This document shows, one piece after another, positions 1 through 64,000 of a stretch of DNA of 64,000 nt (positions within the stretch are counted from its first letter, which is position 1; the number at the start of each line of letters is the position of its first letter). Position numbers and translations under genes: made by a program. The notes under the pieces are model-generated. The model was not told where the DNA came from, searched no databases, and worked only from the letters and a program-made list of their open reading frames with translations. The DNA is taken from contig CM000429.1 in NCBI GenBank assembly GCA_000165345.1, positions 480,001 to 544,000 on the forward strand, in the 5' to 3' direction.

Positions 1-73
1 CAGTCACTTAGAAAAAAAGAATTTTAATTTTTGCAGGTCATTTCCATTATTCTTTTATCCACTCTCAATAATT

Positions 74-3000
74 ATGCAGAATAAAATGTTTAGTGATTTA
101 AGGATTCAAGTAATAATTTTGAACATAATCTTGCCAATTTTTTTGGAGTTATTTATTATTAAAAATATTTATGCAAATAACATAGAACCAAATCAAAAAA
201 ATATTTGCTTTGAAGAAATATTTTCAAATCTTAAAATCGAATATACTCATGGTTGGGATTTAAATAAACTGAAAAGCACTTTTCAAAACAAGTTTGATAA
301 TGAATTAATGAAAGACCTGATTTTAAGTATTTTGATATCAGATCTTAATCACCAAATATTTGATGAAAAGACAAAACTAGAAAATATTAATTCAAACAAC
401 TACTCGAATATTAAAGGCTTTTTTTCAATTTTCCAACTTTTACTTAATTTCTGGGACAATAAAAAGGCAGAATTTAGTGAGGATTTTAACTTAACTCACT
501 ATATAAATTATATTATATTGGATGATAATTTTCAATTAAATGATAATTATTCAATTATTCAAAAAAATAGAAAATCTTTTTTTGCACTAATTAAAAAAAA
601 TAATTTATATATTGAAGATTATAATAGTGCGTCCGCCTTGTATCTTCATTTCATAAATATTAGTTTGCGTCGCTTAACTCACCTTCACGCATGCAATTAT
701 GATTCAAATAATCTTAATATGTTTGAAATATATAATAGTATTTATTTATTATCGATTAATACACTAAATATATTATTGGAAATTTTATCTGAAGAACATA
801 AACAGGAAATTGCTGTAAAAGAAATACTACCAACCTTGATACAATTTTTATCAAATAGCAAGCATTTTAACAAAGACTCCTGCTTTACCCAATATCAATT
901 ACGCCTTGATAGAGTTAATTCAGCAAATCATTCAAACGATTTGTCTGTAAAGTACAATTACAAAGAGCCCATAGTTATTTTTGAAATATTTAATTTTATT
1001 AATTCTAATATCATGAAATATGTAAAAATTCAAAATGAAGAACTAGTTCTTGATGAAATTAATAAAATAATAAATGACTTATTAATTATGAATATTGAAA
1101 AATGGATTTATCATTATGTGGCATTAAATGACAGTTTAGTAGTTAGCAAACTTCTTGAAATTGCTGATCAGATATTAATACTTATCATGAAGAATAAGAA
1201 AAATAAATTAAACATATGGGTTACTGAAATCTTAACATCAAAGAATTCTGCACTAAAAAAACTGATTGTAAAAAGGAGCGTGGATAATATGTCAATATTA
1301 TTCAAAATTTTAGATTACTTTTTATTAACGAATAAAACTGAGGTTTTTATATCTGAAATTTTTCCTTACTTAATAGATCAATTAAACGATAAAGATATCA
1401 ATGTCAAATATGAATTCTGTAAATTGATTATACATATTATGGAAAAAATGGAAATGATATTTATACTTCCCTACGGTAAATTTTGTATTGAAAAATGTTT
1501 AGGCGATAAAGAATTCATTATAAAATTAATTGGTTTAAGGTCAGCAAATAAAATATTTAACAGAATAATTTTTGTTGAAAACAAATTAGGCATTAATGAA
1601 TCTGAGATTATTATTCATGAATTAATTGAATCTATTATTACTAACCTCGAAAGTATACTATTTATTAAGTATTATCCACTTATTAAAGAAATTGGAATTA
1701 CATTAAAATACATATACAACTATTCAAGAAAATACAATGATTGGTTAGTCTTTTTTTTATTTTTGAATAAATTCTTTAGAATAAAAGAAAAGAACACAAA
1801 ATGTTTAATAAATATATTTAAACTAAGTAAATTTTCTAGAAATGAGTTTTTGATCTATTATTTCAAAGACATGTTTAAGGACGAAGATAAATCTGCAAGT
1901 GAAAATTACAAAATGGCATCTACAGTTAAACAAGAAAATAATCAGATTTATCCACCTACTTACACAGAATTAATATTGTATACCTTGCCATGTCTTATAA
2001 ATCAATTGAGTTTAAATGATAAATTTGAGCAGATTGTTTTTATTTTATCTTTGATTCAAAAAGAAGCGAAATATAATATTCGAAAACAATTTATTCATGA
2101 TGCATTAAAACTTTTAACAAGAAAAAAAATTTATAATCAATTGTGCGAGCCAGATTTTAAAAAGCCACTACCTATTATTAAAGGAGAATATTTAGGGTCA
2201 ATTTATAATCATAGCAAACTCATTTCTAAATATGATAACAATACAAACATAGGTAATGGATTTAATATTTATCAGAAACTTCTATATATCAATGAAGAAA
2301 TTTACTCTTGTTCTACAAATAATTCAATTAATGCTGGAATATACTTGCATAAGTTAAATGTTCATGATAAGCTTCATTATTGGAATTTAATTACTGATCA
2401 ACTTAATAATTATATTTTTAAATTCAATAATAATAGTTTTGTGACTAGTATGATGACATTATCAAATGAATTTAGCATTATTACAGGGAATAACATTGGA
2501 ATCTTATCCAAAATTAATATTGATACAAGTATAATAACGGTTAACGAGCATTCATATAAAAATGAAAATTTGTTATTTAAACAATGCAGCTTCTTAAATT
2601 CAAAATCCCCAATTATAATATTTGTTGGAAAGATAAAAATTTATTCTAAAGAATTGATTATTTCTGCATATAGTAACGGGGATATATATTTTATTGAATC
2701 AGAGAGGTTGCAAACAGAAATCAGTTTCTCAATTCCCCTATCTTTGGGGAGTGTAATTGACTATTCAGTTGACAATAATTCTAATGATCATTTAATTTCA
2801 TTCGCCACTGATGAAAATATAGTTATTATTATTGATTTATTTTATTTGAAGAGTATGAAAATTTGGAAAATTGATCATGAATTAAGAATTACAAATATTG
2901 GTAGTTCAAATATTAATGATCAATCTTCAAAAATATTGCTTAACTTTAATAGAAATGGTGCTTTTGCACTTTTTGATCCAATTAGTGGTGAAATTGATTC

Positions 3001-3550
3001 TAATGTAGATTTTAAATTCCGGATAACCGAAATAAAAGAAAAGTTCATTCATATTCACAGACCATTTTTGTTTTCATCAAAAATGGTTCACACAGACTTT
3101 AAAAGCATACAAAAGTGTAATTGTCTATATTGTCAAACTCAAAGAGTTAGAATTTTTGGAAATTATTTGAATCAATATCAAATAATGAATCAATACCATA
3201 ATACTACGGTTAAAAAGGAGCGTCTAGTTAATAGAAACATTATTGGGCCGTTTAGTACCACTCATAACAACTTCATAGGCAAAGGACAATGTGCAAATAA
3301 ATATTACATTTTTAATGATGAAATTGGTAACGTTTATCAACAAAGCTTCCTCGACTCTAATTTATGTTATACAGATTCATTTGATTGTATAATTAGTAAA
3401 TACTCAGCGCAGACAAGTTTAATTGGTGTAAACAACGAAAACAAAGGGCATAAAGACTTAATCACATCAATCAGCATATACTCATTTAGTAATGATGAAA
3501 TCGGATTACTTACATCTTCAAGAGATGGTATTATTTCTTACTGGAATTGA
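74..3550 (+). CDS. Large hypothetical protein (1158 aa), N/I/K-rich, with a WD-repeat-like C-terminal tail (..LLTSSRDGIISYWN)
   Basis: Uninterrupted 3.5 kb ORF starting at a true ATG (74-76). No family motif recognised by eye. The composition matches the rest of the window. Confidence 0.45.
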   Translation: MQNKMFSDLRIQVIILNIILPIFLELFIIKNIYANNIEPNQKNICFEEIFSNLKIEYTHGWDLNKLKSTFQNKFDNELMKDLILSILISDLNHQIFDEKTKLENINSNNYSNIKGFFSIFQLLLNFWDNKKAEFSEDFNLTHYINYIILDDNFQLNDNYSIIQKNRKSFFALIKKNNLYIEDYNSASALYLHFINISLRRLTHLHACNYDSNNLNMFEIYNSIYLLSINTLNILLEILSEEHKQEIAVKEILPTLIQFLSNSKHFNKDSCFTQYQLRLDRVNSANHSNDLSVKYNYKEPIVIFEIFNFINSNIMKYVKIQNEELVLDEINKIINDLLIMNIEKWIYHYVALNDSLVVSKLLEIADQILILIMKNKKNKLNIWVTEILTSKNSALKKLIVKRSVDNMSILFKILDYFLLTNKTEVFISEIFPYLIDQLNDKDINVKYEFCKLIIHIMEKMEMIFILPYGKFCIEKCLGDKEFIIKLIGLRSANKIFNRIIFVENKLGINESEIIIHELIESIITNLESILFIKYYPLIKEIGITLKYIYNYSRKYNDWLVFFLFLNKFFRIKEKNTKCLINIFKLSKFSRNEFLIYYFKDMFKDEDKSASENYKMASTVKQENNQIYPPTYTELILYTLPCLINQLSLNDKFEQIVFILSLIQKEAKYNIRKQFIHDALKLLTRKKIYNQLCEPDFKKPLPIIKGEYLGSIYNHSKLISKYDNNTNIGNGFNIYQKLLYINEEIYSCSTNNSINAGIYLHKLNVHDKLHYWNLITDQLNNYIFKFNNNSFVTSMMTLSNEFSIITGNNIGILSKINIDTSIITVNEHSYKNENLLFKQCSFLNSKSPIIIFVGKIKIYSKELIISAYSNGDIYFIESERLQTEISFSIPLSLGSVIDYSVDNNSNDHLISFATDENIVIIIDLFYLKSMKIWKIDHELRITNIGSSNINDQSSKILLNFNRNGAFALFDPISGEIDSNVDFKFRITEIKEKFIHIHRPFLFSSKMVHTDFKSIQKCNCLYCQTQRVRIFGNYLNQYQIMNQYHNTTVKKERLVNRNIIGPFSTTHNNFIGKGQCANKYYIFNDEIGNVYQQSFLDSNLCYTDSFDCIISKYSAQTSLIGVNNENKGHKDLITSISIYSFSNDEIGLLTSSRDGIISYWN

Positions 3551-3769
3551 TCGTCAACATTTATTCGCGCCACTTCTTAGCTGTCTAGATAAATTATGAT
3601 GAGTTATATTAAGAGGGGTGTGAAAAACAGCTTGATCAATATTTGAAGTACTTTTCTAAGATCTAAAAGCATAACAATTTCTAAAATTGAATTTGAACTT
3701 TACTAAAATAACAATACAATAATTTTTCCGCAATTTTAAATGTATTACTTATGATTAAGAAATGAAACA

Positions 3770-6559
3770 ATGGCTGTTGGAAATATCAATTCTAATGACG
3801 AACTTGAAGCTGCTATGAAAAATATGAAGAGCCATGATTCAAATAAAAGAATACAAGGAATTCAGCTATTTGCTGACGTAATAAAAACAGATTGCAGTCT
3901 CTTATCAATTGAATACATTAAAAAGCTTCAAATTGTTTTTGAATGTGAGCACAATATAGAAGTGCTATTGCAACTTTCTAAATCGTGTACAAATTTGGGT
4001 TTGATTTCACTTTTCGAGGAGCAAATTTGTGGGTTAAATATTAATGAGTTTGATTTCTTTAGTAAGGGTTGTATTTTTAACGCTGCAAAACAAATCATAT
4101 ACAATGCCTACGATGATCTTTCGACTAGATTTCATACACATAAAAGAAAATCAAATAAAAATTCATTATTTACCATAGAAAAAATAATAACTTTAGTACC
4201 AATCTTACAAGACATTGCTGAACTTGATGACGTATATGTAAGGCTAGAAACAATGAAATCTCTCAAATCACTCATTAATATTATTACATTTCTTATTGAA
4301 GAAAACTTAAATAACATACACAAAAGTACTGAATATAACGAATTGGAATTAATATTCAATCATTCTCTTGAAATTTTTCAGAAGTTGGCAAACTCTGATA
4401 TTCTTAGCCACAAAATTCTATCATGCCATATTATTCCTTTAATACTGGAGCAGAAAAGACTTTCTGAAATTTTTGTTGATGAAAAAAATATTTTACTTGC
4501 TAAATATTCAGATTTTTGTGTCCATCCTGCACCTATTTTAAGAAAACATGCATCTAAAGTGTTCAATGCTATTTTGGAACAAATTGAATTTGAAGAAGGT
4601 ATTATCGAAATTCTCTTATTTCCAATCATTAGGAATTTCTGTTGCGATGAGCAAGAATGTGTGAGGCTAATTGCAATAGAAAATATAGAGGCATTTTTCT
4701 TACAAGTTTTCGAATTGGCCAACTCTAATAAAGAATATATTAAAAAAGTAATTATTTTTTTTGAAAAGCTACAACCTTTTATATTTATTCTTTATAATGA
4801 TGTAAGCTGGAGGATTAGATCTAATGTATCAAGGCCGATAATTAATATTTACTCAAAATTGTCTCGCTTGGTTACTTCCAGTGAAGCAGAAAATATTGAT
4901 ATTCATCGTATTAGAGAGCAATCAATAATTAAATCCAATCAAGTAAAAAATGAAAATCTAAAAATTGTGGGCAATGAGAACGAATCACAAAATTTAGATA
5001 TTTCAATCGATGGGGATAACTTGTGTTCGCATCCTTGCTCAAAAGATAATTCAAGCGTGAACGATATAGACTATTTAAATAAGCTAGCATTGATTCTAAC
5101 TCAATTATTGATGGATCTAGAGTCTGAAACAAGAATTAGCACCCTTTCAAACGTACTAAAAACAATTGAAGAACAAACAATTGAGTCCAGGCCCACTATC
5201 ACAGATGATAAATCACCAATCCCATATATTTCAAAAATTTTGTTTTATGATGTAATTATTCAACAAATAAATAATTCAAATACTCTCCTAACAGATCAAA
5301 ATGCTGCAGTAAGAATTAATCTATCAAGAATAACAAAAATTATAATGCTAGTTAAGACAAACTTTGAAATTGACGAATTTATGAATATTGAACTCGAAAA
5401 TGCCTTCGATCATTTAGTTACAAAATTGACTCATGATGAGGACGACCAGGTGCGACAAAGCGTTGTATTAGCTCTCTGCTCGGGAGTCTCCGAATCAACT
5501 GACATTAACTTTTTGATAAAAAAGATAGTCTTACCCCACTCAAGCTCAATGATTCAGGATAACTTTTGGCGAGTTAGGTATTGTTCCATTATTCTTCTCA
5601 TTTTATCGCTTTATAAATTGCTATCATCGTACTATGAGGAGGACGAAATTTGGAATTGCAAGATTAATTTTAACAATGATGAAAACACTAAAGATTTTTT
5701 GAATTATTATGAAGGAACTATAGATGTTTTGATAGAGCTCATAATTATGAATATTACAGACAAGACGAGCATCATTAGGCAGCTTACTTCCATTTTCTCA
5801 TTGCCATTATTATCTTCTTGGTTCGGACTTCAATGGACAAAAAACCAACTTTGGAGTAAGGATATATTACCAATGATAACAAACGAAAAATCATATATAA
5901 TGCGGATAACTGGGTTACTTTCAGCTAATTCAATAATATCGGGAGTATGCATTCGTTCATTCAAGGAGCTGCTAGATGTTATTAAGCACGTAATACAGCT
6001 TATTTTAATTGTAGCCCCTACACTAGATCCAGGAAACGAAGATTATCGGCCTTATCAAGAACATTTAGAAGTCATTAATAGCCAATTGACCGCGAATCAA
6101 AGTGGTCGAAATGAACTTATAAAAAATACCGAATTCTTAAATAGTGGTTTAGCGCAAAAGAATATATCTAGCTTGAGCTCACAAAGCAATCATCTAAATG
6201 AATACCTTCCTTTGATTAATGCTTCAAATCTAACTTTGTCTCTTAATCCATCAGACAAAAACCATAATACTAGAAAAAAATCTGAAAGTATCCCATTCGA
6301 CTTCAGTGAGTTCCAATTAGAGATTATTTCAGTGGTCCTACAATACTCTGTAAATGACATAGTTCCAAACGTTCGGGCAAAAGCGTTTCAAACGATTAAC
6401 TCGATCATTGATCGAAATGGATTAGGAAACTTCCAGAAATCAGTCGTCGACCAGGTAAAATATTCATATGAAAACGATCCAGATTCTGACGTCAGGACTT
6501 ATTGTCGATATATTTTGAAAAAAACCATGGAGGACGAAATAAATGAAGATTATAACTAA
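3770..6559 (+). CDS. Hypothetical 929-aa protein, probably an alpha-helical repeat (HEAT/ARM-like) protein
   Basis: Long ORF starting at a true ATG. It shows repeated amphipathic helical segments (e.g. VRAKAFQTINSII, QVRQSVVLALCSG) but no catalytic motif. Confidence 0.4.
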   Translation: MAVGNINSNDELEAAMKNMKSHDSNKRIQGIQLFADVIKTDCSLLSIEYIKKLQIVFECEHNIEVLLQLSKSCTNLGLISLFEEQICGLNINEFDFFSKGCIFNAAKQIIYNAYDDLSTRFHTHKRKSNKNSLFTIEKIITLVPILQDIAELDDVYVRLETMKSLKSLINIITFLIEENLNNIHKSTEYNELELIFNHSLEIFQKLANSDILSHKILSCHIIPLILEQKRLSEIFVDEKNILLAKYSDFCVHPAPILRKHASKVFNAILEQIEFEEGIIEILLFPIIRNFCCDEQECVRLIAIENIEAFFLQVFELANSNKEYIKKVIIFFEKLQPFIFILYNDVSWRIRSNVSRPIINIYSKLSRLVTSSEAENIDIHRIREQSIIKSNQVKNENLKIVGNENESQNLDISIDGDNLCSHPCSKDNSSVNDIDYLNKLALILTQLLMDLESETRISTLSNVLKTIEEQTIESRPTITDDKSPIPYISKILFYDVIIQQINNSNTLLTDQNAAVRINLSRITKIIMLVKTNFEIDEFMNIELENAFDHLVTKLTHDEDDQVRQSVVLALCSGVSESTDINFLIKKIVLPHSSSMIQDNFWRVRYCSIILLILSLYKLLSSYYEEDEIWNCKINFNNDENTKDFLNYYEGTIDVLIELIIMNITDKTSIIRQLTSIFSLPLLSSWFGLQWTKNQLWSKDILPMITNEKSYIMRITGLLSANSIISGVCIRSFKELLDVIKHVIQLILIVAPTLDPGNEDYRPYQEHLEVINSQLTANQSGRNELIKNTEFLNSGLAQKNISSLSSQSNHLNEYLPLINASNLTLSLNPSDKNHNTRKKSESIPFDFSEFQLEIISVVLQYSVNDIVPNVRAKAFQTINSIIDRNGLGNFQKSVVDQVKYSYENDPDSDVRTYCRYILKKTMEDEINEDYN

Positions 6560-6594
6560 TCACGTGTTTGATCCTAATTCCTATTTATCTGCAT

Positions 6595-8517
6595 TCATAA
6601 ATTATTTTTCTGCACTTTTTTGGCTTCTTTGGCTAACTTTCTTGCTGCTCTCTCAGCTGCAATTTTTTCCCTGTTAGTGTGATAGGCATTCCTCCTTTCA
6701 ATGTCTTTAGTGTTTTCCCTAGCTCCCGATTCAGTAAGCATTTTGATTAATAGGTCTGGAGATTCTCCGAGCTGTACGGTTAGATTGTATACAAGATTAA
6801 TCTTGTCATTCTCTCGTTTAGAATCAACAATATCTCTTGTGAAGTAGCCTATTCTTTCGAATTGATATCTATTCATCTTTATTTCTCCTTTACTATTAAA
6901 AAATTCATCATTCAATAAGTTCTTTTCTGAAAAGCCATGTATTACTACAAGACTCTTGTTATTAATGAATTGCCTCCAATCTTTATCCTGATTTTCAGGC
7001 TCAGGAAGCGTAAAAAGACGGCCATAAAGCCTGAACTCAACATTAGTAACATTGCTTGTAGACAACCAATGTATCGCAGCCAATTTTTTCTTGTTAACAT
7101 TTGAATCATTTTCATTATCAGAGGAATGAATAATGCAATGTACTTCTTTTACTTCCTTAGTATCTGTATCAATTATAGCATTTTTACATGTGATTGCATA
7201 TGAATACTTTAGTCTAACTGAACCGCCAATAAATAGCCTTTTAAAATCACCAGGTGGCTGCTGAGAATCAATTTCTTGATTTTCATCGAACCAAAAATCA
7301 CTTTTTTCAATCCACAAATTTCTCGTCAAGTACAGGACTCTTTCGCCCATGTCAATATTATCATCAGGATGGTTTTTTACAGTTATTTCAACTGCTTCTT
7401 TTTGGAAACACTCATCCCAATTAATAATGACTACTTTTAGTGGTTGAATGCAGGCAAATCTTCTTTGGCATATGCTATGCAAATTTTCTTTCACACAATC
7501 CTCTAATAGTTGAATATGTATCATTTGATCTCTTTTTGAAGCGCCTATCTTATCGCAAAAGTCCCACAGAGACTGTGGAGGGTACCCCTTTCTCCTTACA
7601 GCAGAGAGGGTAGGCATTCTAGGGTCGTCCCAGCCAGCTACATGTTTTTCATTAACTAGTAAAAGAAGTTTCCTTTTACTTAGTACCAAATATGTCATAT
7701 TTAATCGTGCAAATTCAATCTGTCTTGTTTTGGTAATTTCTAGCTCAGATTGTAGCCAATCATACAACGGTCGATGAAGCTCAAACTCCAATGTACAAAT
7801 ACTATGAGTTATTCCCTCTATTGAATCACTTTGGCCGTGAGCAAAGTCATACATTGGATAAATAACCCATTTGTCGCCAGTATGGGGATGGGACTGTTTG
7901 AGAATCCTATATAAAATCGGGTCACGTAAATTTGGATTTCCATGTTTCATATCTATCTTTGCCCTTAAAACGCATTCGCCTTCATCACATTTTCCATCTT
8001 TCATTCTCTCAAAGAGTTCCATATTTTCGTTAATTGAACGATTTCTATATATAGATTCTACTGCAGGAGTATTTGAATCTCCCCTGTTTTTCCTAATTTC
8101 TTCTACTGTCTGATGATCAACATATGCCTTCCCAGCAAGAATTAACTTTTTTGCCCACTCATACAGTTGGTCAAAGTAATCGGATGCGTAGTATTTATGT
8201 TCGCCCCAGTCAACACCCAGCCATCTAACATCTTCTTCTATTGCGTCTATATACTGCTGCTCTTCAGAATATGGGTTTGTGTCATCATAGCGTAGGTGGA
8301 ATCTGCCATCATAAATCTTTGCTATCCCGTAGTTTAAACAGATTGATTTTGCATGTCCTAAATGAAGAAATCCATTTGGTTCGGGAGGAAACCTTGTGAC
8401 AATTTTGTTATGTTTACCATTCTTTAGATCATCTTCTACTATCTGTTTAATAAAATTTGTTGTATTTGATACAACATTAATATGTTCATTTTCAATTTTC
8501 AATCCTAAAGAAGCCAT
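6595..8517 (-). CDS. QARS: Glutaminyl-tRNA synthetase (class I aaRS)
   Basis: HIGH motif (FPPEPNGFLHLGHAKS). The catalytic and anticodon-binding core resembles GlnRS/GluRS throughout, e.g. the LRYDDTNP block. True ATG start. Lys-rich C-terminal tail. Confidence 0.85.
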   Translation of the reverse strand: MASLGLKIENEHINVVSNTTNFIKQIVEDDLKNGKHNKIVTRFPPEPNGFLHLGHAKSICLNYGIAKIYDGRFHLRYDDTNPYSEEQQYIDAIEEDVRWLGVDWGEHKYYASDYFDQLYEWAKKLILAGKAYVDHQTVEEIRKNRGDSNTPAVESIYRNRSINENMELFERMKDGKCDEGECVLRAKIDMKHGNPNLRDPILYRILKQSHPHTGDKWVIYPMYDFAHGQSDSIEGITHSICTLEFELHRPLYDWLQSELEITKTRQIEFARLNMTYLVLSKRKLLLLVNEKHVAGWDDPRMPTLSAVRRKGYPPQSLWDFCDKIGASKRDQMIHIQLLEDCVKENLHSICQRRFACIQPLKVVIINWDECFQKEAVEITVKNHPDDNIDMGERVLYLTRNLWIEKSDFWFDENQEIDSQQPPGDFKRLFIGGSVRLKYSYAITCKNAIIDTDTKEVKEVHCIIHSSDNENDSNVNKKKLAAIHWLSTSNVTNVEFRLYGRLFTLPEPENQDKDWRQFINNKSLVVIHGFSEKNLLNDEFFNSKGEIKMNRYQFERIGYFTRDIVDSKRENDKINLVYNLTVQLGESPDLLIKMLTESGARENTKDIERRNAYHTNREKIAAERAARKLAKEAKKVQKNNL

Positions 8518-8648
8518 TTGTATAAATTGTATACTTGCTGTAAAATTCTAAAAACTGACTACAGATGTTTTTGCGGGGCAATCATGACAAGGTGAAAAAA
8601 AATATATTTTATTCACTTAAACATTACTCTATAGGATAAATAAATTTA

Positions 8649-9494
8649 TTATTCACGAAAATTAAACATATAGTTGCTATTATTATTTCCTGGGGGGAAA
8701 AACATATCATTATCAGGGATAGTAGTCCCGCCTGGAATGGAAGAAATGGGAATATTTTTTGGTTTACCGAATATTTTTGGTTGGTTTTTGAAAATAATAC
8801 TTTCTGGCCCTACTAAGCTTCCTCTAACACCATTACTATCAATTAAAGGGTCAACGCTCTTGCGAAAATTGTTTCCAATATATTCTTCAAAACTCCTCTC
8901 AGTTTCTAATAAAGGCTCACATTTTATTATAGGAATTTTATGCCCTTCTTCTATATTAATTTTTGAATTGTTATTATAAATTTTATTTCTATTAAAGAAT
9001 CCATCAATTTCATTTCTAATCAAACCTGATAATTCAAACATCAAAGATTCATTACTACTGTAGTTTTCTGATATTTTAAAGGGAAATTCCAATTTCATGG
9101 CTTCTCCTATTAGATTGCTCTTCACTGATAATTGAACCGATGTTTCAGAAGAGTTTAAGTCAAAGATTAATTCTGGTATTACTTTTTCGATCTTTTTAGA
9201 GCAAATTTTGCTTATATAAAATAGTCTATTTTTTTTGCTTTTTGACCTCCAGTTTGAAGGCAATAACTCCATTGAAATACTATCATCCCGTGAATTTATG
9301 GGAACTCCAAACTCTTCGCTAATGCATGTGTGATCTAGGGTGTTATCTATTTCGTCATCTTCACCTTTAATGGATTTAACTGGAATGAATCCAAGGTCTA
9401 ATAATATTGAATGAGTTATTACTAAAACATTCTCATATAAATCTTCTGGATTTGCGTGCTTAAATAAAATATGTATCCAAAATGATCTATCCAT
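8649..9494 (-). CDS. PI31-like proteasome inhibitor/regulator
   Basis: The N-terminal region resembles the PI31/Fub1 N-domain (ELLPSNW.., VLVITHSILLDLGF). The C-terminal Pro/Gly-rich tail (PISSIPGGTTIPDNDMFFPPG) resembles the PI31 proline-rich region. This is a by-eye similarity only. Confidence 0.4.
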   Translation of the reverse strand: MDRSFWIHILFKHANPEDLYENVLVITHSILLDLGFIPVKSIKGEDDEIDNTLDHTCISEEFGVPINSRDDSISMELLPSNWRSKSKKNRLFYISKICSKKIEKVIPELIFDLNSSETSVQLSVKSNLIGEAMKLEFPFKISENYSSNESLMFELSGLIRNEIDGFFNRNKIYNNNSKINIEEGHKIPIIKCEPLLETERSFEEYIGNNFRKSVDPLIDSNGVRGSLVGPESIIFKNQPKIFGKPKNIPISSIPGGTTIPDNDMFFPPGNNNSNYMFNFRE

Positions 9495-9590
9495 TTAGTT
9501 TATATTTTCTTTATTATTCTTATAGTGTTATTTTTCTATTTCCACTGCCCACATCTTTGCGCAATATAAATTGAAAAAAAAAAAAATATC

Positions 9591-11660
9591 TTATTTTAAT
9601 TTTAGTTTATCCCCATCGTCGAGCATTTCCACAAAATTTGCGGTTTCAATGAAAGGCCTTTTTGTAATCCCTACGTTGGTTACAGAACATCCATGAGCGA
9701 ATGTGTGGCTTGTCTCGAACTCTATCTTTGATGGATTCGTAATATCGCTAATTGTCAATATCAAGTTGTATCGACTAATATTTAGTCTAACTTGCAATAC
9801 CATATTAGTTTTAAGAATTATTTGGTCTTTTTTCCCATTTTCATAGTTTATTCTAGATCTTAGATTATACACGTCATTAGTCTGAAAAGCACTACCAAAA
9901 CATCTTTCCATAAAATCATAGTAAAAAATTTTTGGTACTTGTGATGTATTTTTCGCTTCAGATGACCCCCTACAGCATACTCCTATCCTTATTCTACCCA
10001 TGTATGTCTTGCATACCTGCACCTGCCAAATCATGTCTGATACAAGTCTGTAATCGCCAATCGTCCATGCCCACTTGTATTTACCCGATACTGATGTCCT
10101 TCTTGCGAGTGAGATAGGATAAAGACCTAAATGTGTATTTGTTGTAAACTCGTTATTTTCCTTCCAAGGCACCAAACGCCCACTACCCTCATTTCCCAAC
10201 AACTTATTAAGTGCTGCGTCTAATAATAGTGAATCTAGCTCTTTTGTTCGGATTTTAAGCAAATCATGAGGTGCCATTTGTTCAAATCTAATGTTTTTTA
10301 AAAATTCTAGAGAGTTTTTTCTTTTATTTGAAAGTAAGCCCATGCTGCTTTCTCTCTGGACTAAGTATAACTTTAATGCCAAGAATATATCAATCTCTCC
10401 CATAATGATCCTTTCACTCTTCAACACTTTCAACAATACGTCAGGGCCAAGTGCTAAATGAGGTCCTTTAAAAAGAGCTTGTGCGCAATCTGCTAACAGA
10501 TAAACTGTTAGCTCTATCAATCCCTCCATTTCCAATGATTCTGCAACTGAAGACATCTGAACGATTATATCAATATTCAATGGAGAATTTAACATTTGAA
10601 ACAATTCTTCCTCTAGCAATTGCACTTTAAACCTTCTTGCTTCATGTAATACTGTTAGAATTAAATATGGATTTGCTCCTCGCAAAGAAGTAGTATGGCC
10701 ATAAATAAATAATAATAACATTCTGACTGCTTCAGGGTAAATCGCCTTTATTTTATATTCCGGTCTAAGTAAGCTGGCCTTAATTTTATCTAATTTATTC
10801 TGCAAATTTTGATCATCGTAATTTAAATTAAATTGCTCATTAATTTCCTGTCTGGATTCCATTATTTGATTAATCTCATCGCGCATTATCGGCGATGCCA
10901 AACTTAATAAATTACTATGCACTGGTATTCTTAAAGAGGATACTGGTGGCAATATTCTCGAATCCAATTCATCTAAAGATACTAATTTTGACCCGTTATT
11001 AATAAATTCATTTTGAGCCCTCTTAACTAAATCTCTAGTATTTAAACTCGGTAGTGAAATTAAATTATCATTACCTTTATTTTTCGATTTCGTGTACTCA
11101 CTGTCTACAAGCGAAGACGAAAATTGAATAGCCTTTATTTTTTTAATTTCCTCCATCTTCTTCATGTTCTTTTCAAATAACTCGGTTGCCTTATCATTAG
11201 GTATAAGTACAATATCAAGATCGCAAGTAGGCTCCTGAAGATAAATGTCTTTCGCCGGAATCCTTCCAATAGGGTCAATAGCTAAAGATTTGATCTGTAC
11301 TGAATCATCACTGTCATTCATATTCTTTTCTCCAACTGTATTATATAGTCTATTCAAAATAACCTCTTTTTCAATTGAAATAAGTTTTGGAATGATACTT
11401 TCAAGAGTTACATAATCTAAATCATCCACTTCTCTAACTAAAATACTTCCCTTATTATCGAAATATCCTTCATTAATCCATTTTATCATTGTGGAAGCCG
11501 AAAATGGTCCAATTAATTGATCTTTATCATCACGGAAATAATAACCCGATTCATTGGCCAGTTTCTTTGTCCTACCCCCATCCTTTCTCTCTAACCTTTT
11601 CTGAGAAGGTTTCATATTTGAGTTCTCCACTCTTTTAAATCCCTCAAGTTTGCCAACCAT
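9591..11660 (-). CDS. GYF-domain + BTB/BACK + PHR-like protein (paralog A)
   Basis: GYF consensus YYFRDDKDQLIGPFSASTMIKWINEGYF, a BTB-like block (LRIPVHSNLLSLASPIMR) and a C-terminal PHR-like beta region (KWAWTIGD..GVCC). The track's 'M' is a TTG, so the start was moved to the first ATG (MVGKLEG). Confidence 0.6.
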   Translation of the reverse strand: MVGKLEGFKRVENSNMKPSQKRLERKDGGRTKKLANESGYYFRDDKDQLIGPFSASTMIKWINEGYFDNKGSILVREVDDLDYVTLESIIPKLISIEKEVILNRLYNTVGEKNMNDSDDSVQIKSLAIDPIGRIPAKDIYLQEPTCDLDIVLIPNDKATELFEKNMKKMEEIKKIKAIQFSSSLVDSEYTKSKNKGNDNLISLPSLNTRDLVKRAQNEFINNGSKLVSLDELDSRILPPVSSLRIPVHSNLLSLASPIMRDEINQIMESRQEINEQFNLNYDDQNLQNKLDKIKASLLRPEYKIKAIYPEAVRMLLLFIYGHTTSLRGANPYLILTVLHEARRFKVQLLEEELFQMLNSPLNIDIIVQMSSVAESLEMEGLIELTVYLLADCAQALFKGPHLALGPDVLLKVLKSERIIMGEIDIFLALKLYLVQRESSMGLLSNKRKNSLEFLKNIRFEQMAPHDLLKIRTKELDSLLLDAALNKLLGNEGSGRLVPWKENNEFTTNTHLGLYPISLARRTSVSGKYKWAWTIGDYRLVSDMIWQVQVCKTYMGRIRIGVCCRGSSEAKNTSQVPKIFYYDFMERCFGSAFQTNDVYNLRSRINYENGKKDQIILKTNMVLQVRLNISRYNLILTISDITNPSKIEFETSHTFAHGCSVTNVGITKRPFIETANFVEMLDDGDKLKLK

Positions 11661-11735
11661 TATCAATATTTAAATTTTAACAAACCCTTAATATAAAAAG
11701 ATAACCACACATGCCGCCTATTCTGTTTTGACAAT

Positions 11736-13985
11736 TTATTTAGATCTATTGGTTTTTTGCTGCCTTGTTATAGTTAAAAACGATGGTATACCAAGCGAAT
11801 CTCCTGGATCCAGCATCTCAATAAATATTTTCGTTTCTATATAAGGTTTTTTACTAACTTCAAGTCTTTCCACAAGAAACCCGTGATCATAATAATTTTC
11901 GATGTAAGTTCCGCAATCAATACTTTCGATCCTTAATAAAACGGAATAATCATGAATTGAAACTACTAAATGGTACATTTGACCTTTTTCTATGCGGCTT
12001 TCAAATGCCATAGTTTGTTTATATAAATCTTGAACATTATCTTCACTAGTAGAACTTCGAAGCTTTGTGCCCGGCATCTCATTAATTTTGGAATCTTTAT
12101 TAGTTTTCCATATCGAGTTACCAAACCTGAAGTTGTTAACTTTAATATTCTCTCTTTTAATAACTGATGATCTAATCCTTGAAGTACATTGAAAAATATT
12201 ACTACCCAAAAATGCGGAAACAAACTCTTTTTCCGAAAAATCATAATAAAAAACCTTCGACATTCGAATATTTTGAGTTTCTGTTATCACAGGTTTACCT
12301 GTACAACAAACCCCAAGTCTAAGTTTTCCTCTGAAAGACTTTAATACCTTAAATGCAAATGTCATTTCGCTAATCAATCTCGAGTCTCCTGTCGTCCATG
12401 CCCATCTTGATTGGAATAATCCATTGCTATTTAGATTTAGCTTTCCAGATCTAACCAGCCCCACAGGATACTCACCGTCTCTATAAATTACATTATACTC
12501 TGAATTTGGTAGCCATGGTTTAAGTCTGCCTTCTTCTTCACAATTCGTCAACTTCTTTAATGCTGCATCCAAAATTAAACTATCAAGTTTTTTTACGCGT
12601 ATTGACTTTAATTCTTCTGCTGACATTTGATCATATCTGACAAATTTATATATTGCAATCTCTTTTTTATAATCACTTTGTTCAAAAGATTCTGTCCATA
12701 CTCCGACTTCAATTTCTTTTTGTTGTATAAAATGCTGTGTTGCATAAAACACTTGTATTTCGTCCATCATCACATAGTTATTTTTAATTAATTTTACATA
12801 AGCATCAACACTTAGTGCTAAATATGGTCCTTGAAGTATATAACTTGCACAACTTGCAATCATTGTTATAATTTCATCTACCAATTTTGGGAATTTTAAA
12901 ATTGCTGCTGCCGCTGCGATTTCAATCAAGTCAACAATATCTAGCTTAGTAGAAAATAAATGTATTAATAACTCATCTTCTAGTTTCTTGAACATAAAAC
13001 GCCTAGACTCTTTCCACATAGATACTAACAACAATTTATTCATTGATAGAACTTCGGATGTATGGCCATACATATAACGTATTATTGCTTGAAAGGCAAT
13101 TGGACAGTCAGATTCAATTGTAAGAACTGGATTAATCAAGCTTTGCTCTCTTTCTTCAATTGTGCATTGACCTGCTGCAACCCTTTCTCTAAGTCTGAAA
13201 TGTTCTTCGAATAGTGTTTTCATACTATTTTTAAGTAAAGGTGACGAGGTTGCCAATACACTGCTATGCACATTAATTTTTAATATGGGTGCAAAAGCAA
13301 ATGAATCATTATTTTTAAATTCTTCATTTCCAAAGAATTGTTCGGCATAATTTTCAAAATATGGAGCTGAAAGGTTATATTTTTCATCTTTAAATTCCAA
13401 TGGATTCCCCATAATTTTTGTATTAATTGCATTGACTTGATCTACGAAAATCGCTGTAATATTTGACCTTGTTGTATGCATTTGCGCTTGAATATCCGTA
13501 GCTTTTAATGATGGTTTAACTATTAATATTAAATCCTTATGTTGGTCATCATTCTCCTCTAATAATTTAATTTGGTCATCAATTAACGTTATTTCTTTAA
13601 CTTCAATAGGCTCCGCTTGTTTTTTTTTAATACTTGATGTTTTATTTGGGCATATTTTCCTTGAAAAGTTCATTTCAGCCTCATTTAGTAGTTCTGGAAG
13701 TATTTGTTCAAGGGAAACTCTTTCTGCAGGGCTACTTGTCAAATTTCGAAACAATAGGTCACCTTTACCATCAAAAAATCCATTCCTAATCCAAGTCAAT
13801 ATTTCGTTCGAACCAAATGGGCCTTGTTCGACACCCATTTCATCAACAAAACAATATTGACTGTTATTAGCTATATGCCCTATTTCCTTTTTATTTCTGC
13901 TTTTATTAAATAATGTCATTAAGAAGTCTTCATAAAAGGGTTTAATGAGATTTAATATTTCATGCAAATATTCGTGCATGCGCAT
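11736..13985 (-). CDS. GYF-domain + BTB/BACK + PHR-like protein (paralog B, tandem duplicate of the upstream gene)
   Basis: Same architecture as paralog A, with a GYF motif (YCFVDEMGVEQGPFGSNEILTWIRNGFF). It aligns with A along its length, e.g. RWAWTTGD vs KWAWTIGD and LGVCCTG vs IGVCCRG. True ATG start. Confidence 0.6.
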   Translation of the reverse strand: MRMHEYLHEILNLIKPFYEDFLMTLFNKSRNKKEIGHIANNSQYCFVDEMGVEQGPFGSNEILTWIRNGFFDGKGDLLFRNLTSSPAERVSLEQILPELLNEAEMNFSRKICPNKTSSIKKKQAEPIEVKEITLIDDQIKLLEENDDQHKDLILIVKPSLKATDIQAQMHTTRSNITAIFVDQVNAINTKIMGNPLEFKDEKYNLSAPYFENYAEQFFGNEEFKNNDSFAFAPILKINVHSSVLATSSPLLKNSMKTLFEEHFRLRERVAAGQCTIEEREQSLINPVLTIESDCPIAFQAIIRYMYGHTSEVLSMNKLLLVSMWKESRRFMFKKLEDELLIHLFSTKLDIVDLIEIAAAAAILKFPKLVDEIITMIASCASYILQGPYLALSVDAYVKLIKNNYVMMDEIQVFYATQHFIQQKEIEVGVWTESFEQSDYKKEIAIYKFVRYDQMSAEELKSIRVKKLDSLILDAALKKLTNCEEEGRLKPWLPNSEYNVIYRDGEYPVGLVRSGKLNLNSNGLFQSRWAWTTGDSRLISEMTFAFKVLKSFRGKLRLGVCCTGKPVITETQNIRMSKVFYYDFSEKEFVSAFLGSNIFQCTSRIRSSVIKRENIKVNNFRFGNSIWKTNKDSKINEMPGTKLRSSTSEDNVQDLYKQTMAFESRIEKGQMYHLVVSIHDYSVLLRIESIDCGTYIENYYDHGFLVERLEVSKKPYIETKIFIEMLDPGDSLGIPSFLTITRQQKTNRSK

Positions 13986-14064
13986 GCCAATATATTAAGA
14001 TAATCATGAGGAAAAAAAAAACAAAAAGTAAATAAAGGATCAGATTTAATAAATAATATTTATA

Positions 14065-15222
14065 TCACTCAAACCTTTTCTTTTTTCTAGAATCAGTATG
14101 ATTTGACCTTTCCTCTTTTTTGCATAGTCTGCAAGTGCATGTAAAATGATAATTCTGGATAAGGCTTGTTCGTTCAGCCAATGGAAGAGTGTTATCAACA
14201 TATGAAATAGTTAGTTCCTCCCCCTTCATAATATCTCTATTTGTTGTAACATATATTGTGCTGTCATCTATAGTATATACATGGCAATTCGGGTCACAAC
14301 TATGGTTGAAACATGATTGTATTACGCATATACACGCACCTTTAATAATTCCAATTGTAGGTTCATTATCAGATATGTTTCTATTATCTAACTTACCTGA
14401 AAGATGAAGACCCCAAATATTTAATCCTTGTGAATTAAGGGTTAATTGACCAACTATTTGTTCAATTGTCTCCCTACTAAGTAGTGAATCAATGATAAAA
14501 CTATCAGAGAAAGAATCATTTATTTGATCGGAAAGTACGCTATGAATGCAATTTATAAGAGAATTGAAGTTAATTTCAGGGAACAATGCTGTAGTTGGGG
14601 CTACAAAGTTTTCCATTGATTTAGTTCCTAATTTATATGCATGATACAAATTTTCGTCTTTCATACCCAGTTCTTGCCAATAAAAATAAATATCTGCAGC
14701 CATTTGGGCAATGCAACGGGATACTGCTTCAGCTGTTATTGGAATATCCCCTAATTTATCTACGGATCTTTGGTAATTTCTTAAATTCAAAATACCCTTT
14801 GTACCATTGATATAATAGCCCCATCCACTCCTTAATGAAGAGGAATTTGGATCATAATCTTCAAAGTTAACTCCTGATATTTTTTTAAAACAAGATCTAC
14901 TGCAGATCTTTTTTTCTAATCCGAGCGTACTTAACGATAAAAAACCACTATTTTCAGGGTAATTAATCTTTAGGCAATTTTCGCAAAAAATCAGATTTTC
15001 TAGTTTAGCAAATGAAGTTTTAATTGGCCATGAAATGTAGGGTACTTCTTGGAAAAAATTTGTACCATCTGGAATCTCCTTGCTAGAGTGAATATGTTTT
15101 CCTTTATTTTCTGAATAGAAAATATCAAAATAATTCTCATTCCCTGTCAAGGAATTTATTTCATCCAATAAAATGTGGTAATTATTTTCGATTTCGCACT
15201 TTCCCTCAATACAGCTATCCAT
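14065..15222 (-). CDS. SET-domain protein lysine methyltransferase
   Basis: SET C-terminal signature (NHSCDPNC.., ELTISY) followed by a Cys-rich post-SET (FTCTCRLCKKEE). True ATG start. Confidence 0.65.
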   Translation of the reverse strand: MDSCIEGKCEIENNYHILLDEINSLTGNENYFDIFYSENKGKHIHSSKEIPDGTNFFQEVPYISWPIKTSFAKLENLIFCENCLKINYPENSGFLSLSTLGLEKKICSRSCFKKISGVNFEDYDPNSSSLRSGWGYYINGTKGILNLRNYQRSVDKLGDIPITAEAVSRCIAQMAADIYFYWQELGMKDENLYHAYKLGTKSMENFVAPTTALFPEINFNSLINCIHSVLSDQINDSFSDSFIIDSLLSRETIEQIVGQLTLNSQGLNIWGLHLSGKLDNRNISDNEPTIGIIKGACICVIQSCFNHSCDPNCHVYTIDDSTIYVTTNRDIMKGEELTISYVDNTLPLAERTSLIQNYHFTCTCRLCKKEERSNHTDSRKKKRFE

Positions 15223-15336
15223 TATACTGAAATATAATTTTGATATAATGGACTAGTTATCAATTTTTTTTAGGATGTTACTGTTGACGAATAATTGGCG
15301 GTTTCTACAAATATTAAAAATACAATCACAGAAATA

Positions 15337-17118
15337 ATGAGTTTACAGAATTTTCCAATAATCCCCATCATTTTGCCTAAGATTGATGCTATATATAAGT
15401 TTAATAAAGTCTCTCCCTTTAATAAAAAACAGTTCAATGCCAGCCATTACAATAAACCATTTGAAAATGAGAGCAATAATAAAGGCATAATTAACAAACT
15501 AATCTATATAGAGAAACAACTTCCATATATTTTATTGGCCAGCTGCAAAGCTTCAGCCATACCTGTCAAAGACTTTAAGGAATCAATTGAGCGTTTTTTA
15601 ACGATTTCAAAAGATAGTGTTCAGTACTACCCAGTTATCAACGAAACAGATGATTATGTAAGGGTTAATATCAAACTTCAAAGCCATAATCTTGCAAAAA
15701 AAATCGGTCATTTCTTAGATATCATTAATCAAAGCTATTCTAATCTTCAGAGTTCAACGATTATTAACAATTGGGAGATTTATGATGGCAATAATGGGAA
15801 AAAAATTACTATTGAAATAAACTCCTTAGACAATAGAGGAACAATTTATATTCAAATTCCTGCAGATAAAAGCTCGCCTGCAAATTTAGAATATGTTAAA
15901 TCAAAAAATTCCTTATCCAAGAATGATTTGGAAGCTATCCACTTCCTTATGAAACCTGTAATCGGCAATGGTCATTTAGAAGAAACAAATTTAGAAAAGA
16001 ATTTATTAAATAAACGTTTATTTTTGGATAAAATCAAATCATTTGGTAATAAACAGACAGAAAAAGAAATAATCGATAACTTAGACCGATTATTTGACAG
16101 TTTCAGCAAGGACCTTTTTACCGATACTTTAATTGATTTAAATACTGTTTTGAGTTCTGCGGAAAATAAAGCAAAAAAATTTGATCAACATTCTAGGGAA
16201 TCAGATTTTTTAAATACAGATAGCAGCTCAAATATTTATCACGATGATAGTGTCATACCTTTATTGGAAAATTTGGGTGTGCAAGTGTTTTTAAATCGAG
16301 ATAATTGCGATTCACATAGAAATTTATGGGACTCTTTGGGAGGATATCAAGATGTTAAACGCCAAATCGAGGAACACATACTATTAAGTTTCAAATATCC
16401 AGATGTTCTTGATAAGATTGTTAATGGAACAAGGGCGCAAAGTAATTCAAACAACAGGCCTAAATTAATCTTATTTGAAGGTCCGCCAGGAACTGGTAAG
16501 ACAACTTCTGCTAAAATAATTGGTAATTCAATTCAAGTGCCTCTAATATATGTTTCGCTCGAAAATATTGTCTCAAAATGGTATGGGGAAAGTGAAACCA
16601 AGCTAGCTCAGATCTTCGATATTGCAAAAAAATTTAATGAAGGGTGTATAATATTTATTGATGAAATTGACACTTTGGCATCTTCAAGAGATAAAACGTT
16701 TAGTATGCATGAAGGTTCAAAAAAAATACTCTCTGTGTTATTGAGAAAGTTGGATGGTTTTGATACATTAAATTCAAAGACTCTCTTGATTTGCGCAACA
16801 AATCGTAGAAGAGATATTGATGAAGCGTTTCTAAATAGAGTTGATACAACTGTACTATTTAATCTACCGAATGAAAATGAAAGGGAACTGATTTTCAAAC
16901 AGTATGCAAAACATTTAACATTTGAAGAACGAATGGTGCTTGCGAAAATGTCAAAAAAGTTATCTGGAAGGTCAATTCGTCACGTTTGCCTAGAAGCAGA
17001 AAGGGAGTGGGCTTCCATGATTTTGAAAAAGAAAGAAAAAGGCGAATACCAACGGGATGAAATTGAGCTACCTACAATTGAGATCTATAAAGAAGCATTA
17101 AAAAAAAGGGTTAGCTAG
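15337..17118 (+). CDS. AAA+ ATPase (Msp1/ATAD1/katanin-like clade) with a ~330-aa N-terminal extension
   Basis: Walker A GPPGTGKT, Walker B IIFIDEID and second region of homology present. The SKWYGESE motif is typical of the meiotic-clade AAA. The track start at 15295 is a TTG, so I used the first ATG at 15337. Confidence 0.7.
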   Translation: MSLQNFPIIPIILPKIDAIYKFNKVSPFNKKQFNASHYNKPFENESNNKGIINKLIYIEKQLPYILLASCKASAIPVKDFKESIERFLTISKDSVQYYPVINETDDYVRVNIKLQSHNLAKKIGHFLDIINQSYSNLQSSTIINNWEIYDGNNGKKITIEINSLDNRGTIYIQIPADKSSPANLEYVKSKNSLSKNDLEAIHFLMKPVIGNGHLEETNLEKNLLNKRLFLDKIKSFGNKQTEKEIIDNLDRLFDSFSKDLFTDTLIDLNTVLSSAENKAKKFDQHSRESDFLNTDSSSNIYHDDSVIPLLENLGVQVFLNRDNCDSHRNLWDSLGGYQDVKRQIEEHILLSFKYPDVLDKIVNGTRAQSNSNNRPKLILFEGPPGTGKTTSAKIIGNSIQVPLIYVSLENIVSKWYGESETKLAQIFDIAKKFNEGCIIFIDEIDTLASSRDKTFSMHEGSKKILSVLLRKLDGFDTLNSKTLLICATNRRRDIDEAFLNRVDTTVLFNLPNENERELIFKQYAKHLTFEERMVLAKMSKKLSGRSIRHVCLEAEREWASMILKKKEKGEYQRDEIELPTIEIYKEALKKRVS

Positions 17119-17256
17119 GCTTTTCATATTTTGCAACCAAAATTAGTTTATATATTTCACTTATCTCGACCATCTTTTTGTTTTTTCCCTCTTTGCGCCA
17201 AAGTTATGTAAATAGGAAAATTATTATTTTAATAATTAATATGAAATTTAACTCCT

Positions 17257-20190
17257 ATGAATTTCAAGACAGCCTTATCTAGCTTTCCAACACTAATTGT
17301 TCTTCTGGTAATAAGTTGCTTCACTCTATTCACGTTTGCAAAATCTCATAGAATTAAAACATCTAACTCGATTAATTATAATTCAGAATTTCATTCAAAA
17401 GGGGGATCTACCGACCAAAATGTTATTTCTAAAATACCTAATCTTCGCCCATCGTCTGTAATTCAGGCAACAAATTTAAACCCCACTAATGGGCCTATTA
17501 ACTCAATAGTAAGGATATCTATACATGGAATAGGTTTTTCATTGTTTCCAAAATTATTTGTACATTTTGATGTAACTGAAGGCCCTTATGAAGTGGTGCC
17601 AGTTACTACAATTTCAGACACGTTGTTGGAGGTTGATACACCATCCAGTTTATCTTATGGTGAATCAGGTAAATCAGTTCTGGTTAGTGTATTTTCTCAT
17701 CCGGATATAATGCTTCAAAGTTCCAATGCATTAATATTCCGCTTTTATGAGGTACCAGTGATTACACTAATTTCTCCTAGCCATGCAGGAATGTCTGGAG
17801 GATCAGAAATAAAAATCTTTGGAACTGGTTTATTTGCATCTGATGATTTGAAGTGTCTCTTTCAAAGCAAAGAAAGATCTAAAATCGTAGATGCAACCTA
17901 CTCAATGAGTAAATTTGATACTTTGACTATGAAAAATTTTCTTCATGAAAATCATAATAAAAATATTCTTGAAAATAATTTACTTACTCAGTTAAACAAA
18001 AATTTATCAGAAGTTGAAATTAAAACCATATTAGACAATATTCAAAATCATAGTCCAATGCAATCAATAATTTGCGAGTCACCATCATGGACTGTATCAG
18101 AAACAGCATCTCTCTCGATCTCATTTAATGGAGTTCAGTATCACATATGTACTGATAGATTTACTTTTGAGGAGGAATCTTCTCTTTTTGGAAATGTTGC
18201 TCATGTAGTTAAAGAACGAGATAATCCTTCTGAGATTGTTTCAGAAGATGAAATTGAATTGAAAAATTCACAACAAAAAACGAATAACAACAAGATTGTC
18301 TCTTCTGAGATCATCTTGAGAAATTTTAACTCAAAATCGAGTTCACACTACAATAATCATAACCATCATATAAACGATTTACACAAGCATATTGATAACT
18401 CAGGCAATACATATACATTAAGTAATTCTTCTAACGCTTCTTTGTTACACAGTGATTATGGGCTTTTCTTAGAGATTGTCATTTTATTTTACTCATCATT
18501 TATCTTCGGCACTATTTGCAAGTTTATTGGGCTGCCACTGTTACTGGGATACATTATTGGCGGATATGTAGTTGGACCTTCTGGATTTGGTTATATATCG
18601 CAGCCAATCCAAATTATATCAATTTCACAAATTGGTGTGTGTCTGATTCTATTCACATTAGGACTTGAATTTTCTCTTAAGAGAGTCCTTTCAATAGGTA
18701 AATCGGTCATTTACTGTGCAGTTTCTTCAATATTAGTTTTCGTTTGTTTATGCAGTGCATATTCTATTTGGATTGGAACCCCAATAAATGAAGGAATTTT
18801 TATAGGGTCATATATATCAATGAGTTCAACTGCAGTTGTAATTTGCGAGCTACAAATTGAATCAAACGAAAGTATGGTTACAATTGGAATTTTAATATTA
18901 CAAGACTTGCTATTAGGAATTGTGCTTGCACTAATTCCAGCTTTACAAACTAATTCTGTTGAAAGTGTGTCTTCAAAAACTTCAAATACAAATTCTTTCA
19001 CAAATGTTTTTAACCAGACAAAGGTTTATCAACTAATGGTTTTTGTAACTCATTTTTGTTTGTTTTTATGGAAGATCATTAAACCCTTTATAATACTTTC
19101 GATATTTATTTTGATATCATTTATCGTAAAAATAATAATTTTTCCAGTCATTCTTTTTGTTCTCACGAAAACCAAAAGTCGCGAAATTATCCTGATCGGA
19201 ATTGTAAGTATTGTGCTTTGTATTTCATCATTAACTGAATATCTGGGACTTTCTATGGAAATGGGCTCGTTTGTTGGAGGAGTAATTCTCTCAAGTCTTT
19301 TTGGTGAAGAGGATACATATAACTTTAAACACGACTTTATTCAATCTATAGAGTCATTAAAATGGGTTTTTTCGATGCTATTTTTTACGAGTATTGGACT
19401 GGTTATTGATGCAACTTTCATTTGGGACAATTATTGGACGATTGGATATGTTTGTTTATTCATATCAATAATTAAATTCTTCGTAAACTTTCTAATATTC
19501 TTTGCATTTGGGCACATGATTAAATTATCTGCTTTTACATCCTTCATGCTAGCAAATTTAGGTGAATTTGGATTTGTGTTAGCGTCAAAGGGAATATCAC
19601 TTGGAATAATATCCAGAAAAGTCTACCTTATTCTTGTAGCAACTACTGTAATTTCGCTTTTATCTACCCCAATTATTCTTAGGATATTCTCTATCATTCT
19701 GAAAAGAAGGAATTCAAATATTCCATCAAATGAAAATAACTATAAAAAATTTAATGTTAAAAATAATGAAATCACCTCAATTAAACAGAAGTTCAATTTT
19801 TCATTAGGTAGCTCGTTCTATAATGCAAATAAAAGAAGAGCACTTAATATAACAAACATTATAAAAAATTTGGGTATTTTTAGTGGAAATAGTCACAGCT
19901 TAGATTCTTCAACAAAAGATTATAAATTTGATATATATATTAGAAATAATTATTTGAATTCTCGTTTTCAAGAGGACAGAATTTCATATTCAAATGTCTT
20001 TGAAAATTCAAGAGCTAATCCAAACATTGACTTCTCATTAAATGAAAATGAATTGGAAGATCTAAGTCAAGATGTTGTTTCTAATGAATCAAAGTTTGGG
20101 TGTAAAACTTCAAGTATTAGTTTAGAGAAAATAGACGAATTTACACTTGCTCATGTCACTAATTTGGGCAACTCGTCCTCAAAAATGTAG
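17257..20190 (+). CDS. Secreted/membrane protein with N-terminal IPT/TIG-like domains fused to a CPA2 (KefB/KEA-type) cation:proton antiporter membrane domain
   Basis: N-terminal signal peptide. Two Ig-like TIG-type segments (NPTNGPINSIVRISIHGIGF.., PSHAGMSGGSEIKIFGTG). A 12-13-helix domain follows, carrying the KefB/KEA-type motif LLGYIIGGYVVGPSGFG. Confidence 0.6.
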   Translation: MNFKTALSSFPTLIVLLVISCFTLFTFAKSHRIKTSNSINYNSEFHSKGGSTDQNVISKIPNLRPSSVIQATNLNPTNGPINSIVRISIHGIGFSLFPKLFVHFDVTEGPYEVVPVTTISDTLLEVDTPSSLSYGESGKSVLVSVFSHPDIMLQSSNALIFRFYEVPVITLISPSHAGMSGGSEIKIFGTGLFASDDLKCLFQSKERSKIVDATYSMSKFDTLTMKNFLHENHNKNILENNLLTQLNKNLSEVEIKTILDNIQNHSPMQSIICESPSWTVSETASLSISFNGVQYHICTDRFTFEEESSLFGNVAHVVKERDNPSEIVSEDEIELKNSQQKTNNNKIVSSEIILRNFNSKSSSHYNNHNHHINDLHKHIDNSGNTYTLSNSSNASLLHSDYGLFLEIVILFYSSFIFGTICKFIGLPLLLGYIIGGYVVGPSGFGYISQPIQIISISQIGVCLILFTLGLEFSLKRVLSIGKSVIYCAVSSILVFVCLCSAYSIWIGTPINEGIFIGSYISMSSTAVVICELQIESNESMVTIGILILQDLLLGIVLALIPALQTNSVESVSSKTSNTNSFTNVFNQTKVYQLMVFVTHFCLFLWKIIKPFIILSIFILISFIVKIIIFPVILFVLTKTKSREIILIGIVSIVLCISSLTEYLGLSMEMGSFVGGVILSSLFGEEDTYNFKHDFIQSIESLKWVFSMLFFTSIGLVIDATFIWDNYWTIGYVCLFISIIKFFVNFLIFFAFGHMIKLSAFTSFMLANLGEFGFVLASKGISLGIISRKVYLILVATTVISLLSTPIILRIFSIILKRRNSNIPSNENNYKKFNVKNNEITSIKQKFNFSLGSSFYNANKRRALNITNIIKNLGIFSGNSHSLDSSTKDYKFDIYIRNNYLNSRFQEDRISYSNVFENSRANPNIDFSLNENELEDLSQDVVSNESKFGCKTSSISLEKIDEFTLAHVTNLGNSSSKM

Positions 20191-20381
20191 GTTTTTAAAT
20201 ATATAAATGTAGGATTAAATTCCGTGAATCACACTTAATCATATTGAATTTTATCTTAACTTTTATTTAAATTTCATTTACTCGAAGAATAATTAGAATA
20301 AAGCGCTGATAAAAATTGCAATTAATTAGATGAGTTTTTTTACACATTGAAACTGCACAAAAAAAAAGCAGCTCGCACAAA

Positions 20382-21755
20382 ATGGATGACTTAAAAACCA
20401 TTGTTTTGAGACAAAATGAAATTCTAAAAAAACTAGAAACTGCATTATCAAATGCAATTATTAGAATTGAAAGCATTGAAAGGTATTGTAATAAGGATAA
20501 TAACAGCGTTGCGGATAATTTATCACTAATTTTGCCCAAAGAAACTGAGTACGGCCTAATAAAAAACAACTCTTGTAAATCAAAGGATCTAAATAAAGAA
20601 ATTGGCAATTTTGATTTTAATGCAGTTAATTCTGCTTTTAAATTAATTCCAATCGACTTTTTAAAAATGGATTTTAATAATCACCCTATTAATTTGATTA
20701 ATAATAGTAATGTTAAGAGTTCACATTTTATTAAGAATTTAAATAGTAATAAGTTTGTAGTTAACTCCAATTTTTATCATTCTGCTATAAACACAGATTT
20801 TGATCATCAACGACTAGAAGATTTATCAGAAAACATGTTTGATAATACATCCACAAATATTACTTCAAAACTACCAGAACTAAAAACTAATATCAAACCT
20901 GAAAATCAAGAGCTTGAAATTTTTTGGGAAGATAAAGAAAACAATTCTAATGCCTCAAATAACAATTTTAAACTTCAAACATGCATATGCGAGAATGAAT
21001 CAAAATCTGATGATAAAGAATTTTTTCCAAAAGAAACACTCAATTTTATAGCAAATAAGCTAGATATGTTTAATATGTTCTACAATGGAAACAAAAATCA
21101 CATTCTTTCTAACTGTATAGGAAAAAACGCACTAAATATTAAATCATCAAATAAACTATATATTTTTGACGAAGAAGATAATTCTAGTATGAGGCTTGAT
21201 GATCCTCTAGATTTAGAGATTGCAGAAAACGAATTTTACTACTTAAAGGGGCATATTAAAAGAAGTTCTACAAGAGATCGTCCTAGAAGCTCTAGTCTAG
21301 ATAACTGTCATCTCTTTAATTGTCTATATCCTAAAACAAGAGAGATCAAGAATAGCTGCGATAATATTGACAATTTAGAAGTTTATTCTAGCAATCAGCT
21401 AACCCCAGTAGATAACAGTTATTTAATAAGAGAAATAAAGTACCACAAGCCCTATGAAAAGATTGTAGGGTATGTACAAATTCCTTACAATGCATTTTTA
21501 AGCAGATCTTTTGAAAGTTCTGGTCACGATAAGATTAAGAACAAAACTCCTTTGAAAGAAGTAAATTATTTAGATTCGCGCAACGTACATAAAAAGATCA
21601 GAAGTCCTTACGAAGAACGTAATATTTTTTCAAGTAATATTTATCAATATAATAGGCAGATCGCCCATATTAAAGTTAACTGCCCCATTTTTTATCAATT
21701 TTTTTGTTTTCAACGATACCCTATTTTAATTTTAAGGCCGCTTTTCAGTAATTAA
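20382..21755 (+). CDS. Hypothetical Asn-rich protein (457 aa)
   Basis: ORF starting at a true ATG. No recognisable domain; low-complexity N-rich sequence. Confidence 0.35.
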   Translation: MDDLKTIVLRQNEILKKLETALSNAIIRIESIERYCNKDNNSVADNLSLILPKETEYGLIKNNSCKSKDLNKEIGNFDFNAVNSAFKLIPIDFLKMDFNNHPINLINNSNVKSSHFIKNLNSNKFVVNSNFYHSAINTDFDHQRLEDLSENMFDNTSTNITSKLPELKTNIKPENQELEIFWEDKENNSNASNNNFKLQTCICENESKSDDKEFFPKETLNFIANKLDMFNMFYNGNKNHILSNCIGKNALNIKSSNKLYIFDEEDNSSMRLDDPLDLEIAENEFYYLKGHIKRSSTRDRPRSSSLDNCHLFNCLYPKTREIKNSCDNIDNLEVYSSNQLTPVDNSYLIREIKYHKPYEKIVGYVQIPYNAFLSRSFESSGHDKIKNKTPLKEVNYLDSRNVHKKIRSPYEERNIFSSNIYQYNRQIAHIKVNCPIFYQFFCFQRYPILILRPLFSN

Positions 21756-21807
21756 TAAAGAAATGTCTGGTAATAATGCTAAAGCTTCTCACAGATTGCT
21801 ACTAAGT

Positions 21808-22167
21808 TTATTTTTTGCCATTTTTTGGAAAAACTTTCTTTTGACCTATTTCCTTTGTTAATATTGATAAAAACACATCGTTATTAAACTTTTCAGTTCC
21901 TCTTCTAACCTTAAATGATTGTTCTTTCTCTGGAAGATTCGGCTCTTTTAGGGGAGGGGGGGTCTTTGATCTAAATCTAAAAATATGCTCGTTTATATTT
22001 TGTGGAGAAGACCTATTATGCTTCATAGTAATATCTTTCATGATGTGTTTCCAAAGTCTGTCGTTTTCATCGAGTATCTCTAGTGTATATAACGCAATTT
22101 TTTTGATTGCTTCATTTTGTTCATTAACCTTCTCCTCGAGATTACTTATTCTATCAACTAACAACAT
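21808..22167 (-). CDS. Small hypothetical coiled-coil protein (possibly part of a spliced gene)
   Basis: Short ORF. The track start is a TTG, so I moved it to the first ATG. No homology recognised. Confidence 0.2.
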   Translation of the reverse strand: MLLVDRISNLEEKVNEQNEAIKKIALYTLEILDENDRLWKHIMKDITMKHNRSSPQNINEHIFRFRSKTPPPLKEPNLPEKEQSFKVRRGTEKFNNDVFLSILTKEIGQKKVFPKNGKK

Positions 22168-22405
22168 ATTCAAGGACTTTATACAAATTAATTATTTTAT
22201 AGATCACATATAATTACTTATAACGAAAAATATGGATTAATTCTTTGTACTGGACCTATTTTTTCTTAATATTATTTCTAATGGCCGATAAATATAGCGC
22301 CTTAGAAAGCATGGCTCATTTTTACCACAATTTTGATATATTAATTAATATTTCAAATTGGAAACGCTTTGATTAATTTATTATATTTAAGAAACTAAAC
22401 ATTCT

Positions 22406-23047
22406 ATGGAAACCAATCCCGAAGAGAGTAACCAATTGGTTAATACAAGCGCTGAAGTAATTAGAACATACCTTAATAAAATTGTAACCAATGATAACTT
22501 GGATACACTTACACCGAAAAAAGTCAGAGAAGAGTTGGAAAAAGCTCTTGGGCTTCCTTTGGATAGCTTAAAGCCAAAAAAAAACCAAATAAATGACTTA
22601 ATAGACGCCATTATTTTAGAAATAAAAGAAAAAAATTCTACCGATTCCCCAATCGAGCAAATTACGAACAACGTATCAAATGTTGATTATAAAGACGAAG
22701 AAACCAATGCCAATAACGATGAGGAACATAACGACTTAAATATAAACATCCCAGAAATAACTAAACAAAATGGAAAAGCAACAAAGAGAAAGCAAATTTC
22801 GATGTCGATTGAGGAATTTCTAGAAAAATCCCAAACGCTAAGCCTAAGTATCAATGGTTCAAGCGAAAAACTTGCTATTTCTCCGAGACAATTTAGCACA
22901 GGAAGTGTTGGTTGGTACTACGGAGGCAAAGTCCCGCTTCCGGTTGGAGACGATTTGGAAGTCTTGTGTCAAATTTCAATCAATTGTACAGTAGTAGGTA
23001 GCAAAACGTGGTCCCAAAACATATCCAAAAAGTCGAAAATTAAATGA
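22406..23047 (+). CDS. DEK C-terminal (DEK_C) domain protein
   Basis: The N-terminal block TPKKVREELEKALGLPLDSLKPKKNQINDLIDAIILEI fits the DEK-C helical DNA-binding module. True ATG start. Confidence 0.45.
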   Translation: METNPEESNQLVNTSAEVIRTYLNKIVTNDNLDTLTPKKVREELEKALGLPLDSLKPKKNQINDLIDAIILEIKEKNSTDSPIEQITNNVSNVDYKDEETNANNDEEHNDLNINIPEITKQNGKATKRKQISMSIEEFLEKSQTLSLSINGSSEKLAISPRQFSTGSVGWYYGGKVPLPVGDDLEVLCQISINCTVVGSKTWSQNISKKSKIK

Positions 23048-23065
23048 TATAATTCTAGTATTTTT

Positions 23066-24262
23066 TTATTCAAAATCAAACCTCCACAAAGCAATCTCTC
23101 CATCATCTCCTGCAGAAATAAATTCTCCTCTTTTATTGTCGTTTAACCAAGAAACTGAGTTTATTTCGCTGTTATGAGCATTTGGTCTTTCACAAATATG
23201 TTTTAATCTTTTTGAATCAGTAACGGAAAATAAATGTAGGCTTTTGTCTGCTGATGAAACAATGATACAATTAATATAATTACACCACTCAATTGAATAA
23301 ATAGGATAGCTATACAACTCTTTATCATAATTATTTATGAATGAATTTGCTTGGTCAATTTGAATATATTTTGAAAGCCTCTTTGTATTTGGTGTATTGT
23401 AAAAGATCATTTTAAAAGTATCAGTTAGTGCAAAGTTTACTGAGTTCAAATTTTTAAATTTATTTTCATTCCCTTGATTACTGTTCCACAGAACAATCGA
23501 GGAATCATCTGAACAAGATAAAAGAAATTCACCATTTGGACTATAAGTAAAATCCCAAACAGTTGAAGAATGCCCATTGAGCGTGTATAACTTAACCCAT
23601 TCTAAGCCTTTAACTTCATCATGGCCTAATAACTGAGAAGAAGGCGCCCAAGCAATTATTGTATTATCATACGAGCATGATAACAATACCATAGGAATAG
23701 TTGGATGCCACTTAATCTTCTTTATGTCATTTGTATGCGCAGTTACTACTCCAATACAATCATATTCTATAAGTGTTCCCAATTTTCTATTTTCGCCTAT
23801 ATCCAATGAAAAAAACCAAATTGCTCTATCTCTACAACAAGCAGCCACAAAATTATTAAAAGGACTCCAATCAACGCATTTTACTTCGCTTTCAGGACCA
23901 AGAATCTTGCAAATACAAGCCCATCCAATATCCCTAGATACAAATTCCCAAACTGAAATTGAGCTATCGAAACTCGCGGAAATGATCATGCCTCCGCATG
24001 GTGACCAAGCAATCTTTCTAATTAGTCTCTTATGTTCCAAACTTCCAAATTCGTAGGCTTTAACCCAACTATTTCCGGCCATAGAACATTTATTTACAAT
24101 TTCTATTTCTTGGTACCACTTGTGGTTTTTTAACTTTGTATCCATCCAGACAACTATGCTACTTCCGCATGATGCAATAATTCTATCCTTTGGATGAGAT
24201 GCTACGCTCCAAATGGCACTATCTAACACTCCGATAATTCCTAGCTTCTCCAAGGAGCCCAT
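23066..24262 (-). CDS. CIAO1: WD40 protein CIA1/CIAO1 (cytosolic Fe-S assembly)
   Basis: Block-by-block similarity to CIAO1: RKIAWSPCGGMIISASFDSSISVWEF, GPESEVKCVDWSP..CCRDRAIW, and the C-terminal SAGDDGEIALWRF. The track start is a TTG, so I used the ATG two codons in. Confidence 0.7.
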   Translation of the reverse strand: MGSLEKLGIIGVLDSAIWSVASHPKDRIIASCGSSIVVWMDTKLKNHKWYQEIEIVNKCSMAGNSWVKAYEFGSLEHKRLIRKIAWSPCGGMIISASFDSSISVWEFVSRDIGWACICKILGPESEVKCVDWSPFNNFVAACCRDRAIWFFSLDIGENRKLGTLIEYDCIGVVTAHTNDIKKIKWHPTIPMVLLSCSYDNTIIAWAPSSQLLGHDEVKGLEWVKLYTLNGHSSTVWDFTYSPNGEFLLSCSDDSSIVLWNSNQGNENKFKNLNSVNFALTDTFKMIFYNTPNTKRLSKYIQIDQANSFINNYDKELYSYPIYSIEWCNYINCIIVSSADKSLHLFSVTDSKRLKHICERPNAHNSEINSVSWLNDNKRGEFISAGDDGEIALWRFDFE

Positions 24263-24778
24263 TAACAATAAATTTGAAAACTATATAAGCATATATATGT
24301 ATGCGCCAAAGAAGAATATGGAATTCAATTCAATGTAATTCTCATGATTTTCCTCATTGTTACGTATGGTTTGCATTTTTCGATAAAATTCCCTCAGTTT
24401 TTGCGCTAAAAATTTTCCACAAGTAGAATTACTATGTATTCTTGACTTTTTGATTGCTGGACAATTAACAAAGCATGAATTAAAATTGTTGATTAATTCT
24501 AATTTATTGTTGTGCTTTATATATAGCCCAAAAACTTTATATTTTAATCATCAATTCCTGCTTCAAATTTTTAAGTAATGAAACATTGAATTTCAACTGA
24601 AATTTTATATTTATCCTAGTTTCGAGTAGAAAATTTTATTTCATGATATAAATAACGCTATATTATTGTAATTTGAGACTTTTAAAAACTTTTTACTGCT
24701 CCTATCCTTAAATATTTTCACTTTTCAAACTTTTTATCGGTCCACGCCGCATTATTTGAAAATGAATAATTGAAGGAA

Positions 24779-26056
24779 ATGTGGATCAATAAGTTAATAA
24801 GTGTGATACTTCAAATAATAATTGCGATTAAGCTATCAGTTGGGCGCATTACAATTAACGTTCACAATACAAAGGATGAAAATGGATATTATTTTATTAA
24901 TGCTTTTGTTGGGAATCCGCCTCAAAAGCAAACTCTAATACTTGATTCTGGCAGCTCCCAAATTAGCTTTACATGTATCACATGCATAAATTGCGGCTCC
25001 CACGAATATCCCCCGTTTGATATAATGAAATCAATAACTGGAAAGAATTGTAATAGAAAATTACTAGGAGGTGAAAAATGTAAATATTTCCATCGTTTCA
25101 ATGAAGGAAGTGTTATTTCCGGAAAATATTTTTCTGATACTTTGAGGTTTGAAGAAGTCCAACAAAATTCTGGAATTATTAAGGATCACTTTGAAATTAA
25201 ATATGATTATTTAGGTTGCAATGAGCTAGAAACTAAAAAAATTTACCGTCAACGCGCAACTGGAGTATTTGGTATTGGGCTAAAATCAAGTTTGGATGAT
25301 CATGTAAACATTATTAATTCTTTATTAACTTCTTTAGAAAGTAATACAAATATAAAAGGCTCTAATAATCTTGTTATTTCAATTTGCCTATTGTACTCTG
25401 GTGGAAGGATTGTAATTGGGGAACAAGATGAAAAAATAACCAATAGGAATTCAAATTTTTCAGAAAATAAACGCAATCATGTTTATTGGGTTCCAATTAT
25501 TTACCCATCGAATGTATACAAAGTGAGTTTGGAAGGGCTATCAATTGGAAGTGGAAAATTCAGTTTATTGGAAGAAGAAACATCTCTTTTTGCTATTGTT
25601 GATGTAGGTTCAACCTATTCGTTTTTCCCGTCTAATTTATACAACAAAATAATCAATAAATTCTCTAAACTCTGTGAATTGCTGAATAAACTCGATATTA
25701 ACAAATGTATTACAATTAATCAATCTTTATGTTTCTCTGATCCTGCAAAGTTGCATGCCCTACTTCCCATAATGAACATAAAATTTGGGGGGCAACCAAA
25801 TTTAATCAAATGGATTCACAGTTCCTACCTAATAAAAAGAGAAAGGGCTTGGTGCGTCGGAATAAAGGAGCAAACTTCCTATCAAAATCATATTATACTT
25901 GGAGTCAGTTTTATGAAAAAAAGACAAATTATTCTTGACCCTAGAAAAAAAAGAATTGGATTTAACTTAAATACAACTGCAAGGTGCAAGTATGAACAGA
26001 ATAAAACTATGACAAATCAAGTCAAATTACTTAACGAATATACTAGGTCAAAATAA
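24779..26056 (+). CDS. Pepsin-family aspartyl protease (secreted)
   Basis: Signal-peptide-like N-terminus. First catalytic motif LILDSGSS. The second is AIVDVGST, an atypical DVG in place of D-T/S-G. The track start is a TTG, so I moved it to the first ATG. Confidence 0.6.
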   Translation: MWINKLISVILQIIIAIKLSVGRITINVHNTKDENGYYFINAFVGNPPQKQTLILDSGSSQISFTCITCINCGSHEYPPFDIMKSITGKNCNRKLLGGEKCKYFHRFNEGSVISGKYFSDTLRFEEVQQNSGIIKDHFEIKYDYLGCNELETKKIYRQRATGVFGIGLKSSLDDHVNIINSLLTSLESNTNIKGSNNLVISICLLYSGGRIVIGEQDEKITNRNSNFSENKRNHVYWVPIIYPSNVYKVSLEGLSIGSGKFSLLEEETSLFAIVDVGSTYSFFPSNLYNKIINKFSKLCELLNKLDINKCITINQSLCFSDPAKLHALLPIMNIKFGGQPNLIKWIHSSYLIKRERAWCVGIKEQTSYQNHIILGVSFMKKRQIILDPRKKRIGFNLNTTARCKYEQNKTMTNQVKLLNEYTRSK

Positions 26057-26131
26057 TCCTAATTATAATTTAATATAGAAATTCTCGACATTTTTTAGAA
26101 TATTTATTTCTTAATAATTCTGAACTGCTGA

Positions 26132-26497
26132 TCATCTACCAGATCTTCCTCTACTAGTTCCTCTAGATATAAATCTTGCTGCAAATGCCTTTTTGTTTCC
26201 AGCTGCTCCTAATACACTAGCTCTATTTTTTGCATTTGCAGCTAGCTTAAACATAGGGGCATTCTTTAACATATCTGGAAGTATGCAGAATCTGATTTGG
26301 CTTCCTCTAAGATAACACTGTTCAAGAGAAACTGGTTTGCCATCTCTCATAGTTGCGTTGACATGTTCCAACATACAGTTCATATTATCTTCAACATGTG
26401 TTAATGTCCCTCTATAAAGGTCGCCCGACTTTAATTCTATTGTAACAATATGCCCAAGCCCTTCATATAAAAGCTTTAGTGGAATTCCAATCGTCAT
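26132..26497 (-). CDS. SNRPD3: Small nuclear ribonucleoprotein Sm D3
   Basis: Strong match to SmD3 (MTIGIPLKLLYEGLGHIVTIE..YRG..EDNMNC..IRGSQIRFCILPDMLKNAPMFK, with an RG-rich tail). The track start is a TTG, so I used the ATG at MTIGIP. Confidence 0.8.
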   Translation of the reverse strand: MTIGIPLKLLYEGLGHIVTIELKSGDLYRGTLTHVEDNMNCMLEHVNATMRDGKPVSLEQCYLRGSQIRFCILPDMLKNAPMFKLAANAKNRASVLGAAGNKKAFAARFISRGTSRGRSGR

Positions 26498-26609
26498 GTT
26501 AATATGAAAAGTGAATTGAGCCAAAAAATTTTTTTTATAATAAATGCAAAGCTGAAGCGGGCTCTATTTATCTAATAAAAAAAATATTCTATGTACAAAA
26601 AAAGTCCCA

Positions 26610-27044
26610 ATGTCACTTCCTTCGTGCCTTTTTGAAGATAGATTTGTTATTAACAGCGTAGATAGCGGAAAGTTTGATCGAATTGGAAGGATCAGAGGTA
26701 GAAGTGTTGGCTTTGATGCAGATTTAATTTTAGATATAAATAATGAACTATTTCCTGTTAGAGAAAAAGAGAGCCTATACATCGGATTATCATCCCAAGT
26801 TTCAGTAAATCCTAATGATATTGTATGGGATAACTCTGGACCTCAAACTCTTATGGACCAATATGACTATGTAATGTATGGGAAAATATATCGTGTTGAA
26901 GAAAAGCAATCAGATAGAAGAAGCCTTTATGCATCATTCGGTGGTCTCCTAATGTCTCTAACAGCAGACAAAAACTTGGTAGGCGACTTCTCACTCGACA
27001 TGAGGTTGTACTGCCTAGTTAGGAGATCTGAAGATATCATCTAA
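26610..27044 (+). CDS. RPB8: RNA polymerase I/II/III common subunit Rpb8 (RPABC3)
   Basis: Matches Rpb8 (LFEDRF.V..VD.GKFDR., LDIN.ELFPV, DYDYVMYGKIYR.EE, SFGGLLM.L). True ATG start. Confidence 0.8.
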   Translation: MSLPSCLFEDRFVINSVDSGKFDRIGRIRGRSVGFDADLILDINNELFPVREKESLYIGLSSQVSVNPNDIVWDNSGPQTLMDQYDYVMYGKIYRVEEKQSDRRSLYASFGGLLMSLTADKNLVGDFSLDMRLYCLVRRSEDII

Positions 27045-27292
27045 ATACCGGCTACCTGTGCATTAAGTGCACGAACATTTTCTAAGTCGATCCGTAAAAG
27101 TTTTAATTATGGGAAAAGAAATTATCGTTTAGTACTAAAAATCTTAAACAAGTCGCAACTACCATATTAGGTCTACTATTTATAAGTAGTATTAAAAATG
27201 GTCGATCTAATGTGCACAACTGATAATTAAAAGAACATAAGTTCATATATAAAATTTTGTGAAAACACTGATTAGATCTTAGCTGTCAATAA

Positions 27293-27616
27293 CTAGACTT
27301 GAGCCTTAAACCTTTGAGAATTTGGATTAGCTCTTATCTTTCTGTCTGTTACACTTCTAACGCGAACAGTTCTCGAGTGAATAGCGCATGAAACGCAGTA
27401 ACACATCTTGTTGTACAACTTTGGGAGTGCATATGTTGAGTAAACTGATGCATCGCGGATATCCCTCTGTGATGAAGCATCGACAATATTCCTTACAACA
27501 AAACGCTTGATTGCTTTATCCTTTGATACGCACCTTCCGCAATTGCTGCATCTTATCGCTACTACATGGCCACGACCCTTCTTAGAACGACCATTATTTC
27601 GACGCTTGCTCGGCAT
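27293..27616 (-). CDS. RPS26: 40S ribosomal protein S26e
   Basis: [42 protein letters not shown]...[17 protein letters not shown] is near-identical in pattern to eukaryotic RPS26. The start was moved from the track's TTG to the ATG. Confidence 0.9.
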
Positions 27617-27886
27617 TGTCAACAAATTAACAATTAAAAAAACAGTTACTCAAAGTCAATTAGAAAAGATTCAAGACAATCTAAAATACTCGAAAGTCTA
27701 AAAAATCCCTTTAAGTTTTACAGTGAACTTCTTCAAAATTTAACTAAATTTCACGTCTCCAATGAATATATTTATTAGACAAATTCAGTTAAATGAAATA
27801 ATATAATCCGTCTCTAGCGCCTAAACTATTCCATTAACGCGCCTTGAAACGTTGGTACCGAACTTTATTTTGAAGGTTATTTCTGC

Positions 27887-28444
27887 TCATATAATGTGTG
27901 CGAGTTTAAATAAAACTATTTTTTCAAACTCACTGAACCTATCAATTATTTTATCTACGCGTGCGTGATTCAGTGCCCATCTCAAATTTCGTTTGTTTTT
28001 CTTGTATTCCTTGACAACTTTTGCTTCAAAATAGTCTTTGAATGCATTAACTAAGTGTATTGATTCTCTACGAAGCGACTCTAGATCCATTCTATCGCGT
28101 TTTTCCTTCTTCAACAGTCCATCTGTTTTGGAGGTATTCACAGTTAATGAACGATTGGAGTAAGAGTCTTGCCTACCTTTTTGTTGAAGTGTATTACTGT
28201 CATTCAATGACCAATACGCCTTCTCGAATCGTCTTCTCTCTATTTCATTGCACAAAAGCACATAAGAATCTCTCAACTTTGTGAAACTTTCATGAGCTGA
28301 TTTCTCGTGTTTCCCCCTATTCTTGTCCGGATGAACTTTCTTTGCCAAGCTACGGAAAGATGACTTAATTTCTTTGGTACTGGCCCCAACTTCTAACCCA
28401 AGGAGCTTAAATGCTGTTTGAAACCTATAAAATACACTATCCAT
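27887..28444 (-). CDS. DnaJ (J-domain) protein
   Basis: N-terminal J domain with HPDKN (AFKLLGLEVGASTKEIKSSFRSLAKKVHPDKN). True ATG start. Confidence 0.7.
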   Translation of the reverse strand: MDSVFYRFQTAFKLLGLEVGASTKEIKSSFRSLAKKVHPDKNRGKHEKSAHESFTKLRDSYVLLCNEIERRRFEKAYWSLNDSNTLQQKGRQDSYSNRSLTVNTSKTDGLLKKEKRDRMDLESLRRESIHLVNAFKDYFEAKVVKEYKKNKRNLRWALNHARVDKIIDRFSEFEKIVLFKLAHII

Positions 28445-28737
28445 AACTTATTTTGAAAATTCAACGCATTTAATTCTTAATTTGTTAATAAAATAATTAC
28501 ATCGAATTAATTCATCTTAACTAAATATACAAGCCGCTAGTTGAAATTTTTTCAACACAAATATTTACTACTAAATTAATTAGAAAAAATAACAAATCAA
28601 ACATTTCAACTTCATTTATTTACTGTTTATATTAGCTATAACTATTATTTGAACCTAACTGTTATCTAAATTAACTTCTTCAGTTTCAGGACAAAAATTA
28701 TTCCTTTATTCACACAGTAATGTCTCTATTTAAAAAA

Positions 28738-28756
28738 AAATATATATATATATTGT
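28738..28756. repeat. A9(TA)7 microsatellite
   Basis: aaaaaaaaatatatatatatat is seen directly in the DnaJ / coiled-coil intergenic region. Confidence 0.8.
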
Positions 28757-28852
28757 GTGAGATTGATTTAGTGGATTTTAACAATGAAAGTAAAACCTTA
28801 ATACGTGTATTCTCAAAAAATAATTAAATATTCTTTCAATAATAAATATACA

Positions 28853-30844
28853 ATGGCTCTGCAAGATACAGCTTCAACTGCGGGGATACTAGCAGAGTTG
28901 AATAATAGATTAACCTCATATGAGAGCACAATACGTGAATTAAGGTCAAAAAATAGGGATTTCGTGAATAGGTTAAGAGACAACCAACAAATTAGAAAAG
29001 ATTTATGTATCAAAGTTAATAGTTTGCAAAATGACCTGGAAAAAAGAGATAAAGAATTGAAAGCGCAAAAGGAACAAAATAAACAACTTAAAAAAAGAGT
29101 TGCAAATTTAAACGAGTTAAATTCCAATTATCAAAATAAAATTGAGCAACTCAAATCTGTTTGTGAAAAATTACGCAATAATGCAAAAAATACTGAATTA
29201 AATTTCTCTGAGGATCTAAACTCATTAAATACCGAAAATACAAATATATCATCAATTAATAATATCAATGAAAAAAGATTATTCAAAAATACGAATGACA
29301 ATAACAATATCAATTGTAAAAGTACAGAAAATTGCAGCAAAAATGCCTCATCAAGTTCAAGTGTATTAAATGAAACTACTAATATTAATCTTCAATCAGC
29401 ATTGCAATCAAACCAAAATAAGTCGCTCTTAGTTAAGAAAGGCGACTTGAAGTTCTCAGTTGAAGAAATAAATGATTTGAATATGAAATATATTCCTGTT
29501 CCTGATGATCCAATAGACAGAGCAATTGCAACCTTTACAAATAGCAGGGAAAACAAAATTCTTTTTACTAGGGTTAAACAAGGCACATATGTTTATGGAA
29601 GGCTAATGGTTGAGGCAAAACTTGTAACAAAGCCAGGAGTTGACAAAAACAAACCTTTGCTACGTATTGTATCTAGAGGGAAGCTTTATACTCTTGCAGA
29701 TTTTGTAAATACACACGAAAACGAAGAACTTAATAATATCGAGGATAGTATACGAAATCAAAATGGTAATTTAGTATCAGATGGCCAAGCGTTAGTGGTA
29801 GCTTCTCCCCTTAATAAATTTAGAACAACTCAAGTTTTAACTCCATCTTCACCAATAAAGATTACAGCTTCACCTTTGCAACAAAATTCTGCAAATTCGG
29901 TGGCATCAGCTACGAGCATTCAGCATTACATGCAAAGCCCACTATCATATACTTCTAATAGGATTCCCATCATTGACCCAAAACATAATCAAGGAGTTAA
30001 TTTACAAAACTACATGGTTAATTATCCCAATAATACCCATGAGATGATGTTGTCAGCGCAAAATGCAAACTCAATTGTTACGCCAACATATTATAATAAT
30101 ATAAATGGTATGCATCAGCTTAGTCCTATCAATCATAAAAACGCATCGTTTATGCAATTACAATCTATTGTTCCACAACAACAGTTTCCTTACTACCACC
30201 ATTTAACTGAAAGTTCAAATTTAAATAATCAATTTAACCAAAATTTAAGTTATCATTCAAAATCAAATGTTCCAGTACTTGCACCTCCGCCTGTTGCAGA
30301 ATATATGCCCGTAACAACACCTATTATTATGGCAAGGCAACCGATAAATGCATTAAACTACTCAAATAATACTTCTGGTATTCAACAAATTCCAACTCAA
30401 AATAACTCACAAATAGGAACTAAGTCTAATGAAACCAAACCTCTATCAATAAGTAATAAATTAGAGTGTAATATTCAACAAGAAGAAACAGAAGTAAAGG
30501 ATTTAAATAATTCATTGTCGCTTTATTCAATTTCAAACACGAACCAACAGCAATATCAGCCATTAGAAAGTACTAATATTCAAAACACAAATGTAGTACA
30601 TTCAAATAAGAATGAAACAAGTTCAACAAAAGATATTGGTAATTATTCACACCTTGAAGATGATTTAACTTTAAATAAAAATAACTCATTAACTCAAAAA
30701 AGTCCCATTAAACAGACATCATCTCCAATAAAATCAGTAAGTGCTTCCACTATTGGAGAATGGTATAGGCAGGCTAATATTATGAAAAGATGTAATAGTT
30801 ATAGTTGTGAAAATTTTTCTGTTACATCTAATAAGAATGCTTAG
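28853..30844 (+). CDS. Coiled-coil protein with a central globular (GAR/CH-like?) module and an N/S/Q-rich low-complexity C-terminus
   Basis: The ORF track start at 28805 is a GTG; the first ATG is at 28853 (MALQDT). A heptad-rich N-terminus is followed by the block YVYGRLMVEAKLVTKPGVDKNKPLLRIVSRGKLYTLADFV. Confidence 0.45.
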   Translation: MALQDTASTAGILAELNNRLTSYESTIRELRSKNRDFVNRLRDNQQIRKDLCIKVNSLQNDLEKRDKELKAQKEQNKQLKKRVANLNELNSNYQNKIEQLKSVCEKLRNNAKNTELNFSEDLNSLNTENTNISSINNINEKRLFKNTNDNNNINCKSTENCSKNASSSSSVLNETTNINLQSALQSNQNKSLLVKKGDLKFSVEEINDLNMKYIPVPDDPIDRAIATFTNSRENKILFTRVKQGTYVYGRLMVEAKLVTKPGVDKNKPLLRIVSRGKLYTLADFVNTHENEELNNIEDSIRNQNGNLVSDGQALVVASPLNKFRTTQVLTPSSPIKITASPLQQNSANSVASATSIQHYMQSPLSYTSNRIPIIDPKHNQGVNLQNYMVNYPNNTHEMMLSAQNANSIVTPTYYNNINGMHQLSPINHKNASFMQLQSIVPQQQFPYYHHLTESSNLNNQFNQNLSYHSKSNVPVLAPPPVAEYMPVTTPIIMARQPINALNYSNNTSGIQQIPTQNNSQIGTKSNETKPLSISNKLECNIQQEETEVKDLNNSLSLYSISNTNQQQYQPLESTNIQNTNVVHSNKNETSSTKDIGNYSHLEDDLTLNKNNSLTQKSPIKQTSSPIKSVSASTIGEWYRQANIMKRCNSYSCENFSVTSNKNA

Positions 30845-30988
30845 TGATATTTAGATTTTTTGTGTGATAAATTTAAAAATTCTGGGGAAATATCGATAAT
30901 AAGTATTTTATGATTAGCGTTAAAATTTGTGTGTAATTCGAGTGCTAAATTAATTGTATATCGTTTGCACTAGTCAAATTATAAATAG

Positions 30989-31335
30989 ATGTCGCACTTA
31001 ATTATAACATATTTCGAGAACCTAAATCCATCGCTTTGTAATGTAAGTTTTACAAAAAATTGATAACTAAAACTATCTTCTTCCAGATAAAATATCTATG
31101 TGATAATATTGTTCAAGGAAACTTGGATTGCGGAAACAAATCATTCGAAAGTATTAATTTTAGAGCAAAAAAAGGAATAAGTTCATTTAAAGGTTTAATG
31201 ACAAATAAAATTAACGAGAATTTTTTACAAGTGAAAGATTCAGAAAAGAAGAGTGAAAATATTGAACTACTAAGTGAAATGCTAAATGCAGCAAATAAAG
31301 CGAAACAAATAGTAAATTCTCTTAGAAAATCTTGA
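30989..31335 (+). CDS. Small two-exon gene (~101 aa, product unknown)
   Basis: ATG at ~30989. Exon 1 (MSHLIITYFENLNPSLCN) ends directly before a GTAAGT at ~31043. A ~44-bp intron ends at ttccAG (~31086). Exon 2 continues in frame into the 31060 ORF, whose track 'M' is a TTG, through to a TGA stop. Confidence 0.3.
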
Positions 31336-31638
31336 ATTAAGTTTAAAATTCTAGGATGAATTAGAAATTCAAACAAAAATTTTGTGGTTTATATATAAAG
31401 GAAAGGGTTTTAGTATAAAACTAGAACTACCTTTTACTTTCTGTAGTTTATCTCCTTTATTCAGGTTATATTAAAATTTTTGCATGTTTAATTGCATTAT
31501 TTGGCGCTAATGTAATTTTATTTGACACGAAACTTAGGTCTCTAAAAACTTAATTTAAATAACTCTCGATTTCATTCAATAGATGAACAATTATGCCCAA
31601 ATATTAACCAATTTATAATACAAACTTAGTGGAATAAG

Positions 31639-34600
31639 ATGCCTTTATCAAACTACCATAATGAAAGTATTAAAAATATTTGGTTTGGAAATTATTCTCG
31701 AAAAAATGGGCCTAGTCTAATAAAAAAAATCAATATTAATAAAAACACAATTTCATTCATTAAAACGGTATCTCAATTATTAATTATTGATATAATTTTT
31801 ATTATATCTAATATCTATATTAACAGATACATGCTTTCTTTTAAAAGCATTTTTATGTTGGCAATTAATATTCCAATAATATATTTATCTTTGTTTATTT
31901 CACAAAGATTAAATATTTGTTCCTCTGAATTTGTATCGAATCTGGAAAAAAAATTAAATTTTAATACGCTCGAGTCTGGGATTTCAAGTAACAAATTATT
32001 GAGTCTTGAGATTCAATGCTTAAATTCCCTTCGCTTAATAGAAAATGGTTTGATTTCTATTGTTCACTTAATACTTTATCCTGTCAGATTTGGTTTCTTT
32101 GGCTATATTTTTTTTAATAGCAACTGGAATACTTTTTTATTTGTGAATAAAGTTATAGAATTATTCATTTTTACTACAATTTTTGAATGTTTGAGAATTA
32201 AATTATTAATTATTCCTGAACAAAAATCACTTATTATGAACATTAGTGATTATTTTGATAGCTTGAAGACGCTATTACTATTAAGTAACCATAGAGAAGT
32301 TTTCATAAATACACAAAAAATCATTGACTTTACAAAAGGATTATTAAGTTATATACTTGTAATATTTCAAAGTATTTGCACGATGTACCTTGTTTTTAAA
32401 ATAGTGCATTTTTTCAATGAAAAGTCACATGAATTTGGCTTATCACAAATCTATATATTCAATTATTGGTTTGCAATCTATTTACTTTATTCAACAAGAT
32501 ACATTAATTCATGTATCCATTTCATTATTAATTATCGTTATTTTGTTACTCTTTTTCAATTACCCAGTGATACTGGATTAAATTATAGCTTTATACCACA
32601 AAAGATAAGTTATTTCGATAAAAATCATCAAGAATCCGATAAAAATCAAATTTCAGAGCCTTTAATTGATTTCAAAGATTCAGGTAATGAATTTAAAATA
32701 AAAAATAATTACGATACTCTTAACAAAAAATATTCATTAATTTACAATATTCACGATAGTCTGGATAACAGATTCCAAAAAAATTATTCCATTTCAAAAA
32801 AAGTTTCTGATACAATTAATGTTATATCCAATGGAACCAACATTGGTAATGATAATTATGATACCTTAGAAAATGATCATGAATTTAATTTTCAAATTTC
32901 AAATAATTTGTTTAATTCAACAATTATTACTTATAAAAATTTATCAATCTCTGAGAATAAATTTAAAAAACAAATTCACAATTCAAGCAATAAATTTAAG
33001 TTTTTGTTTAATTTATTTGAAAAAAAAATGGGACAAACTAATTATTGTTTAAGCGATCATTGCAATAATCATATGGAAATTACTGACAAGGAATTAATGG
33101 AACATAGATTTTATCTAAATAATATAAATTTATCAATTAAAATGAATGAAGTAATTATTATATTTGGGTCTGATGATAAAAGTAAAGAATTATTAACGAA
33201 ATTTGTTTCTGGATTTCCTGGAATTCAGAGTAATGAACAACTCAAATCTCATTCGACAAATCTTCTCAATTACGATGTTTTTTTAATGAATAGAAAAATG
33301 CTTGAATTTGTCTCAAATTTTTTTGAATATCAAAATTCAGAATTTATAATAGACCCATTCGATTTCATATTATCTGGAAAACCATTTAACAAACATATTT
33401 TTGAGTTGATATATGACTCATTTTTATCTCAATATTTTACGAAGATTGAACCTTCGCATGTGAATTCTGAGACAATTAAAAATTATATTTATCCAAAAGT
33501 TGAAAGTATTCAACAATTTGTCGAGGCAAAAATATTTTTACAACTTTCTCAGTTCTTTTATAACATTTTGACTACGCTTGATAATTATTCATTCGCAATT
33601 GTGATTATTGATGGTATTTTTGAATTATTACTTCCAGAAACTTACATTAAACTAGTTGAAAAGATATTACCGAATAATTCAATATTTTCAGAGTTTAATA
33701 TTTCTTTTATTATTACAACGAATAGTGATTTATTCCCATATTTATCTTATTTATATCAAAATAATTCATATGTCAAGTTGGCAGTGATTAATACGGGAGG
33801 ACTATATTTTACCAAAGATAATTACTTGAAAGTGGAAATTAAAAACAAATTTGTTGAAAATTTGCCGTCAATAGATAATACAATAAATGAAATTTTTAAT
33901 ATTAAATTAAAGAATAACAATACTTACCCTTGTTCAACAAGTATTTCTTCTATCAGCAGATTATTCTTTAAAAGATTTGAAACTAGGAATTTTTATTCAA
34001 GCAAATATTTGATCTATGTTTTTTTTATTGCACTATTTTCATTTACTGTAAAATTGACGATATTTTCTTGCCAGCACCTGACGAAGAATCACAAAAATGT
34101 TAACAATATTTACGACTTTTTTGTATTTGAAACTCTATCTTTTTACCCTCTATACTCGCTAGTTATAACTTCAAGAAATTCTTATTCAAATGGTTTATCA
34201 AGCATACTAATAGGATACGGAGTAATTTCATCGCTTATGCTTAATAGTTATAATGCTTTTTTTTCAGAATCAAACTTCTTGAAAAATAACGAAGTCGTTT
34301 TCAATGAAGGAGAAGTTGATAATTTTGAGGAAATTCCGGAATTTTTGAGAGATATACCAGAAAAACATTACAGTTCCTCACATTTTATTCAATTTAACGG
34401 AAAACAAATATTAAGGACAGAATCATTGTTTTACAAGGATCATTTTCTTAGCTCAAAGACAATAAATATACCTGGAATCAAGCCTAAAGGATTTAATAGT
34501 GCTCTAATTTCGTCCAAGAAAATAAGAAATATCTTAATATGGAAATCAAAAAAAGAATCTAATATTAAATTGTTACAAAAATATGAACAATTTACCATGG

Positions 34601-36339
34601 AAAAAAATCATAAATTTAAATTTAACAAAAATACAATCTTGATATTAACAATATTCTTTTTTATAAATATTGTTTCAAAGGCATTAATAAATATATTAAT
34701 TTTTGGATTTTCGTTAATTAACATTAATTCAATGAGTTATTATAATTGTTTTCATGAATTTTTGAAAATTATTTTGTCTTCAGATGATCCTATTTCAGTT
34801 ATTAATGATATTGAGATAAGAAAAAATAGATATTGTTTATATCTTTTCAAAGAAATATATTGCAAAAGAAGTAAAGTTACAATCCATTATCTAACTTTAA
34901 TTCACTTTCTCAATTTATTACTCTTTTTTGGAATTTCAAACAACTTGCATTATACCGTTGGAATTAGAATATTAATGAACAAGAATCTGCTTATTATTAC
35001 AATATTGTTTCCAATTTTATATAATATTATTAATTTTTCAAACTTTAATATTAACAAAACCAAATATTCAAATCTTGGGTGCAATTCATTTGATTATTAT
35101 TATTACTTGAATAAAAGCAACTCATTACCGTGGTTCAAACGCCAAATATTTAAACTATTAAAACTTAAACAGGAAAACCTCAAAGAATTTTCTAGTTTTA
35201 AAGTGAATTTACTGTTAAATTCGTTCATTTTATCGATTGTAGTTTCATTTCTATACTTTTTATTCAATTATAAAAAGAATGAAAATAATCAACAGCTGAA
35301 AATTGATTTAATAACACTTCTACCAATAATATTTTTTTTAATTCAATCTATTCATTTTCATATTACTCAAAGATCAAAAACTAATACCTTTCATAAACTA
35401 AATCTTTATAGTTACATAAGATGGTTAAAAACATCACTGCAGAAAGCTTATTATTTTCCAATTTATATAAATAAATCAGCAAGTTCAACATCTCCAAAAA
35501 CTAATACTAGCTTTTCATCAAATAAAAGAAATAGTACTTTATATGAAGATGGATATGAACTTTCAACACCAATATCAGGAGATTCTCTGAAAGTTGACCC
35601 GATAATTTCTATTAGTTCGACAAAAGTTCATTTGAGCTCTAATATCGTATTAATTCTGATCAATCCTCTTTTATTTCTAGATAATTCTTTGACATTTGGA
35701 TATGGAAAATCGCCTATATTTCCAATTAAGCAATTAAAGACAGTAAAGATTAATAACTTTGATAGAATTGCAGTAATTTCTAACCATAATTTAATATCAT
35801 CATATTGGACAATTAATATGGTTTTAGATCCGAAAGGCATGTATACAAATGACAATAAAAGCCTTTTGCATACATTAAAATCATTAGACATTTTCCCTAA
35901 TGTACTCGACAATTTTGACCAGAATGTAATTTTGAACATGCCAATACGAGAATATTTAGAATTTTTTAATTCTCAAGTTGTTGATAGTGAATTGTCTGTC
36001 ACCGGTGATATCAAAATTACAAATTTTGAACGCGATATTAGATCACAAGATTTGAATAAATTAGAGCAACACTTAAGTAAAGCAGAAGAAAACTTACGTG
36101 ATACAATTTATATTAAAAAGTTATTGCTTTTTGGACATTTTGCACTTTATTCTATGTACTACAGAGAACTAATTTTACACTTAGATTATAATATGGATCT
36201 TAATGTTTGGATTTCACTTGTCAAACAATTTTTTGATAACGAGGAATCTTCAATTAATAATATAATAATTATTTCAACAGAAACAGATTTACCAAATATC
36301 ATTGAAACTGAAACTAGATTATATAATGAAGGGAAGTAA
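31639..36339 (+). CDS. Large polytopic membrane protein (1566 aa) with two degenerate ABC-type nucleotide-binding-like regions (ABC transporter-like, probably non-canonical)
   Basis: Many predicted TM helices lie in two clusters. After the first cluster there is a degenerate Walker A (IIFGSDDKSKELL), a signature-like ILSGKP and a Walker-B-like AIVIIDG. Near the C-terminus there is a Walker-B-like LILINPLLFLDNSL and an H-loop-like RIAVISNHNL. True ATG start. Confidence 0.45.
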   Translation: MPLSNYHNESIKNIWFGNYSRKNGPSLIKKININKNTISFIKTVSQLLIIDIIFIISNIYINRYMLSFKSIFMLAINIPIIYLSLFISQRLNICSSEFVSNLEKKLNFNTLESGISSNKLLSLEIQCLNSLRLIENGLISIVHLILYPVRFGFFGYIFFNSNWNTFLFVNKVIELFIFTTIFECLRIKLLIIPEQKSLIMNISDYFDSLKTLLLLSNHREVFINTQKIIDFTKGLLSYILVIFQSICTMYLVFKIVHFFNEKSHEFGLSQIYIFNYWFAIYLLYSTRYINSCIHFIINYRYFVTLFQLPSDTGLNYSFIPQKISYFDKNHQESDKNQISEPLIDFKDSGNEFKIKNNYDTLNKKYSLIYNIHDSLDNRFQKNYSISKKVSDTINVISNGTNIGNDNYDTLENDHEFNFQISNNLFNSTIITYKNLSISENKFKKQIHNSSNKFKFLFNLFEKKMGQTNYCLSDHCNNHMEITDKELMEHRFYLNNINLSIKMNEVIIIFGSDDKSKELLTKFVSGFPGIQSNEQLKSHSTNLLNYDVFLMNRKMLEFVSNFFEYQNSEFIIDPFDFILSGKPFNKHIFELIYDSFLSQYFTKIEPSHVNSETIKNYIYPKVESIQQFVEAKIFLQLSQFFYNILTTLDNYSFAIVIIDGIFELLLPETYIKLVEKILPNNSIFSEFNISFIITTNSDLFPYLSYLYQNNSYVKLAVINTGGLYFTKDNYLKVEIKNKFVENLPSIDNTINEIFNIKLKNNNTYPCSTSISSISRLFFKRFETRNFYSSKYLIYVFFIALFSFTVKLTIFSCQHLTKNHKNVNNIYDFFVFETLSFYPLYSLVITSRNSYSNGLSSILIGYGVISSLMLNSYNAFFSESNFLKNNEVVFNEGEVDNFEEIPEFLRDIPEKHYSSSHFIQFNGKQILRTESLFYKDHFLSSKTINIPGIKPKGFNSALISSKKIRNILIWKSKKESNIKLLQKYEQFTMEKNHKFKFNKNTILILTIFFFINIVSKALINILIFGFSLININSMSYYNCFHEFLKIILSSDDPISVINDIEIRKNRYCLYLFKEIYCKRSKVTIHYLTLIHFLNLLLFFGISNNLHYTVGIRILMNKNLLIITILFPILYNIINFSNFNINKTKYSNLGCNSFDYYYYLNKSNSLPWFKRQIFKLLKLKQENLKEFSSFKVNLLLNSFILSIVVSFLYFLFNYKKNENNQQLKIDLITLLPIIFFLIQSIHFHITQRSKTNTFHKLNLYSYIRWLKTSLQKAYYFPIYINKSASSTSPKTNTSFSSNKRNSTLYEDGYELSTPISGDSLKVDPIISISSTKVHLSSNIVLILINPLLFLDNSLTFGYGKSPIFPIKQLKTVKINNFDRIAVISNHNLISSYWTINMVLDPKGMYTNDNKSLLHTLKSLDIFPNVLDNFDQNVILNMPIREYLEFFNSQVVDSELSVTGDIKITNFERDIRSQDLNKLEQHLSKAEENLRDTIYIKKLLLFGHFALYSMYYRELILHLDYNMDLNVWISLVKQFFDNEESSINNIIIISTETDLPNIIETETRLYNEGK

Positions 36340-36524
36340 ATATTTTTTTTTTATTAAAAGAGAGGTTCCGTTTATGTAGTTGACACAAAGATTAATGGAA
36401 GTTAATTAGATTTTTTGGCCTTATAGTTTGCGCCACTATAGCGAAAATTAAACGATATTTCCAGATTAACTGGAAATAAATTTAAGAATTCAAATAATGA
36501 AATTTGGTTGATTGGACTTTTATT

Positions 36525-37330
36525 ATGGACATAGAAAAAAATAAACTTGATAAAATCAAACAACAGATTGAATTTTACTTCAGCGATTCTAATATCAGAC
36601 ATGATAAATACTTTAGAAGCAAACTTACAGAATACAAATATTTACACAACTTTGGAATTCCAATTTCATTAATTTCTACCTTTAACAAGATGATTGAGCT
36701 TAATGTAAGTCAAAGAATTTCTTAAAATTGATCTAAAGTTGTAATGTTATACTAGGCTTCTGTACAAGACATTATTAATTCTCTTTCTTCTTCGAAAGTA
36801 GTGTTTGTTAACATTGAAACTTTGACTATTCATCGTTTTAAGCCAATTAATATTGATTTATGCACAGTAATTCCACGCGATAAAATGCTCTTTATTAAGA
36901 GTATACCGACAAAATGGAACCACAATAATGTAAAGTCACTTTTGGGTAGATTTGGAAAGGTATCTGTTGTAAAACTACCAAAAATTAATAAATCGAATAC
37001 AAGAAGGTTAGTTGATCTTGAACCAATATTGTGTTTAGGGTGAGATTCAGAAAATACTGTTCACTATTTATTCTTATTTTTCCTATACTCCATGCATTCA
37101 ACATCTACACATTTATCTTCATGTTTAGGCACTATGGATTTGTTGAGATGGAAACGGCTCAACAAGCCACGAACGCTATAGAGAATTACAAAGAAGTTTT
37201 CCCATTCTCAAAGATCATGGTGTTACCTTGGTCTGAGTGGATCTCGACAAAAAACGTTTTTAAGGAAAAGTCGAAGAAAAAAATCAAGTTTTCGATTACA
37301 GCAAAAAAACAAAACGGGCATCCTCATTGA
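36525..37330 (+). CDS. La-motif + RRM protein (La/SSB-like), three exons
   Basis: La motif KIKQQIEFYFSDSNIRHDKYF. Exon 1 is ~36525-36704 with a GTAAGT donor; intron 1 ends at actAG (~36755). Exon 2 carries RNP2 (LFIKSIP). Its donor is at ~37007 (GTTAGT) or ~37040 (GTGAGA), and the acceptor is at tttAG (~37128). Exon 3 carries RNP1-like HYGFVEME and stops at 37330. The track start at 36504 is a TTG. Confidence 0.6.
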
Positions 37331-37499
37331 TTACACCCACCGCTTATGGGCTGTGGTAACTAGTATCGAAGAGTACTAGAGACGAAATGATAAATTATTA
37401 TAAAAGCGACTGCCAAATAAATACGTCAAAACTACATTAATGTTTCGAAGATTTCAAAAAACATCGACTAATTCTTAATATTGAATTTATTATATATAT

Positions 37500-38822
37500 T
37501 TATCCCCACTCATTGGAGCCCCATGAACTCCACCATTTCTTCCTGACATTCTGGTAGTGACTAGGAGAAGCATGACTTTCTCCATTTTCCGTATTTCTAA
37601 TAGTTCTCAAATTACTTATCATATACCTTGTTAATTCCTTGAGTGAATCCCTTGTATATCCTGTGTAATACTCAACTGCAGGCGCCCAACTTTCTTCAAC
37701 ACCTTCTATTTTATGCGCCAACATTAAGCATGCGCATGCAAGCTTCGATGCGCAAACTCCCATCATCGCGGGCTCGTGAATAGCTAGATGAGAGAGATAA
37801 ATTGATAAACTTTCGACTCTAGTAGCTTTATTGCCAGTATATTGATCTTTAAATACTAAGCAATAACGCTTAATATAATCACTTGGTTTCGGAAATTCAA
37901 TACTCCAGTCTAAAGCATCAAGCACAACCCCTTCACAAAACAATATTGCCGCAATATTAAGCCCACATTTTTCTGCTACATCACTCAATGCAGGAAGAGG
38001 CGGTATCTTCAAATTTTCACCTTGCACGTATGCAGCTTCATATTTAAGGGCTATCCAGAAGCATGTGGCACTCACAAGCGTCATCTCTGAAGCTCTTTGG
38101 AAATGTTTAAGGCCTAAAATACGATCCAACATAGAATTGGCAATAACAGTTACCTCATCGGGAACATTAAACGTGATTTGAAGCCCAAATAGCAGATTCA
38201 CTCCACTTCTTTTCCATTCCAAAATTTGCTTACCTACGCTTGGCTGCGCAGAGACGACTTGTGATGCTGTGAATAACAATGGTTCTTTTTTAGACTCGAG
38301 GTCTCTTGATGTCTGATATATTGCCTCTGCATATTCTGAAAAAAATGAAGCATCAGTATTATTCATATCTACATTAACAACCTTTTCCAATGTACTAGTA
38401 TATTGCGCCCCAACAGTTTTCAACTGTTTTTCTGCGAACGTGTTAGGATTAACAACATTTTCCTTATTAGTAGGACTTTCTTTACCGTTGAATTTTTCAT
38501 TATATGACGGACCGGGAATTGCCTTACTGCCTGGCTTCGCAGCATTTGAATTTTTGGAATTAGCATCCGTCAATTTACTCGAGTGTTTTTGGTTGCACAT
38601 GGATGTGTTTGATATATTAATTACATTCCCTGCGGACGATGTCATGCTTCTTGTGATTGGTTTATTCGTAATAACACCTGCATTCTTCATATCTTGTGAA
38701 TTCATGACTTGTAAATTACCTTGATTAACCAATTTACGACAATTTTCACCATATAATGTTATGTTATTACTAGAGTTACTTGCATGACCTTGAATAATTT
38801 TATTTAGTCTTTCAGACCTCAT
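37500..38822 (-). CDS. Cyclin
   Basis: Cyclin-box fold (..MLDRILGLKHF..EMTLVSATCFWIALKYEAAY.., with a second helical repeat). The track start at 39026 is a TTG, and the first in-frame ATG is at 38822 (MRSERL). An upstream 5' exon cannot be excluded. Confidence 0.65.
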   Translation of the reverse strand: MRSERLNKIIQGHASNSSNNITLYGENCRKLVNQGNLQVMNSQDMKNAGVITNKPITRSMTSSAGNVINISNTSMCNQKHSSKLTDANSKNSNAAKPGSKAIPGPSYNEKFNGKESPTNKENVVNPNTFAEKQLKTVGAQYTSTLEKVVNVDMNNTDASFFSEYAEAIYQTSRDLESKKEPLLFTASQVVSAQPSVGKQILEWKRSGVNLLFGLQITFNVPDEVTVIANSMLDRILGLKHFQRASEMTLVSATCFWIALKYEAAYVQGENLKIPPLPALSDVAEKCGLNIAAILFCEGVVLDALDWSIEFPKPSDYIKRYCLVFKDQYTGNKATRVESLSIYLSHLAIHEPAMMGVCASKLACACLMLAHKIEGVEESWAPAVEYYTGYTRDSLKELTRYMISNLRTIRNTENGESHASPSHYQNVRKKWWSSWGSNEWG

Positions 38823-39354
38823 TATTTCTTTAATTAGTGAATAACCCCAATTAGGTGATATTGAGTACCCAAATACCAGCTCAGATGGTATAAAATAAAC
38901 CAATATATGGATAAAGGTATACTCCTCCAACGAAACAATTACTCGATTAAGTCTAAAGTTTAGTAATTGAATAGAGGAAAATATTCTTGCTACTTGAACT
39001 AAAGATTCCAAATTATTCAGTGCCAATAAACCTTTATATTATAATCTCTTACACTACCTTTTCTTATACTAGCGTACTCGCTGAATCAAAACTAAAGTTA
39101 ACTATTGTATGAATACAATCAATCTTACACAACTTGTTTTCTATTTAATATTTTGGCTCTTCAACTTTTCTTTCAATTAGTATTAGTCACTTACCATAGA
39201 TTCTTCAATTGTTTGCCATCTCTTCTTTCTGCCTCCTCTTGATCTTTATATAAATGACCAACTCTTGACCTAATCTACTCAACCTATTAACTGGTTTCAG
39301 CCACTATGAGATCAAAATCCTTTTACCCGTATATGATACATTACGCCAAAAAAC

Positions 39355-39500
39355 ATGCGGACAGACGTGTCAATAAACCACACATTTTATTACAGACATA
39401 AACGCATGCAAGCAGACGTCATAGGGGTTGGACGTGGAAAAGGAATATTACCAGCCTTGGGCGCGCGACAAGACGTATTCCCCACCTTGGACCAAGTAAA
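39355..39500. promoter_or_regulatory. GC-rich motif island in the cyclin / SANT-gene divergent intergenic region: four AGACGT(N) repeats, a GCATGCA (apicomplexan AP2-type) motif and a TTGGGCGCGCG (E2F-like) motif
   Basis: The motifs gacagacgtgtc, gcatgcaagcagacgtcat, ggacgtgg, cttgggcgcgcgacaagacgt are seen directly. They sit ~330-680 bp upstream of the minus-strand cyclin and ~500-650 bp upstream of the plus-strand SANT gene. Confidence 0.3.
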
Positions 39501-40005
39501 TGAAAACAAAAGTTTGGATTTATGGAATAACAAATTCGACATTTTTAACTTTGAGAATAAACTATATTCGATTTTCGGGAACATTGATGACACGGTGTTT
39601 AAATAGATATTTTTTCGGTTAATTCTTTTCCCTCGCCCGGATTAAGTTATTGCTGCACAACTAATATGCTGATGCTAGCTTTTAGTGTTTGAAGGTTCAA
39701 TAACTTTAGACACAAAATTAATTGTTGGCTAACTTCAATACGCCATTATGCCTGATAGCTAGAATATCAAATCCCTACTAAAACAGAATCGAAATTCTTG
39801 GTTAGTTCTTCCAGGAATGCGGACATTACCGGACTTTCGTTATCTGAGACGAGGTTATTTTCGGGGATTATCTTTATTATTTTTCCTGGAGTTCAGATTC
39901 TTTAATTTAATCTATCATTTAATTAATATTTTTTAATGTGGTAGTTGCGGTTGAACATTTATTAATTTATCTCTTCGTAGCGGCGTAAAACAAACAAAAA
40001 GTTAA

Positions 40006-40848
40006 ATGAACATTGTGCAGAACATGAAAAAGAATTCAGCTGGAGTTACATTAAATAAATCTAAAAATTTTTCGAGTCACAAATATTCATTTCAAGGAAC
40101 TCAAAATCAGGTTGACAAAACAGCTGTTATTAAAGGTATTAATTCTCAAATTCAAGCTAAAACAAATGATCAAATTCCAAAAAAAAATGTTACAGAAAAT
40201 TCCAATCTTAATGATTCTGAGTTGAACACTATTTCTTGTTCTAATAATAATTCAGACAGTTCTAGCTCAGCTTTTAATAGTACATTTCATTTACCATATA
40301 ATTTCAAGGAAGTTCCAGAACCAAAAATAAGAAGCGAGCTAATGAAAAAAAAAATTTCGAAATTGGAATCTTATCTATCTCTCTGCGAGGATTTATATCT
40401 AGGAGGTATTTCAAAAACACAAACAGTTTCTGAAATATTTCAATCGTTGATAATTTCTCATAATATTGACCATGAAGAACAATTTAATGCATTCTTAAAA
40501 AGGCAGTCGATTAATAATGGCTTCACAAAGTCAAGTACAAAAGCGAACTCAAAAAACTCTAATTTGCAAGAACCGATTACAAACGCAGAGAATATTATAT
40601 CTCCTTTACAGCTACTAACACATCCATTTAGAAATAAAGAAGTAATTGACTTATGGGGCCCACATGAAGTAATCCTCTTTGAATGCGGTGTTTGTAAGTA
40701 TGGTAAGGAATTCGACAAAATTCAAAGAATAATTAAAACAAAGACTACAAAAGAAATAGTTGATTTTTATTATTGTATTTGGAAAAGAACGAGTAGATAT
40801 AAGGCTTGGAAAAGTAATAGACAACTTTCTGAATATATTTTTTCTTAA
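40006..40848 (+). CDS. SANT/Myb-like domain protein (MTA/MIER-type SANT)
   Basis: C-terminal W(x)HEVILFECGVCKYGKEFDKIQRII.TKTTKEIVDFYYCIWKRTSRY closely follows the ELM2-associated SANT pattern (..FYYxWKxT.RY). True ATG start. Confidence 0.55.
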   Translation: MNIVQNMKKNSAGVTLNKSKNFSSHKYSFQGTQNQVDKTAVIKGINSQIQAKTNDQIPKKNVTENSNLNDSELNTISCSNNNSDSSSSAFNSTFHLPYNFKEVPEPKIRSELMKKKISKLESYLSLCEDLYLGGISKTQTVSEIFQSLIISHNIDHEEQFNAFLKRQSINNGFTKSSTKANSKNSNLQEPITNAENIISPLQLLTHPFRNKEVIDLWGPHEVILFECGVCKYGKEFDKIQRIIKTKTTKEIVDFYYCIWKRTSRYKAWKSNRQLSEYIFS

Positions 40849-41015
40849 AAAGTTTTTGGCCAACATTTTTTTTTTTAATGAAAAGATATTATTTTATAAC
40901 CCGATGTAAATATGGAGCTATCAGTAATTCAAGAGTTATAGATTGTAGTTAATTCATTCTTAGATTAATTAATATTTTTTAAGCAATTAGCCACCGTTTA
41001 AAGGCGCATTAAGCC

Positions 41016-41043
41016 AGTTTTTTCTTTTTTTTTTTTTTTTTTT
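41016..41043. repeat. Poly(T) homopolymer tract (~27 nt) upstream of Rad1
   Basis: tttttctttttttttttttttttttttaaataaaa is seen directly, ~40 bp upstream of the Rad1 ATG. Confidence 0.8.
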
Positions 41044-41083
41044 AAATAAAAAGCGTGCGTAAAACGGATAAAAAACAAAGCTG

Positions 41084-42110
41084 ATGGAAGCATGCCTTTT
41101 TGATGTTCAATCGTTGGTAAAGACAATTCAAAGCCTGCAGTTAAGCAAGGCTAACAAAAAAAATGGCGAGGGACAATTTTTAACGTGCATGATTTCAGCG
41201 CAAGGGATCAAATTGAGCAATAGCACTTTGAGCAAAGACGTTTATTGCTGCTCTTGGCTGAGGAAAAATATTTTTAAAAAGTATCTATACGAGGCAAGCC
41301 AAACAAACTGTTCACGCTTCGAGATTTGTTTGGGTACAATTTTAAATTGCATTCAAGTTTTTGGTTTAGATGCAAAGATGGTTATTTTAACCTATGATCA
41401 TGTTAGCCTGCATTTGAGCATTACAGATGATGATGGCGCTGTCACTGATTGTAGCTTATGCACCTATAACATTTCTGAGGAAACTAATGAATTTTATTAT
41501 TCCAATTTTTTAGATTGCAAAAATGTTGCAATTTTTGATTTGGATTATGTGACAATGTTCCCAATCATATTAAGAGAGCTATTAAAAGATCTTTGCGATG
41601 TTGGGAGATCTGAGAGCAAGGTAAGTTAAATAATTGATTATAGTTTCTACTTAGAATAATTTTTATTAGATAAAGATAGAATTTCACCCTATTAACCAGG
41701 AGCAGACTTGCATTCTGTCTTTCTCATGTTCTGTAGAAGGCAAGGAGTGTATTTGGGAATTTTCAGATGATCATAGTGTTTTCACTGGCTGCAGAATTGT
41801 TCAGTCTCACTGTTATTTTTACTCTCTTAAATCATTATCTCAGCTTGAGAAGTCTTTGAATGTTTGTTCACTTCTGCGAATTGTTATTGGAAACAACGGA
41901 TTACTAAATTTACAGATGGCTATAAAAAATGATTCTCAAAATGTAGTTAAAGGAGGAACTTGCAACTCAAATATTGAAGGGCGTAGTCCAGAACACGATG
42001 ATAACAAATATCAGCAAATATTCAATACTGAATTCATTATTTTTCCTATAAACTATGTTCAAGAGGAAGATTATAACTATCAAATTAATAATAATGACTT
42101 TAAACTATAA
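41084..42110 (+). CDS. RAD1: Rad1 (9-1-1 checkpoint clamp subunit), two exons
   Basis: Exon 1 is 41084-~41620, ending ..GRSESK, followed by GTAAGT. A ~49-bp intron ends at ttattAG (~41669). Exon 2, ~41670-42110, is open in the other frame. The product aligns with Rad1 at FEICLGTILNCIQVFG, in the middle and in the C-terminal block GLLNLQMAIKND...FIIFPINYVQEED. Confidence 0.7.
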
Positions 42111-43784
42111 ATTTGCATCGTTACAATTAACAACAGATATACACAAAATACTAATTTCTTCATTTATTCGAAATATTAATAAGTACAAATCATTAACAGA
42201 ATTTTTATTTTCATCAGTAAAATGAGGCTTATAGTTAATAGAAATAGGAGAACTCTCAACACCTTTTAAGTGGAATAAACTCCATAAATATGTTCCAGCT
42301 GCCACTTGACTTGCAACAAACCATATGAGTCTTTGCAATATTGTTGGCCTTAACAAGCCAATTATCTTAATAACCTCGCTTGGTGCTTCTTTAAATGGTA
42401 CACATTTCAATATGTTACATATTTTAGGAGCATCATCACAAACAATAGATTGACCAAATCTCAAATCCCAAAAATAAAATGGATTAATTAAATTTTGGTT
42501 ATCGGAAAATAGATTTTGATGGATTAATATATCGAAATACTCAATTATTTGTTCAAAAATTTGTGTATTTGAAATTTTTGCGTTTACAGAGGTCAAAATT
42601 AACGATGCTAAAGCATTCAAGTCAATAAATACTAGCAAATCTGATAAATAGTCTTTGTTCGAGGGATCACTTTCGGTAATAACACTTAAACCTTTACCAC
42701 TGCATCCTTTTTCATCAATTAACTTATTGTTAATTCGTTCTGAAATAAACTTAACATTTATCGGTGTGATTTTTACATTTGGGGAGCCATTTATACACAG
42801 AATAGTTTTGAGATTTTTTAAAAGTCTTACTTCAGTTTCAATATTCAACAGCTTATCATTTTCAAAGTAGCACAGAAAGTCTGTTTTTGTAAAAAGTAAG
42901 GAGCCGAATTGCTGTTGTAATGAAAAATAAAATTGGTTGTTTCCTGATCCTTTGGTGTTATATGACAAGTTCTTTAATGATGGCTGAAAAGGCGGATTTT
43001 TAGATTCTTGTATCGCGTTACAGTAACATAAATATTTGGGAATTTTATCTCCACTATTACAACAAACACATACATATACATCACTTATTTTACTATTATT
43101 TGGAAAAATGATATCTTTGCAATTATTAAGTAATGGGTTAAAGAAAAATGGATCAACTTCAGCGTGGGCATTTAGGATATCAATTGAGCTGAGGCATTCA
43201 TAATTAAAGTTAATTCCTTGGAAATTACCTGAAATCTTATTCTCTGATTTATCATTCCAATATGACTTTTCACTTAGTTCAATTTTATGAAATGAAAAAT
43301 GATTTGTTTTTTTCATATGTGGGGGTTGTTTCATAAACTTATCAACATTTAGTACATTTTTAAATAGTGTATTTGGCGTTCTAATGATTGCCATCAACTT
43401 TGATTTTTCTTCATTCGATTCTTTAGTTTGCTTATTAATTATAGATAACGCACAACTGGATTCAATTGGCAAGTTAGGAAATGAAATGAATACTCCATTA
43501 TTATTTACAATTGAATTTTGAATAAATGGGATTGATAAAATGCTGTTGGGAAAAATATTCTCAAATAGATAAAATTTTGGTCCAATAATTTGTTGCAATA
43601 GCGGTTCTTCTATATTCACATTTTCACAGTTTGGTTTAATCCAGGTAAATTGGTCGACAAATGGGTGCCTTATTATTGAATTTGTAATTTCTTGGTCGAA
43701 TATGCTGTACCATAGCTCATTTGGAGCACTTTTAATAATAGTTTTTATTCTTCCTTTAGAGTGAGATTTGTTTAATTGATTCAT
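42105..43784 (-). CDS. Hypothetical 559-aa protein
   Basis: ORF with a true ATG start and no recognisable catalytic motif. Its 3' end overlaps the Rad1 stop codon region by ~6 nt (convergent genes). Confidence 0.4.
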   Translation of the reverse strand: MNQLNKSHSKGRIKTIIKSAPNELWYSIFDQEITNSIIRHPFVDQFTWIKPNCENVNIEEPLLQQIIGPKFYLFENIFPNSILSIPFIQNSIVNNNGVFISFPNLPIESSCALSIINKQTKESNEEKSKLMAIIRTPNTLFKNVLNVDKFMKQPPHMKKTNHFSFHKIELSEKSYWNDKSENKISGNFQGINFNYECLSSIDILNAHAEVDPFFFNPLLNNCKDIIFPNNSKISDVYVCVCCNSGDKIPKYLCYCNAIQESKNPPFQPSLKNLSYNTKGSGNNQFYFSLQQQFGSLLFTKTDFLCYFENDKLLNIETEVRLLKNLKTILCINGSPNVKITPINVKFISERINNKLIDEKGCSGKGLSVITESDPSNKDYLSDLLVFIDLNALASLILTSVNAKISNTQIFEQIIEYFDILIHQNLFSDNQNLINPFYFWDLRFGQSIVCDDAPKICNILKCVPFKEAPSEVIKIIGLLRPTILQRLIWFVASQVAAGTYLWSLFHLKGVESSPISINYKPHFTDENKNSVNDLYLLIFRINEEISILCISVVNCNDANL

Positions 43785-44152
43785 TACCAGATTAATTTGA
43801 ATAATAAATTGTATTTATTTATGAATAAATAAAAGTATAGATGCCTGTAGTTGAGTTTATTTATGAATGGTTTTCTTTATCTTTATTTATTCATTTCCAA
43901 AATAAATTATTATATCCGACTTTTCTTTGTATTGCCGGTATACGTATTTTTGAGACATTTACAGTGCAGGTACAAGAAAAGAGTTCTTACAGAGAGAAAA
44001 CTTTTCAGAAACAATAAAATTTTAGAATTAGATTAATTGGAGTAAAAATAATAAATTAATATTACAAGATGCAGTTTGAGTGAATACGTGCTAATTATTG
44101 TTAATAGCTAGAACAAAATTAATGCAGTCGATACATTATCAAGATATTATAA

Positions 44153-45067
44153 ATGAGCGATTTAGACAGACAAATTGAGCAATTGAGACGTTGTGAGCCG
44201 ATTAAAGAATCTGAGGTAAAATTATTATGTATGAAGGCTAGAGAGATTCTTGTAGAGGAGGCGAATGTGCAAAGAATTGATACTCCAGTGACAATTTGCG
44301 GAGATATTCATGGCCAATTTTTTGATCTAATGGAGCTTTTTAAAGTCGGTGGTGAACTTCCTGACACAAATTACTTATTTTTAGGTGATTTCGTTGACAG
44401 AGGATACTACAGTGTAGAAACATTCTTGCTCCTCATTGCTCTTAAAGTCAGGTATCCAGATAGAATTATGCTTATCAGAGGAAACCATGAAACACGACAA
44501 ATCACACAAGTATATGGATTTTACGATGAATGTCTCCGTAAGTACGGGAGTGTAAACGTTTGGAGGTATTGTACAGAAATATTTGATTATCTCTCTCTCG
44601 CTTCATTAATTGAAGACCGAATTTTATGCGTTCATGGGGGGTTGTCCCCCAGTATTGCTACAATTGATGAAATACGAAGCCTAGATAGAAAGCAAGAAGT
44701 TCCTCATGACGGTTCCATGTGCGACCTTCTTTGGTCAGATCCAGAGGAAATAAATGGATGGGGAATAAGCCCAAGAGGAGCAGGATATATTTTTGGGTCA
44801 GATGTAGTAAAGAGTTTCAATCATTGTAACGATATTGAACTGATTACACGAGCTCATCAGCTTGCTATGGACGGTTATAAGTGGTGGTTTGAACAAAATT
44901 TAGTCACAGTTTGGAGTGCGCCAAATTATTGTTATAGATGCGGAAATATTGCTACTGTAATGGAGTTAGATGAACAATTAAACTACCACTTTAAAACATT
45001 TGAGGCAGCTCCTGCTGAACAAAGAGGAATTCCTGCCAAGAGACCTGCTCCTGACTATTTTATTTGA
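44153..45067 (+). CDS. PPP4C: Serine/threonine protein phosphatase 4 catalytic subunit (PPP family)
   Basis: Near-colinear identity with PP4C: [46 protein letters not shown], the C-terminal [14 protein letters not shown] (PP4-type tail rather than the PP2A TPDYFL tail). Single exon, true ATG start. Confidence 0.9.
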
Positions 45068-45160
45068 AAATTTTTTATCAGTTTGGAAGTTTTTTAAAAA
45101 TTTTAACAAAAAGCATATATTACTTTTTTAGTATTATGTAACTAATTTAGCAAGTTTATA

Positions 45161-46132
45161 CTAATTGATTGACAATATTGATTCAAATAACTTTATCATT
45201 GCTTCATAAATTAGGAACATTATTCCACTGTGCATGCTAACTTTAGGAATATGAGTCATTAGTCCTGGGAAATAATGGTCCCTTGCAAAGTTGACAAACT
45301 CTTTATGGCTTAATTTTAATATATTGATATCGTAGGTTTTTAGTTGGATATTTTCTATCTTAGCCATTTGCATCCTGGATCTAATAACCTGTAGTGGGTA
45401 TGTCAATGCCGATGCTAATAACTTCGAAATGAATCCAAAGATGAAGAAGCGTAGATTACTCAGATAAAGATGTTTTGAATTATAATTAATTGATTGATTT
45501 CGAAATATGTCATATATTACAAGTTGTATCAATGTATGCGGAATCAACATTAAAGTTGGAATGAACCCAGAATATAAACCACATATTCCATTTTTTTGGT
45601 AAATACTATACATGCATTCAGCAATGCCATGTAACCCAGCAGAATATTGCTTCCAGCCCTTTTTCTTTGTATTTACTGATTGAATTTCTAACCTGGATTT
45701 AACTAACCAAAGTGGATGAACGAGAGCAGTCGAAAGCACACTTGCAATGATTGTTGAAATTGAATTTGAGAACGGAGAAATTTGTAAAGGATAAAAGCAT
45801 GTTTGGCTTTTAACAACGTAGCTGAACACAAAACACTTATTTTCTTCTATAAAATAACGGATAAAATCAAAAAAGTACCTAAAAATAAACCATGAGACTC
45901 CAGATGCAACTAACTGGCCGTTTAATCCCTTATATAATCCAATAACTCCTTCAGTATCTATTATAAAGTTGATTGTGGATATCAATGTCGGGTGTGCGAT
46001 CACTGCACCATCGGATGCTGCTGCCACTTGCTGTCTAGTCCTTACTACATCTAGTGGATGAAGTAAAAAAGAAGTTATTATTGCAGATATAAGCGATGAA
46101 GTTGCTGTTAAAAAGAATTTAATTTTCTTCAT
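45161..46132 (-). CDS. Mitochondrial carrier family (SLC25) protein
   Basis: Tripartite ~100-aa repeats with the P-x-D/E-x-x-K/R signature (PLDVVRTRQQV, PLWLVKSRLEI, PLQVIRSRMQM). True ATG start. Confidence 0.75.
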   Translation of the reverse strand: MKKIKFFLTATSSLISAIITSFLLHPLDVVRTRQQVAAASDGAVIAHPTLISTINFIIDTEGVIGLYKGLNGQLVASGVSWFIFRYFFDFIRYFIEENKCFVFSYVVKSQTCFYPLQISPFSNSISTIIASVLSTALVHPLWLVKSRLEIQSVNTKKKGWKQYSAGLHGIAECMYSIYQKNGICGLYSGFIPTLMLIPHTLIQLVIYDIFRNQSINYNSKHLYLSNLRFFIFGFISKLLASALTYPLQVIRSRMQMAKIENIQLKTYDINILKLSHKEFVNFARDHYFPGLMTHIPKVSMHSGIMFLIYEAMIKLFESILSIN

Positions 46133-46550
46133 AAAATTGTTATGCCAGGCCTAAAGAAACGGATGTTTACAAAGGGTTATAAACACAAAAATTTTGATTA
46201 TTTAACATTGCGCCGATATTGACTTAATTTTATAAGCTATTATTCTTTTTTCTTCGTTAGAAAAAAAATGAACTAAAACTTTATGCACATGCGGTAAACA
46301 ATTATAATATTATTTCCAAACACGAGCTGAAACAACCTTTCTACGATATTCTTAGTTTATACTTGGTAAAATTCGATCCTCGCGGCTCTTAAATGAATTG
46401 ATTTATAAAGTTTATCAAGTTTTTGAGCATGTTTCAGCTTATTAGGATCAATACCTGAGCGCTTGTTTTATTTTATCAATATTACACAAATGTTATTCTA
46501 GGAATTGATAAATTCATAATTATGGGTTCGTAGAAAACTTTTATTCAATT

Positions 46551-48239
46551 ATGGAAAAAATACCATTGGAACTTCTTGCAACAGTCAGCGAGTATCTACA
46601 AATGGTAGATATTTTTAGTCTATTGCATCTTAATAGAGGCTTTAACTATCTTTGGACAAGCCTTGAGTACTGGAGCATAGTATGTAGGGGGAGAAGAAAT
46701 TATCTGAATTTACTTGCAAATGAGTTTAATTGTATCTTAGAAGACTTGAAATCATTTAGTTTGAACAAAAGTAGCCAAGACGACTTAGTAGATAGTGATA
46801 ATAACGAATATTTTGGATTTAATTTAAATAACCTTAAAGCTAGTTTTAAACTTATGGGTTACAAGACAAAATGCAATGATAAATCAATTTTATGGAAGAT
46901 TTTTGTTAAGAGAAGATTAAGAAGATTGGACTTAGTACATTTGACTTCTGTTTTTCAGGATGTTAAAATATACAAATACGATAAAAAAATTATTGCTGTT
47001 TTTTCCCCTTTAATAGCAACAATTTCACAACATTTTTTAGAAATTTATGAACTTAGAAATGATAATTATTTAGGTAGAAAGTATTTTGATACCACGCCTG
47101 AAAAGCTAATTGATATAAAAACAAAATTAATCACACGCCTAAATTTAGACTTACTTCAAGGCCAAGAGAATGTTACATTGAACAACATTGAGCCGAAGAT
47201 AAGAACAGCCAACATAGTGAAATGGGCATTTTTTGATAAAAATACAATTCTTTGCGTTACGAAAGATTATGGGATCTATATTCATGAAATCAGCAATTTA
47301 TCAAAAAGAATAGCCTTAAAGAAACCGCAGGTGAACAAGTATCCAACTTTACCAAAAGTCGTCATTTTTGAAATATCTGGCAGCCTGCTTGCTATTGGCT
47401 TAGAAGATGGAGTTGTAGATATTTGGAAGCTTTTATCTTCTGAACGTGCATGTTCTAACTTGAAATGGGAAAAGTGGTATTTGACGCATCACTGTACAAT
47501 TTATTATGAACATAGATATTCCCGGAAAAGTTTAATTGATGTTTTTGAAGAAATACCCTCACCTTTAACATGGGTGAATATATCTCATAATTGCAACTTG
47601 CTACTGGCAATTTATAAAGGGGTCGTAAATGAAATTCGAATATTTTCAATTAATAAGTTAGATTTGAATAATAACCCGGCATTAATGAACAAAATTCCTC
47701 TCTATAGCGACATTCAAATGTGCCAAATAGATCCGAAGGGAAGGTTTGTAATTTGCGTTGATTCGAGCAAAGAAATTCACCCCAAAACTCGATTTTATTC
47801 CCTTTCATCTGGTAAGCTTCTTCTGGTACAGAACTTCAGAATTATTTGTCCATTATTTACCTCTTGCGGACATTTATTGATCGGCGCATACCGTGCACAC
47901 CCGAACATTCCAATTGAAAAATCTCAAAGTACAATGAAAATCATTAAAACATCGCCTAAACATATTAATAGTGAGTTTACGAGTAGCTGTTTTATCTCTA
48001 TTTGGAGTATTCCGTCTCTAAAGGAAATATATTCTTTCAATTGCGGAAAATCAGAACAAATTATAAATATTCGTTTTTCTAAAACTCGTAACTCAACGTC
48101 TATAATCACAACAACAATAAATAAAAATAGTTCAGACTATATTGATGGATCAATAATCAAGACATCTTCAAATATTCATTTTATTTCACATGATTTTTTT
48201 ACAAGCATTAAACCGATGAAATTGCCGCATTTTTTCTAA
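46551..48239 (+). CDS. F-box-like / WD-repeat-like protein
   Basis: N-terminal F-box-like segment (IPLELLATVSEYLQMVDIFSLLHLNRGFNYLW), followed by WD-like beta-strand blocks (LAIGLEDGVVDIWKL). True ATG start. Confidence 0.45.
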   Translation: MEKIPLELLATVSEYLQMVDIFSLLHLNRGFNYLWTSLEYWSIVCRGRRNYLNLLANEFNCILEDLKSFSLNKSSQDDLVDSDNNEYFGFNLNNLKASFKLMGYKTKCNDKSILWKIFVKRRLRRLDLVHLTSVFQDVKIYKYDKKIIAVFSPLIATISQHFLEIYELRNDNYLGRKYFDTTPEKLIDIKTKLITRLNLDLLQGQENVTLNNIEPKIRTANIVKWAFFDKNTILCVTKDYGIYIHEISNLSKRIALKKPQVNKYPTLPKVVIFEISGSLLAIGLEDGVVDIWKLLSSERACSNLKWEKWYLTHHCTIYYEHRYSRKSLIDVFEEIPSPLTWVNISHNCNLLLAIYKGVVNEIRIFSINKLDLNNNPALMNKIPLYSDIQMCQIDPKGRFVICVDSSKEIHPKTRFYSLSSGKLLLVQNFRIICPLFTSCGHLLIGAYRAHPNIPIEKSQSTMKIIKTSPKHINSEFTSSCFISIWSIPSLKEIYSFNCGKSEQIINIRFSKTRNSTSIITTTINKNSSDYIDGSIIKTSSNIHFISHDFFTSIKPMKLPHFF

Positions 48240-48903
48240 AATAACTTTGGGAATGACAATTATTAGGTGTCAGTTTTTGCCGAGAATGATTGGAATAAAT
48301 AATTCAACTTTCGAAGTAACAAGTAATAAAGCTGTGCATATAGTTGAAATAAGTTAAGTTTTTAGGGCTTTTATAATAAGAATATAAAAGGCAACAAAGA
48401 ATTCAGCTCCGTATATAATTAATGGAGAAATTATTGAGATTTTTTGAGTAACGCAGCACTTGTCCTTCAAAAATGATCGGAATTTAAAGATTAATGATAA
48501 CGTGATAAGGGTGATTTTCAATTGTTTATTTAAATTACTTTGCTGATAAGATATAGTTACTCGTTATACTATATAAATTAAATATACCACTTTAAAATAC
48601 AATTTAAATAATGAATCATTAGCAATAATAAACTATTAATGTTTATGCAATATTCCAATGAAATTATGCAAGATTTCTGTTATAATTTTATATTTTATCT
48701 TTTTTCCAAAGCTATTTAATATCCCGTTAATTTAATATCAATTCACACATACGCACACTAATGTGTACCTTAATTATCTGAGATTTCAAATTTTTAAAAA
48801 ATAAATAATTTTAGAAGGGTATTTAATGAAGATTATTTCAATATTAGAGTTGTTGGAGAGGATCTAAAGGCTTTATTATGTATTCAATATAAATTTTTTT
48901 TCA

Positions 48904-49563
48904 ATGAAAACAATTACTGTTGCGATTGTATTATCTTTGGTTTGGATATATGTACACTTTTGTTCAAGCTTCGAAAACAGGATAGAAGATATTGCATTAC
49001 TCAAGCTTAGAGGTTCTGTAGAAATGGGAGATCAACTAAAAGGTGGTCCTCACTATACAGGGATGATGGTAGGAGGTAGGCATGTTGGGATTGAACATTC
49101 TTTGGATCTTGGCGATTTATCGCAAGTATATCGCTGCTTGTTTTATTCTACTCACCCAGGATCATGCAATCCTTCAGGGACGGTAATAAATCCTTGCCAT
49201 TTTTGTAGAACTGAAGTGGTTTATGCTGTCGCTTCCGCAAAATGCCCTGGAGACGAGTCATTCCCCCCAAGTTTGGCTCCTTTATATATGTGGGTCTTGA
49301 AACCATATCATATTAGAAAAAGATTAGGGCATCAATATCTTTGCGCTGTAGAGCCGAATCCTGCAGCTAAATATGCATCTCGCCCTTCAAATGAATCACC
49401 GCTTTCATCAGATGAAAACTCATATCCGCTACCTCCAGAAATCCCATTTTCTCCATCGAATAATCAAAATGAATCCTTAAGTGAAAGTACATTGATGATT
49501 ATCATTGGGTCAGGCGTTTTGCTCACGCTATTACTTTGCGGTGTAGGGTTGTACATGGTTTAA
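48904..49563 (+). CDS. Secreted cysteine-rich protein with a C-terminal hydrophobic tail (GPI-anchor-like or TM), family A member 1
   Basis: Signal peptide (MKTITVAIVLSLVWIYVHFCSS). A 6-Cys module C-x-FY-x3-PG-x-C..PC-x2-C..C-PG-x-ESFP..L.P.Y.WV. A terminal hydrophobic stretch LMIIIGSGVLLTLLLCGVGLYMV. The coding sequence is visibly GC-richer than the neighbours. Confidence 0.5.
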   Translation: MKTITVAIVLSLVWIYVHFCSSFENRIEDIALLKLRGSVEMGDQLKGGPHYTGMMVGGRHVGIEHSLDLGDLSQVYRCLFYSTHPGSCNPSGTVINPCHFCRTEVVYAVASAKCPGDESFPPSLAPLYMWVLKPYHIRKRLGHQYLCAVEPNPAAKYASRPSNESPLSSDENSYPLPPEIPFSPSNNQNESLSESTLMIIIGSGVLLTLLLCGVGLYMV

Positions 49564-50054
49564 TTAAATTATTATAAAAAATAAAGTCTTATATTAATAA
49601 TGTATCTATATCTATCTATCAGTTCTAAAGATAAGTAGTTGAATTTATTAAAAAAAATGTGTGGCTTGCAGCATTAAAAAGTTACACAGTTAAATAAATC
49701 ACGTGGCAATAAAAAGCCTTGTACCCTAAAATGTAATTATGGGAAGATACAACTAAGGGTCCAATTTGAATGAAGAGGTATCAATATATTTCCAAAGTAA
49801 TGAACAGGACTTTTGTCACAAAAATCTAAATAAAAGCAATATTCCCTCTCTTCTCTCCAAATTATAAATAAAGGGCGGGCAATATAAAACGTTACCTAAA
49901 TGAAAGGTTAGGTTGATTTTTTTTATTATAGAAAAAACGAATATAAGAATTTAGATCAGAAATTTTTAAAGACTTTTTGAATTATATTTATCTTAGTTAA
50001 TTGGGATCAATCTAAATCCCCTGTAATTAAAAATCAAAAAAAAACGCGTCAAAG

Positions 50055-51050
50055 ATGAAATACTACTTGCCTTTCGGAGTATTACTCTTAATTATACAAC
50101 TTTATCTTTCAAGGTGTTCTGAATCTTCGGAAGATACGGAAAGCGAAGTTCTTTCGATTCAAGATTCGTCTGAATTGAGGGATTGCAAACAAGCCATAAG
50201 TGGTATATCAGGAGCTGGTTATCATGAATTTACATTGGACCCTTCACTATTGAAGGTAATTTCGGAAATGGGTAATTCAGGCCAACCGTGCCGATTTATT
50301 GTAGTTGATGGCATGCAGCAGAACTATCAGCAGGCTGATGATGGTGGTTCATCAAGCCAAGTAAATTATTTAAGCCAACAAGTTCAGACTCCAATGCAAA
50401 TGACAATGCAAACGCAAATGCCAGTTCAAATGCCAATGCAAATGCCAATGCAAATGCCAACACAAATGCAAATACAAAGAACTAATCAGGGATTGCAGTT
50501 CGGACACGGTAATATGGTACAATGGGTAGGTGGACCAGTCAACTTTGACAACATGGTTGACTGTAAGTTCTACCGTCAAAATCCGGGATTTTGTGTACCT
50601 ATGTCTATCTATACTCCTTGTTCACGTTGTAAGGCGCGTGTGAGAACAATTTTTAGAACTAGTTACAAGGTTAGATGTCCTGGCCAGGAATCTTTCCCAG
50701 CACAATTGAGGCCTTACTTTGCTTGGGTGCCTACTAGTCATCGTAACCCAAAGAGAGAGAGAGGAATATTTTCCAGATGGAGACGCCAGTTTATGTGCAT
50801 TGTAATGGCAATTTCCGATATTCCAAAGGATGTTTCTTTGTTTTGGCAGCATTCTCAGATAACTTTCGATTCTGCATATGAAACACCACAATATGTTCCT
50901 TTACTTCTTGGTCCATATGGAGATCAGTCTACTGCACTGGGATATGCTGCTGGCACAAACTTCCTTACTTCTAGCGGCTTAAGTTATCAAGGCGCACGTC
51001 ATTATATTCAAAATCAAAATTCAGAACGAAATGCCCACGAAGCTTCCTAA
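50055..51050 (+). CDS. Secreted cysteine-rich protein, paralog of the 48904 gene, with an internal (M-P/T-x-Q)n repeat
   Basis: Signal peptide. The same 6-Cys module (VDCKFYRQNPGFC...TPCSRCKARV...VRCPGQESFPAQLRPYFAWV) aligns residue-for-residue with the upstream gene. No C-terminal hydrophobic tail. Confidence 0.5.
   Translation: MKYYLPFGVLLLIIQLYLSRCSESSEDTESEVLSIQDSSELRDCKQAISGISGAGYHEFTLDPSLLKVISEMGNSGQPCRFIVVDGMQQNYQQADDGGSSSQVNYLSQQVQTPMQMTMQTQMPVQMPMQMPMQMPTQMQIQRTNQGLQFGHGNMVQWVGGPVNFDNMVDCKFYRQNPGFCVPMSIYTPCSRCKARVRTIFRTSYKVRCPGQESFPAQLRPYFAWVPTSHRNPKRERGIFSRWRRQFMCIVMAISDIPKDVSLFWQHSQITFDSAYETPQYVPLLLGPYGDQSTALGYAAGTNFLTSSGLSYQGARHYIQNQNSERNAHEAS
50389..50470 (+). repeat. Imperfect 12-bp-period tandem repeat (caaatgccaatg)n encoding a QMPxQMPMQMPMQMPTQMQ tract
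   Basis: Directly visible: ccaatgcaaatgacaatgcaaacgcaaatgccagttcaaatgccaatgcaaatgccaatgcaaatgccaacacaaatgcaaatacaa. Confidence 0.7.
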
Positions 51051-51204
51051 ATTTTCTTCAAATATAAGTCCTATGTTCGAAAAAAGGTGTTCGTTAAATT
51101 AGGTAGTTAGGCACCTCTATAATTTTGAATTTTTTTAGCTATTTTTTTGTTGTCTTTAATACGGATTATTCCGCCAAATCATTTTTTTTTGTATTTATGT
51201 TTCG

Positions 51205-51758
51205 ATGACAAATCTCTTTGCTGACGAGATGAAAGAGGAGGACACGTTTTTACTTAATAATTCACTAATACCAGGCCGTTCTATTGAAAACGGGCTAGGA
51301 AATATGATTGACAAAATAGAAAGTGAAAAAGCTCAGTTATTTTCATGCGGTAAGTGAAATGTTTATACAAATATTTTCATTTGATTCAATGAAGTAAAAT
51401 CAATAATAGATGCATATTGGGACTGCACAGATATAAAATTTACAACTGATGCAGTTTTTTCAGTAACTAAATTGTCATGCGACTTCATGGATAAGATAGT
51501 AAGTACGATATTTATTAATCTCAGTTTTATTACGTTTTAATTAAGATGTTATGCGCAATTAAATTGACTAACTCAAAGAATATTGACCAGTCCTTTACAT
51601 TTGATAGCATATTGTCCGTGTTGGAGAATGATGATCGGAAACATAAAAGAGCACAAGATGTTATAAGGTCATATAGAAGACATAATGAATTACTATTTGC
51701 ATTCGAGGACAGAGAATATATAAAGTCCTCAAATCGCGACGCAATAGGAACTAAGTGA
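51205..51758 (+). CDS. Small three-exon gene (~130 aa, product unknown)
   Basis: ATG at ~51205. Exon 1 ends ..AQLFSC at a GTAAGT (~51350). Intron 1 ends at ttttttcAG (~51463). Exon 2 is a 35-nt micro-exon, ~51464-51498, followed by a GTAAGT. Intron 2 ends at ttaattaAG (~51545). Exon 3 is the 51546-51758 ORF, and all phases are compatible. Confidence 0.35.
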
Positions 51759-51941
51759 GATGATTTATTATTTTCTTTGTATATATTTTCAAACGTCTTT
51801 AATTAATCTATTATTACATTTTCTCTGTACATTTAACCGGTTTTGCATAGACGTAAAAAACTCACATCAGAATAACTTGAAATAGAAAAATAAATTCTTT
51901 AAATGTAACTTTCTATTTTTAAACAATATTTTTTTTTTATA

Positions 51942-54900
51942 ATGAGTAACCTCGAAAAATTAGTTATTTGTGGGGTGAGAAGCTTTTCACCTGACCGTAG
52001 GGAGGGCATTGCCTTTGAAAGTCCAATTACATTAATTGTAGGCCAAAATGGATCGGGTAAAACAACAATAATAGAATGCTTAAAAGCATCTATATCTGGT
52101 GAGCTTCCTCCTAGTTCTAAGAGTGGGCAGTATTTCATTCACGATCCTAAATTGAATGGATCTGCTGAGGTTAGGGCTCAAATAAGATTAATTTTTAGAG
52201 AGTATCAAAATAAAAAAAAGATTCAAATAGTTAGATCATTTCAGCTATCCCATATTAAGACTAGGAAGGCTGATTTAAAATCTACTGGGGATTTAAAGCC
52301 TCAATTTAGAGTTTTAGAAAGTGTTTTACAGACTAAAGATGAAGAATCTGGGCAAGTGACCAGTATAAGTCATAAATGTGCAGATATAAATGCTCAAGTT
52401 CCTATTTTATTTGGGGTTTCTAATTCGATAATTGAAAATGTACTATTTTGTCATCAAGAGGATTCAAACTGGCCATTACAAGATATGGCTAAAGTTAAAA
52501 AAAAATTTGATGAATTATTTGGATCCACAAGATATAGCAAAGCTTTGGAATTAATTACAAAGTTGAAGGGTGAATATAATAAGAAAATTAAGGAGAAAGC
52601 TTTATTTAACGAGAACTTAAAACAGAAAATCGACTTTTTGAAAGGAATAATAAATAAAAAAAATCAATGTTTACTTAGAAAAGCTGAGATAAATAAGGAA
52701 ATGCAGGTTTTAGCCACTAAATTAGATTCACATTTGAATATGAAGCAAGAATTGATGAAAAATGTAGATATGTTAGATAAGCTTCAGTCTGAGCTTATTT
52801 TTGAAATGTCATTATTTGATACACACGTAAAGGAGATAAAAGAAATGGAAAACGTTTTATTAAAATCAAATTATAATCAATTAGAAGATGAATTAGAAAT
52901 TAATTCACTCTTGCATAATGAATTCGAAGAAATTCAAAATCTGAATTCTAAACTTAAAAACTTGCAAAACCAAACAAATCACATCAAAAATAATCTAGAA
53001 AATTTTGGAGTAAACAGCTCAGCAGATGAGTTTGCTCAACGAAAAAATGAGGTTCTTAGAAAAATTGCTGAAATAAAAAAATTAACAGCCTCGAAAGAAA
53101 TATTATTGTTTTTAGAAAATTCTTTGGTTGCTTTAAATGAACAGCTAACTAATTATAAGGATTTGAATTGGGAATCAGTACAAAAAACCATTTCTATACT
53201 AGAAGTTAACAAGACTGAAATAGATTCTTCATTAGTTAATTTAAAAGCAGAATTAAACTTCAAGATAGAAGAAAAGAAAAAATTATTCGACTCTATTAAT
53301 AATAAAAGAGAAGAGCAAATGAAATTGCAAAAAGATTTTGATAAGATTTGTGAGAAAATTAAAGAGAAAACGCATATAGATAATGAGATAAATTGTTTAA
53401 AATCAAAAATCCAGGAAAATACAGATATTTATACTAATGAAAAGTTATTCAATGTGAATTATTTGAATAACGCATATAATTGTACATATGATCTGGGAAA
53501 AATTAATGGCGAACTGACTATTTTGGAGCGTATAAAGAGTTCTAATATATTTAATATTACTCATTTTGAATATGATGAAAGCGCTGGAAGCTTTAGTGAG
53601 ATGATTGAACGAAGGGAAACTGAGTATCAATGTAAAAAAATTGAAACTTTGAACATCTGGAAGGAACTAGAACAGATCGTAGGAGATTTTGGGACTAAAG
53701 ATAACACTTCAATGTTAGATTTCCAATGCAAATTACTATTGGAAAAACTCGAAAGTTTCCCATTAGATATGGAAAATCGGCAAATAGAATTAAAAAGCTC
53801 ACTTAGTCAAATTGAGATAGAGATATTAATAATTGACGAAAATATTCAACGCCTTGAATTTGAAATTCAAGAAGTAACAAATAAAATCCAATTTGCCAAC
53901 TTGGAAATTAAAAATCTGGAAATTGAGCACTGCAAAAGGAAAGATTTTTTGAAGAATTCTATTGAAGAGTTAGAACAAGATTTCGAATTTCTCTTTCGAA
54001 ATAGGTAAGTTTCTCGCACTAATCAAAGAAAAAACAACGCTTTATAGAAAAATGTTTGATATATCTAATCAAGATGTTTCAAATAAGACCCTTATTCAAT
54101 CTCTTTTATCAATTCGAGAAGAAGAGGCTAATCTTAATACTAAGATCGTTAAATCGAATCAAATTATTGAGGAATTGAATAACGTGATAAAATTGATGAA
54201 TAAGCGGAAACAACTTGAATCATCTAAAAAAAATATTAATATACTTAATCATAATATTTATTCCCTACTAGGAATAAATAAGCTAGAGTGTTTGACAGAA
54301 ACTGACTTTGGCCATAATAAAAGTTTTATTCAAGAATTATACCTTAAAAAAAAAAATGAATTGGATGTTCTTCAAATAGCAATCGAGAAAATACGATGTG
54401 AAATATCAAAACTGACAGGCGAATTTAAGTCCAATGAAAACTGGCTGGAAAAGTTCACATGTGACTCAAAAGGCTATTCTTCTATAGAGGAGTTGTCTGA
54501 AAAGTACCTAAGTGGAGTTTTTGAACAACAGACAATGAGTTTGTGTGTTAAAGATTTGGAGAAGTACCATAAATCTCTTCAGAAAGCACTAATGAAGTTT
54601 CACATAGATAAAATGACGGAAATTAATAGAACTATAAAGGAGTTATGGAACATTACTTATAAAGGTCATGATATTGACTATATCGCAATAAGGAGCGATG
54701 CAGAGGATAATGAAGAAAATTTCACTGTGGAAAAAAAATCATCGCGAACTCCTTCCGGAACTAAGTCGTTTAATTATAGAGTAGTAATGATACAAAATGG
54801 TGTAGAACTTGACATGAAAGGTAGGATTTAAACAAAACGCGCAAATTTATTGGATAATTCTTTTTTTTTAGGAAGATGCTCTGCCGGTCAAAGAGTGCTT

Positions 54901-55243
54901 GCGTGCATAATAATTAGACTTGCGCTAGCAGAGTCGTTCTGCGTTAACTGTGGAATTCTAGCACTTGATGAGCCTACGACAAACTTAGATAGGTTTAATA
55001 TTAAGGGCTTAGCAGAGGCATTATCATATTTGATCAAATTCAGAAAGCAACAAAAAAATTTCCAGGTAAGTACAAAAAACAAGTTGAGAAATACGTTCAT
55101 GCTTTTAGTTAATAATAATTACACATGATGAAAATTTTGTAAGAGTTATGGCCCAAGCACAGCAGTGTGATCACTTTTTTCATGTATCAAAAGATGAACA
55201 AGGATATTCAACAATTAGGCAAGTAGACTTTCATGGATATTAG
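51942..55243 (+). CDS. RAD50: Rad50 DNA repair ATPase, four exons
   Basis: N-terminal Walker [19 protein letters not shown], with QIRL and [11 protein letters not shown] blocks. C-terminal signature [20 protein letters not shown]-loop [12 protein letters not shown] and H-loop ITHDE. Exons are ~51942-54004, 54048-54820, 54872-55065 and 55109-55243. Donors are GTAAGT, GTAGGA and GTAAGT, all with AG acceptors, and the reading phases check out. Confidence 0.85.
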
Positions 55244-55342
55244 ACTAGAATTATTGTTAGACTTGGAAAAAAAATGTCTAGAGCGCGAATAATTTTACCC
55301 CAAATATTTAAATAAGATAAAAAGCTAATTATCGTATGATAC

Positions 55343-56512
55343 ATGAGCAATCTATCTGATTATGCGAAATATATTTTAAATGGGGAGTTAGTTGCAATAC
55401 CGACTGAAACTGTGTATGGGTTGGGTGGAAATGCTTACGACAGATCCTCTATATTAAAAATTTTCAAGATAAAAGGAAGGCCAATAAACAATCCTTTGAT
55501 ATGCCATGTACACAGCTTCAAGTTTGCAGAAGATAATGTTTTTGAGTTGTCTGAAAGGACAAGAGTCATATATAAAATTTTGACTGATAAGTTTTGGCCA
55601 GGTCCATTAACAGTAATTTCTAAGAAGAGACATAATATTGTAGATGAAGTTTCAGTCTCAGGTAAAGTTGGAGTTAGATGCCCCAACAATCAATTGACGT
55701 TAGACCTGCTTAAGCTGTCATCCGTCCCTATTGCTGCCCCTTCAGCAAATCGGTCAGGCCATATAAGTCCCACTACTCCCCTGCATGTATCAAAGGAATT
55801 TGATCAAAGTTATATGAATGAGGTAGGAATAAAAGTTTGGATTTTGGATGGAGGTGAATGTTGTAGCGTAGGAGTAGAATCAACTGTTTTAGAGTATTAT
55901 GAAGATGGCAATTTTATTTCTATTTTTAGATGCGGTAAAGTTACTAAAAAGCAAATATGGGAAACTTTGATCGATAACTGTAGAAATAATGAATGGATCA
56001 AAGAAATTAAAATATCATATTTTGGTAGCAATAACTCATCACCGAATAGAAACTACTTATCTCTTCACGATACAGTCGCAATTAGTCCTGGAATGGACAT
56101 TAAACACTACTCGCCAACTATTTGTACTAAATTAATATCATTTATTTCAGATACTAATAAATATACAGGTATAAATGTTGATTTAAGAAACATAATATTG
56201 ATTGATATTGGATCAAAGCTTTCATTTCTTAGGTGTTATGTCCGTCATTATTTTTCTTTGTGTGACGATTACGATTTTTCATTAGCATGTAAAAACTTAT
56301 TTGCAACTTTACATCAAGCAGAGGATTTTGCTAATAGCCTCGATGATCTTTCTTCCGTCTATATTTTCATTACTGGATTTGAGACGGAAGATAATATTTC
56401 ATTGGCTCTTTGGGATAGAGTCTATAGAGCTTCATCTGGAGAGTTGATTTATTGCAATTTGAACGAAATAAAGATTCAACATAAATACATTAAAAGATTT
56501 TACAAAGTATAA
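55343..56512 (+). CDS. SUA5: Sua5/YrdC threonylcarbamoyl-AMP synthase (tRNA t6A pathway)
   Basis: YrdC fold motifs (LVAIPTETVYGLGGNAYD, WPGPLTVI, RCPN, APSANRSGHISPTT) plus a Sua5-type C-terminal domain. True ATG start. Confidence 0.8.
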   Translation: MSNLSDYAKYILNGELVAIPTETVYGLGGNAYDRSSILKIFKIKGRPINNPLICHVHSFKFAEDNVFELSERTRVIYKILTDKFWPGPLTVISKKRHNIVDEVSVSGKVGVRCPNNQLTLDLLKLSSVPIAAPSANRSGHISPTTPLHVSKEFDQSYMNEVGIKVWILDGGECCSVGVESTVLEYYEDGNFISIFRCGKVTKKQIWETLIDNCRNNEWIKEIKISYFGSNNSSPNRNYLSLHDTVAISPGMDIKHYSPTICTKLISFISDTNKYTGINVDLRNIILIDIGSKLSFLRCYVRHYFSLCDDYDFSLACKNLFATLHQAEDFANSLDDLSSVYIFITGFETEDNISLALWDRVYRASSGELIYCNLNEIKIQHKYIKRFYKV

Positions 56513-56724
56513 TACTAAAAGGTAATAGTTTTTAGTGGATATTAGCTTAGGATTATTTCTATGTGCGTAACATAATTGCCCACCCATACAATATATTTTA
56601 TATAATTTTAATCGAAATACTTGCTATCGTCTAATTTGTTACTTTCAATCTCTTTGTTTTGCCGTTACCGCCGATTTGAGTATAATATTCTAACAAAAAA
56701 ATTTAGTTGATATAATAAATAAGG

Positions 56725-58015
56725 ATGAACCCATTTGATTTTCCTATTGTAATTGATACTGGCCAGTTTCAAACAAGAATAGGTAGTTCAATTAATAAGC
56801 TTCCTCAGATTATTATTGATACAATCTTATTTGAAAAAATTGAAGTAAAAGAAATAAATTTTGATAAAAAAATTTTTTCAGATAAACTTGGAATTAGCGA
56901 ACATTGTATTGAAACGAAGTCACTAAGTTCATCAAATAATTGGAACCCGCAAAAAAAATCACTTCTTGTGAATGACTACCAGGATATTACACATCCTTTC
57001 AATTATCTTGATGGACTTGATTGGAATTTGTTAGAAACGTTTTGGACTGACATAATTTCAAGAGAAATGTGTTATGACACCACGATGTGTCCTGTTTTGC
57101 TATCTGAACCTCACAACGCACCATTTGACTTTCAGGATCATTCGATGGAGTTTTTTTTTGAATCGCTTTCTGTGCCTTCATTCAATTGCATTTCTCAAGA
57201 ATTACTTTCGGTTGATGCAGTCCAAAGAGGGCTTCCAAATATTTTTCACAAATCAAATAGCAAGGGATCAGTTGGAATTATTGTACATTTTGGTGACTCA
57301 AGTATTAGAATACTTCCTATTGCCTCCGGATATTTATTATCGGACTATATTGGAATTATTAATTTAGGAGGGTATTCAATAACAAATTCATTATTTGATA
57401 ACTTTAAGACAAATTTTAAGTCTTCTTCTCCAATTACACACAAAAATATTGACAGCATTAAATCGTATGGCATTTTTGATGGAATCATCACAAAAATGGC
57501 TATTCCATATATTTGTGATGAGATCATCTCGGTTGCTAGAAAGTGCCCTGTCGACTATTTACGACTTCTGTTAAAAAATATAATATTTATTGGCGGATCG
57601 TCAATCAACTCTCTGCTTTCGACCTATTTCAAGAACTATTTTAAGGTACGTTTTAATTGAACCTAACTTTTGTTATCACACTACATGTGAACATGGAATT
57701 TTGTTTTCAGATTTTGCTAGAAAGAAATAACATCAGTATAGACGACATTCAAGTTATTAACTTATCTAATTCATCTAATATTGAGGAAAAGATATTGGGA
57801 AGATGTTCTACATGGCTTGGCGGTTCTTATTTTGCGAAAAATTCAGGTTTGGTGGGCCATTTCTTTAATAAAGAACAGGTATGAATATTTGAACTTGCAA
57901 CATCCACATACATTTTGACTATTTTTACACGATTTTCAATATACTGTAGTACGAAGAATATGGGTCCTGTGCAATACGTAGACTATTTGATCAGGGAGTT
58001 GTTAATACCGCCTGA
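56725..58015 (+). CDS. Divergent actin-related protein (Arp), three exons
   Basis: Actin-fold N-terminus (IVIDTGQFQTRIG). The C-terminal blocks IIFIGGSS and ILGRCSTWLGGSYFA are split by introns. Exon 1 is 56725-~57645 with a GTACGT donor, and intron 1 ends at ttttcAG (~57710). Exon 2 is ~57711-57878 with a GTATGA donor, and intron 2 ends at ctgtAG (~57949). Exon 3 is ~57950-58015 (YEEYGSCAIRRLFDQGVVNTA*). Confidence 0.55.
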
Positions 58016-58075
58016 AAAAGTTGATGTTTGCGAACTCTTTATTGCTTCTTTCTCTTCAGATAAATTTTCATATCC

Positions 58076-59461
58076 ATGACCAATTTCCTATACCCCATTT
58101 TGCTTAGTTGTATTTTAAATATTCGCCTACTTTTCTTTATTTTCACAGTTGCAAATGCAGCAAATAACAGTGATCAATGCATAAATATTCTAAATAGATG
58201 GGATTTGCGACAAGGAATGGAAAACAAATGCCCCAACTGGGTGGTTGATGTGCGTTGGATAATTTATGATGTAAAGGACGGAGAGGGATTCAATCTCCAA
58301 AGAAATGTATTTGATAGGATGGCATTAGTTGTCTCGAGTCTTAATGAAATCATGTATAAAAAAAACGAGGATAAATTTGCAGTTCTAATTCTGCCCCCAT
58401 TTTGTAATATCGCCCATTGGACTTATAATTCCAAACGAAGATTACCTTGGTCAACGTTTTTTAGCATAAAACAAAATGGATTACCAACATTGGAATATGA
58501 CATCTACAAGAGATTAACTGGTATAGTTAATATAGGTGCTGAAGTAGTCGGGCTAAACTTTGACTGGAACAACAAATCATTTCAATCAAGTACTTCAATA
58601 GAATATTATAATAGCTTTGAAATATCAGAATCAAGACATTTGAATTCAAAGTGCTTCTTTAACAATTATGTTAGAAATGGGAATGTAGTTTATGGAGGAC
58701 GTTGTGAATTAGTAAAAATTAGAAGTCTTATTTGTCTTTCTTTTTTTAAGTTAATGAGATTTAAAGAAGTCTCAGAAGAAATATATAAAATATTGGAGTC
58801 GAACAGGAAAGAAGGAAAACTTCACAATTATTTAATCAAGCATACGGAAGGAATTCTCGTTCCATGGCCTTGGGAACTAAGCAAATATAGAGTTTTGGAT
58901 GTAATTAGCTATAATAACAATATAAGAAGATATGCAAATTTATACATGTCCGCAAATACTTTTTTTGATGAAAAAAAACCTTTTATAAGTGTTCACTTAA
59001 GAAGAAATGATTTTGTATTTTTAAGAAATGATGATATACCAACATTTGATCAAGTTATTGATAGATTATTACAGCTTTCAAATGATCTTAAAACAAAACG
59101 TGTTGTAATATCCACAGACAGCAATGAATATGAAAAAAATGAATTATTGGATATTTTTTTGAAACACAATCTTGATTTACATATTATTAATATTAAGGAT
59201 CATCTTGATGATGGAATCATTTCAGCAGTAAGTCAAGTAATACTTCTGAACGGTGAATATTTTATTGGAACAAAAGAATCACGCTTTAGTTTTTCAGTTA
59301 TTTGGGACTGTATTTTATCAGTAATGAACGATTTTAAAGATGATATTTCAAGGAATTTCAACAAATGTAATGAGGTATTTTGTGGAAAAGCTAATGAGAA
59401 GAGCTCAATATGTAGGGAGCACCCAGACAGACTTCCAAAATTTAATATTGATGCCGCTTAA
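58076..59461 (+). CDS. POFUT2: GDP-fucose protein O-fucosyltransferase 2 (POFUT2, O-FucT family)
   Basis: Signal peptide. Colinear matches to POFUT2 blocks: YDVKDGEGFNLQRNVFDRMA, LILPPF..AHW, ISVHLRRNDF, VVISTDS.EYEK.EL, and the C-terminal block EYFIGTKESRFSFSV. True ATG start. Confidence 0.75.
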   Translation: MTNFLYPILLSCILNIRLLFFIFTVANAANNSDQCINILNRWDLRQGMENKCPNWVVDVRWIIYDVKDGEGFNLQRNVFDRMALVVSSLNEIMYKKNEDKFAVLILPPFCNIAHWTYNSKRRLPWSTFFSIKQNGLPTLEYDIYKRLTGIVNIGAEVVGLNFDWNNKSFQSSTSIEYYNSFEISESRHLNSKCFFNNYVRNGNVVYGGRCELVKIRSLICLSFFKLMRFKEVSEEIYKILESNRKEGKLHNYLIKHTEGILVPWPWELSKYRVLDVISYNNNIRRYANLYMSANTFFDEKKPFISVHLRRNDFVFLRNDDIPTFDQVIDRLLQLSNDLKTKRVVISTDSNEYEKNELLDIFLKHNLDLHIINIKDHLDDGIISAVSQVILLNGEYFIGTKESRFSFSVIWDCILSVMNDFKDDISRNFNKCNEVFCGKANEKSSICREHPDRLPKFNIDAA

Positions 59462-59487
59462 CTAACTATTCTAAACAAATAGATTCG

Positions 59488-62235
59488 CTAAACCATCATT
59501 CTTTTAGACCTCAAATAGCTTAAGCCAAATATAGATGAAGTAAAGATACTCATTCCAACAATCCAAGAAAATCGGCTGTTAAAATTATTAAATATTAAAT
59601 ATTTAATGTTATTTAATAAATTCTTGACCTTCGAATCTTTAGTATTTTTATATTGAATATTAGTTTCTGGTTTTGGCAAAATTTTAAGAGCGTTATTATA
59701 AATATCAACATTAATGGTGCTAGCATAATTCTCAAGCGTCATTTCTTTATATTCAGCCATACCGGGTATAATATTATTGCCATTATGCTCTTTCAACTGA
59801 TTGCTGCACTCTAAAGATCTAATATATTTTAGTGTTTTAAATAAATCAGTTTCTAAATTGTAATCCAAAAAACAAACATCAAATTCACTATTAATATTTG
59901 ATGAAGCATCAATATTTTTTACCATGTATGTATCTTGAAGGAAGTATCCATTGTTGGCGTAATATTCGCGTACCCCAACACCAGAAATAACCACAATTCG
60001 AGAAAAGCCGTGAATTAAAGCTAAGTACTCTGCTGCTCTCAACAGAGTTTTACCAAATCCTCTATGTTGTACTGCAGAATCTGTTTCTTTCTCATTATTG
60101 TAATGCGGAACAACTGTTCCATAAATATGTAGCTCTCTAATTAATGCTGAATCTTTCAAAACTGGAAACTTTTCTAAAATTTCCTCACTGTCTTCAATGA
60201 ATTCGTCCATGTTGTACTCGCTATGTATGTCAGATTCATGTTTACTTCCTGAACTTGACTGGTTTTGAGCTACTACTTCTTCATCTTTGAATCTAACTCT
60301 CAAACGAATAAATCCGTAAAGATCCAGTTCATCCTTTGATTCAACAGAAATAAAAAATTCAGCCCCCCCAAAGCTATTATATTTTCTTATTCTTAACACA
60401 ATTTGAATATCCCTATCCTTCGTATTTAAACCGTTATCTTTATTTTTGGTGTGCTTCTTAGCTTTCTTATTTTTTTTATTTTTTAGTTTATTACCGTTTT
60501 CTTCCTTGTCATTAAAGCTTCCATTTGAATTTGCATTTAATTGATTTAGTTGTTTGTTGCTAATGTGCTTATCTTTGATCTCTCTGCATCTTAGGCATCT
60601 GCAATTTAAGTCTAAAGCTTTCATCTTATCATGAATCATTTGCCTTAAATTCGTACAGCTATTACCTGCAATAATGCTTTGGTTAGGTATATCCCTAATG
60701 ACTCTATTGACTCTAATCCAGGGATGAAGACCAACTTTACAAGATAATAACAAATAGCAAAGTGTATCTGGAAAAATTTCTGCGTATGGAAGGTAGGCCT
60801 TATTTTCGTACCATTCTTCTATTTTAGAAAATGGTACAACTTCGCATGGGTAAAGCTTCCATTGATCACATTGAAGTTTTGGGTCGCTTAATACATTAGA
60901 AAGCATCAAATAGTCATTGACAACTCCTAAAGTTTGTGCGTTATCAAATCCTATATATGCCTGCAAGTCTTTAAGCAAAGTGATTCTTTTTGATAATATA
61001 TGGCTTTCATCTGGAGCCAAATTAAATTCATTAGTACTTGTATGATCGTAAGGATTCGGTAAATCTGGCATTAAGTGAATATCAACTTTGTATCCAGTAT
61101 CTTTAAGCAGTCTAATTGATTTTACAATTTGACGCATATAGCAGCCTCTGTTTATGAGTTTTAAGACCCAATAGTCAGTATGTTGAATTCCTAGTTGTAC
61201 CCTAGTGCATCCAAATTCCCGTAACTGAAGTATTTCATCTAGAGTAATATAATCCGGCCTTGTTTCTAATGTTAAACCAATTATTCTGCATTCTGCAGTT
61301 TGATTTAACTCAACTTCTTCAGAAAGAGGTAGTTTTTCTCTATCTATATAGTCCCTGTTATCATAAATATTATTTTTATTTGTGAAAGTATTTGCAGCAT
61401 AATAAATGTCACGAATAAAAGCGTTTTGATACTCTTTGGGATATCCACTCCAAGTCCCACCTAGTACTAATACTTCAATTTTATCTATAATATGTCCATT
61501 GTTTTTAAGTGTAATTGATCGATCTCTAAACTGCTTTATAGCATCGAACGAATTTTGATTAGCTCTCAATACTGCTGGTTCTGTAGAAAGATAGCTTCTA
61601 GGTTGTCCAGGTTCATTTGGGCAATAGTGGCAATCATGTTTGCAAGAGAATGCGCCGGGTGAAGTTAATATTGTGATAACTATTACCCCTGACTGACTTC
61701 TAACAGCTTTCTTTGAAAGCAAAGCTTTTTCTAAGTTACTTCCAACCTGAGGTTGATTATTTTTTGAACTATATTCCTGAAATAACATACTAATGTTATC
61801 GCTTGAAAGCTCTATTCCTTTTTGAGAAACTAATTCTTCATATACTCTTATAATTTGAGCCTTGCTTGGTGCAACTTTATGACGTCTCCTAAGTATATTT
61901 ATCACATGTTCATATTCCTCCTTTGTCTTTGGTGATAATAAAATTAAGTCATGTATGAAAGAACTCAATGATTTGACTTCAAGTTCTTCATCATTCTTTT
62001 GACGTTTCTCATAATTAGACCACTCTGCAGAGCTCTTGTAATAGCTCTCTAGATGCCTCCTTCTATGCTCGTTCAACAAATCTTCTCTTCTTAACTGTTT
62101 AATTTCGCCTGCATTAACTGGAAAATCATCTCTAAATGCAGGTATTGAGCTATTCACTTCCTCAAAAGTTAGAGCTGAATTCGTATTTACACCCCCTTGA
62201 GATAAGCTATCATCCTGCGTTTTAATTTTTTGCAT
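59488..62235 (-). CDS. ELP3: Elongator subunit Elp3 (radical-SAM + GNAT acetyltransferase) with N-terminal extension, internal insertion and a C-terminal transmembrane tail
   Basis: Radical SAM CxxxCxxC (FSCKHDCHYCPNEPGQPRSYLSTEP). The Elp3 core blocks are present. A GNAT motif follows (HRGFGKTLLRAAEYLA). The protein then has a ~150-aa extension ending in the hydrophobic helix FSWIVGMSIFTSSIFGLSYL-RSKRMMV. The track start is a TTG, and the first ATG lies ~10 codons in. Confidence 0.8.
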   Translation of the reverse strand: MQKIKTQDDSLSQGGVNTNSALTFEEVNSSIPAFRDDFPVNAGEIKQLRREDLLNEHRRRHLESYYKSSAEWSNYEKRQKNDEELEVKSLSSFIHDLILLSPKTKEEYEHVINILRRRHKVAPSKAQIIRVYEELVSQKGIELSSDNISMLFQEYSSKNNQPQVGSNLEKALLSKKAVRSQSGVIVITILTSPGAFSCKHDCHYCPNEPGQPRSYLSTEPAVLRANQNSFDAIKQFRDRSITLKNNGHIIDKIEVLVLGGTWSGYPKEYQNAFIRDIYYAANTFTNKNNIYDNRDYIDREKLPLSEEVELNQTAECRIIGLTLETRPDYITLDEILQLREFGCTRVQLGIQHTDYWVLKLINRGCYMRQIVKSIRLLKDTGYKVDIHLMPDLPNPYDHTSTNEFNLAPDESHILSKRITLLKDLQAYIGFDNAQTLGVVNDYLMLSNVLSDPKLQCDQWKLYPCEVVPFSKIEEWYENKAYLPYAEIFPDTLCYLLLSCKVGLHPWIRVNRVIRDIPNQSIIAGNSCTNLRQMIHDKMKALDLNCRCLRCREIKDKHISNKQLNQLNANSNGSFNDKEENGNKLKNKKNKKAKKHTKNKDNGLNTKDRDIQIVLRIRKYNSFGGAEFFISVESKDELDLYGFIRLRVRFKDEEVVAQNQSSSGSKHESDIHSEYNMDEFIEDSEEILEKFPVLKDSALIRELHIYGTVVPHYNNEKETDSAVQHRGFGKTLLRAAEYLALIHGFSRIVVISGVGVREYYANNGYFLQDTYMVKNIDASSNINSEFDVCFLDYNLETDLFKTLKYIRSLECSNQLKEHNGNNIIPGMAEYKEMTLENYASTINVDIYNNALKILPKPETNIQYKNTKDSKVKNLLNNIKYLIFNNFNSRFSWIVGMSIFTSSIFGLSYLRSKRMMV

Positions 62236-63293
62236 TATATGAGACAATTTAGCGATTATTTTCAAATCCCTAATTTCTTTTTAGACCCAATACATCAACT
62301 TTATTAAAAAAACAAAAAGTTAGAAAAAATTAAATGAGAATAGTAAATGGCACTAGTCTGAAAAATTTAACGATCTTAATAACTGAAAGTAATTTCTTTT
62401 ATTCAGAAGTATGGAAAAATATTGCTTTTGACTAAATGTTAATCAAATTTGAATAAAGTTGACATTAAATTTTATCGGCGCTGAGAACTAACTAGTCAGG
62501 CGCTCTATTTTGAAATTTTTGTGTGGTAATTAATTTGAGGCGAACGAATAAATTGAATATGAAACATACTAAAAGTTATTTTTGAAGTAGCAAGATATTT
62601 TGTTAGAATAAGGTCGTGAAACTGAGTTGTTGTACAATATGTAAGAACAATACATTAAACTTCGTTGTTTTAAAATAAGTAATGCATAAAATAGCACTTT
62701 GACTGTCGTAGATAGATCCCGCCTATAGACAGAGATGTGAAGGATTAATACGAGTAAAGATAAAAGGGGGAAAAAAAATTAAATGAGGAAATAATTGATT
62801 AATTTGGTTCCGATAATAAAGAGTAAATTTTGTATTGGACAAACCTTAAATTTTTTCACAAGTGATGATAAGTCAATCACCATAGATTAGGAAATTAAGC
62901 AACTTGTTTTAGTTATTAATTTATTTTGGTTATAACTTTGAATTTAATACTTTTCATTGGATATCTTTAAATAATAAAAATTGGAATTATGTGATATCTA
63001 TTCAAGTTTGTATTTATAATAACAAACTTGCTTATCTAAATCAACGCATAGAAATAGTTTGATTTATTAACGTGAATATCTTTCATTTCATTATTAATTT
63101 CAAGTATATTTATTTTGTAATAATTCAAGATTTATAGTGGCAATATCATTACAAGCGCAAGTTTATGATTGAATTTATATGCTTTCACAAATAAATGTAT
63201 TTACAGCAAGAATAACACAAATCAAATACGTATTCGTTAGTTTATACAATTAAATATTGTTTAATCACTTTGCAAAATTTATATATTATTACA

Positions 63294-63866
63294 ATGTCTA
63301 ATAAAAGTTCAGAAAGAAAGACTTTTGGAGGATACTATAATTCTCATAATAATAGAAGGAAAAAAAGAGATTTAGTAGTCAGTAATTGCTCAAATACAAA
63401 CGGATCAAGTTCCACTGCATACAATAAATACTATAATAAGGCCAACAGGGATGATCCAGGAGCTTTGATTTTAAAGCTGCTACATAGTGGACGAAACATT
63501 GAAACAGCATCTGTAGTTCCGCAATCCAACAGTTATATTAGACCGCAAAGCCGTACTAAGAATTGTGAAAGCGTGGAACCGAACTTCAAGATGCAGAGTG
63601 AAGAGCCAATAAATGTTAATTCAGAAAATCCAAATGCAACAAGTGTCAATTTGTTTGCAACTCCGCCTCCCAACAGAAAAGGAAGATATAGTGTCGTTTC
63701 GTCGTATGGAACTAACAATCCAAAGTTTGTTAACTACTCTAATAGCGGTGGAAACAAATCGCTACAATCCAGCTCGTCTAATCCAACAAATTTTGCTTTA
63801 CCTATGTATATGAGATCTCCTAATCCAGAAAGCATTCCAATGCCTTGTGGCTTTCCAATTGGATAA
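63294..63866 (+). CDS. Hypothetical S/N/P-rich protein
   Basis: ORF start moved from the track's TTG to the first ATG. No domain recognised. Confidence 0.3.
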   Translation: MSNKSSERKTFGGYYNSHNNRRKKRDLVVSNCSNTNGSSSTAYNKYYNKANRDDPGALILKLLHSGRNIETASVVPQSNSYIRPQSRTKNCESVEPNFKMQSEEPINVNSENPNATSVNLFATPPPNRKGRYSVVSSYGTNNPKFVNYSNSGGNKSLQSSSSNPTNFALPMYMRSPNPESIPMPCGFPIG

Positions 63867-64000
63867 ATGAAAGTAACTTTCTATGGTGGGTAGGTGATGA
63901 ACTAAATTTTACTATAATAGTTATAGTATTACAACCATTTTGATTTAGGTCCTAACGCTATTAAAATAATTTTTCATACTTTTTCAAGAAAAAATCCTGA

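Follow-up and report, generated by a model that had tools for sequence, protein, structure and literature searches.

The closest described relative of the genes considered here is PCR14 (TGME49_311880) of Toxoplasma gondii, a subunit of the preconoidal P2 ring represented by chains KA and KE of PDB entry 9ya0 (Zeng et al., 2025, Nat Struct Mol Biol, PMC12819142). The P2 ring is a roughly 46-fold repeat that caps the conoid and carries the formin FRM1, MyoL, and other initiators of actin-based gliding. PCR14 was identified in a 3.3 Å cryo-EM map of the ring, with two copies per repeat (PMC12819142). The assignment combined the density map with mass spectrometry, without individual tagging or depletion, and the CRISPR fitness score of the gene (+2.34) marks it as dispensable in tachyzoites (PMC12819142). 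For both reasons, the importance of PCR14 is unproven. The same study lists a homolog of PCR14 in C. parvum and reports P2/P3-like rings observed by cryo-ET in this species (PMC12819142).

A literature search with the identifiers TGME49_311880, CPATCC_000194/195, and Q5CSL7/8 returned only Zeng et al.; no paper mentioning the CPATCC or Q5CSL identifiers was found, nor were published data on the localisation of either protein in Cryptosporidium. A preprint on MyoL does not mention PCR14, and the GYF proteins described in a paper on PPKL are different genes.

A tandem gene pair on Cryptosporidium chromosome 1

The window analysed is a stretch of 64,000 nucleotides, in which a first-pass annotation had described two adjacent, colinear minus-strand paralogs that join a GYF domain to a BTB-BACK-PHR (BTBD1/2-like) scaffold. 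Both genes lie on Cryptosporidium chromosome 1, with 69 bp between their ORFs. Copy 1 (PCR14 paralog 1; C. parvum CPATCC_000195/Q5CSL8) occupies 9591–11666 on the minus strand, with its stop codon at 9591–9593, and shares 99% identity with a C. hominis GYF domain-containing protein. The ORF as listed encodes 691 aa, but its TTG start is an artefact of the ORF lister, two codons upstream of the ATG at 11660, which is the probable start and yields 689 aa as in the public models. Copy 2 (PCR14 paralog 2; CPATCC_000194/Q5CSL7) occupies 11736–13985 on the same strand and is annotated either as a 749-aa ORF or from Met23 (13919; 727 aa), the start favoured by its orthologs. End-to-end BLASTP alignment of the two proteins gives 283 bits (E=3e-89, 29% identity, 51% positives), a similarity far above chance that bears out the colinear paralogy. 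For the neighbouring SET gene, an identity as an AKMT/AKMT2-type apical methyltransferase was considered. At E≤0.001, the PDB matches listed for this gene comprise SMYD1-3 and one KMT2A SET domain, and no apical link is claimed for it because no apical-methyltransferase chain is among them.

Domain architecture

The GYF domain of copy 1 (aa 42–87; 11406–11543, minus strand) belongs to the SMY2/GIGYF-like subtype and scores 33.6 bits against Pfam PF02213, above the cut-off of 25.7. Its counterpart in copy 2 (aa 22–88 in the 727-aa numbering; 13656–13856, minus strand) reaches 22.6 bits, slightly below the cut-off. The structure model nevertheless gives it a confident beta-beta-alpha-beta-beta fold, and orthologs pass the cut-off, a PF02213 match being precomputed for three orthologs of copy 2. 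The textbook motif first attributed to both genes, GPF....M..W...GYF, applies to copy 1, while copy 2 carries the variant GPF....I..W...GFF. Residues Y42, D46, G53-P54-F55, W63, G67, and F69 are invariant in 18/18 sequences. In a profile search, the best PDB sequence matches of the domain were GIGYF2 (E=2.6e-5) and GIGYF1 (E=1.9e-4). GYF domains of the SMY2/GIGYF type bind a PPG motif followed by a hydrophobic residue; a scan of the 64-kb window for such candidate ligands gave a single, uninformative match in an antisense ORF. Piroplasm orthologs keep the BTB, BACK, and SPRY regions and have no GYF domain; thus, GYF is an accessory module of the PCR14 family.

The proposed BTB domain is real but split. 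In copy 1 (aa 146–362; 10581–11231, minus strand), two insertions at approximately aa 158–242 and 267–298 interrupt it. The native sequence scores 19.0 bits against PF00651, below the cut-off of 20.5, and passes only once the insertions are removed (30.3 bits, spanning profile positions 10–107 of 110). This score and the BTB fold place the region in the BTB/POZ family. The split BTB domain of copy 2 (aa 127–321 in the 727-aa numbering; 12957–13541, minus strand) consists of strand beta1 (130–136), a disordered insertion (159–208), and a core (213–321).

A BACK-like helical domain follows in copy 1 (aa 363–495; 10182–10580, minus strand) and copy 2 (aa 322–470; 12510–12956, minus strand). Neither protein matches Pfam BACK (PF07707), so this part of the initial description is supported by homology and fold and not by direct sequence score. 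The region in copy 1 is colinear with those of the Eimeria (26.9 bits), Theileria parva (28.6 bits), and P0027 (23.4 bits) orthologs, all of which exceed the BACK cut-off of 20.9, and it aligns to PCR14 residues 229–420 and further. The copy 1 structure model is of low confidence here. Over BTB plus BACK, the predicted structure aligns to KLHL11 (220 aa), vaccinia A55 (175 aa), and KBTBD2 (201 aa).

The C-terminal domain is where the first-pass annotation needs correction. The motif KWAWTIGD/RWAWTTGD...GVCC, from which a PHR-like domain had been proposed, is present in the pair, and in copy 1 it falls within a C-terminal beta sandwich (aa 496–691; 9594–10181, minus strand). No Pfam PHR (PF08005) signal was found in the full proteins, their homologs, or the isolated C-terminal domains, and no PHR structure was among the top fold matches, which were SPRY/B30.2 domains. 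In Foldseek, the matches following PCR14 are the SPRY domains of RanBP10, RanBP9, HERC1, and ASH2L, and the modelled domain has a SPRY beta-sandwich fold. The corresponding domain of copy 2 (aa 471–715; 11775–12509, minus strand) contains a disordered, species-variable insertion (aa 597–632; 12024–12131). A profile of the C-terminal domain has PCR14 as its sole match among PDB sequences (E=3.1e-66). Because Pfam SPRY did not match any of 11 C-terminal domains at E≤10, the assignment is one of predicted fold and does not imply membership of the SPRY sequence family. The structure models reached pLDDT 56 with a shallow, Cryptosporidium-only alignment and 73.9 with a deeper alignment of 33 sequences.

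Homology to PCR14 and age of the duplication

Both proteins are homologous to PCR14 over their full length and share the fold of the solved PCR14 chains. A joint profile matches the PDB 9ya0 sequence "PCR14, TGME49_311880" (E=2.2e-79) in three stretches that cover the GYF, BTB-BACK, and C-terminal regions. In phmmer searches of the PDB, PCR14 is the sole match for copy 1 (E=3.5e-50) and copy 2 (E=4.1e-48), and Foldseek aligns the copy 1 model to 9ya0_KE (E=1.5e-21).

An exhaustive HMMER search recovered a single family that ranges across Apicomplexa and extends to Chromera, with one match listed for each named outgroup species. A word-indexed homolog search with the family alignment as query returned copy 1 orthologs only and added nothing. 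Within this family, the Cryptosporidium copies are in-paralogs: 96% of the 300 bootstrap replicates of a neighbor-joining tree group them in one clade, a distance method applied here to outgroup sequences that are partly incomplete. Both copies are present in intestinal and gastric Cryptosporidium species, and their tandem order is unchanged in C. muris. The duplication, previously called old from sequence divergence, is by this evidence specific to the Cryptosporidium lineage and older than the radiation of the genus.

In every domain, identity within an orthogroup is far higher than between paralogs. For example, the BTB cores of copy 1 from C. parvum and C. muris share 83–89% identity, compared with only 29–39% between paralogs. 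Approximately 125 alignment columns show no variation among the 18 sequences. Judged by these alignments, each copy is strongly constrained inside its own orthogroup.

A putative role in the preconoidal ring

The pair probably represents Cryptosporidium-specific in-paralogs of T. gondii PCR14 that, by orthology, most likely act as structural subunits of the P2 ring. Their role in the apical ring would most likely be a structural one, with both proteins fixed in place and built as a GYF domain, a BTB domain split by two insertions, a BACK domain, and a SPRY domain. In 9ya0, 447–464 of the 728 PCR14 residues are modelled. Since this number is close to the size of the BTB-BACK-SPRY core, the core may be the part that packs into the ring; whether GYF is resolved in 9ya0 is judged here from residue counts and not from a direct view. 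The N-terminal GYF domain could act as an exposed, flexible arm for a proline-rich ligand, expected to be PPG followed by a hydrophobic residue. Toxoplasma PCR14 fills two non-equivalent sites per repeat, so the Cryptosporidium paralogs may specialise, one per site. More tentatively, the P2-ring positions might be split between two dedicated paralogs, paralleling the homologous PCR4/PCR5 pair in that ring, while GYF arms with intact binding cradles might recruit PPG-hydrophobic partners where gliding actin filaments start.

In the first-pass reading, both proteins would be substrate adaptors of a cullin-3-type ubiquitin ligase, in which BTB-BACK would dock the cullin and the C-terminal beta domain, perhaps with GYF, would capture substrates. 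A short motif (I-M-E, L-F-E, or V-V-E) is conserved near the expected place of the CUL3 phi-x-E element, but in the model it lies inside an inserted long helix, and one of the two BTB insertions coincides exactly with the loop that usually contacts the cullin. In Toxoplasma, the ortholog is built into the P2 ring as a stoichiometric structural subunit, and the study that describes it names neither a cullin nor RBX1 in its text or in the part of its component table considered here (PMC12819142). Orthologs are kept in Plasmodium and piroplasms, yet Plasmodium cullins are only of the SCF and CRL4 types. With the PHR and BTBD1/2 analogy behind it having failed, an adaptor function is unlikely. The pair is thus unlikely to be a new kind of ubiquitin-ligase adaptor; the union of GYF with BTB-BACK, at first thought to be an unrecognised arrangement, is genuine but already on record as PCR14.

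Two other readings concern the pair as paralogs and the GYF domain. Redundancy, or decay of one copy without a distinct role, would be in keeping with the single PCR14 gene of Toxoplasma, dispensable in culture (+2.34), with the somewhat lower conservation of copy 2 (53%, compared with 60% for copy 1, between C. parvum and gastric species), and with its GYF score below the Pfam cut-off. It is very improbable in view of the ORFs, which are intact and in tandem in every sampled species on both sides of the deepest division within the genus, and of the retention of all invariant GYF, BTB, and SPRY residues in both copies. The excess of within-orthogroup over between-paralog identity is what two proteins under separate constraint would show. 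A cytoplasmic function like that of GIGYF/SMY2, in which the pair would regulate mRNA translation or decay via GYF and be unrelated to the apical complex, draws on the GIGYF2 and GIGYF1 matches. This similarity is limited to approximately 40 GYF residues, while the other ~600 residues are homologous to PCR14 throughout, and piroplasm orthologs keep BTB-BACK-SPRY without GYF. Because the similarity stays within the GYF domain, a GIGYF-like function was rejected and can be given hardly any credence.

The PCR14-derived reading ties two genes of an important diarrhoeal pathogen, known as "hypothetical" or "GYF domain" genes, to a specific component of the invasion machinery whose structure has been solved, and it replaces the PHR domain call by SPRY. 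The genus-wide, ancient duplication is a natural test in which one subunit occupying two ring environments would have been replaced by two specialised subunits, and the conserved GYF domains point to a putative proline-rich partner where gliding motility starts. The present results concern paralogy, domain architecture, sequence and fold homology to the PCR14 chains, duplication timing, and synteny. Earlier publications already cover the PCR14 family, its structure, and its occurrence in C. parvum, and current understanding is not overturned.

Comparison with known systems

Toxoplasma has a single PCR14 gene whose product occupies two non-equivalent positions per ring repeat, whereas Cryptosporidium carries a diverged tandem pair (29% identity), known here from sequence and models, and copy 2 has an additional disordered SPRY insertion. 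The GYF domains of the pair resemble those of SMY2/GIGYF proteins in the signature GPF-x4-[MIL]-x2-W-x3-G[YF]F, the short beta1-beta2 loop, and an invariant Asp (D46) at the position where CD2BP2-type domains carry Trp. Unlike GIGYF proteins, the pair has no GIGYF-like regions beyond GYF, and its ligand specificity is a prediction.

The BTB-BACK-Kelch CUL3 adaptors of the KLHL/KBTBD type (for example, KBTBD2, KLHL11, and KEAP1) share with the pair the folds and order of the BTB and BACK domains and a C-terminal protein-binding beta domain. They differ in having a Kelch propeller instead of a SPRY-like C-terminus, and they lack the N-terminal GYF domain and the split BTB; moreover, the known member of the PCR14 family serves structurally in a ring, and any cullin binding would be putative. 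BTBD1, BTBD2, BTBD3, and BTBD6 share a BTB-BACK-PHR organisation, in contrast to the Cryptosporidium pair, which has no PHR domain and a predicted C-terminal fold of the SPRY/B30.2 type. Identity to SPRY/B30.2 domains (TRIM PRYSPRY, RanBP9/10, HERC1, SPRYD3/7, ASH2L, and SPSB) is only 6–12%, and SPRY/B30.2 proteins do not, to our knowledge, typically carry BTB-BACK and GYF domains as well.

Gene Pair and Gene Models

Two minus-strand ORFs, copy 1 (9591-11666; 691 aa) and copy 2 (11736-13985; 749 aa), are tandem paralogs of Toxoplasma PCR14 and lie 69 bp apart in a closely packed, AT-rich window (GC ~30%). GC is 0.23-0.27 at 1-4000 and 30001-36000, compared with ~0.30-0.35 elsewhere. BLASTP aligns the two proteins over their full length (283 bits, E=3e-89, 29% identity, 51% positives), which confirms the first-pass annotation's view of them as colinear, strongly diverged tandem paralogs. 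The C. parvum genes are CPATCC_000195/Q5CSL8 (copy 1) and CPATCC_000194/Q5CSL7 (copy 2). A C. hominis "GYF domain-containing protein" is 99% identical to copy 1, and a C. tyzzeri protein is 99% identical to copy 2; the window belongs to a Cryptosporidium of the parvum/hominis group. In public models, copy 1 begins two codons into the listed ORF, at an ATG that gives 689 aa, and copy 2 begins at either the first ATG (749 aa) or Met23 (727 aa); ortholog sequences support Met23.

Domain Architecture

Domain tests run singly give the order GYF, split BTB, BACK, and SPRY-like domain. The GYF call of the first-pass annotation is borne out, with a Pfam score of 33.6 bits for copy 1, above the 25.7 cut-off, one of 22.6 bits for copy 2, just below it, and a signature (Y42, D46, G53-P54-F55, W63, G67, and F69) unchanged in 18 of 18 Cryptosporidium sequences from both paralogs. 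The SMY2/GIGYF subtype of GYF domains is defined by a short loop and an Asp. The pair has a short loop and an invariant Asp, and among solved structures the GYF domains of GIGYF2 and GIGYF1 are its closest matches, which points to this subtype.

BACK gives no Pfam match in either window protein. Homologs from Eimeria and Theileria parva and one further homolog score above the cut-off, and a predicted structure of a family protein aligns over BTB and BACK with KLHL11, vaccinia A55, and KBTBD2, supporting the BACK call; the BTB call also holds, though this domain is split. The C-terminal domain is SPRY-like, and its assignment as PHR, along with the comparison to BTBD1/2, was mistaken. Copy 2 carries a ~36-residue SPRY insertion (aa 597-632 in the 727-aa numbering; 12024-12131, minus strand) that is predicted to be disordered, varies in sequence among species, and has no counterpart in copy 1. 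In C. felis, a short deletion lies directly ahead of it.

Family Distribution and Duplication History

An exhaustive HMMER search returned 38 proteins at E≤0.001. Alignments of the top ~21 and a few lower matches extend past the GYF domain, marking one family, and most other matches are confined to the GYF region. Named family members were recovered from Selenidium, Eimeria, Cystoisospora, Neospora, Cardiosporidium, Theileria, Babesia, and Chromera velia. Judged by these sequences, GYF was lost in the piroplasm lineage, whose homologs (Theileria and Babesia; sequences P0024, P0025, and P0059; 457-517 aa) lack it and begin right at the BTB; it is retained in Cryptosporidium, coccidia, and the archigregarine Selenidium. 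The partial Chromera velia homolog (Cvel_24005; sequence P0033) carries the annotation "BACK domain-containing" and aligns with query residues 314-514, the BACK region (E=1.4e-7). This match suggests that the PCR14 family may be older than parasitic apicomplexans, reaching back to free-living relatives with a pseudoconoid.

Intestinal species have both copies, as do the gastric C. muris, C. andersoni, and C. serpentis, and the C. muris gene order (AAA ATPase, SET, 730-aa gene, 701-aa GYF gene, 310-aa gene, GlnRS) is that of the window. In a neighbour-joining tree (552 columns, 300 bootstraps), copy 1 and copy 2 group together as one clade in 96% of bootstraps, and each is monophyletic in 100%. 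Together with the shared presence in intestinal and gastric species, this branching indicates a duplication on the Cryptosporidium stem, ahead of the genus radiation, in keeping with the old duplication first proposed. Conservation is far higher within each orthogroup than between the copies (BTB core, 83-89% for copy 1 of C. parvum and C. muris vs 29-39% between paralogs; SPRY, 69% and 58% within copies vs 37% between), a pattern that favours two non-redundant proteins, each under its own constraint.

Proposed Function

Zeng et al. (2025; PMC12819142) solved the Toxoplasma preconoidal P2 ring by cryo-EM at 3.3 Å (PDB 9ya0). The ring caps the conoid, comprises ~46 repeats of a 20-protein unit, and carries the formin FRM1, AKMT2, MyoL, and SEC23/24. 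PCR14 (TGME49_311880) is among six newly named subunits, with two copies per repeat and a CRISPR fitness score of +2.34; it was not tagged or depleted individually in that study. The authors also list PCR14 homologs in C. parvum, P. falciparum, Babesia, Theileria, Hammondia, Eimeria, and Neospora (conservation table) and note P2/P3-like rings in cryo-ET of C. parvum.

By orthology, the BTB-BACK-SPRY core most likely packs into the P2 ring. In the solved structure, each PCR14 chain has 447-464 residues, about the size of this core; from this modelled-residue count, rather than from coordinates, we infer that GYF would be a flexible, exposed part. Its binding cradle is conserved in both paralogs, which implies a predicted proline-rich partner. 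Searching the window for PPG-hydrophobic motifs gave nothing informative on that partner. Toxoplasma PCR14 presumably occupies two positions per repeat, given its listing at two copies, and an attractive idea on this basis is that each Cryptosporidium paralog may have taken over one of them.

Copy 1 and copy 2 are unlikely to be CUL3-type ligase adaptors, a role that could coexist with a structural one. A BTB-BACK unit with a substrate-binding SPRY does resemble such adaptors, a hydrophobic-hydrophobic-Glu motif is conserved close to the usual cullin-contact site, and C. parvum has a third cullin-domain protein. However, the contact loop itself is the exact site of one BTB insertion, and the family is kept in Plasmodium, whose cullins are SCF-type and CRL4-type only. 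Moreover, the sole experimental knowledge of the family (PMC12819142) describes a fixed subunit of the ring, and neither the paper's text nor the examined portion of its component table names a cullin. The motif reads I-M-E in copy 1 (aa 268-270; ~10857-10865, minus strand), L-F-E in copy 2, and V-V-E in Toxoplasma; its Glu is invariant and sits roughly at the phi-x-E cullin-contact place of CUL3 adaptors. In the predicted structure, the motif falls within a long inserted helix.

Neighbouring Genes

Just upstream of copy 2, and adjoining the pair in C. muris too, is a SET-domain gene (14065-15222, minus strand; 385 aa; Pfam SET 46.6 bits). Among the PDB matches listed, SMYD3, SMYD2, and SMYD1 are the solved proteins closest to it, and no evidence was found for an AKMT/AKMT2-type apical methyltransferase; AKMT2 and PCR14 are both subunits of the P2 ring (PMC12819142). 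The C. hominis protein OLQ15983.1 (1102 aa; region 11736-15222, minus strand; homolog sequence P0079 and others), annotated "SET domain and MYND-type zinc finger protein 6," seems to join the SET gene and copy 2 in one gene model, an annotation artefact and not biology. Such a fusion would explain the SET proteins in copy 2's 90%-identity cluster. Just downstream of copy 1, a 281-aa ORF (8649-9494, minus strand) weakly matches the proteasome regulator PI31 in its N-terminal domain, scoring 19.1 bits, below the cut-off of 21; C. muris has a 310-aa gene at the equivalent position.

Relation to Known Systems

The value of these results is modest: a corrected domain call, a tie to the invasion apparatus, and a hypothesis of subfunctionalisation that can be tested. 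The architecture, at first taken for an unrecognised arrangement, is that of the known, recently solved PCR14 family, within which copy 1 and copy 2 are a new lineage-specific paralog pair.

Follow-up and report, generated by a model that had tools for sequence, protein, structure and literature searches.

A tandem IPT/TIG ectodomain fused to a Kef/KEA-type cation:proton antiporter domain in Cryptosporidium and gregarine parasites

The window analysed here, a 64,000-nucleotide stretch of Cryptosporidium parvum DNA (GCA_000165345.1, CM000429.1:480001-544000), carries a single ATG-to-stop open reading frame (ORF) in which a signal sequence, two IPT/TIG domains and a membrane domain of the Kef/KEA-type CPA2 family follow one another (Table 1). 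The frame holds no internal stops, and its 977-residue translation is identical to the C. parvum Iowa II protein EAK88387.1, to QOY43409.1 and to other deposited proteins; the boundaries proposed in an initial annotation of this DNA, 17257-20190 on the plus strand, are thus exact. Profile HMMs, the predicted structure and the ORF agree that this is a genuine single-gene fusion. The gene itself is not new, having carried an annotation ever since the genome of 2004, and its pairing of PF01833 with PF00999 is already precomputed in public resources. The database name of the protein carries the words 'bacterial origin'. A literature search found neither a discussion of the TIG/Na_H_Exchanger fusion nor transport assay, localisation or expression data for the C. 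parvum gene. The design is unusual, though not unprecedented, and is common to Cryptosporidium and gregarine parasites.

Table 1. Features of the C. parvum TIG-CPA2 gene, numbered from the first nucleotide of the window
Feature	Residues	Position	Strand	Basis
Complete ORF (977 aa + stop), putative K+/H+ antiporter with TIG ectodomain	1-977	17257..20190	+	ORF, exact protein match, orthologues
N-terminal signal sequence, hydrophobic core at about aa 5-27	1-28	17257..17340	+	Hydropathy, source annotation, P0186 homologue
IPT/TIG domain 1 (TIG1)	67-165	17455..17751	+	Pfam TIG, AF2, Foldseek MET/plexin IPT
IPT/TIG domain 2 (TIG2), split by an insertion	167-305	17755..18171	+	Pfam, AF2, conservation
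Helical insertion within TIG2, lineage-variable	220-266	17914..18054	+	AF2, low identity
Conserved post-TIG motif EEESSLFGNVAHVVKERDxPSE, predicted helix	305-326	18169..18234	+	Conservation, AF2
Low-complexity N/S/H-rich spacer	327-379	18235..18393	+	Composition, identity
Juxtamembrane motif DNSGNTYTLSN(P/S)SNASLLHSDYGLF, sequon N393-A-S	380-403	18394..18465	+	Conservation
CPA2 (Kef/KEA-type) cation:proton antiporter membrane domain, 13 TM by homology	404-815	18466..19701	+	Pfam, NCBIfam, KefC alignment
'QD' ion-binding motif Q549-D550 (= KefC Q155-D156)	549-550	18901..18906	+	KefC alignment, invariance in 13/13
C-terminal tail (162 aa), N/S-rich, no recognisable domain	816-977	19702..20187	+	Pfam, composition
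Conserved C-terminal motif SISLEKIDEFTLAHVTNLG, Cryptosporidium-specific	951-971	20107..20169	+	Conservation

The polypeptide opens with a hydrophobic segment after K4 (Kyte-Doolittle peak of 2.29 at aa 3-31), in line with the signal peptide that had been proposed and that the source annotation of the protein likewise states. The assignment is one of hydropathy and holds for a cleaved peptide and a signal anchor alike, either of which is expected to put the TIG region outside the cytosol. The gregarine homologue P0186 has at its N-terminus a classic signal peptide, MKLFWILLRFLICVLG.

Two TIG-like segments had been read in the N-terminal region, and profile HMMs and structure prediction both give it a TIG fold. 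PF01833 matches the whole protein in two stretches (E 1.2e-8, 35.2 bits against a gathering cutoff of 20.9) and the N-terminal fragment at 39.6 bits (cutoff 20.9). In 171 per-domain matches to the tandem TIG pairs of other proteins, the alignment runs from profile position 25 or lower to position 135 or higher (about aa 84-194), so that each takes in TIG1 and the first part of TIG2. Two beta-sandwiches make up the AF2 model of aa 60-330 (pLDDT 85.1, pTM 0.77): TIG1 at model residues 11-105 with a pLDDT of about 90, and TIG2 with strands at residues 109-159 and 209-246. The top PDB matches of this model in Foldseek are MET IPT domains (6gcu, 5lsp) and the IPT tandems of plexins A1 (IPT3-6, 5l7n), A2, A4 and C1, with E values of 1.7e-8 to 2.5e-7 and a probability of 1.00; the TM-scores are moderate (0.39-0.47), owing to inter-domain geometry and the insertion.

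Within TIG2, the best Pfam stretch is aa 167-208, and the cysteine pair C200/C273 is near-invariant, unrelated tandem-TIG proteins included. The helices of the insertion (model residues 164-204, aa 223-263) interrupt the domain in a segment that is just 37.5% identical in Cryptosporidium and mostly missing from P0186. Mean pairwise identity within the genus is 76% for TIG1 and 79-84% for TIG2; the constraint on the ectodomain (76-84%) matches that on the transporter core, a 412-residue domain at 79%.

Conservation along the protein peaks in the motif that follows TIG2 (aa 305-326), with 95% mean identity in Cryptosporidium and discernible counterparts in P0186 (ESESLLDKVAEQVKDR) and in a second homologue from outside the genus, P0181 (SSLLGDVAKGIIER); its helix, at AF2 model residues 251-263, is predicted with a low confidence of about 55. 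The 53-residue spacer beyond it (aa 327-379) has 46% mean identity, against 76-84% in the TIG domains, and the region enclosing it, aa 306-400, is 17.9% S and 16.8% N. The spacer shows no regular structure in the full-length AF2 model, which was built from an 11-sequence Cryptosporidium alignment and, at a mean pLDDT of 35.7, is of low confidence and serves for rough secondary structure only. Because the spacer is long, poorly conserved and of low complexity, rigid coupling of the TIG module to the transporter is disfavoured. Identity in Cryptosporidium is 84% in the juxtamembrane motif (aa 380-403), where the N-glycosylation sequon at N393 is conserved and D380, N384, L388, S389 and D400 are invariant, P0181 and P0186 included.

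The membrane domain is what it had been taken for, a CPA2 antiporter. PF00999 (Na_H_Exchanger) covers aa 414-809 (E 2.9e-44; 151.9 bits against a cutoff of 26.2; model positions 4-370 of 375), the hallmark motif LLGYIIGGYVVGPSGFG is located at aa 428-444, and a crude hydropathy plot gives an unbroken TM block at aa 401-816. All five NCBIfam matches are CPA2 models (TIGR00932, KefC, KefB, YbaL and MagA), the first four with E values of about 1e-33 to 1e-36; the named bacterial homologues are all annotated CPA2; and PDB matches are to KefC (8bxg, E 9e-18) and NapA (E 7e-15) only. Against TIGR00932 (CPA2 subfamily), the score of 126 bits is under the curated cutoff of 238.3, though the E value is 1.9e-36. 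Divergence and an inserted loop account for this shortfall (an extra loop relative to KefC lies at aa 566-590), which makes automatic naming less secure and takes nothing from the homology; with the KefB, KefC and YbaL equivalog models, 121-122 bits compare with cutoffs of 752-804. By homology, the domain is assigned to CPA2 (TC 2.A.37), Kef/KEA branch.

The alignment with KefC covers KefC residues 8-176 and 190-379. KefC S125, S126, T127, Q155, D156, K307 and E337 correspond to S523, S524, T525, Q549, D550, K740 and E770, which are invariant in the 11 Cryptosporidium sequences, P0181 and P0186. The elements of the KefC K+ site, i.e., the 'QD' of TM6, the S-x-T break of TM5 (S523, T525) and the TM11 lysine (K740), are kept, and the sole replacement at that site is of KefC S336 by glycine (G769). 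In KefC, the roles of the K+-site residues have been defined, and the QD motif takes part in K+ binding and selectivity (PMC11150392). Since the C. parvum protein scores below the curated TIGR00932, KefB and KefC cutoffs, its ion specificity (K+ or Na+) would follow from the QD motif only. KefC has 13 TM helices, an N-terminus that lies outside the cell and a C-terminus inside, and its TM1 forms the dimer interface with TM8 (PMC11150392). Homology to KefC and the crude hydropathy plot predict the same TM number and orientation for the C. parvum protein, which would place the TIG module in the extracellular space or a lumen, next to TM1, and the 162-residue tail in the cytosol.

An N-rich tail of about 300 residues had been described; the composition stands (16.7% N, with 15.4% S, in aa 816-977), the length does not, as 162 residues follow the last TM helix. 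Identity within Cryptosporidium is 45% over the tail and 88% in the motif at aa 951-971, which was not found in the tails of P0181 or P0186. A Pfam scan of aa 799-977 returned zero family matches, KTN/RCK included, and a KTN domain hidden in the tail is rejected for want of such a match. In the whole-protein scan, PF02254 and PF02080 are absent, whereas the bacterial homologues have them.

Full-length orthologues are found in 10 Cryptosporidium clusters, all ten of them, from independent assemblies, with the TIG-CPA2 fusion. Among the 150 listed of 530 profile matches, at least two proteins from outside the genus carry it as well: P0186 (EukProt Gregarina sp. Poly1, transcriptome-derived), colinear over aa 69-830 (E 1e-47), and P0181, encoded on a eukaryotic contig of 45% GC (L001) with CDC50 and Isy1 genes as neighbours. 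The orthologue search that the initial annotation had called for thus finds the same fusion throughout Cryptosporidium and in these gregarine-type relatives. Identity between fusion lineages is only 23-29%. In an NJ tree in which the fusion proteins, as the sole eukaryotic members, were sampled together with 20 bacterial CPA2 sequences, the fusion CPA2 domains are monophyletic (100/100). The nearest non-fusion matches are bacterial, with Synechococcales best at 29% identity, in a comparison made without eukaryotic KEA or TMCO3 sequences. Word-indexed homology searches with the 13-sequence alignment and with P0181 alone gave no additional fusion proteins; the former missed even P0181 and P0186, so absence there is not evidence of absence. 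A metagenome scan yielded only a 2.2-kb fragment (L002) that matches aa 629-808 at 29% identity and is uninformative on the fusion.

The best relative of solved structure is E. coli KefC (8BXG, E 9e-18), which like KefB is a glutathione-gated K+/H+ exchanger of the CPA2 family. The alignment reaches essentially the entire 13-TM domain, and the retained equivalents of QD, S/T, K307 and E337 would imply the same elevator-type electroneutral K+/H+ exchange. Unlike KefC and KefB, the C. parvum protein is without a C-terminal KTN/RCK domain and so should lack a glutathione or nucleotide gate; it also differs from KefC in its predicted extracytosolic N-terminal region of about 400 residues with two TIG domains, in the loop at aa 566-590 and in the glycine at the position of S336. 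With KTN absent, the TIG region and loop added, and scores far below the cutoffs, it is not a KefB/KefC equivalog.

The KTN-less CPA2 core is shared with KEA clade II, i.e., plant KEA4-6 and animal TMCO3. The N-terminal extension of TMCO3, outside the transporter, is a coiled coil, as the name indicates. In Chanroj et al. (2012; PMC3355601), clade II is defined as KTN-less CPA2, clade II genes are reported in Apicomplexa, with KEA-like apicomplexan proteins placed there, and N-terminal extensions are known among KTN-less eukaryotic CPA2 proteins, e.g., TMCO3; another study has KEA4-6 functioning in the endomembrane system (PMC6624313). The C. parvum protein may be likened to clade II by the absence of KTN and by that statement on Apicomplexa, and it differs in its tandem IPT/TIG extension, of a kind not described for KEA4-6 or TMCO3.

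In fold, tandem arrangement and predicted extracytosolic site, the TIG module resembles the IPT/TIG stalks of MET, RON and the plexins and the arrays of fibrocystin/PKHD1-type proteins. Those proteins are either receptors with a single membrane pass or large proteins of the cell surface, whereas the C. parvum module sits on a secondary transporter with 13 predicted TM helices and has a helical insertion of about 45 residues in TIG2. Outside the fusion family, the closest ectodomain relatives among the matches listed are giant protist TIG-array proteins, e.g., P0085 and P0201 from Fabomonas tropica, whose TIG repeats are likewise placed outside a predicted multi-pass ion-transport-type domain. 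Proteins of this type have 8-34 TIG repeats, against 2 in C. parvum, and instead of CPA2 their membrane part is a TRP-like domain or one that lacks an annotation (TRP domain PF06011: 35.2 bits against a cutoff of 28.5 in P0085, a weak match in P0201). The earlier view that TIG domains are not found on ion antiporters or transporters was too strong, as these protist TIG arrays precede a TRP-type channel domain.

That a secreted-TIG gene and a neighbouring CPA2 transporter gene have been read as one, an error the initial annotation itself had named, is as good as dispelled: no stop codon interrupts 2,931 nt, the same continuous protein recurs in the 10 Cryptosporidium clusters from independent assemblies, and the fusion is also present as one transcript in a gregarine transcriptome (P0186) and on the independent contig L001. 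The two-gene artefact is rejected on the continuity of the ORF and its conservation in assemblies and a transcriptome. Very improbable, too, is a degenerate transporter whose CPA2 domain is inactive and serves a TIG-based adhesin only as a scaffold or as its anchor in the membrane. The change of S336 to G769 and the scores under curated NCBIfam cutoffs would suit such a loss, but S523, T525, Q549, D550 and K740 do not vary between lineages whose identity is only 23-29%, and the whole 412-residue domain is 79% conserved in Cryptosporidium; as judged from the invariant ion-site residues, a dead transporter can be set aside.

Other readings concern the TIG tandem. A rather unlikely one takes it to be no more than a glycosylated stalk, or a determinant of folding, ER exit or sorting, and gives it no part in transport regulation. 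The flexible spacer, a TIG2 insertion that differs between lineages and the conserved sequon at N393 all fit this role, as do the KTN-less TMCO3 and KEA4-6, which function in endomembranes and have N-terminal extensions of unrelated kinds (PMC3355601; PMC6624313); however, 76-84% TIG identity and retention since the gregarine split exceed the usual constraint on a spacer. A passive role of this kind overlaps with the explanation favoured below and does not exclude it. It is unlikely that the tandem binds an external ligand or a surface molecule of host or parasite and allosterically gates exchange, substituting for the KTN gate, even with the KTN/RCK domain gone and the Cryptosporidium ectodomain as constrained as the transporter core. 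The motifs at aa 305-326 and 380-403, which flank the spacer and are highly conserved, in gregarines too, could dock on the transporter, and the ectodomain is joined to TM1, the dimer-interface helix in KefC (PMC11150392). Standing against such gating, the 53 low-complexity, poorly conserved residues before the membrane argue against rigid mechanical coupling. IPT/TIG tandems do occur in ligand-binding receptors, e.g., MET and the plexins, but in those receptors the IPT domains serve chiefly as a stalk and not as the place where ligand binds. That an extracellular IPT/TIG sensor has replaced the cytosolic KTN gate in Cryptosporidium and gregarines, so that contact with a ligand on the surface of host or parasite directly switches K+/H+ exchange, is distinctly unlikely.

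The explanation favoured here, and probably the right one, is a functional KTN-less Kef/KEA-type K+/H+ exchanger whose outward-facing TIG tandem serves as an interaction module, in a fusion that arose once. The signal sequence would send the N-terminus with its two IPT/TIG beta-sandwich domains out of the cytosol, and the core would swap K+ for H+ electroneutrally, by the usual elevator mechanism, via D550, Q549, S523, T525 and K740. Because the protein lacks the KTN gate that bacterial Kef has in the cytosol, control of the exchanger would have to come from elsewhere. The TIG tandem, presumably tied to TM1 through the conserved helix, the flexible spacer and the conserved juxtamembrane motif, is most likely a module for protein-protein (or protein-glycan) interaction. 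It may stabilise the dimer, retain or target the exchanger to a particular membrane, or tether it to a partner, roles that domain type and conservation alone suggest; an external ligand might instead gate the exchanger directly, by allostery, though this is less likely. The fusion would have originated before the divergence of Cryptosporidium and gregarines.

The gregarine homologues support the close kinship of Cryptosporidium with gregarines and date the fusion before their split. In other apicomplexans, pH and K+ are signals controlling secretion, motility and egress, and replacement of the KTN gate by a sensor, if true, would tie pH and K+ in the parasite's cytosol or organelles to conditions outside. 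Drug targets are few in Cryptosporidium and its set of transporters is very small, so that a lineage-restricted K+/H+ exchanger exposed at the surface or in a lumen would be a reasonable one to study. With the TIG module merely a stalk or sorting tag, the fusion, though interesting, would amount to ordinary domain shuffling in a gene already annotated. Should the module regulate or position the exchanger, this would be a first case of an Ig-like ectodomain controlling a CPA2 transporter and would reveal by what means KTN-less Kef/KEA proteins of eukaryotes are controlled.

A single uninterrupted ATG-to-stop ORF of 977 codons spans 17257-20190 on the (+) strand, in a region of 30-32% GC, and its translation is identical to EAK88387.1 (C. 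parvum Iowa II) and to later C. parvum entries. The window thus belongs to a Cryptosporidium parvum chromosome. The fusion of TIG domains to a CPA2 antiporter proposed in the initial annotation is real and its boundaries are exact. The gene is already known: its annotation is two decades old, and the Pfam pair TIG + Na_H_Exchanger is precomputed in public resources. Members of the orthologue group go by conflicting public names ("K+/H+ antiporter of possible bacterial origin", "Sodium/hydrogen exchanger family protein", "hypothetical protein", and "sodium:calcium exchanger" in C. felis), and one member, XP_666409.1 (C. hominis TU502), is a 224-aa fragment. The flanking genes are unrelated and of a housekeeping type.

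Features of the fusion protein and genes flanking it (identity: mean pairwise identity among 11 Cryptosporidium sequences)
Feature	Window position (strand)	Residues	Identity	Remarks
SET-domain protein	14065-15222 (-)
AAA ATPase	15295-17118 (+)
Signal peptide			0.35
TIG1			0.76
TIG2			0.79-0.84
TIG2 insertion			0.375
Post-TIG motif		305-326	0.95	EEESSLFGNVAHVVKERD
N/S/H-rich spacer		327-379	0.46
Juxtamembrane motif		380-403	0.84
CPA2 core			0.79
Variable hydrophilic loop after QD-bearing helix	18952-19026	566-590	0.37	~25 aa; sequon N586-Q-T
C-terminal tail		816-977		N- and S-rich
Tail outside C-terminal motif			0.45
C-terminal motif	20107-20169	951-971	0.88	SISLEKIDEFTLAHVTNLG
457-aa N/S-rich ORF, directly downstream	20382-21755 (+)			No Pfam family at E<=1e-3
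DEK_C protein	22406-23047 (+)

The transporter domain matches Pfam Na_H_Exchanger at aa 414-809 (E 2.9e-44); all five NCBIfam matches are CPA2 models (TIGR00932, KefC, KefB, YbaL, MagA), each scoring below its curated cutoff, and the solved structures related to it are those of KefC and NapA alone. In the cryo-EM structure of KefC, K+ is bound by S125, T127, Q155, D156 and S336, K307 bridges the broken helices, and the "QD" motif, a Kef/KEA signature, is linked to K+ selectivity and electroneutral exchange (PMC11150392). A HMMER alignment, which begins at KefC residue 8 and covers 8-176 and 190-379, places S523, T525, Q549, D550, G769 and K740 opposite S125, T127, Q155, D156, S336 and K307, respectively. 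All six are invariant in 11 Cryptosporidium sequences and in P0181 and P0186, two fusion homologues from outside the genus; the fusion proteins thus differ from KefC at one K+-site position, where Ser is consistently replaced by Gly. Because of the QD motif, we infer from sequence that the core is an active K+/H+ exchanger. The loop following the QD-bearing helix is an insertion relative to KefC, lying in the gap between the two aligned segments. Hydropathy reveals an N-terminal hydrophobic signal (aa 3-31) and an uninterrupted TM block (aa 401-816). Given that TM1 is present and that KefC has its N-terminus outside, a TIG module placed behind a signal sequence makes topological sense; by analogy, the module is predicted to face the exterior or a lumen, and the tail the cytosol. 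From the end of the TM block, the tail measures 162 aa, instead of the ~300 aa originally reported (the sole numerical error), and a Pfam scan finds no domain in it, TrkA_N/KTN included.

The N-terminal TIG fold, also suggested initially, is confirmed, since HMM, profile matches and fold agree. Pfam TIG scores 35.2 bits against a cutoff of 20.9, in two stretches, and 171 profile matches span TIG1 and extend into TIG2. A full-length AF2 model from a shallow 11-sequence alignment had a pLDDT of 35.7; for aa 60-330, a 41-sequence alignment of Cryptosporidium orthologues, the gregarine homologue and tandem-TIG segments of profile-search matches yields a confident model (pLDDT 85.1, pTM 0.77). It contains two beta-sandwiches (aa about 70-164 and about 168-305), the second interrupted by a ~45-aa helical insertion (aa 223-263), and a lower-confidence helix on aa 310-322. 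The top Foldseek matches in the PDB are the IPT region of the MET receptor and the IPT tandems of plexins A1, A2, A4 and C1 (E 1.7e-8 to 2.5e-7, probability 1.00). The Cys pair C200/C273 of TIG2 is near-invariant, even in unrelated tandem-TIG proteins, and fits an oxidizing, extracytosolic location.

The full architecture is found in 10/10 Cryptosporidium clusters, including those of C. ryanae, C. xiaoi and the divergent C. serpentis (57% identity); the C. xiaoi cluster lacks a precomputed TIG match, yet its sequence is conserved. An ectodomain profile, searched exhaustively with HMMER against 1.84 billion representative proteins, returned 530 matches; those at the top are giant proteins bearing 10-34 TIG repeats. 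When the 149 non-query proteins among the best 150 are scanned with a local HMM of the Cryptosporidium CPA2 core, the core is detected in only two, P0186 and P0181, both carrying Pfam TIG + Na_H_Exchanger; none of these best 150 is a CPA2-bearing protein of another apicomplexan. P0186 (797 aa; EukProt Gregarina sp. Poly1) is colinear with the C. parvum protein from TIG1 to the CPA2 end (aa 69-830, 23% identity, E 1e-47), retaining the post-TIG and juxtamembrane motifs and missing most of the TIG2 insertion. P0181 (1201 aa), the most Cryptosporidium-like fusion outside the genus among these 150 (CPA2 core 218 bits), has the same domain order with longer inserts. It is encoded at 3950-7555 of a compact eukaryotic contig (L001, Logan SRR25454953; 11,736 bp, 45% GC) alongside CDC50, Isy1 and thioredoxin genes; the proteins next to it are unnamed singletons, and its source is probably a gregarine relative. 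In a rough bootstrapped NJ tree of CPA2 cores, in which 20 bacterial CPA2s are the sole comparison, the fusion proteins are monophyletic (100/100) and P0186 is sister to P0181 (94/100), which fits a single fusion event predating the Cryptosporidium/gregarine split.

Identity of the ectodomain is comparable to that of the CPA2 core, so the ectodomain is constrained as strongly as the transporter and is not a decaying appendage. An artefactual gene model is effectively excluded by the continuous ORF, conserved in independent assemblies, as is a dead transporter by the invariant ion-site residues. We consider it probable that the protein is a dimeric K+/H+ exchanger that lacks KTN but is active, and that its TIG tandem, outside the cytosol, is an interaction module under constraint. 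This module would stabilize the dimer, target the exchanger to a membrane or retain it there, or tether a partner. In a doubtful alternative that overlaps this reading, the tandem would be no more than a passive stalk or a sorting element. The originally proposed sensor, in which the TIG tandem would gate K+/H+ exchange, appears less likely still. In its favor, the cytosolic gate is missing, the ectodomain is joined to TM1, the dimer-interface helix, and the variable low-complexity tether between the TIG module and TM1 is bounded by two very conserved motifs; against it, the tether is flexible and no ligand or structural support for sensing is seen. In a tail that otherwise evolves fast, SISLEKIDEFTLAHVTNLG stands out; the gregarine-type homologues lack it, and it may be a genus-specific signal for sorting or regulation.

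Among the closest relatives of the ectodomain (best 150 of 530) are protist proteins that carry a long TIG array ahead of a multi-pass membrane module. One of them, P0085, has a TRP-type channel domain at its end (PF06011, 35.2 bits vs a 28.5 cutoff), to which P0201 (Fabomonas tropica) has a weak match (17.2 bits); each is a giant protist protein that combines 8-24 TIG repeats with DUF7630 and Ephrin_rec_like modules. TIG ectodomains thus recur on protist multi-pass ion-transport proteins. Six other TIG-array proteins of 4,700-7,300 aa (P0199, P0138, P0168, P0117, P0141, P0115) share, within their C-terminal ~900 aa, a conserved module with 7-11 TMs and motifs such as CFSSQ(F/Y)Y and F..YN(R/K)PW(I/L)..(Q/N)LP..LTPRTLRR.RPYL; both fragments scanned (P0199, P0168) lack a Pfam match, and the module may represent an undescribed membrane-domain family. 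According to Chanroj et al. (2012, PMC3355601), the KTN-less "KEA clade II", which includes plant KEA4-6 and animal TMCO3, also has genes in Apicomplexa, and PMC6624313 places the work of KEA4-6 in endomembranes. A foreign N-terminal extension on a CPA2 that lacks KTN is therefore already a familiar theme. What sets this protein apart is the nature of the extension, a tandem IPT/TIG module, on which a literature search found no publication. The architecture is a lineage-specific variant, shared by Cryptosporidium and gregarines, of a known kind of transporter.

Follow-up and report, generated by a model that had tools for sequence, protein, structure and literature searches.

A tandem pair of predicted secreted six-cysteine paralogues in Cryptosporidium parvum and their relatives in other Apicomplexa

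Results

Gene pair and protein layout

The window analysed here is a 64,000-nucleotide stretch of chromosome 1 of Cryptosporidium parvum Iowa II. An earlier note on this DNA had described two same-strand neighbouring genes between positions 48,904 and 51,050, and both open reading frames were found exactly there, on the + strand. The product of the first, cgd1_2390, is identical to EAK88377.1 of C. parvum Iowa II. Its identifier was assigned by position, between the primer-mapped genes cgd1_2370 and cgd1_2400, and orthologues were found in every Cryptosporidium species sampled. The product of the second, cgd1_2400, is 100% identical to a C. parvum Iowa II entry described as 'signal peptide, secreted protein', and a published RT-PCR primer for this gene maps to position 50308. 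The features of the pair are as follows.

48904..49563, + strand: cgd1_2390 (ORF A), 219 aa, the membrane-tailed member, with the architecture common to the family
48904..48969, + strand: signal-peptide-like N-terminus of cgd1_2390, about residues 1-22, MKTITVAIVLSLVWIYVHFCSS, assigned from hydrophobicity and conserved in orthologues, with an inferred cleavage site
49033..49134, + strand: N-terminal extension of the cgd1_2390 module, residues 44-77, GGPHYTGMMVGGRHVGIEHSLDLGDLSQV, near-invariant, with columns invariant genus-wide
49135..49344, + strand: six-cysteine module of cgd1_2390, C78 to C147, from the alignment and an AlphaFold2 model
49345..49491, + strand: polar Ser/Pro/Asn-rich stalk of cgd1_2390, residues 148-196, with the candidate GPI omega region NNQNESLSEST
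49492..49560, + strand: hydrophobic C-terminal tail of cgd1_2390, residues 197-219, LMIIIGSGVLLTLLLCGVGLYMV, a GPI-attachment signal or membrane anchor
50055..51050, + strand: cgd1_2400 (ORF B), 331 aa, the putative soluble secreted paralogue
50055..50117, + strand: signal-peptide-like N-terminus of cgd1_2400, about residues 1-21, from the hydrophobicity profile and orthologue conservation
50393..50478, + strand: hexanucleotide repeat of cgd1_2400 encoding a Q/M/P low-complexity stretch, found with Tandem Repeats Finder
50562..50798, + strand: six-cysteine module of cgd1_2400, C170 to C248, strongly basic, from the alignment
50799..50930, + strand: C-terminal extension of cgd1_2400, residues 249-292, genus-conserved, with FWQ-x-SQ and P-x-LL-x-P invariant

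The signal peptides reported for both proteins were borne out by heuristic hydrophobicity calls: Kyte-Doolittle values exceed 1.6 over residues 1-23 of cgd1_2390 and residues 3-21 of cgd1_2400. The hydrophobic residues of cgd1_2390 are followed by small ones, its orthologues are alike in this respect, and a signal peptide is annotated by the depositors.

The hydrophobic tail described on the first member was confirmed by the same kind of heuristic, as either GPI-signal-like or transmembrane. It is a 23-residue stretch with a mean hydrophobicity of about 2.0-2.7 that ends at the last residue of cgd1_2390, leaving no cytoplasmic tail; cgd1_2400 has no hydrophobic tail, its last 18 residues scoring -1.83. 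A long tail (23 residues) with invariant residues in it is more usual in transmembrane helices that are kept in the protein. As judged from the sequence, the tail of cgd1_2390 could be a GPI signal or else a bare membrane anchor. N189-E-S191 followed by LSEST matches the GPI omega rule by eye, and small residues (N, S) are present 5-8 positions ahead of the tail. Within the genus the tail motif LLCG-x-G-x-Y is invariant, which would be unusual for a GPI signal, as this is cleaved off, and points to a functional transmembrane helix.

In cgd1_2400, a Met/Pro/Gln repeat had been thought to take the place of this tail. The array is real, with a period of 6 and 14.3 copies (Tandem Repeats Finder), but it lies on the N-terminal side of the module and not on the C-terminal side. 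The Q/M/P stretch is shorter or missing in other species.

A shared six-cysteine module

When the two proteins were compared by BLASTP, they matched over 82 residues with 33% identity (E=5e-12), and profile-profile comparison of the two orthologue sets with hhalign gave a probability of 97.3% (E=1.7e-11). All six module cysteines pair one to one, residues 78, 88, 98, 101, 114 and 147 of cgd1_2390 aligning with residues 170, 180, 189, 192, 208 and 248 of cgd1_2400. The match is far above chance, and by these comparisons the genes are true paralogues that share one module, as had been noted.

The motif proposed earlier for the module held for its residues (C-x-FY-x3-PG-x-C, PC-x2-C, CPG-x-ESFP and WV), but its spacings were only approximate. 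Between C2 and PC there are 7-8 residues and one indel, where the proposed motif had 6 residues; between C4 and C5 there are 12 in cgd1_2390 and 15 in cgd1_2400, where it had 11. The cysteine spacing in the two C. parvum proteins is C-x9-C-x8/9-C-x2-C-x12/15-C-x32/39-C, and some distant relatives have wider gaps, especially between C4 and C5. The core measures about 75 residues (70-80 for the module), or about 110 with the conserved N-terminal extension; a related G-x-G...DL-S/T-x-E-I stretch lies ahead of the first cysteine in distant relatives. The six invariant cysteines presumably form three disulfides.

An AlphaFold2 model of the module, built on 27 sequences that included distant relatives, had a pLDDT of 89.1 and a pTM of 0.76, and predicts a short helix that packs on a sheet of three strands. 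Input restricted to Cryptosporidium (19 rows) gave a pLDDT of 41 and was discarded; addition of the distant relatives raised the value to 89.

The module had been left without a named domain, and searches of Pfam, PDB sequences and PDB folds all agreed with this. At E-values up to 1, Pfam returned no family for cgd1_2390, only a sub-threshold Cauli_VI for cgd1_2400, and nothing for 10 distant relatives. EGF, TSR, PAN/Apple, Kazal, Kringle and CPW-WPC were thus all without a Pfam match in both proteins and the 10 relatives. The PDB sequence search gave no significant match, the weak ones having E-values above 0.2, and the module model matched nothing in a fold comparison covering the PDB. To judge from these searches, neither Pfam nor the PDB contains a recognisable relative of the family. 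Among the non-significant PDB sequence matches were eL37 and Gremlin, probably owing to cysteine spacing, and, also weak (E above 0.2), IL-1 receptor accessory protein and histone deacetylase. A zinc ribbon, as C-x2-C might suggest, was rejected because the 27-sequence alignment contains a single such motif and no conserved histidine.

The label '6-Cys' used for these proteins turned out to be misleading, as in Apicomplexa it normally denotes the s48/45 domain of Plasmodium P48/45, P12 and P230, which is related to SAG1/SRS. The s48/45 domain folds as a beta-sandwich, is about 120 residues long and has a Pfam model of its own. This model was unmatched, and the module, at 70-80 residues, is predicted to consist of a helix and a three-stranded sheet and not of such a sandwich.

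Relatives in other Apicomplexa

An exhaustive hmmsearch with a Cryptosporidium profile against 1.84 billion representatives yielded 23 matches with E-values of 5e-60 to 7.7e-4, and 20 of these (1.6e-13 to 7.7e-4) lie outside Cryptosporidium. Named relatives come from Besnoitia, Neospora, Cardiosporidium, Porospora (three paralogues), Gregarina and Blabericola. The signal-module-tail layout is common to most relatives, and a hydrophobic C-terminal tail is present in 18/20 of those outside Cryptosporidium. Six cysteines and two prolines are invariant in the alignment of 27 sequences (both window proteins and 25 more). The family skeleton is C-x-[FWMS]-[YF]-x(5-6)-C-x-P-x(6-7)-C-x2-C-x(12-20)-C-P-x(31-41)-C, and both window proteins fit it.

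On the strength of the profile search, the module defines an unnamed protein family across Apicomplexa, with members in coccidia, gregarines, Cardiosporidium and Cryptosporidium; the suggestion that it is lineage-specific had to be abandoned. No homologue was found among named Plasmodium, Babesia, Theileria or Eimeria records, and a universal apicomplexan role is therefore unsupported. A neighbour-joining tree of 80 columns placed cgd1_2400 beside the Porospora paralogues, a position that is not to be trusted at that length. A literature search for the Neospora, Besnoitia, C. ubiquitum and C. muris locus tags returned no paper.

Base composition

The earlier note regarded both genes as GC-richer than every other gene in the window, and took this to suggest a different expression level, evolutionary history or origin. 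They do have the highest overall GC among the 32 window ORFs of at least 150 aa (about 0.402 for cgd1_2390 and about 0.407 for cgd1_2400, followed by 0.386 and 0.379, with the other ORFs ranging over 0.24-0.39), but their GC3 values of 0.30 and 0.32 fall within the range of the others (0.20-0.37). Expected GC was calculated from amino-acid content and the window's own codon usage. The expected values were 0.397 for cgd1_2390 and 0.396 for cgd1_2400, compared with observed values of 0.403 and 0.408. The residuals are thus +0.006 and +0.012, and those of the other ORFs have a mean of 0.004 and an SD of 0.013. The two proteins are high in G/A/R/P and lowest in the window in F/Y/M/I/N/K. The GC excess is wholly predicted by amino-acid composition, and is therefore no sign of an unusual codon usage, a different history or a foreign origin.

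Foreign or compositionally distinct DNA, or special expression-linked codon usage, would have been in keeping with the top overall GC of the 32 ORFs. It is refuted by the composition calculation, in which predicted GC differs from the observed values by 0.006-0.012, a deviation within the scatter of the other genes, and has next to no probability in our view; the GC3 is unremarkable, the intergenic DNA flanking the pair has 24-28% GC, and all homologues with organism names are apicomplexan. The GC-rich look is a composition effect, and a false lead is thereby removed.

Conservation and gene order

Only two family genes are present in the genus Cryptosporidium, and both C. serpentis and C. bovis retain the gene order PP1, mitochondrial carrier, cgd1_2390, cgd1_2400, Rad50. 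When C. parvum is compared with C. bovis, the cgd1_2390 cores are 91% identical and the cgd1_2400 cores 82%, far above the 51% of the adjacent mitochondrial carrier. A conserved tandem of two copies does not resemble the candidate antigen family that had been proposed. Variable, lineage-specific surface antigens under host immune pressure could be expected to have the signal peptides, surface-anchor-like tail and cysteine-rich module seen here, and the N-terminal half and repeat of cgd1_2400 do differ between species. However, two genus copies with one-to-one orthologues in conserved synteny, cores 82-91% identical where a neighbouring housekeeping gene is 51% identical, and relatives in coccidia and gregarines largely refute this explanation, which we consider very improbable.

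Expression

Both transcripts are enriched in sporozoites. In supplementary data the log2 value of cgd1_2400 is 13.4 for sporozoites, compared with 7.7-8.0 for the 24 and 48 h samples, and that of cgd1_2390 is 7.3, compared with about 4.1 (PMC6877471), corresponding to enrichments of about 50-fold and about 9-fold. In sorted samples from the same study cgd1_2400 is among the top 500 genes in asexual stages, females in vitro and females in vivo, with a log2 fold change of -1.77 in females in vitro relative to asexual stages (PMC6877471). Its 18S-normalised values range from 1e-4 to 7e-3, peak at 2 h and 24 h, and are 100-1000 times those of its neighbours (PMC3305300). The cgd1_2400 transcript, at roughly 1% of all sporozoite mRNA, belongs to the most abundant ones of this stage. 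In sporozoites the transcript levels of the two genes are about 60-fold apart, a poor fit to a simple 1:1 complex. A search for upstream DNA motifs common to both genes found only short AT-rich chance matches. In the searchable literature neither gene ID occurred in a main text, and no localisation, proteomic or genetic data were found for either gene.

These profiles bear on a structural role, in which the proteins would be disulfide-cross-linked components of the oocyst or sporocyst wall or matrix, similar to the COWP family and made for the transmissible stage. Like COWPs they are cysteine-rich secreted Cryptosporidium proteins, their transcripts are high in sporozoites from oocysts, and oocysts or gametocysts are generally known to be made by every lineage that has the family. 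COWPs, however, have large cysteine-repeat arrays and are induced in female gametes, whereas each protein here has a single module and cgd1_2400 has less transcript in females than in asexual stages. Neither type I/II repeat arrays, nor female-specific expression, nor any sequence relationship to COWPs was found, and Pfam gave no match to wall-protein families. A membrane tail would also be unexpected in a wall matrix protein, and the decrease of cgd1_2400 in sorted females (log2 -1.77) is opposite to the female induction of wall proteins (PMC6877471). We regard a wall function as improbable.

A rather less unlikely alternative, though still a doubtful one, is a housekeeping role in the secretory pathway or in the biogenesis of secretory organelles, as a luminal cargo-condensing or receptor-like protein might have, rather than that of a surface ligand. 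Strong sequence conservation is consistent with such a role, as is the expression of cgd1_2400 at all stages examined (top 500 in asexual and female samples), and this highly basic protein would suit the condensing of acidic cargo. The strong sporozoite enrichment (about 50-fold for cgd1_2400 and about 9-fold for cgd1_2390) argues against it, and neither C-terminus has an evident ER-retention or sorting motif. The present data do not separate this explanation from the one favoured below.

Discussion

We think it somewhat more probable than not that cgd1_2390 and cgd1_2400 are an old tandem paralogue pair providing displayed and soluble binding modules with a basic hairpin, on zoites or in their secretory organelles. 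In cgd1_2390 a predicted signal peptide is followed by the module, a short polar stalk and the C-terminal hydrophobic tail, with nothing beyond, a layout that would display the module on the extracytoplasmic face of a membrane. The second protein would have lost the tail and be released as a very basic soluble product; its module carries a net charge of +9 between C1 and the conserved Trp, and the hairpin one of +6.

The module may act as a rigid binding unit in which the last two strands make the hairpin. The hairpin carries a net charge of between +2 and +7 in 27/27 sequences, and mean charge in these sequences is +0.26 per residue in the hairpin compared with +0.04 in the remainder of the module. 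Every family member appears to keep the positive charge of the hairpin but not its sequence. The hairpin may bind a conserved anionic partner (for instance an acidic lipid, an acidic protein of the parasite, or a glycan that is acidic or sulfated), either at the zoite surface or inside zoite secretory organelles, and tethered cgd1_2390 and soluble cgd1_2400 may act in one step, possibly as a complex. As the hairpin holds dibasic sites (IRKR, PKRER and AKRSR), it could instead be a site of protease processing. A bolder version, which we put forward tentatively and consider unlikely, is that the module is an ancient extracellular domain, widespread in Apicomplexa, with a fold unlike solved structures, and that tethered cgd1_2390 and soluble cgd1_2400 come together at the zoite surface, where the conserved basic hairpin would engage an anionic ligand in a step required for attachment or invasion.

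The s48/45 pairs of Plasmodium (P12/P41 and Pfs48/45/Pfs230) combine a GPI-anchored with a soluble protein, and their genes are often in tandem. The present pair resembles them in being apicomplexan and secretory and in having a six-cysteine module on one anchor-tailed and one soluble paralogue. For cgd1_2390 and cgd1_2400 a heterodimer is hypothetical.

In Cryptosporidium itself, GPI-anchored gp15 and soluble gp40 of gp40/15 (GP60) act together on the sporozoite or merozoite surface. The pair described here would likewise be a zoite-stage Cryptosporidium secretory product with a putatively tethered and a putatively soluble piece. Whereas gp40/15 is a single cleaved mucin-like precursor that is highly polymorphic and not cysteine-rich, cgd1_2390 and cgd1_2400 are two genes with cysteine-rich, strongly conserved products. 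GP60 has been named as an invasion protein (PMC12443312).

The module is also comparable to those of microneme proteins (TSR, EGF, PAN/Apple, Kazal and CPW-WPC), being a compact, probably disulfide-locked extracellular unit on a stalk or anchor. It differs from all of these in cysteine spacing and in giving no Pfam match at E up to 1.

Most known Cryptosporidium surface proteins are polymorphic mucins, and we know of no vaccine against this parasite. If the pair does act as a surface binding pair, its abundance and invariance would make it appealing as a target for antibodies or a vaccine across Cryptosporidium species, and coccidia would offer counterparts. A near-invariant pair of secreted and membrane-tethered proteins would be useful both as such a target and as a marker of zoite secretory biology. 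The module would add an unnamed domain family to the apicomplexan secretory toolkit, one that joins Cryptosporidium, gregarines and coccidia and merits a domain definition.

Identity and setting of the gene pair

An earlier note had claimed two neighbouring genes encoding related secreted proteins; what it observed was confirmed, and its interpretation held in part. Both open reading frames were found at the coordinates it gave, in a window where genes are tightly packed and for the most part intron-free and the GC content is about 30%.

48904..49563 (+), ORF A, cgd1_2390, 219 aa, the member with a hydrophobic C-terminal tail
50055..51050 (+), ORF B, cgd1_2400, 331 aa, the tail-less member

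Gene identities were obtained by placing published RT-PCR primers (PMC3305300, Table S2) on the window. The primers for cgd1_2130 to cgd1_2460 fall in numerical order across it; those for cgd1_2370 identify a mitochondrial carrier at 45161..46132, and the cgd1_2400 primer position (50308) lies inside ORF B. ORF A lies between cgd1_2380 and cgd1_2400, and is therefore cgd1_2390. Its product matches EAK88377.1 of Cryptosporidium parvum Iowa II exactly, and ORF B is 100% identical to a 'signal peptide, secreted protein' of the same isolate. Both genes have existing database entries as hypothetical proteins. The locus lies at about 534 kb within an 881-kb chromosome record.

The upstream neighbour cgd1_2380 (46551-48239) has weak Pfam matches to F-box and WD40. 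It is very divergent, with 35% identity to its C. serpentis counterpart over the aligned part and 562 aa here against 780 aa there, and no gene is called at its position in C. bovis. Between cgd1_2400 and a Rad50-like gene lies a small multi-exon gene (51205-51758), represented by two short GT/AG-flanked ORFs of 50 and 70 aa. A single 153-aa product is annotated in one assembly, and a 150-aa gene occupies the equivalent place in C. serpentis; a Pfam search gave no match. The Rad50-like gene itself (cgd1_2410, 51942-54831) is split into two ORFs, 51942..54008 (688 aa) and 54052..54831 (259 aa), with a short GT...AG intron (AGgtaagt...tttatag) between them at about 54007-54048; its product is called at 1046-1093 aa in other assemblies.

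A and B share a six-cysteine module

The two proteins matched each other by BLASTP (E=5e-12), and hhalign of the A orthologue alignment against the B orthologue alignment gave a probability of 97.3% (E=1.7e-11). The six module cysteines (C78-C147 in A, C170-C248 in B) align one-to-one, and three disulfides are presumed. The motif proposed earlier had the correct residues and only approximate spacing. No third copy of the module was found in the window, and within the genus an exhaustive profile search recovered the A and B groups only.

A hydrophobic segment resembling a signal peptide opens both proteins, as had been claimed. The predicted hydrophobic tail was also present in A, as a 23-residue stretch ending at the last residue, and absent from B. 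From these features A and B are predicted to be secreted, with A held at the membrane. The type of anchor may be read in two ways: the invariant LLCG-x-G-x-Y within the tail argues for a retained transmembrane helix, and the lack of cytoplasmic residues after the tail across the whole family argues for a GPI signal.

A hexanucleotide array within the cgd1_2400 coding region (50393..50478), a microsatellite of 14 copies, encodes the Met/Pro/Gln repeat described for B. C. tyzzeri has a shorter version of the encoded stretch, and other species have almost none of it. The array may differ between isolates, and is a possible typing marker.

The module defines a family spread through Apicomplexa

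Pfam searches gave nothing for A, one sub-threshold and irrelevant match for B, and no match for ten distant relatives; profile searches against PDB sequences gave non-significant matches only. The evidence says, in agreement with the earlier note, that the module is not a known domain, 'no known fold' applying to solved structures.

A profile built from the Cryptosporidium A and B cores was run with HMMER against 1.84 billion representatives (E up to 1e-3). The 23 matches comprised three Cryptosporidium clusters and 20 new sequences (E 1.6e-13 to 7.7e-4), those with organism names coming from Besnoitia besnoiti, Neospora caninum, Cardiosporidium cionae, Porospora cf. gigantea (three paralogues), a Gregarina species and Blabericola migrator. 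The family is therefore not lineage-specific, contrary to what had been supposed. Plasmodium, piroplasms and Eimeria were absent among the organism-named matches of this single search round with a Cryptosporidium-only profile. Every organism-named relative bears a hypothetical, uncharacterised or transmembrane protein annotation, and no description of the domain family, of how widely it occurs or of how well it is conserved appears to exist in the searchable literature and databases.

Six cysteines and two prolines are invariant in the combined alignment. A hydrophobic C-terminal tail with nothing beyond it, as in A, was present in 18 of the 20 relatives; the other two are tail-less, as B is. 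Two of the three Porospora paralogues, P0041 and P0037 of Porospora cf. gigantea B, carry the nearby locus tags KVP17_000305 and KVP17_000310, which differ by five, and their contigs are about 10-11 kb long. A tandem duplication of the family may therefore exist in a gregarine too, whether one shared with the Cryptosporidium pair or an independent one.

AlphaFold given Cryptosporidium sequences alone produced a useless model (pLDDT 41). With a 27-sequence alignment including the distant relatives, the 81-residue module of A was modelled with a mean pLDDT of 89.1 and pTM of 0.76, as a short helix after the first cysteine and three strands, of which the last two form a long hairpin.

The pair is old and its core is constrained

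C. bovis and the gastric species C. serpentis both retain the arrangement PP1 phosphatase, mitochondrial carrier, (WD-repeat gene), A, B, small gene, Rad50, and locus tags place A next to B in C. ubiquitum and C. ryanae too. The duplication therefore predates the Cryptosporidium radiation. Between C. parvum and C. bovis, the A core is 91% and the B core 82% identical, compared with 51% for the mitochondrial carrier next door and 99% for PP1. The N-terminal half of B, unlike the core, is hardly alignable between species. Judged from these alignments, the pattern is that of a constrained functional core and not of an immune-driven variable antigen, contrary to the proposed antigen family.

GC content follows amino-acid composition

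A and B have the highest GC (0.402 and 0.407) among the 32 ORFs of at least 150 aa in the window, as noted earlier; the suggestion of a different history or origin did not hold. The excess sits in codon positions 1 and 2, and GC3 (0.30 and 0.32) is inside the range of the other genes. A and B are the richest in Gly/Ala/Arg/Pro, level with one other ORF, and the lowest of all in Phe/Tyr/Met/Ile/Asn/Lys. When the codon usage of the other 30 ORFs was applied to their amino-acid sequences, the predicted GC was 0.397 and 0.396 against 0.403 and 0.408 observed, with residuals typical of other genes. Flanking intergenic DNA is 24-28% GC. The GC excess is compositional in origin, and GC3, predicted GC and flanks gave no sign of foreign origin or special codon usage. 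The compositional opposites are two very large ORFs, 74-3550 (1158 aa) and 31639-36339 (1566 aa), with unusually low GC (0.24) and the highest Phe/Tyr/Met/Ile/Asn/Lys in the window.

Transcripts peak in sporozoites

In log2 values from a supplementary sheet of PMC6877471 (three replicates per stage), cgd1_2400 stood at 13.5, 13.4 and 13.4 in sporozoites, 7.7-8.0 at 24 h and 7.9-8.0 at 48 h; cgd1_2390 stood at 7.3-7.4, 3.6-4.3 and 4.0-4.2, respectively. cgd1_2400 is among the top 500 genes of sorted asexual, female in vitro and female in vivo samples, and its level in females in vitro is below that of asexual stages (log2 fold change -1.77; PMC6877471). Normalised to 18S, it ranges from 1e-4 to 7e-3 with peaks at 2 h and 24 h, and cgd1_2390 is at about 1e-7, level with its neighbours (PMC3305300). 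The exception is one of four 2 h replicates at 8.19E-04 (Table S1), probably a technical outlier or carry-over from the highly expressed neighbour cgd1_2400. Neither gene was mentioned in the main text of any paper in the searchable literature.

A basic hairpin and a proposed role

The hairpin, from the conserved Trp to the sixth cysteine, differs in sequence and length between family members, yet its net charge lies between +2 and +7 in each of the 27 sequences. Averaged per residue, the hairpin charge is +0.26, compared with +0.04 for the rest of the module; in B the module is basic throughout (+9 from the first cysteine to the conserved Trp, +6 in the hairpin). Charge kept without sequence matches the behaviour of a polyanion-binding surface, and suggests that the hairpin is a putative one. 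Alternatively, the hairpin loop may be a proteolytic processing site, as it contains dibasic motifs.

On the best explanation, A and B belong to an old apicomplexan family, so far unnamed, whose extracellular modules are presumably locked by disulfides; A is its predicted membrane-tethered and B its predicted soluble member, and the invasive zoite is the main stage for which both are made. Their most likely role would be to bind a conserved anionic partner, the presumed ligand. A and B may also form a complex of some kind, strict 1:1 stoichiometry being disfavoured because their transcripts differ about 60-fold. The pair represents what appears to be a new domain family within a familiar class, the cysteine-rich apicomplexan secretory proteins.

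Follow-up and report, generated by a model that had tools for sequence, protein, structure and literature searches.

A Rad50 without the cysteine zinc hook in the genus Cryptosporidium

The window analysed here is a stretch of 64,000 nucleotides from chromosome 1 of Cryptosporidium parvum. On its forward strand lies a gene of four exons, described in the initial annotation as a Rad50 of about 1055 aa split by three tiny introns. Both parts of that description agree with the public record: the spliced product (3165 nt; 1054 aa plus the stop) is identical, letter for letter, to C. parvum WRK30635.1 (cpbgf_1002420), and the introns measure 43, 51 and 43 nt. The gene is laid out as follows:

51942..54004, + strand: Rad50 exon 1, encoding aa 1-687 and 2 nt of codon 688; open reading frame 51942..54008
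54005..54047, + strand: Rad50 intron 1, 43 nt, GTAAGT..TAG, phase 2, within codon R688
54048..54820, + strand: Rad50 exon 2, aa 688-946 in part; C-arm and start of the C-terminal head
54821..54871, + strand: Rad50 intron 2, 51 nt, GTAGGA..TTTAG, phase 1, within codon G946, immediately 5' of the ABC signature
54872..55065, + strand: Rad50 exon 3, aa 946-1010; CSAGQ, CVNC and Walker B/D-loop
55066..55108, + strand: Rad50 intron 3, 43 nt, GTAAGT..TTTAG, phase 0, 3' of Q1010
55109..55243, + strand: Rad50 exon 4, aa 1011-1054 and TAG; H-loop

The exon 1 reading frame runs for 688 codons without interruption and contains the N-terminal ATPase half, the entire N-arm, the apex and the beginning of the C-arm. 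All three introns are of the GT..AG type. Retention of intron 1 leads to a read-through stop at 54006-54008, and the splice joins restore the ABC signature (MKG/RCSAGQ) and the H-loop region (NFQ/LIIITHDE). The C. muris gene has three introns at identical positions and phases (91, 141 and 57 nt for introns 1, 2 and 3), and local gene order around Rad50 is kept between the two species. Public models of the C. parvum gene range from 1046 to 1095 aa and are mutually inconsistent; their differences are confined to the N-terminus, the intron 2 acceptor (the alternative one being 24 nt downstream) and the C-end.

The motifs of the ATPase head are distributed across the two ends of the protein:

52041..52067, + strand: Walker A / P-loop GQNGSGKTT, aa 34-42 (Pfam AAA_23, E = 3e-23)
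54877-54891, + strand: CSAGQ, with the ABC signature SAGQ at aa 949-952, exon 3
54940-54951, + strand: head-domain CVNC, C969-C972, exon 3
54955-54990, + strand: Walker B/D-loop, aa 974-985, exon 3
55118-55129, + strand: ITHD, with the H-loop THD at aa 1015-1017, exon 4

The bipartite ABC ATPase head is complete, with Walker A, Q-loop, SxGQ signature, Walker B, D-loop and H-loop all present. In keeping with the earlier description of these motifs as intact, every one could be located, and the motif residues (G34, N36, G37, G39, K40, T41 and T42 among them) are unvarying in an alignment of 48 Rad50s. Pfam AAA_23 and SMC_N both score above their cut-offs. The best matches from outside Cryptosporidium are Rad50s (Vitrella, E = 2.6e-134), and the other top matches, the gene's own truncated exon-1 products aside, are annotated Rad50s or predictions with the same domain set. 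The solved Rad50 structures 5da9, 9bi4 and 7zr1 are matched at E = 1e-101 to 1e-106 (PDB Rad50 chains overall, 1e-100 to 1e-106). Within the genus, mean pairwise identity is 0.81-0.82 in the heads and 0.54-0.68 in the coiled-coil base that flanks them, and among the matches listed there is only one Rad50 per Cryptosporidium species. The gene is a real Rad50 orthologue of C. parvum, and a genus-wide hook-less form. This DNA-break repair protein is presumably a partner of Mre11, acting in homologous recombination and in the processing of meiotic breaks.

The CxxC hook is regarded as characteristic of Rad50s from phage to human, and the complex is crippled when it is mutated in yeast, mouse or human. 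The role of the apex connection is debated, with ring closure, end tethering and long-range allostery all under discussion. The CxxC zinc hook that the Rad50/SbcC family carries at the coiled-coil apex is absent from C. parvum Rad50. Of its 20 cysteines, only C969 and C972 form a CxxC (C-V-N-C), and this motif lies in the C-terminal head, where an equivalent C[LV]NC is found in nearly all other Rad50s. The earlier reading of a coiled coil devoid of CxxC is thereby confirmed. The coiled coil (aa 196-890) also contains no Cys/His pair spaced by 1-5 residues. An additional exon encoding a hook was sought and not found: no annotated gene model adds one, and a six-frame scan of 51942-55243 detected no CxxC on the + strand besides the head CVNC, the sole extra instance being a chance match on the minus strand. 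In a Pfam scan, the Rad50 zinc-hook family was absent from the matches at E <= 1. This hook model also fails on many hook-bearing Rad50s, and for this reason domain annotation is blind to hook loss; the head-domain CVNC, for its part, can mislead motif searches for the hook.

The same condition extends to the whole genus. Of 340 complete Rad50s from outside Cryptosporidium, 332 have a mid-protein CxxC, including those of both chromerids, Perkinsus and dinoflagellates, versus none of nine full-length Cryptosporidium Rad50s; the eight non-Cryptosporidium proteins that lack it are truncated or doubtful models. Across these nine sequences, from eight species with the early-branching C. muris included, there is no conserved Cys/His pair in the coiled coil. 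The few pairs that occur in other Cryptosporidium Rad50s are each species-specific, with none in common. A divergent Cys/His hook such as CxxxC, also looked for at the apex, is conserved in none of the nine. The C. parvum apex has only isolated cysteines, as had been noted before, and their alignment columns vary within the genus: C/C/H/C/S/C/S/I/S at C514 (C or H in five of the nine), C/F/F/S/T/S/N/K/E at C564 and C/C/H/Y/Y/H/H/Y/Y at C596. The only invariant cysteine of the coiled coil, C805, is close to the head. The cysteine zinc hook is thus missing from every Cryptosporidium Rad50 examined, a loss that is genus-wide and not limited to one strain. Literature searches combining Cryptosporidium, apicomplexan or Plasmodium Rad50 with "zinc hook" or "hookless" found no description of hook loss. 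With the Vitrella Rad50 as query, dinoflagellates, Chromera, Perkinsus, plants and a few fungi and animals were retrieved, and no Plasmodium, Toxoplasma or gregarine sequence was among them.

The arms have also been shortened. The span from Walker A to LDEP (Walker B) is 943 aa in C. parvum versus a median of 1205 in 243 complete Rad50s, a deficit of ~260 aa (~22%), or roughly 130 aa per arm; the proposal that the coiled coil is shorter than usual therefore holds. AlphaFold2 (AF2) predicts that aa 197-891 form a nearly unbroken helix whose breaks match between strands, as expected of a long antiparallel coiled coil between the head halves; this topology was deduced from the secondary structure, the model confidence and the symmetry of the arms. 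An apex fragment, modelled at pLDDT 89, resembles antiparallel coiled coils. The predicted elements of the tip are:

53424..53456, + strand: N-strand joint, aa 495-505; non-helical, low-confidence break below the terminal hairpin (AF2), with interspecies indels
53457..53540, + strand: apex N-helix, aa 506-533; predicted helical, pLDDT ~91
53541..53591, + strand: predicted apex loop of 17 aa, aa 534-550; loop in both AF2 models
53592..53687, + strand: apex C-helix, aa 551-582; invariant I555, K565 and W573
53688..53705, + strand: C-strand joint FGTKDN, aa 583-588; faces the N-strand joint and is followed by helix 589-604 and invariant P607

In the full-length model the C-strand joint shows as pLDDT <50 (581-587), and in the fragment model as an interruption at 587-588. 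The canonical hook position of 235 Rad50s projects to C. parvum aa ~550 (range 533-568), and the predicted loop falls inside the stretch previously named as the apex (aa 510-568). This loop contains no Cys, and its lone His, H541, is variable (column H/Y/F/P/G/D). Neither a globular hinge nor conserved metal ligands were found at the Cryptosporidium apex. The tip is thus predicted to be a plain helical hairpin (506-533, loop 534-550, 551-582) mounted on flexible joints at 495-505 and 583-588.

Ten residues of the apex region are invariant across 11 Cryptosporidium-lineage sequences. Five of them, T515, L518, G519, G523 and E524 (53484-53513), lie in the apex N-helix as the motif T515-x2-LG-x3-GE, in which T515, G519 and G523 form a small-residue stripe at i, i+4 and i+8. 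Mean pairwise identity is 0.52 in the N-helix, 0.38-0.41 in the arms and 0.27 in the apex loop. Charged residues make up 19% of the N-helix, 27% of the loop and 30-42% of all other helical segments. No other segment of the arms is as well conserved or as low in charge as helix 506-533, although its conservation is only modestly above the arm average.

Attempts to relate this motif to canonical hooks gave conflicting placements. MAFFT set the outgroup hook opposite aa ~577-591, and HMMER set the hook of P0134, a short Rad50 from a metagenome eukaryote, opposite aa ~500-503, with its ETKFELGRIEGY on T515..G523. Comparison of the Cryptosporidium apex with canonical hook flanks gave a probability of 0.3% in hhalign, and with motif HMMs, whichever side served as query, the scores did not exceed those of shuffled sequences. 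Because the placements conflict and the profile and motif scores are null, no homology is claimed for the apex motif. A search of a 5.8-billion-protein set with the apex-region alignment returned zero matches, not even Cryptosporidium, its candidate list probably having been saturated by low-complexity words.

With the zinc hook gone, the tips of the arms must be joined in another way or left unjoined. Very probably, then, Cryptosporidium either has a previously undescribed, metal-free apex dimerisation element that replaces the hook, in the form of a short helical hairpin that uses a small-residue stripe and conserved hydrophobic and aromatic partners, or carries out recombination and meiosis with permanently unjoined arm tips. 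To the more specific reading that the gene is a single, functional Rad50 orthologue without a hook, two molecules of which are still paired at their tips by zinc-independent packing, we give about an even chance. Such protein-protein packing would most likely occur through the uncharged, conserved helix 506-533, via the T515/G519/G523 stripe together with L518 and E524, and with I555, K565 and W573 as partners on the return strand. The zinc-free contact would then act as a constitutive dimerisation module in place of the hook. Elsewhere the hook is a stable dimerisation module for which the MukB hinge can stand in, and in CC-to-GG Rad50 mutants the arms move independently (PMC6969161). Classical end joining is reportedly lost in Cryptosporidium (PMC6635534), and Mre11, Spo11 and Dmc1 are reported as kept in C. 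parvum/hominis in a 2008 inventory (PMC2488364; Mre11 in its Table 2). From this combination of losses and retentions, Cryptosporidium is likely to depend on recombination. Helix 506-533 is a candidate for the zinc-free contact surface; its conserved stripe could instead pack inside the hairpin or bind another partner.

It is also possible, if somewhat doubtful, that the tips remain entirely free. Cohesion of the complex would then depend solely on the Mre11 dimer, on engagement of the heads driven by ATP and on lateral zipping of the short arms, and apex ring closure or long-range tethering would be dispensable in a reduced genome. The weak conservation of the apex loop (0.27), the shortness of the arms and the failure to detect conserved metal ligands or a dedicated dimerisation domain are consistent with unjoined tips. 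Yeast arm-truncation work places end joining among the pathways most sensitive to arm length. The reported loss of classical end joining (PMC6635534) is in line with this proposal, as is the finding that MRN can activate ATM in vitro with no need of the hook connection (PMC3642328). Against it, loss of the hook cysteines in yeast and human uncouples the arms, and a stable apex dimerisation module is functionally required (PMC6969161). In addition, the five invariant residues of the low-charge helix beside the tip point to a constrained surface.

Two further explanations would retain a hook or move it elsewhere. Zinc or another metal might be bound by unusual ligands or spacing, such as CxxxC or mixtures of Cys, His and Asp; C. 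parvum does have Cys 514, 564 and 596 and His 541 near the apex, and the C514 column often holds C or H. All four columns are nonetheless variable, and no pair spaced by 1-5 residues is common to the species, which makes a divergent metal hook very unlikely. The disagreement among public gene models could be taken as a sign of an annotation or assembly artefact, with a hidden hook exon or frameshift, or with this gene as a paralogue or decaying copy beside the true Rad50. Yet the relevant part of the protein is encoded within the single 688-codon frame, the models vary only in their N-terminus, intron 2 acceptor and C-end, the six-frame scan was negative, and the same architecture recurs in eight species assembled independently and in three exon-1 sequences drawn from read-archive assemblies. 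The heads are strongly constrained, one Rad50 is seen per species among the matches listed, and the inventory enters Rad50 for Cryptosporidium p/h without a copy-number suffix (PMC2488364). An artefact is, on these grounds, extremely improbable.

A whole genus has thus lost the hook cysteines and shortened the arms with the constrained ATPase, the sexual cycle and recombination kept and end joining absent. The genus therefore offers a natural experiment to show which functions of the apex can be dispensed with and what may take the place of zinc. Either reading of the tip, if true, would contradict, by an example from nature, the view that eukaryotic Mre11-Rad50 cannot function without apex closure by zinc. 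It is generally assumed that genes are targeted in Cryptosporidium via homologous recombination, and Mre11-Rad50 is therefore of direct technical, and possibly therapeutic, interest.

Comparison with known systems places the protein among Rad50s with an unusual tip. It shares with canonical eukaryotic Rad50 (human, yeast, Chaetomium; 9bi4, 9q9h, 7zr1, 5da9; hook fragment 5gox) the bipartite ABC head, the catalytic motifs, the antiparallel coiled coil and C[LV]NC, at 40-60% identity over best local alignments that span 19-37% of the C. parvum query. It differs in its apex without CxxC or conserved metal ligands, its span of 943 versus 1205 and its 17-aa loop tip. An apex without zinc-binding cysteines is also a property of the rad50 CC-to-GG mutants and of the Rad50-MukB-hinge chimera, in which a non-zinc dimerisation module substitutes fully in vivo (Tatebe et al. 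2020, PMC6969161). Those variants are laboratory constructs, the former with uncoupled arms and the latter with a globular hinge of 150-200 aa, whereas the Cryptosporidium form is natural, fixed in the genus and has no domain added. SMC proteins (cohesin, condensin, Smc5/6, bacterial Smc, MukB) have a globular apex hinge that Cryptosporidium Rad50 does not, and the head sequence is that of Rad50 rather than SMC (E = 1e-100 or better for Rad50 structures versus 4e-4 for an SMC head). Similarly short arms are found in Rad50s of compact-genome metagenome eukaryotes (P0134, 985 aa; P0136, 1054 aa; P0212; P0241; P0158), which are among the top-scoring matches to a Cryptosporidium-only Rad50 profile. 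Unlike Cryptosporidium Rad50, these proteins have retained, midway along the arms, a canonical K-C-Q-F-C-R hook, which shows that arms can shorten without loss of the hook.

Within the window, where G+C is about 30%, removal of three GT..AG introns (43, 51 and 43 nt) links a long ORF at 51942-54008 to the next ORFs and yields a 3165-nt CDS. The 1054-aa spliced product matches WRK30635.1 (cpbgf_1002420, Cryptosporidium parvum) residue for residue, and the three-intron splice model built by hand in the initial annotation is thus the deposited one. This match identifies the window as C. parvum chromosome 1. The gene has long carried the annotation RAD50, and WRK30635.1 clusters at 90% identity with its orthologues from C. 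hominis, C. tyzzeri and C. meleagridis. Intron 2 separates MKG from RCSAGQ and intron 3 separates NFQ from LIIITHDE; the introns are needed, since these conserved motifs are rebuilt only by splicing. In C. muris, the most divergent Cryptosporidium species available (43% identity to C. parvum Rad50), introns of 91, 141 and 57 nt occupy the same three positions and phases.

Alternative deposited models (1046-1095 aa) depart from this one in just three places: the N-terminus, the intron 2 acceptor and the last residues. In the 1046-aa models (C. parvum KAL5370483.1 and WKS76143.1; C. hominis KAL3129945.1), precisely the eight residues GRCSAGQR of the ABC signature are missing (window 54821-54895); splicing to an AG located 24 nt beyond the intron 2 acceptor would remove them in frame. 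These models are very likely mis-annotations or, at best, a non-functional isoform. The 1095-aa C. hominis model (OLQ18734.1/PPA62502.1), in which a small upstream ORF (MTNLFADEMKEED...) replaces MSNLEKLV (window 51205-51357 and 51942), is probably over-extended; its N-terminal CVIC is an artefact of that fusion.

The 1054-aa product is a bona fide Rad50 ATPase. Pfam detects Rad50/SMC-type head domains, and the named matches are Rad50s, the best outside the genus being that of the chromerid Vitrella (E = 2.6e-134). Among solved structures, the Rad50s of Chaetomium, yeast and human match at E = 1e-100 to 1e-106, as against 4e-4 for an SMC head. Identity as an SMC protein was rejected because the hinge is absent and the head sequence is that of Rad50. 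Walker A, the signature, Walker B/D-loop and the H-loop, already described as intact, all lie in columns invariant across 48 Rad50s. Within the genus, mean pairwise identity is 81-82% in the head halves versus ~40% in the arms, which indicates that the gene is under constraint rather than decaying. The heads, the orthology and the coiled coil are therefore those of a Rad50; what is missing is the zinc hook, normally counted among the defining features of the protein.

The sole CxxC of the protein is C969-V-N-C972 (window 54940-54951), just upstream of Walker B. It was rejected as a hook because nearly all other Rad50s carry the equivalent C[LV]NC; a plain CxxC motif search would falsely count this head-domain motif, conserved in nearly all eukaryotic Rad50s, as one. 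A six-frame scan of the gene found no second CxxC on the coding strand. The N-terminal arm and apex lie wholly within one uninterrupted 688-codon ORF, leaving no space there for a missed exon, and neither the alternative models nor the scan reveals a hidden hook exon. The C. parvum coiled coil contains no Cys/His pair with 1-5-residue spacing, and none is common to different species among nine full-length Cryptosporidium Rad50s, which refutes divergent hooks, CxxxC among them. C514, C564 and C596 vary within Cryptosporidium; of the coiled-coil cysteines, C805 alone is invariant, and it lies close to the head. The hook-less Rad50 proposed in the initial annotation, with only isolated cysteines at its apex, is real and lineage-wide. 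Full-text searches, with incomplete coverage, found no paper linking the Rad50 zinc hook to Cryptosporidium, apicomplexans or Plasmodium, and none combining 'hookless' with Rad50; as far as can be told, the missing hook is undescribed.

Outside Cryptosporidium, a mid-protein CxxC is present in 235 of 243 complete Rad50s from the first two search sets and in all 97 from an additional search. The eight exceptions comprise five truncated proteins (449-799 aa) and three near-full-length models (P0037, P0171, P0205), one visibly garbled at the expected hook site and two from green algae with hook-bearing relatives. Both chromerids (Vitrella, CVLC; Chromera, CYFC), Perkinsus (CQLC) and dinoflagellates (CQFC) retain hooks, which places the loss on the apicomplexan branch to Cryptosporidium, before the C. 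muris split, with Apicomplexa represented by Cryptosporidium Rad50s alone. The precomputed Pfam zinc-hook domain PF04423 is absent from many plainly hook-bearing Rad50s (CPCC, CQFC), including those of grasses (P0032-P0034) and dinoflagellate-like sequences (P0015-P0021), making this annotation useless for detecting hook loss.

The coiled coil is also shorter, as first suspected: Walker A to Walker B spans 943 aa in C. parvum versus a median of 1205. This shortens each arm by ~130 aa, very roughly 19 nm, relative to canonical arms of ~50 nm (PMC6969161). Together, the shorter arms and a tip free of metal ligands are a state fixed across the genus. Arm shortening alone does not explain hook loss, since metagenomic eukaryote Rad50s of 985-1108 aa keep a midpoint K-C-Q-F-C-R hook. 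Such proteins (K-C-Q-[FV]-C-R) are encoded on contigs L002 (2710-5667), L003 and L004 (8001-11327), where genes are often separated by no more than tens of bases; in L002 and L004 Rad50 lies between an upstream VPS9-domain gene and a downstream Leu/Phe-transferase-like gene. A Cryptosporidium Rad50 profile ranks these short Rad50s among its top matches.

A full-length AlphaFold2 model of the C. tyzzeri orthologue (same length, 98% identity; 48-sequence alignment; mean pLDDT 78) is nearly continuously helical over aa 197-891, with low-confidence breaks at, among other places, 497-505 and 581-587, as well as a non-helical segment (534-550). A second model (pLDDT 89), restricted to aa 440-687 of the C. 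parvum protein, places helices at 441-496, 505-533, 551-586, 589-604 and 610-686. A fold-back point at 534-550 is suggested by the match in arm length and by the hook position in other Rad50s. A turn here yields arms of 337 (aa 197-533) and 341 residues (aa 551-891) and sets the breaks at 495-505 and 583-588 opposite one another. Across 235 hook-bearing Rad50s, the hook lies at 0.547 of the Walker A-LDEP span (5th-95th percentile 0.529-0.566), which projects to aa ~550 (range 533-568) in C. parvum. The tip is thus modelled as a helical hairpin without metal ligands.

Ten residues in aa 486-612 are invariant across 11 Cryptosporidium-lineage sequences: T515, L518, G519, G523, E524, I555, K565, W573, L592 and P607. 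The first five all lie in helix 506-533 (window 53457-53540), directly before the apex loop. This is the best-conserved stretch of the arms (0.52 versus 0.38-0.41) and the least charged (19% D/E/K/R, versus 27% in the loop and 30-42% in all other helical segments); it also carries several aromatics (Y507, Y512, Y516). T515, G519 and G523, at i, i+4 and i+8, line one face of the helix as a small-residue stripe. Such stripes permit very close helix-helix packing in the GxxxG and glycine-zipper motifs of other proteins, and by analogy this one is a lead as a close-packing surface. Homology of the motif to a canonical Rad50 feature is not claimed, as placements conflicted and scores were no better than shuffled controls.

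The zinc hook serves as a module for stable dimerisation; cysteine-to-glycine changes in it uncouple the movements of the two arms, and in fission yeast a MukB hinge can take the hook's place (PMC6969161). Mre11, Spo11, Dmc1 and Rad51 are reported to be kept in Cryptosporidium (PMC2488364, Table 2), and classical end joining to be absent (PMC6635534). Because recombination and meiosis must still function, the tips are probably still paired, at about an even chance, through direct protein contacts that would replace zinc and centre on helix 506-533 and its return-strand partners. The main rival, somewhat less probable yet a serious contender, is that nothing joins the tips and the complex is held together by the Mre11 dimer, engagement of the heads and zipping of the shorter arms; poor loop conservation and the lost end joining are both compatible with this. 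A cryptic metal site at the tip is largely excluded and very improbable, given variable cysteines and the lack of a Cys/His pair common to species. An annotation artefact or paralogue is likewise largely excluded, and slightly less probable still: the apex sits in a single ORF, the alternative models differ elsewhere and the six-frame scan was negative.

Genes flanking Rad50 (window coordinates unless stated)
44153-45067: PP1-type phosphatase, upstream
45161-46132, minus strand: mitochondrial carrier, upstream
50055-51050: 331-aa ORF just upstream, with a hydrophobic N-terminus and an M/Q/P-rich repeat (MQMTMQTQMPVQMPMQMPMQMPTQMQ); no Pfam match
55343-56512, then 56725-57660: Sua5/YrdC-family gene, then actin-like gene, downstream (C. 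muris locus L001, 6325-7506 and 8554-)
58076-59461: O-fucosyltransferase, farther downstream
59488-62265, minus strand: radical-SAM protein, farther downstream

The order Rad50, Sua5/YrdC, actin-like is shared by C. parvum and C. muris, so these two downstream genes are syntenic between the species.
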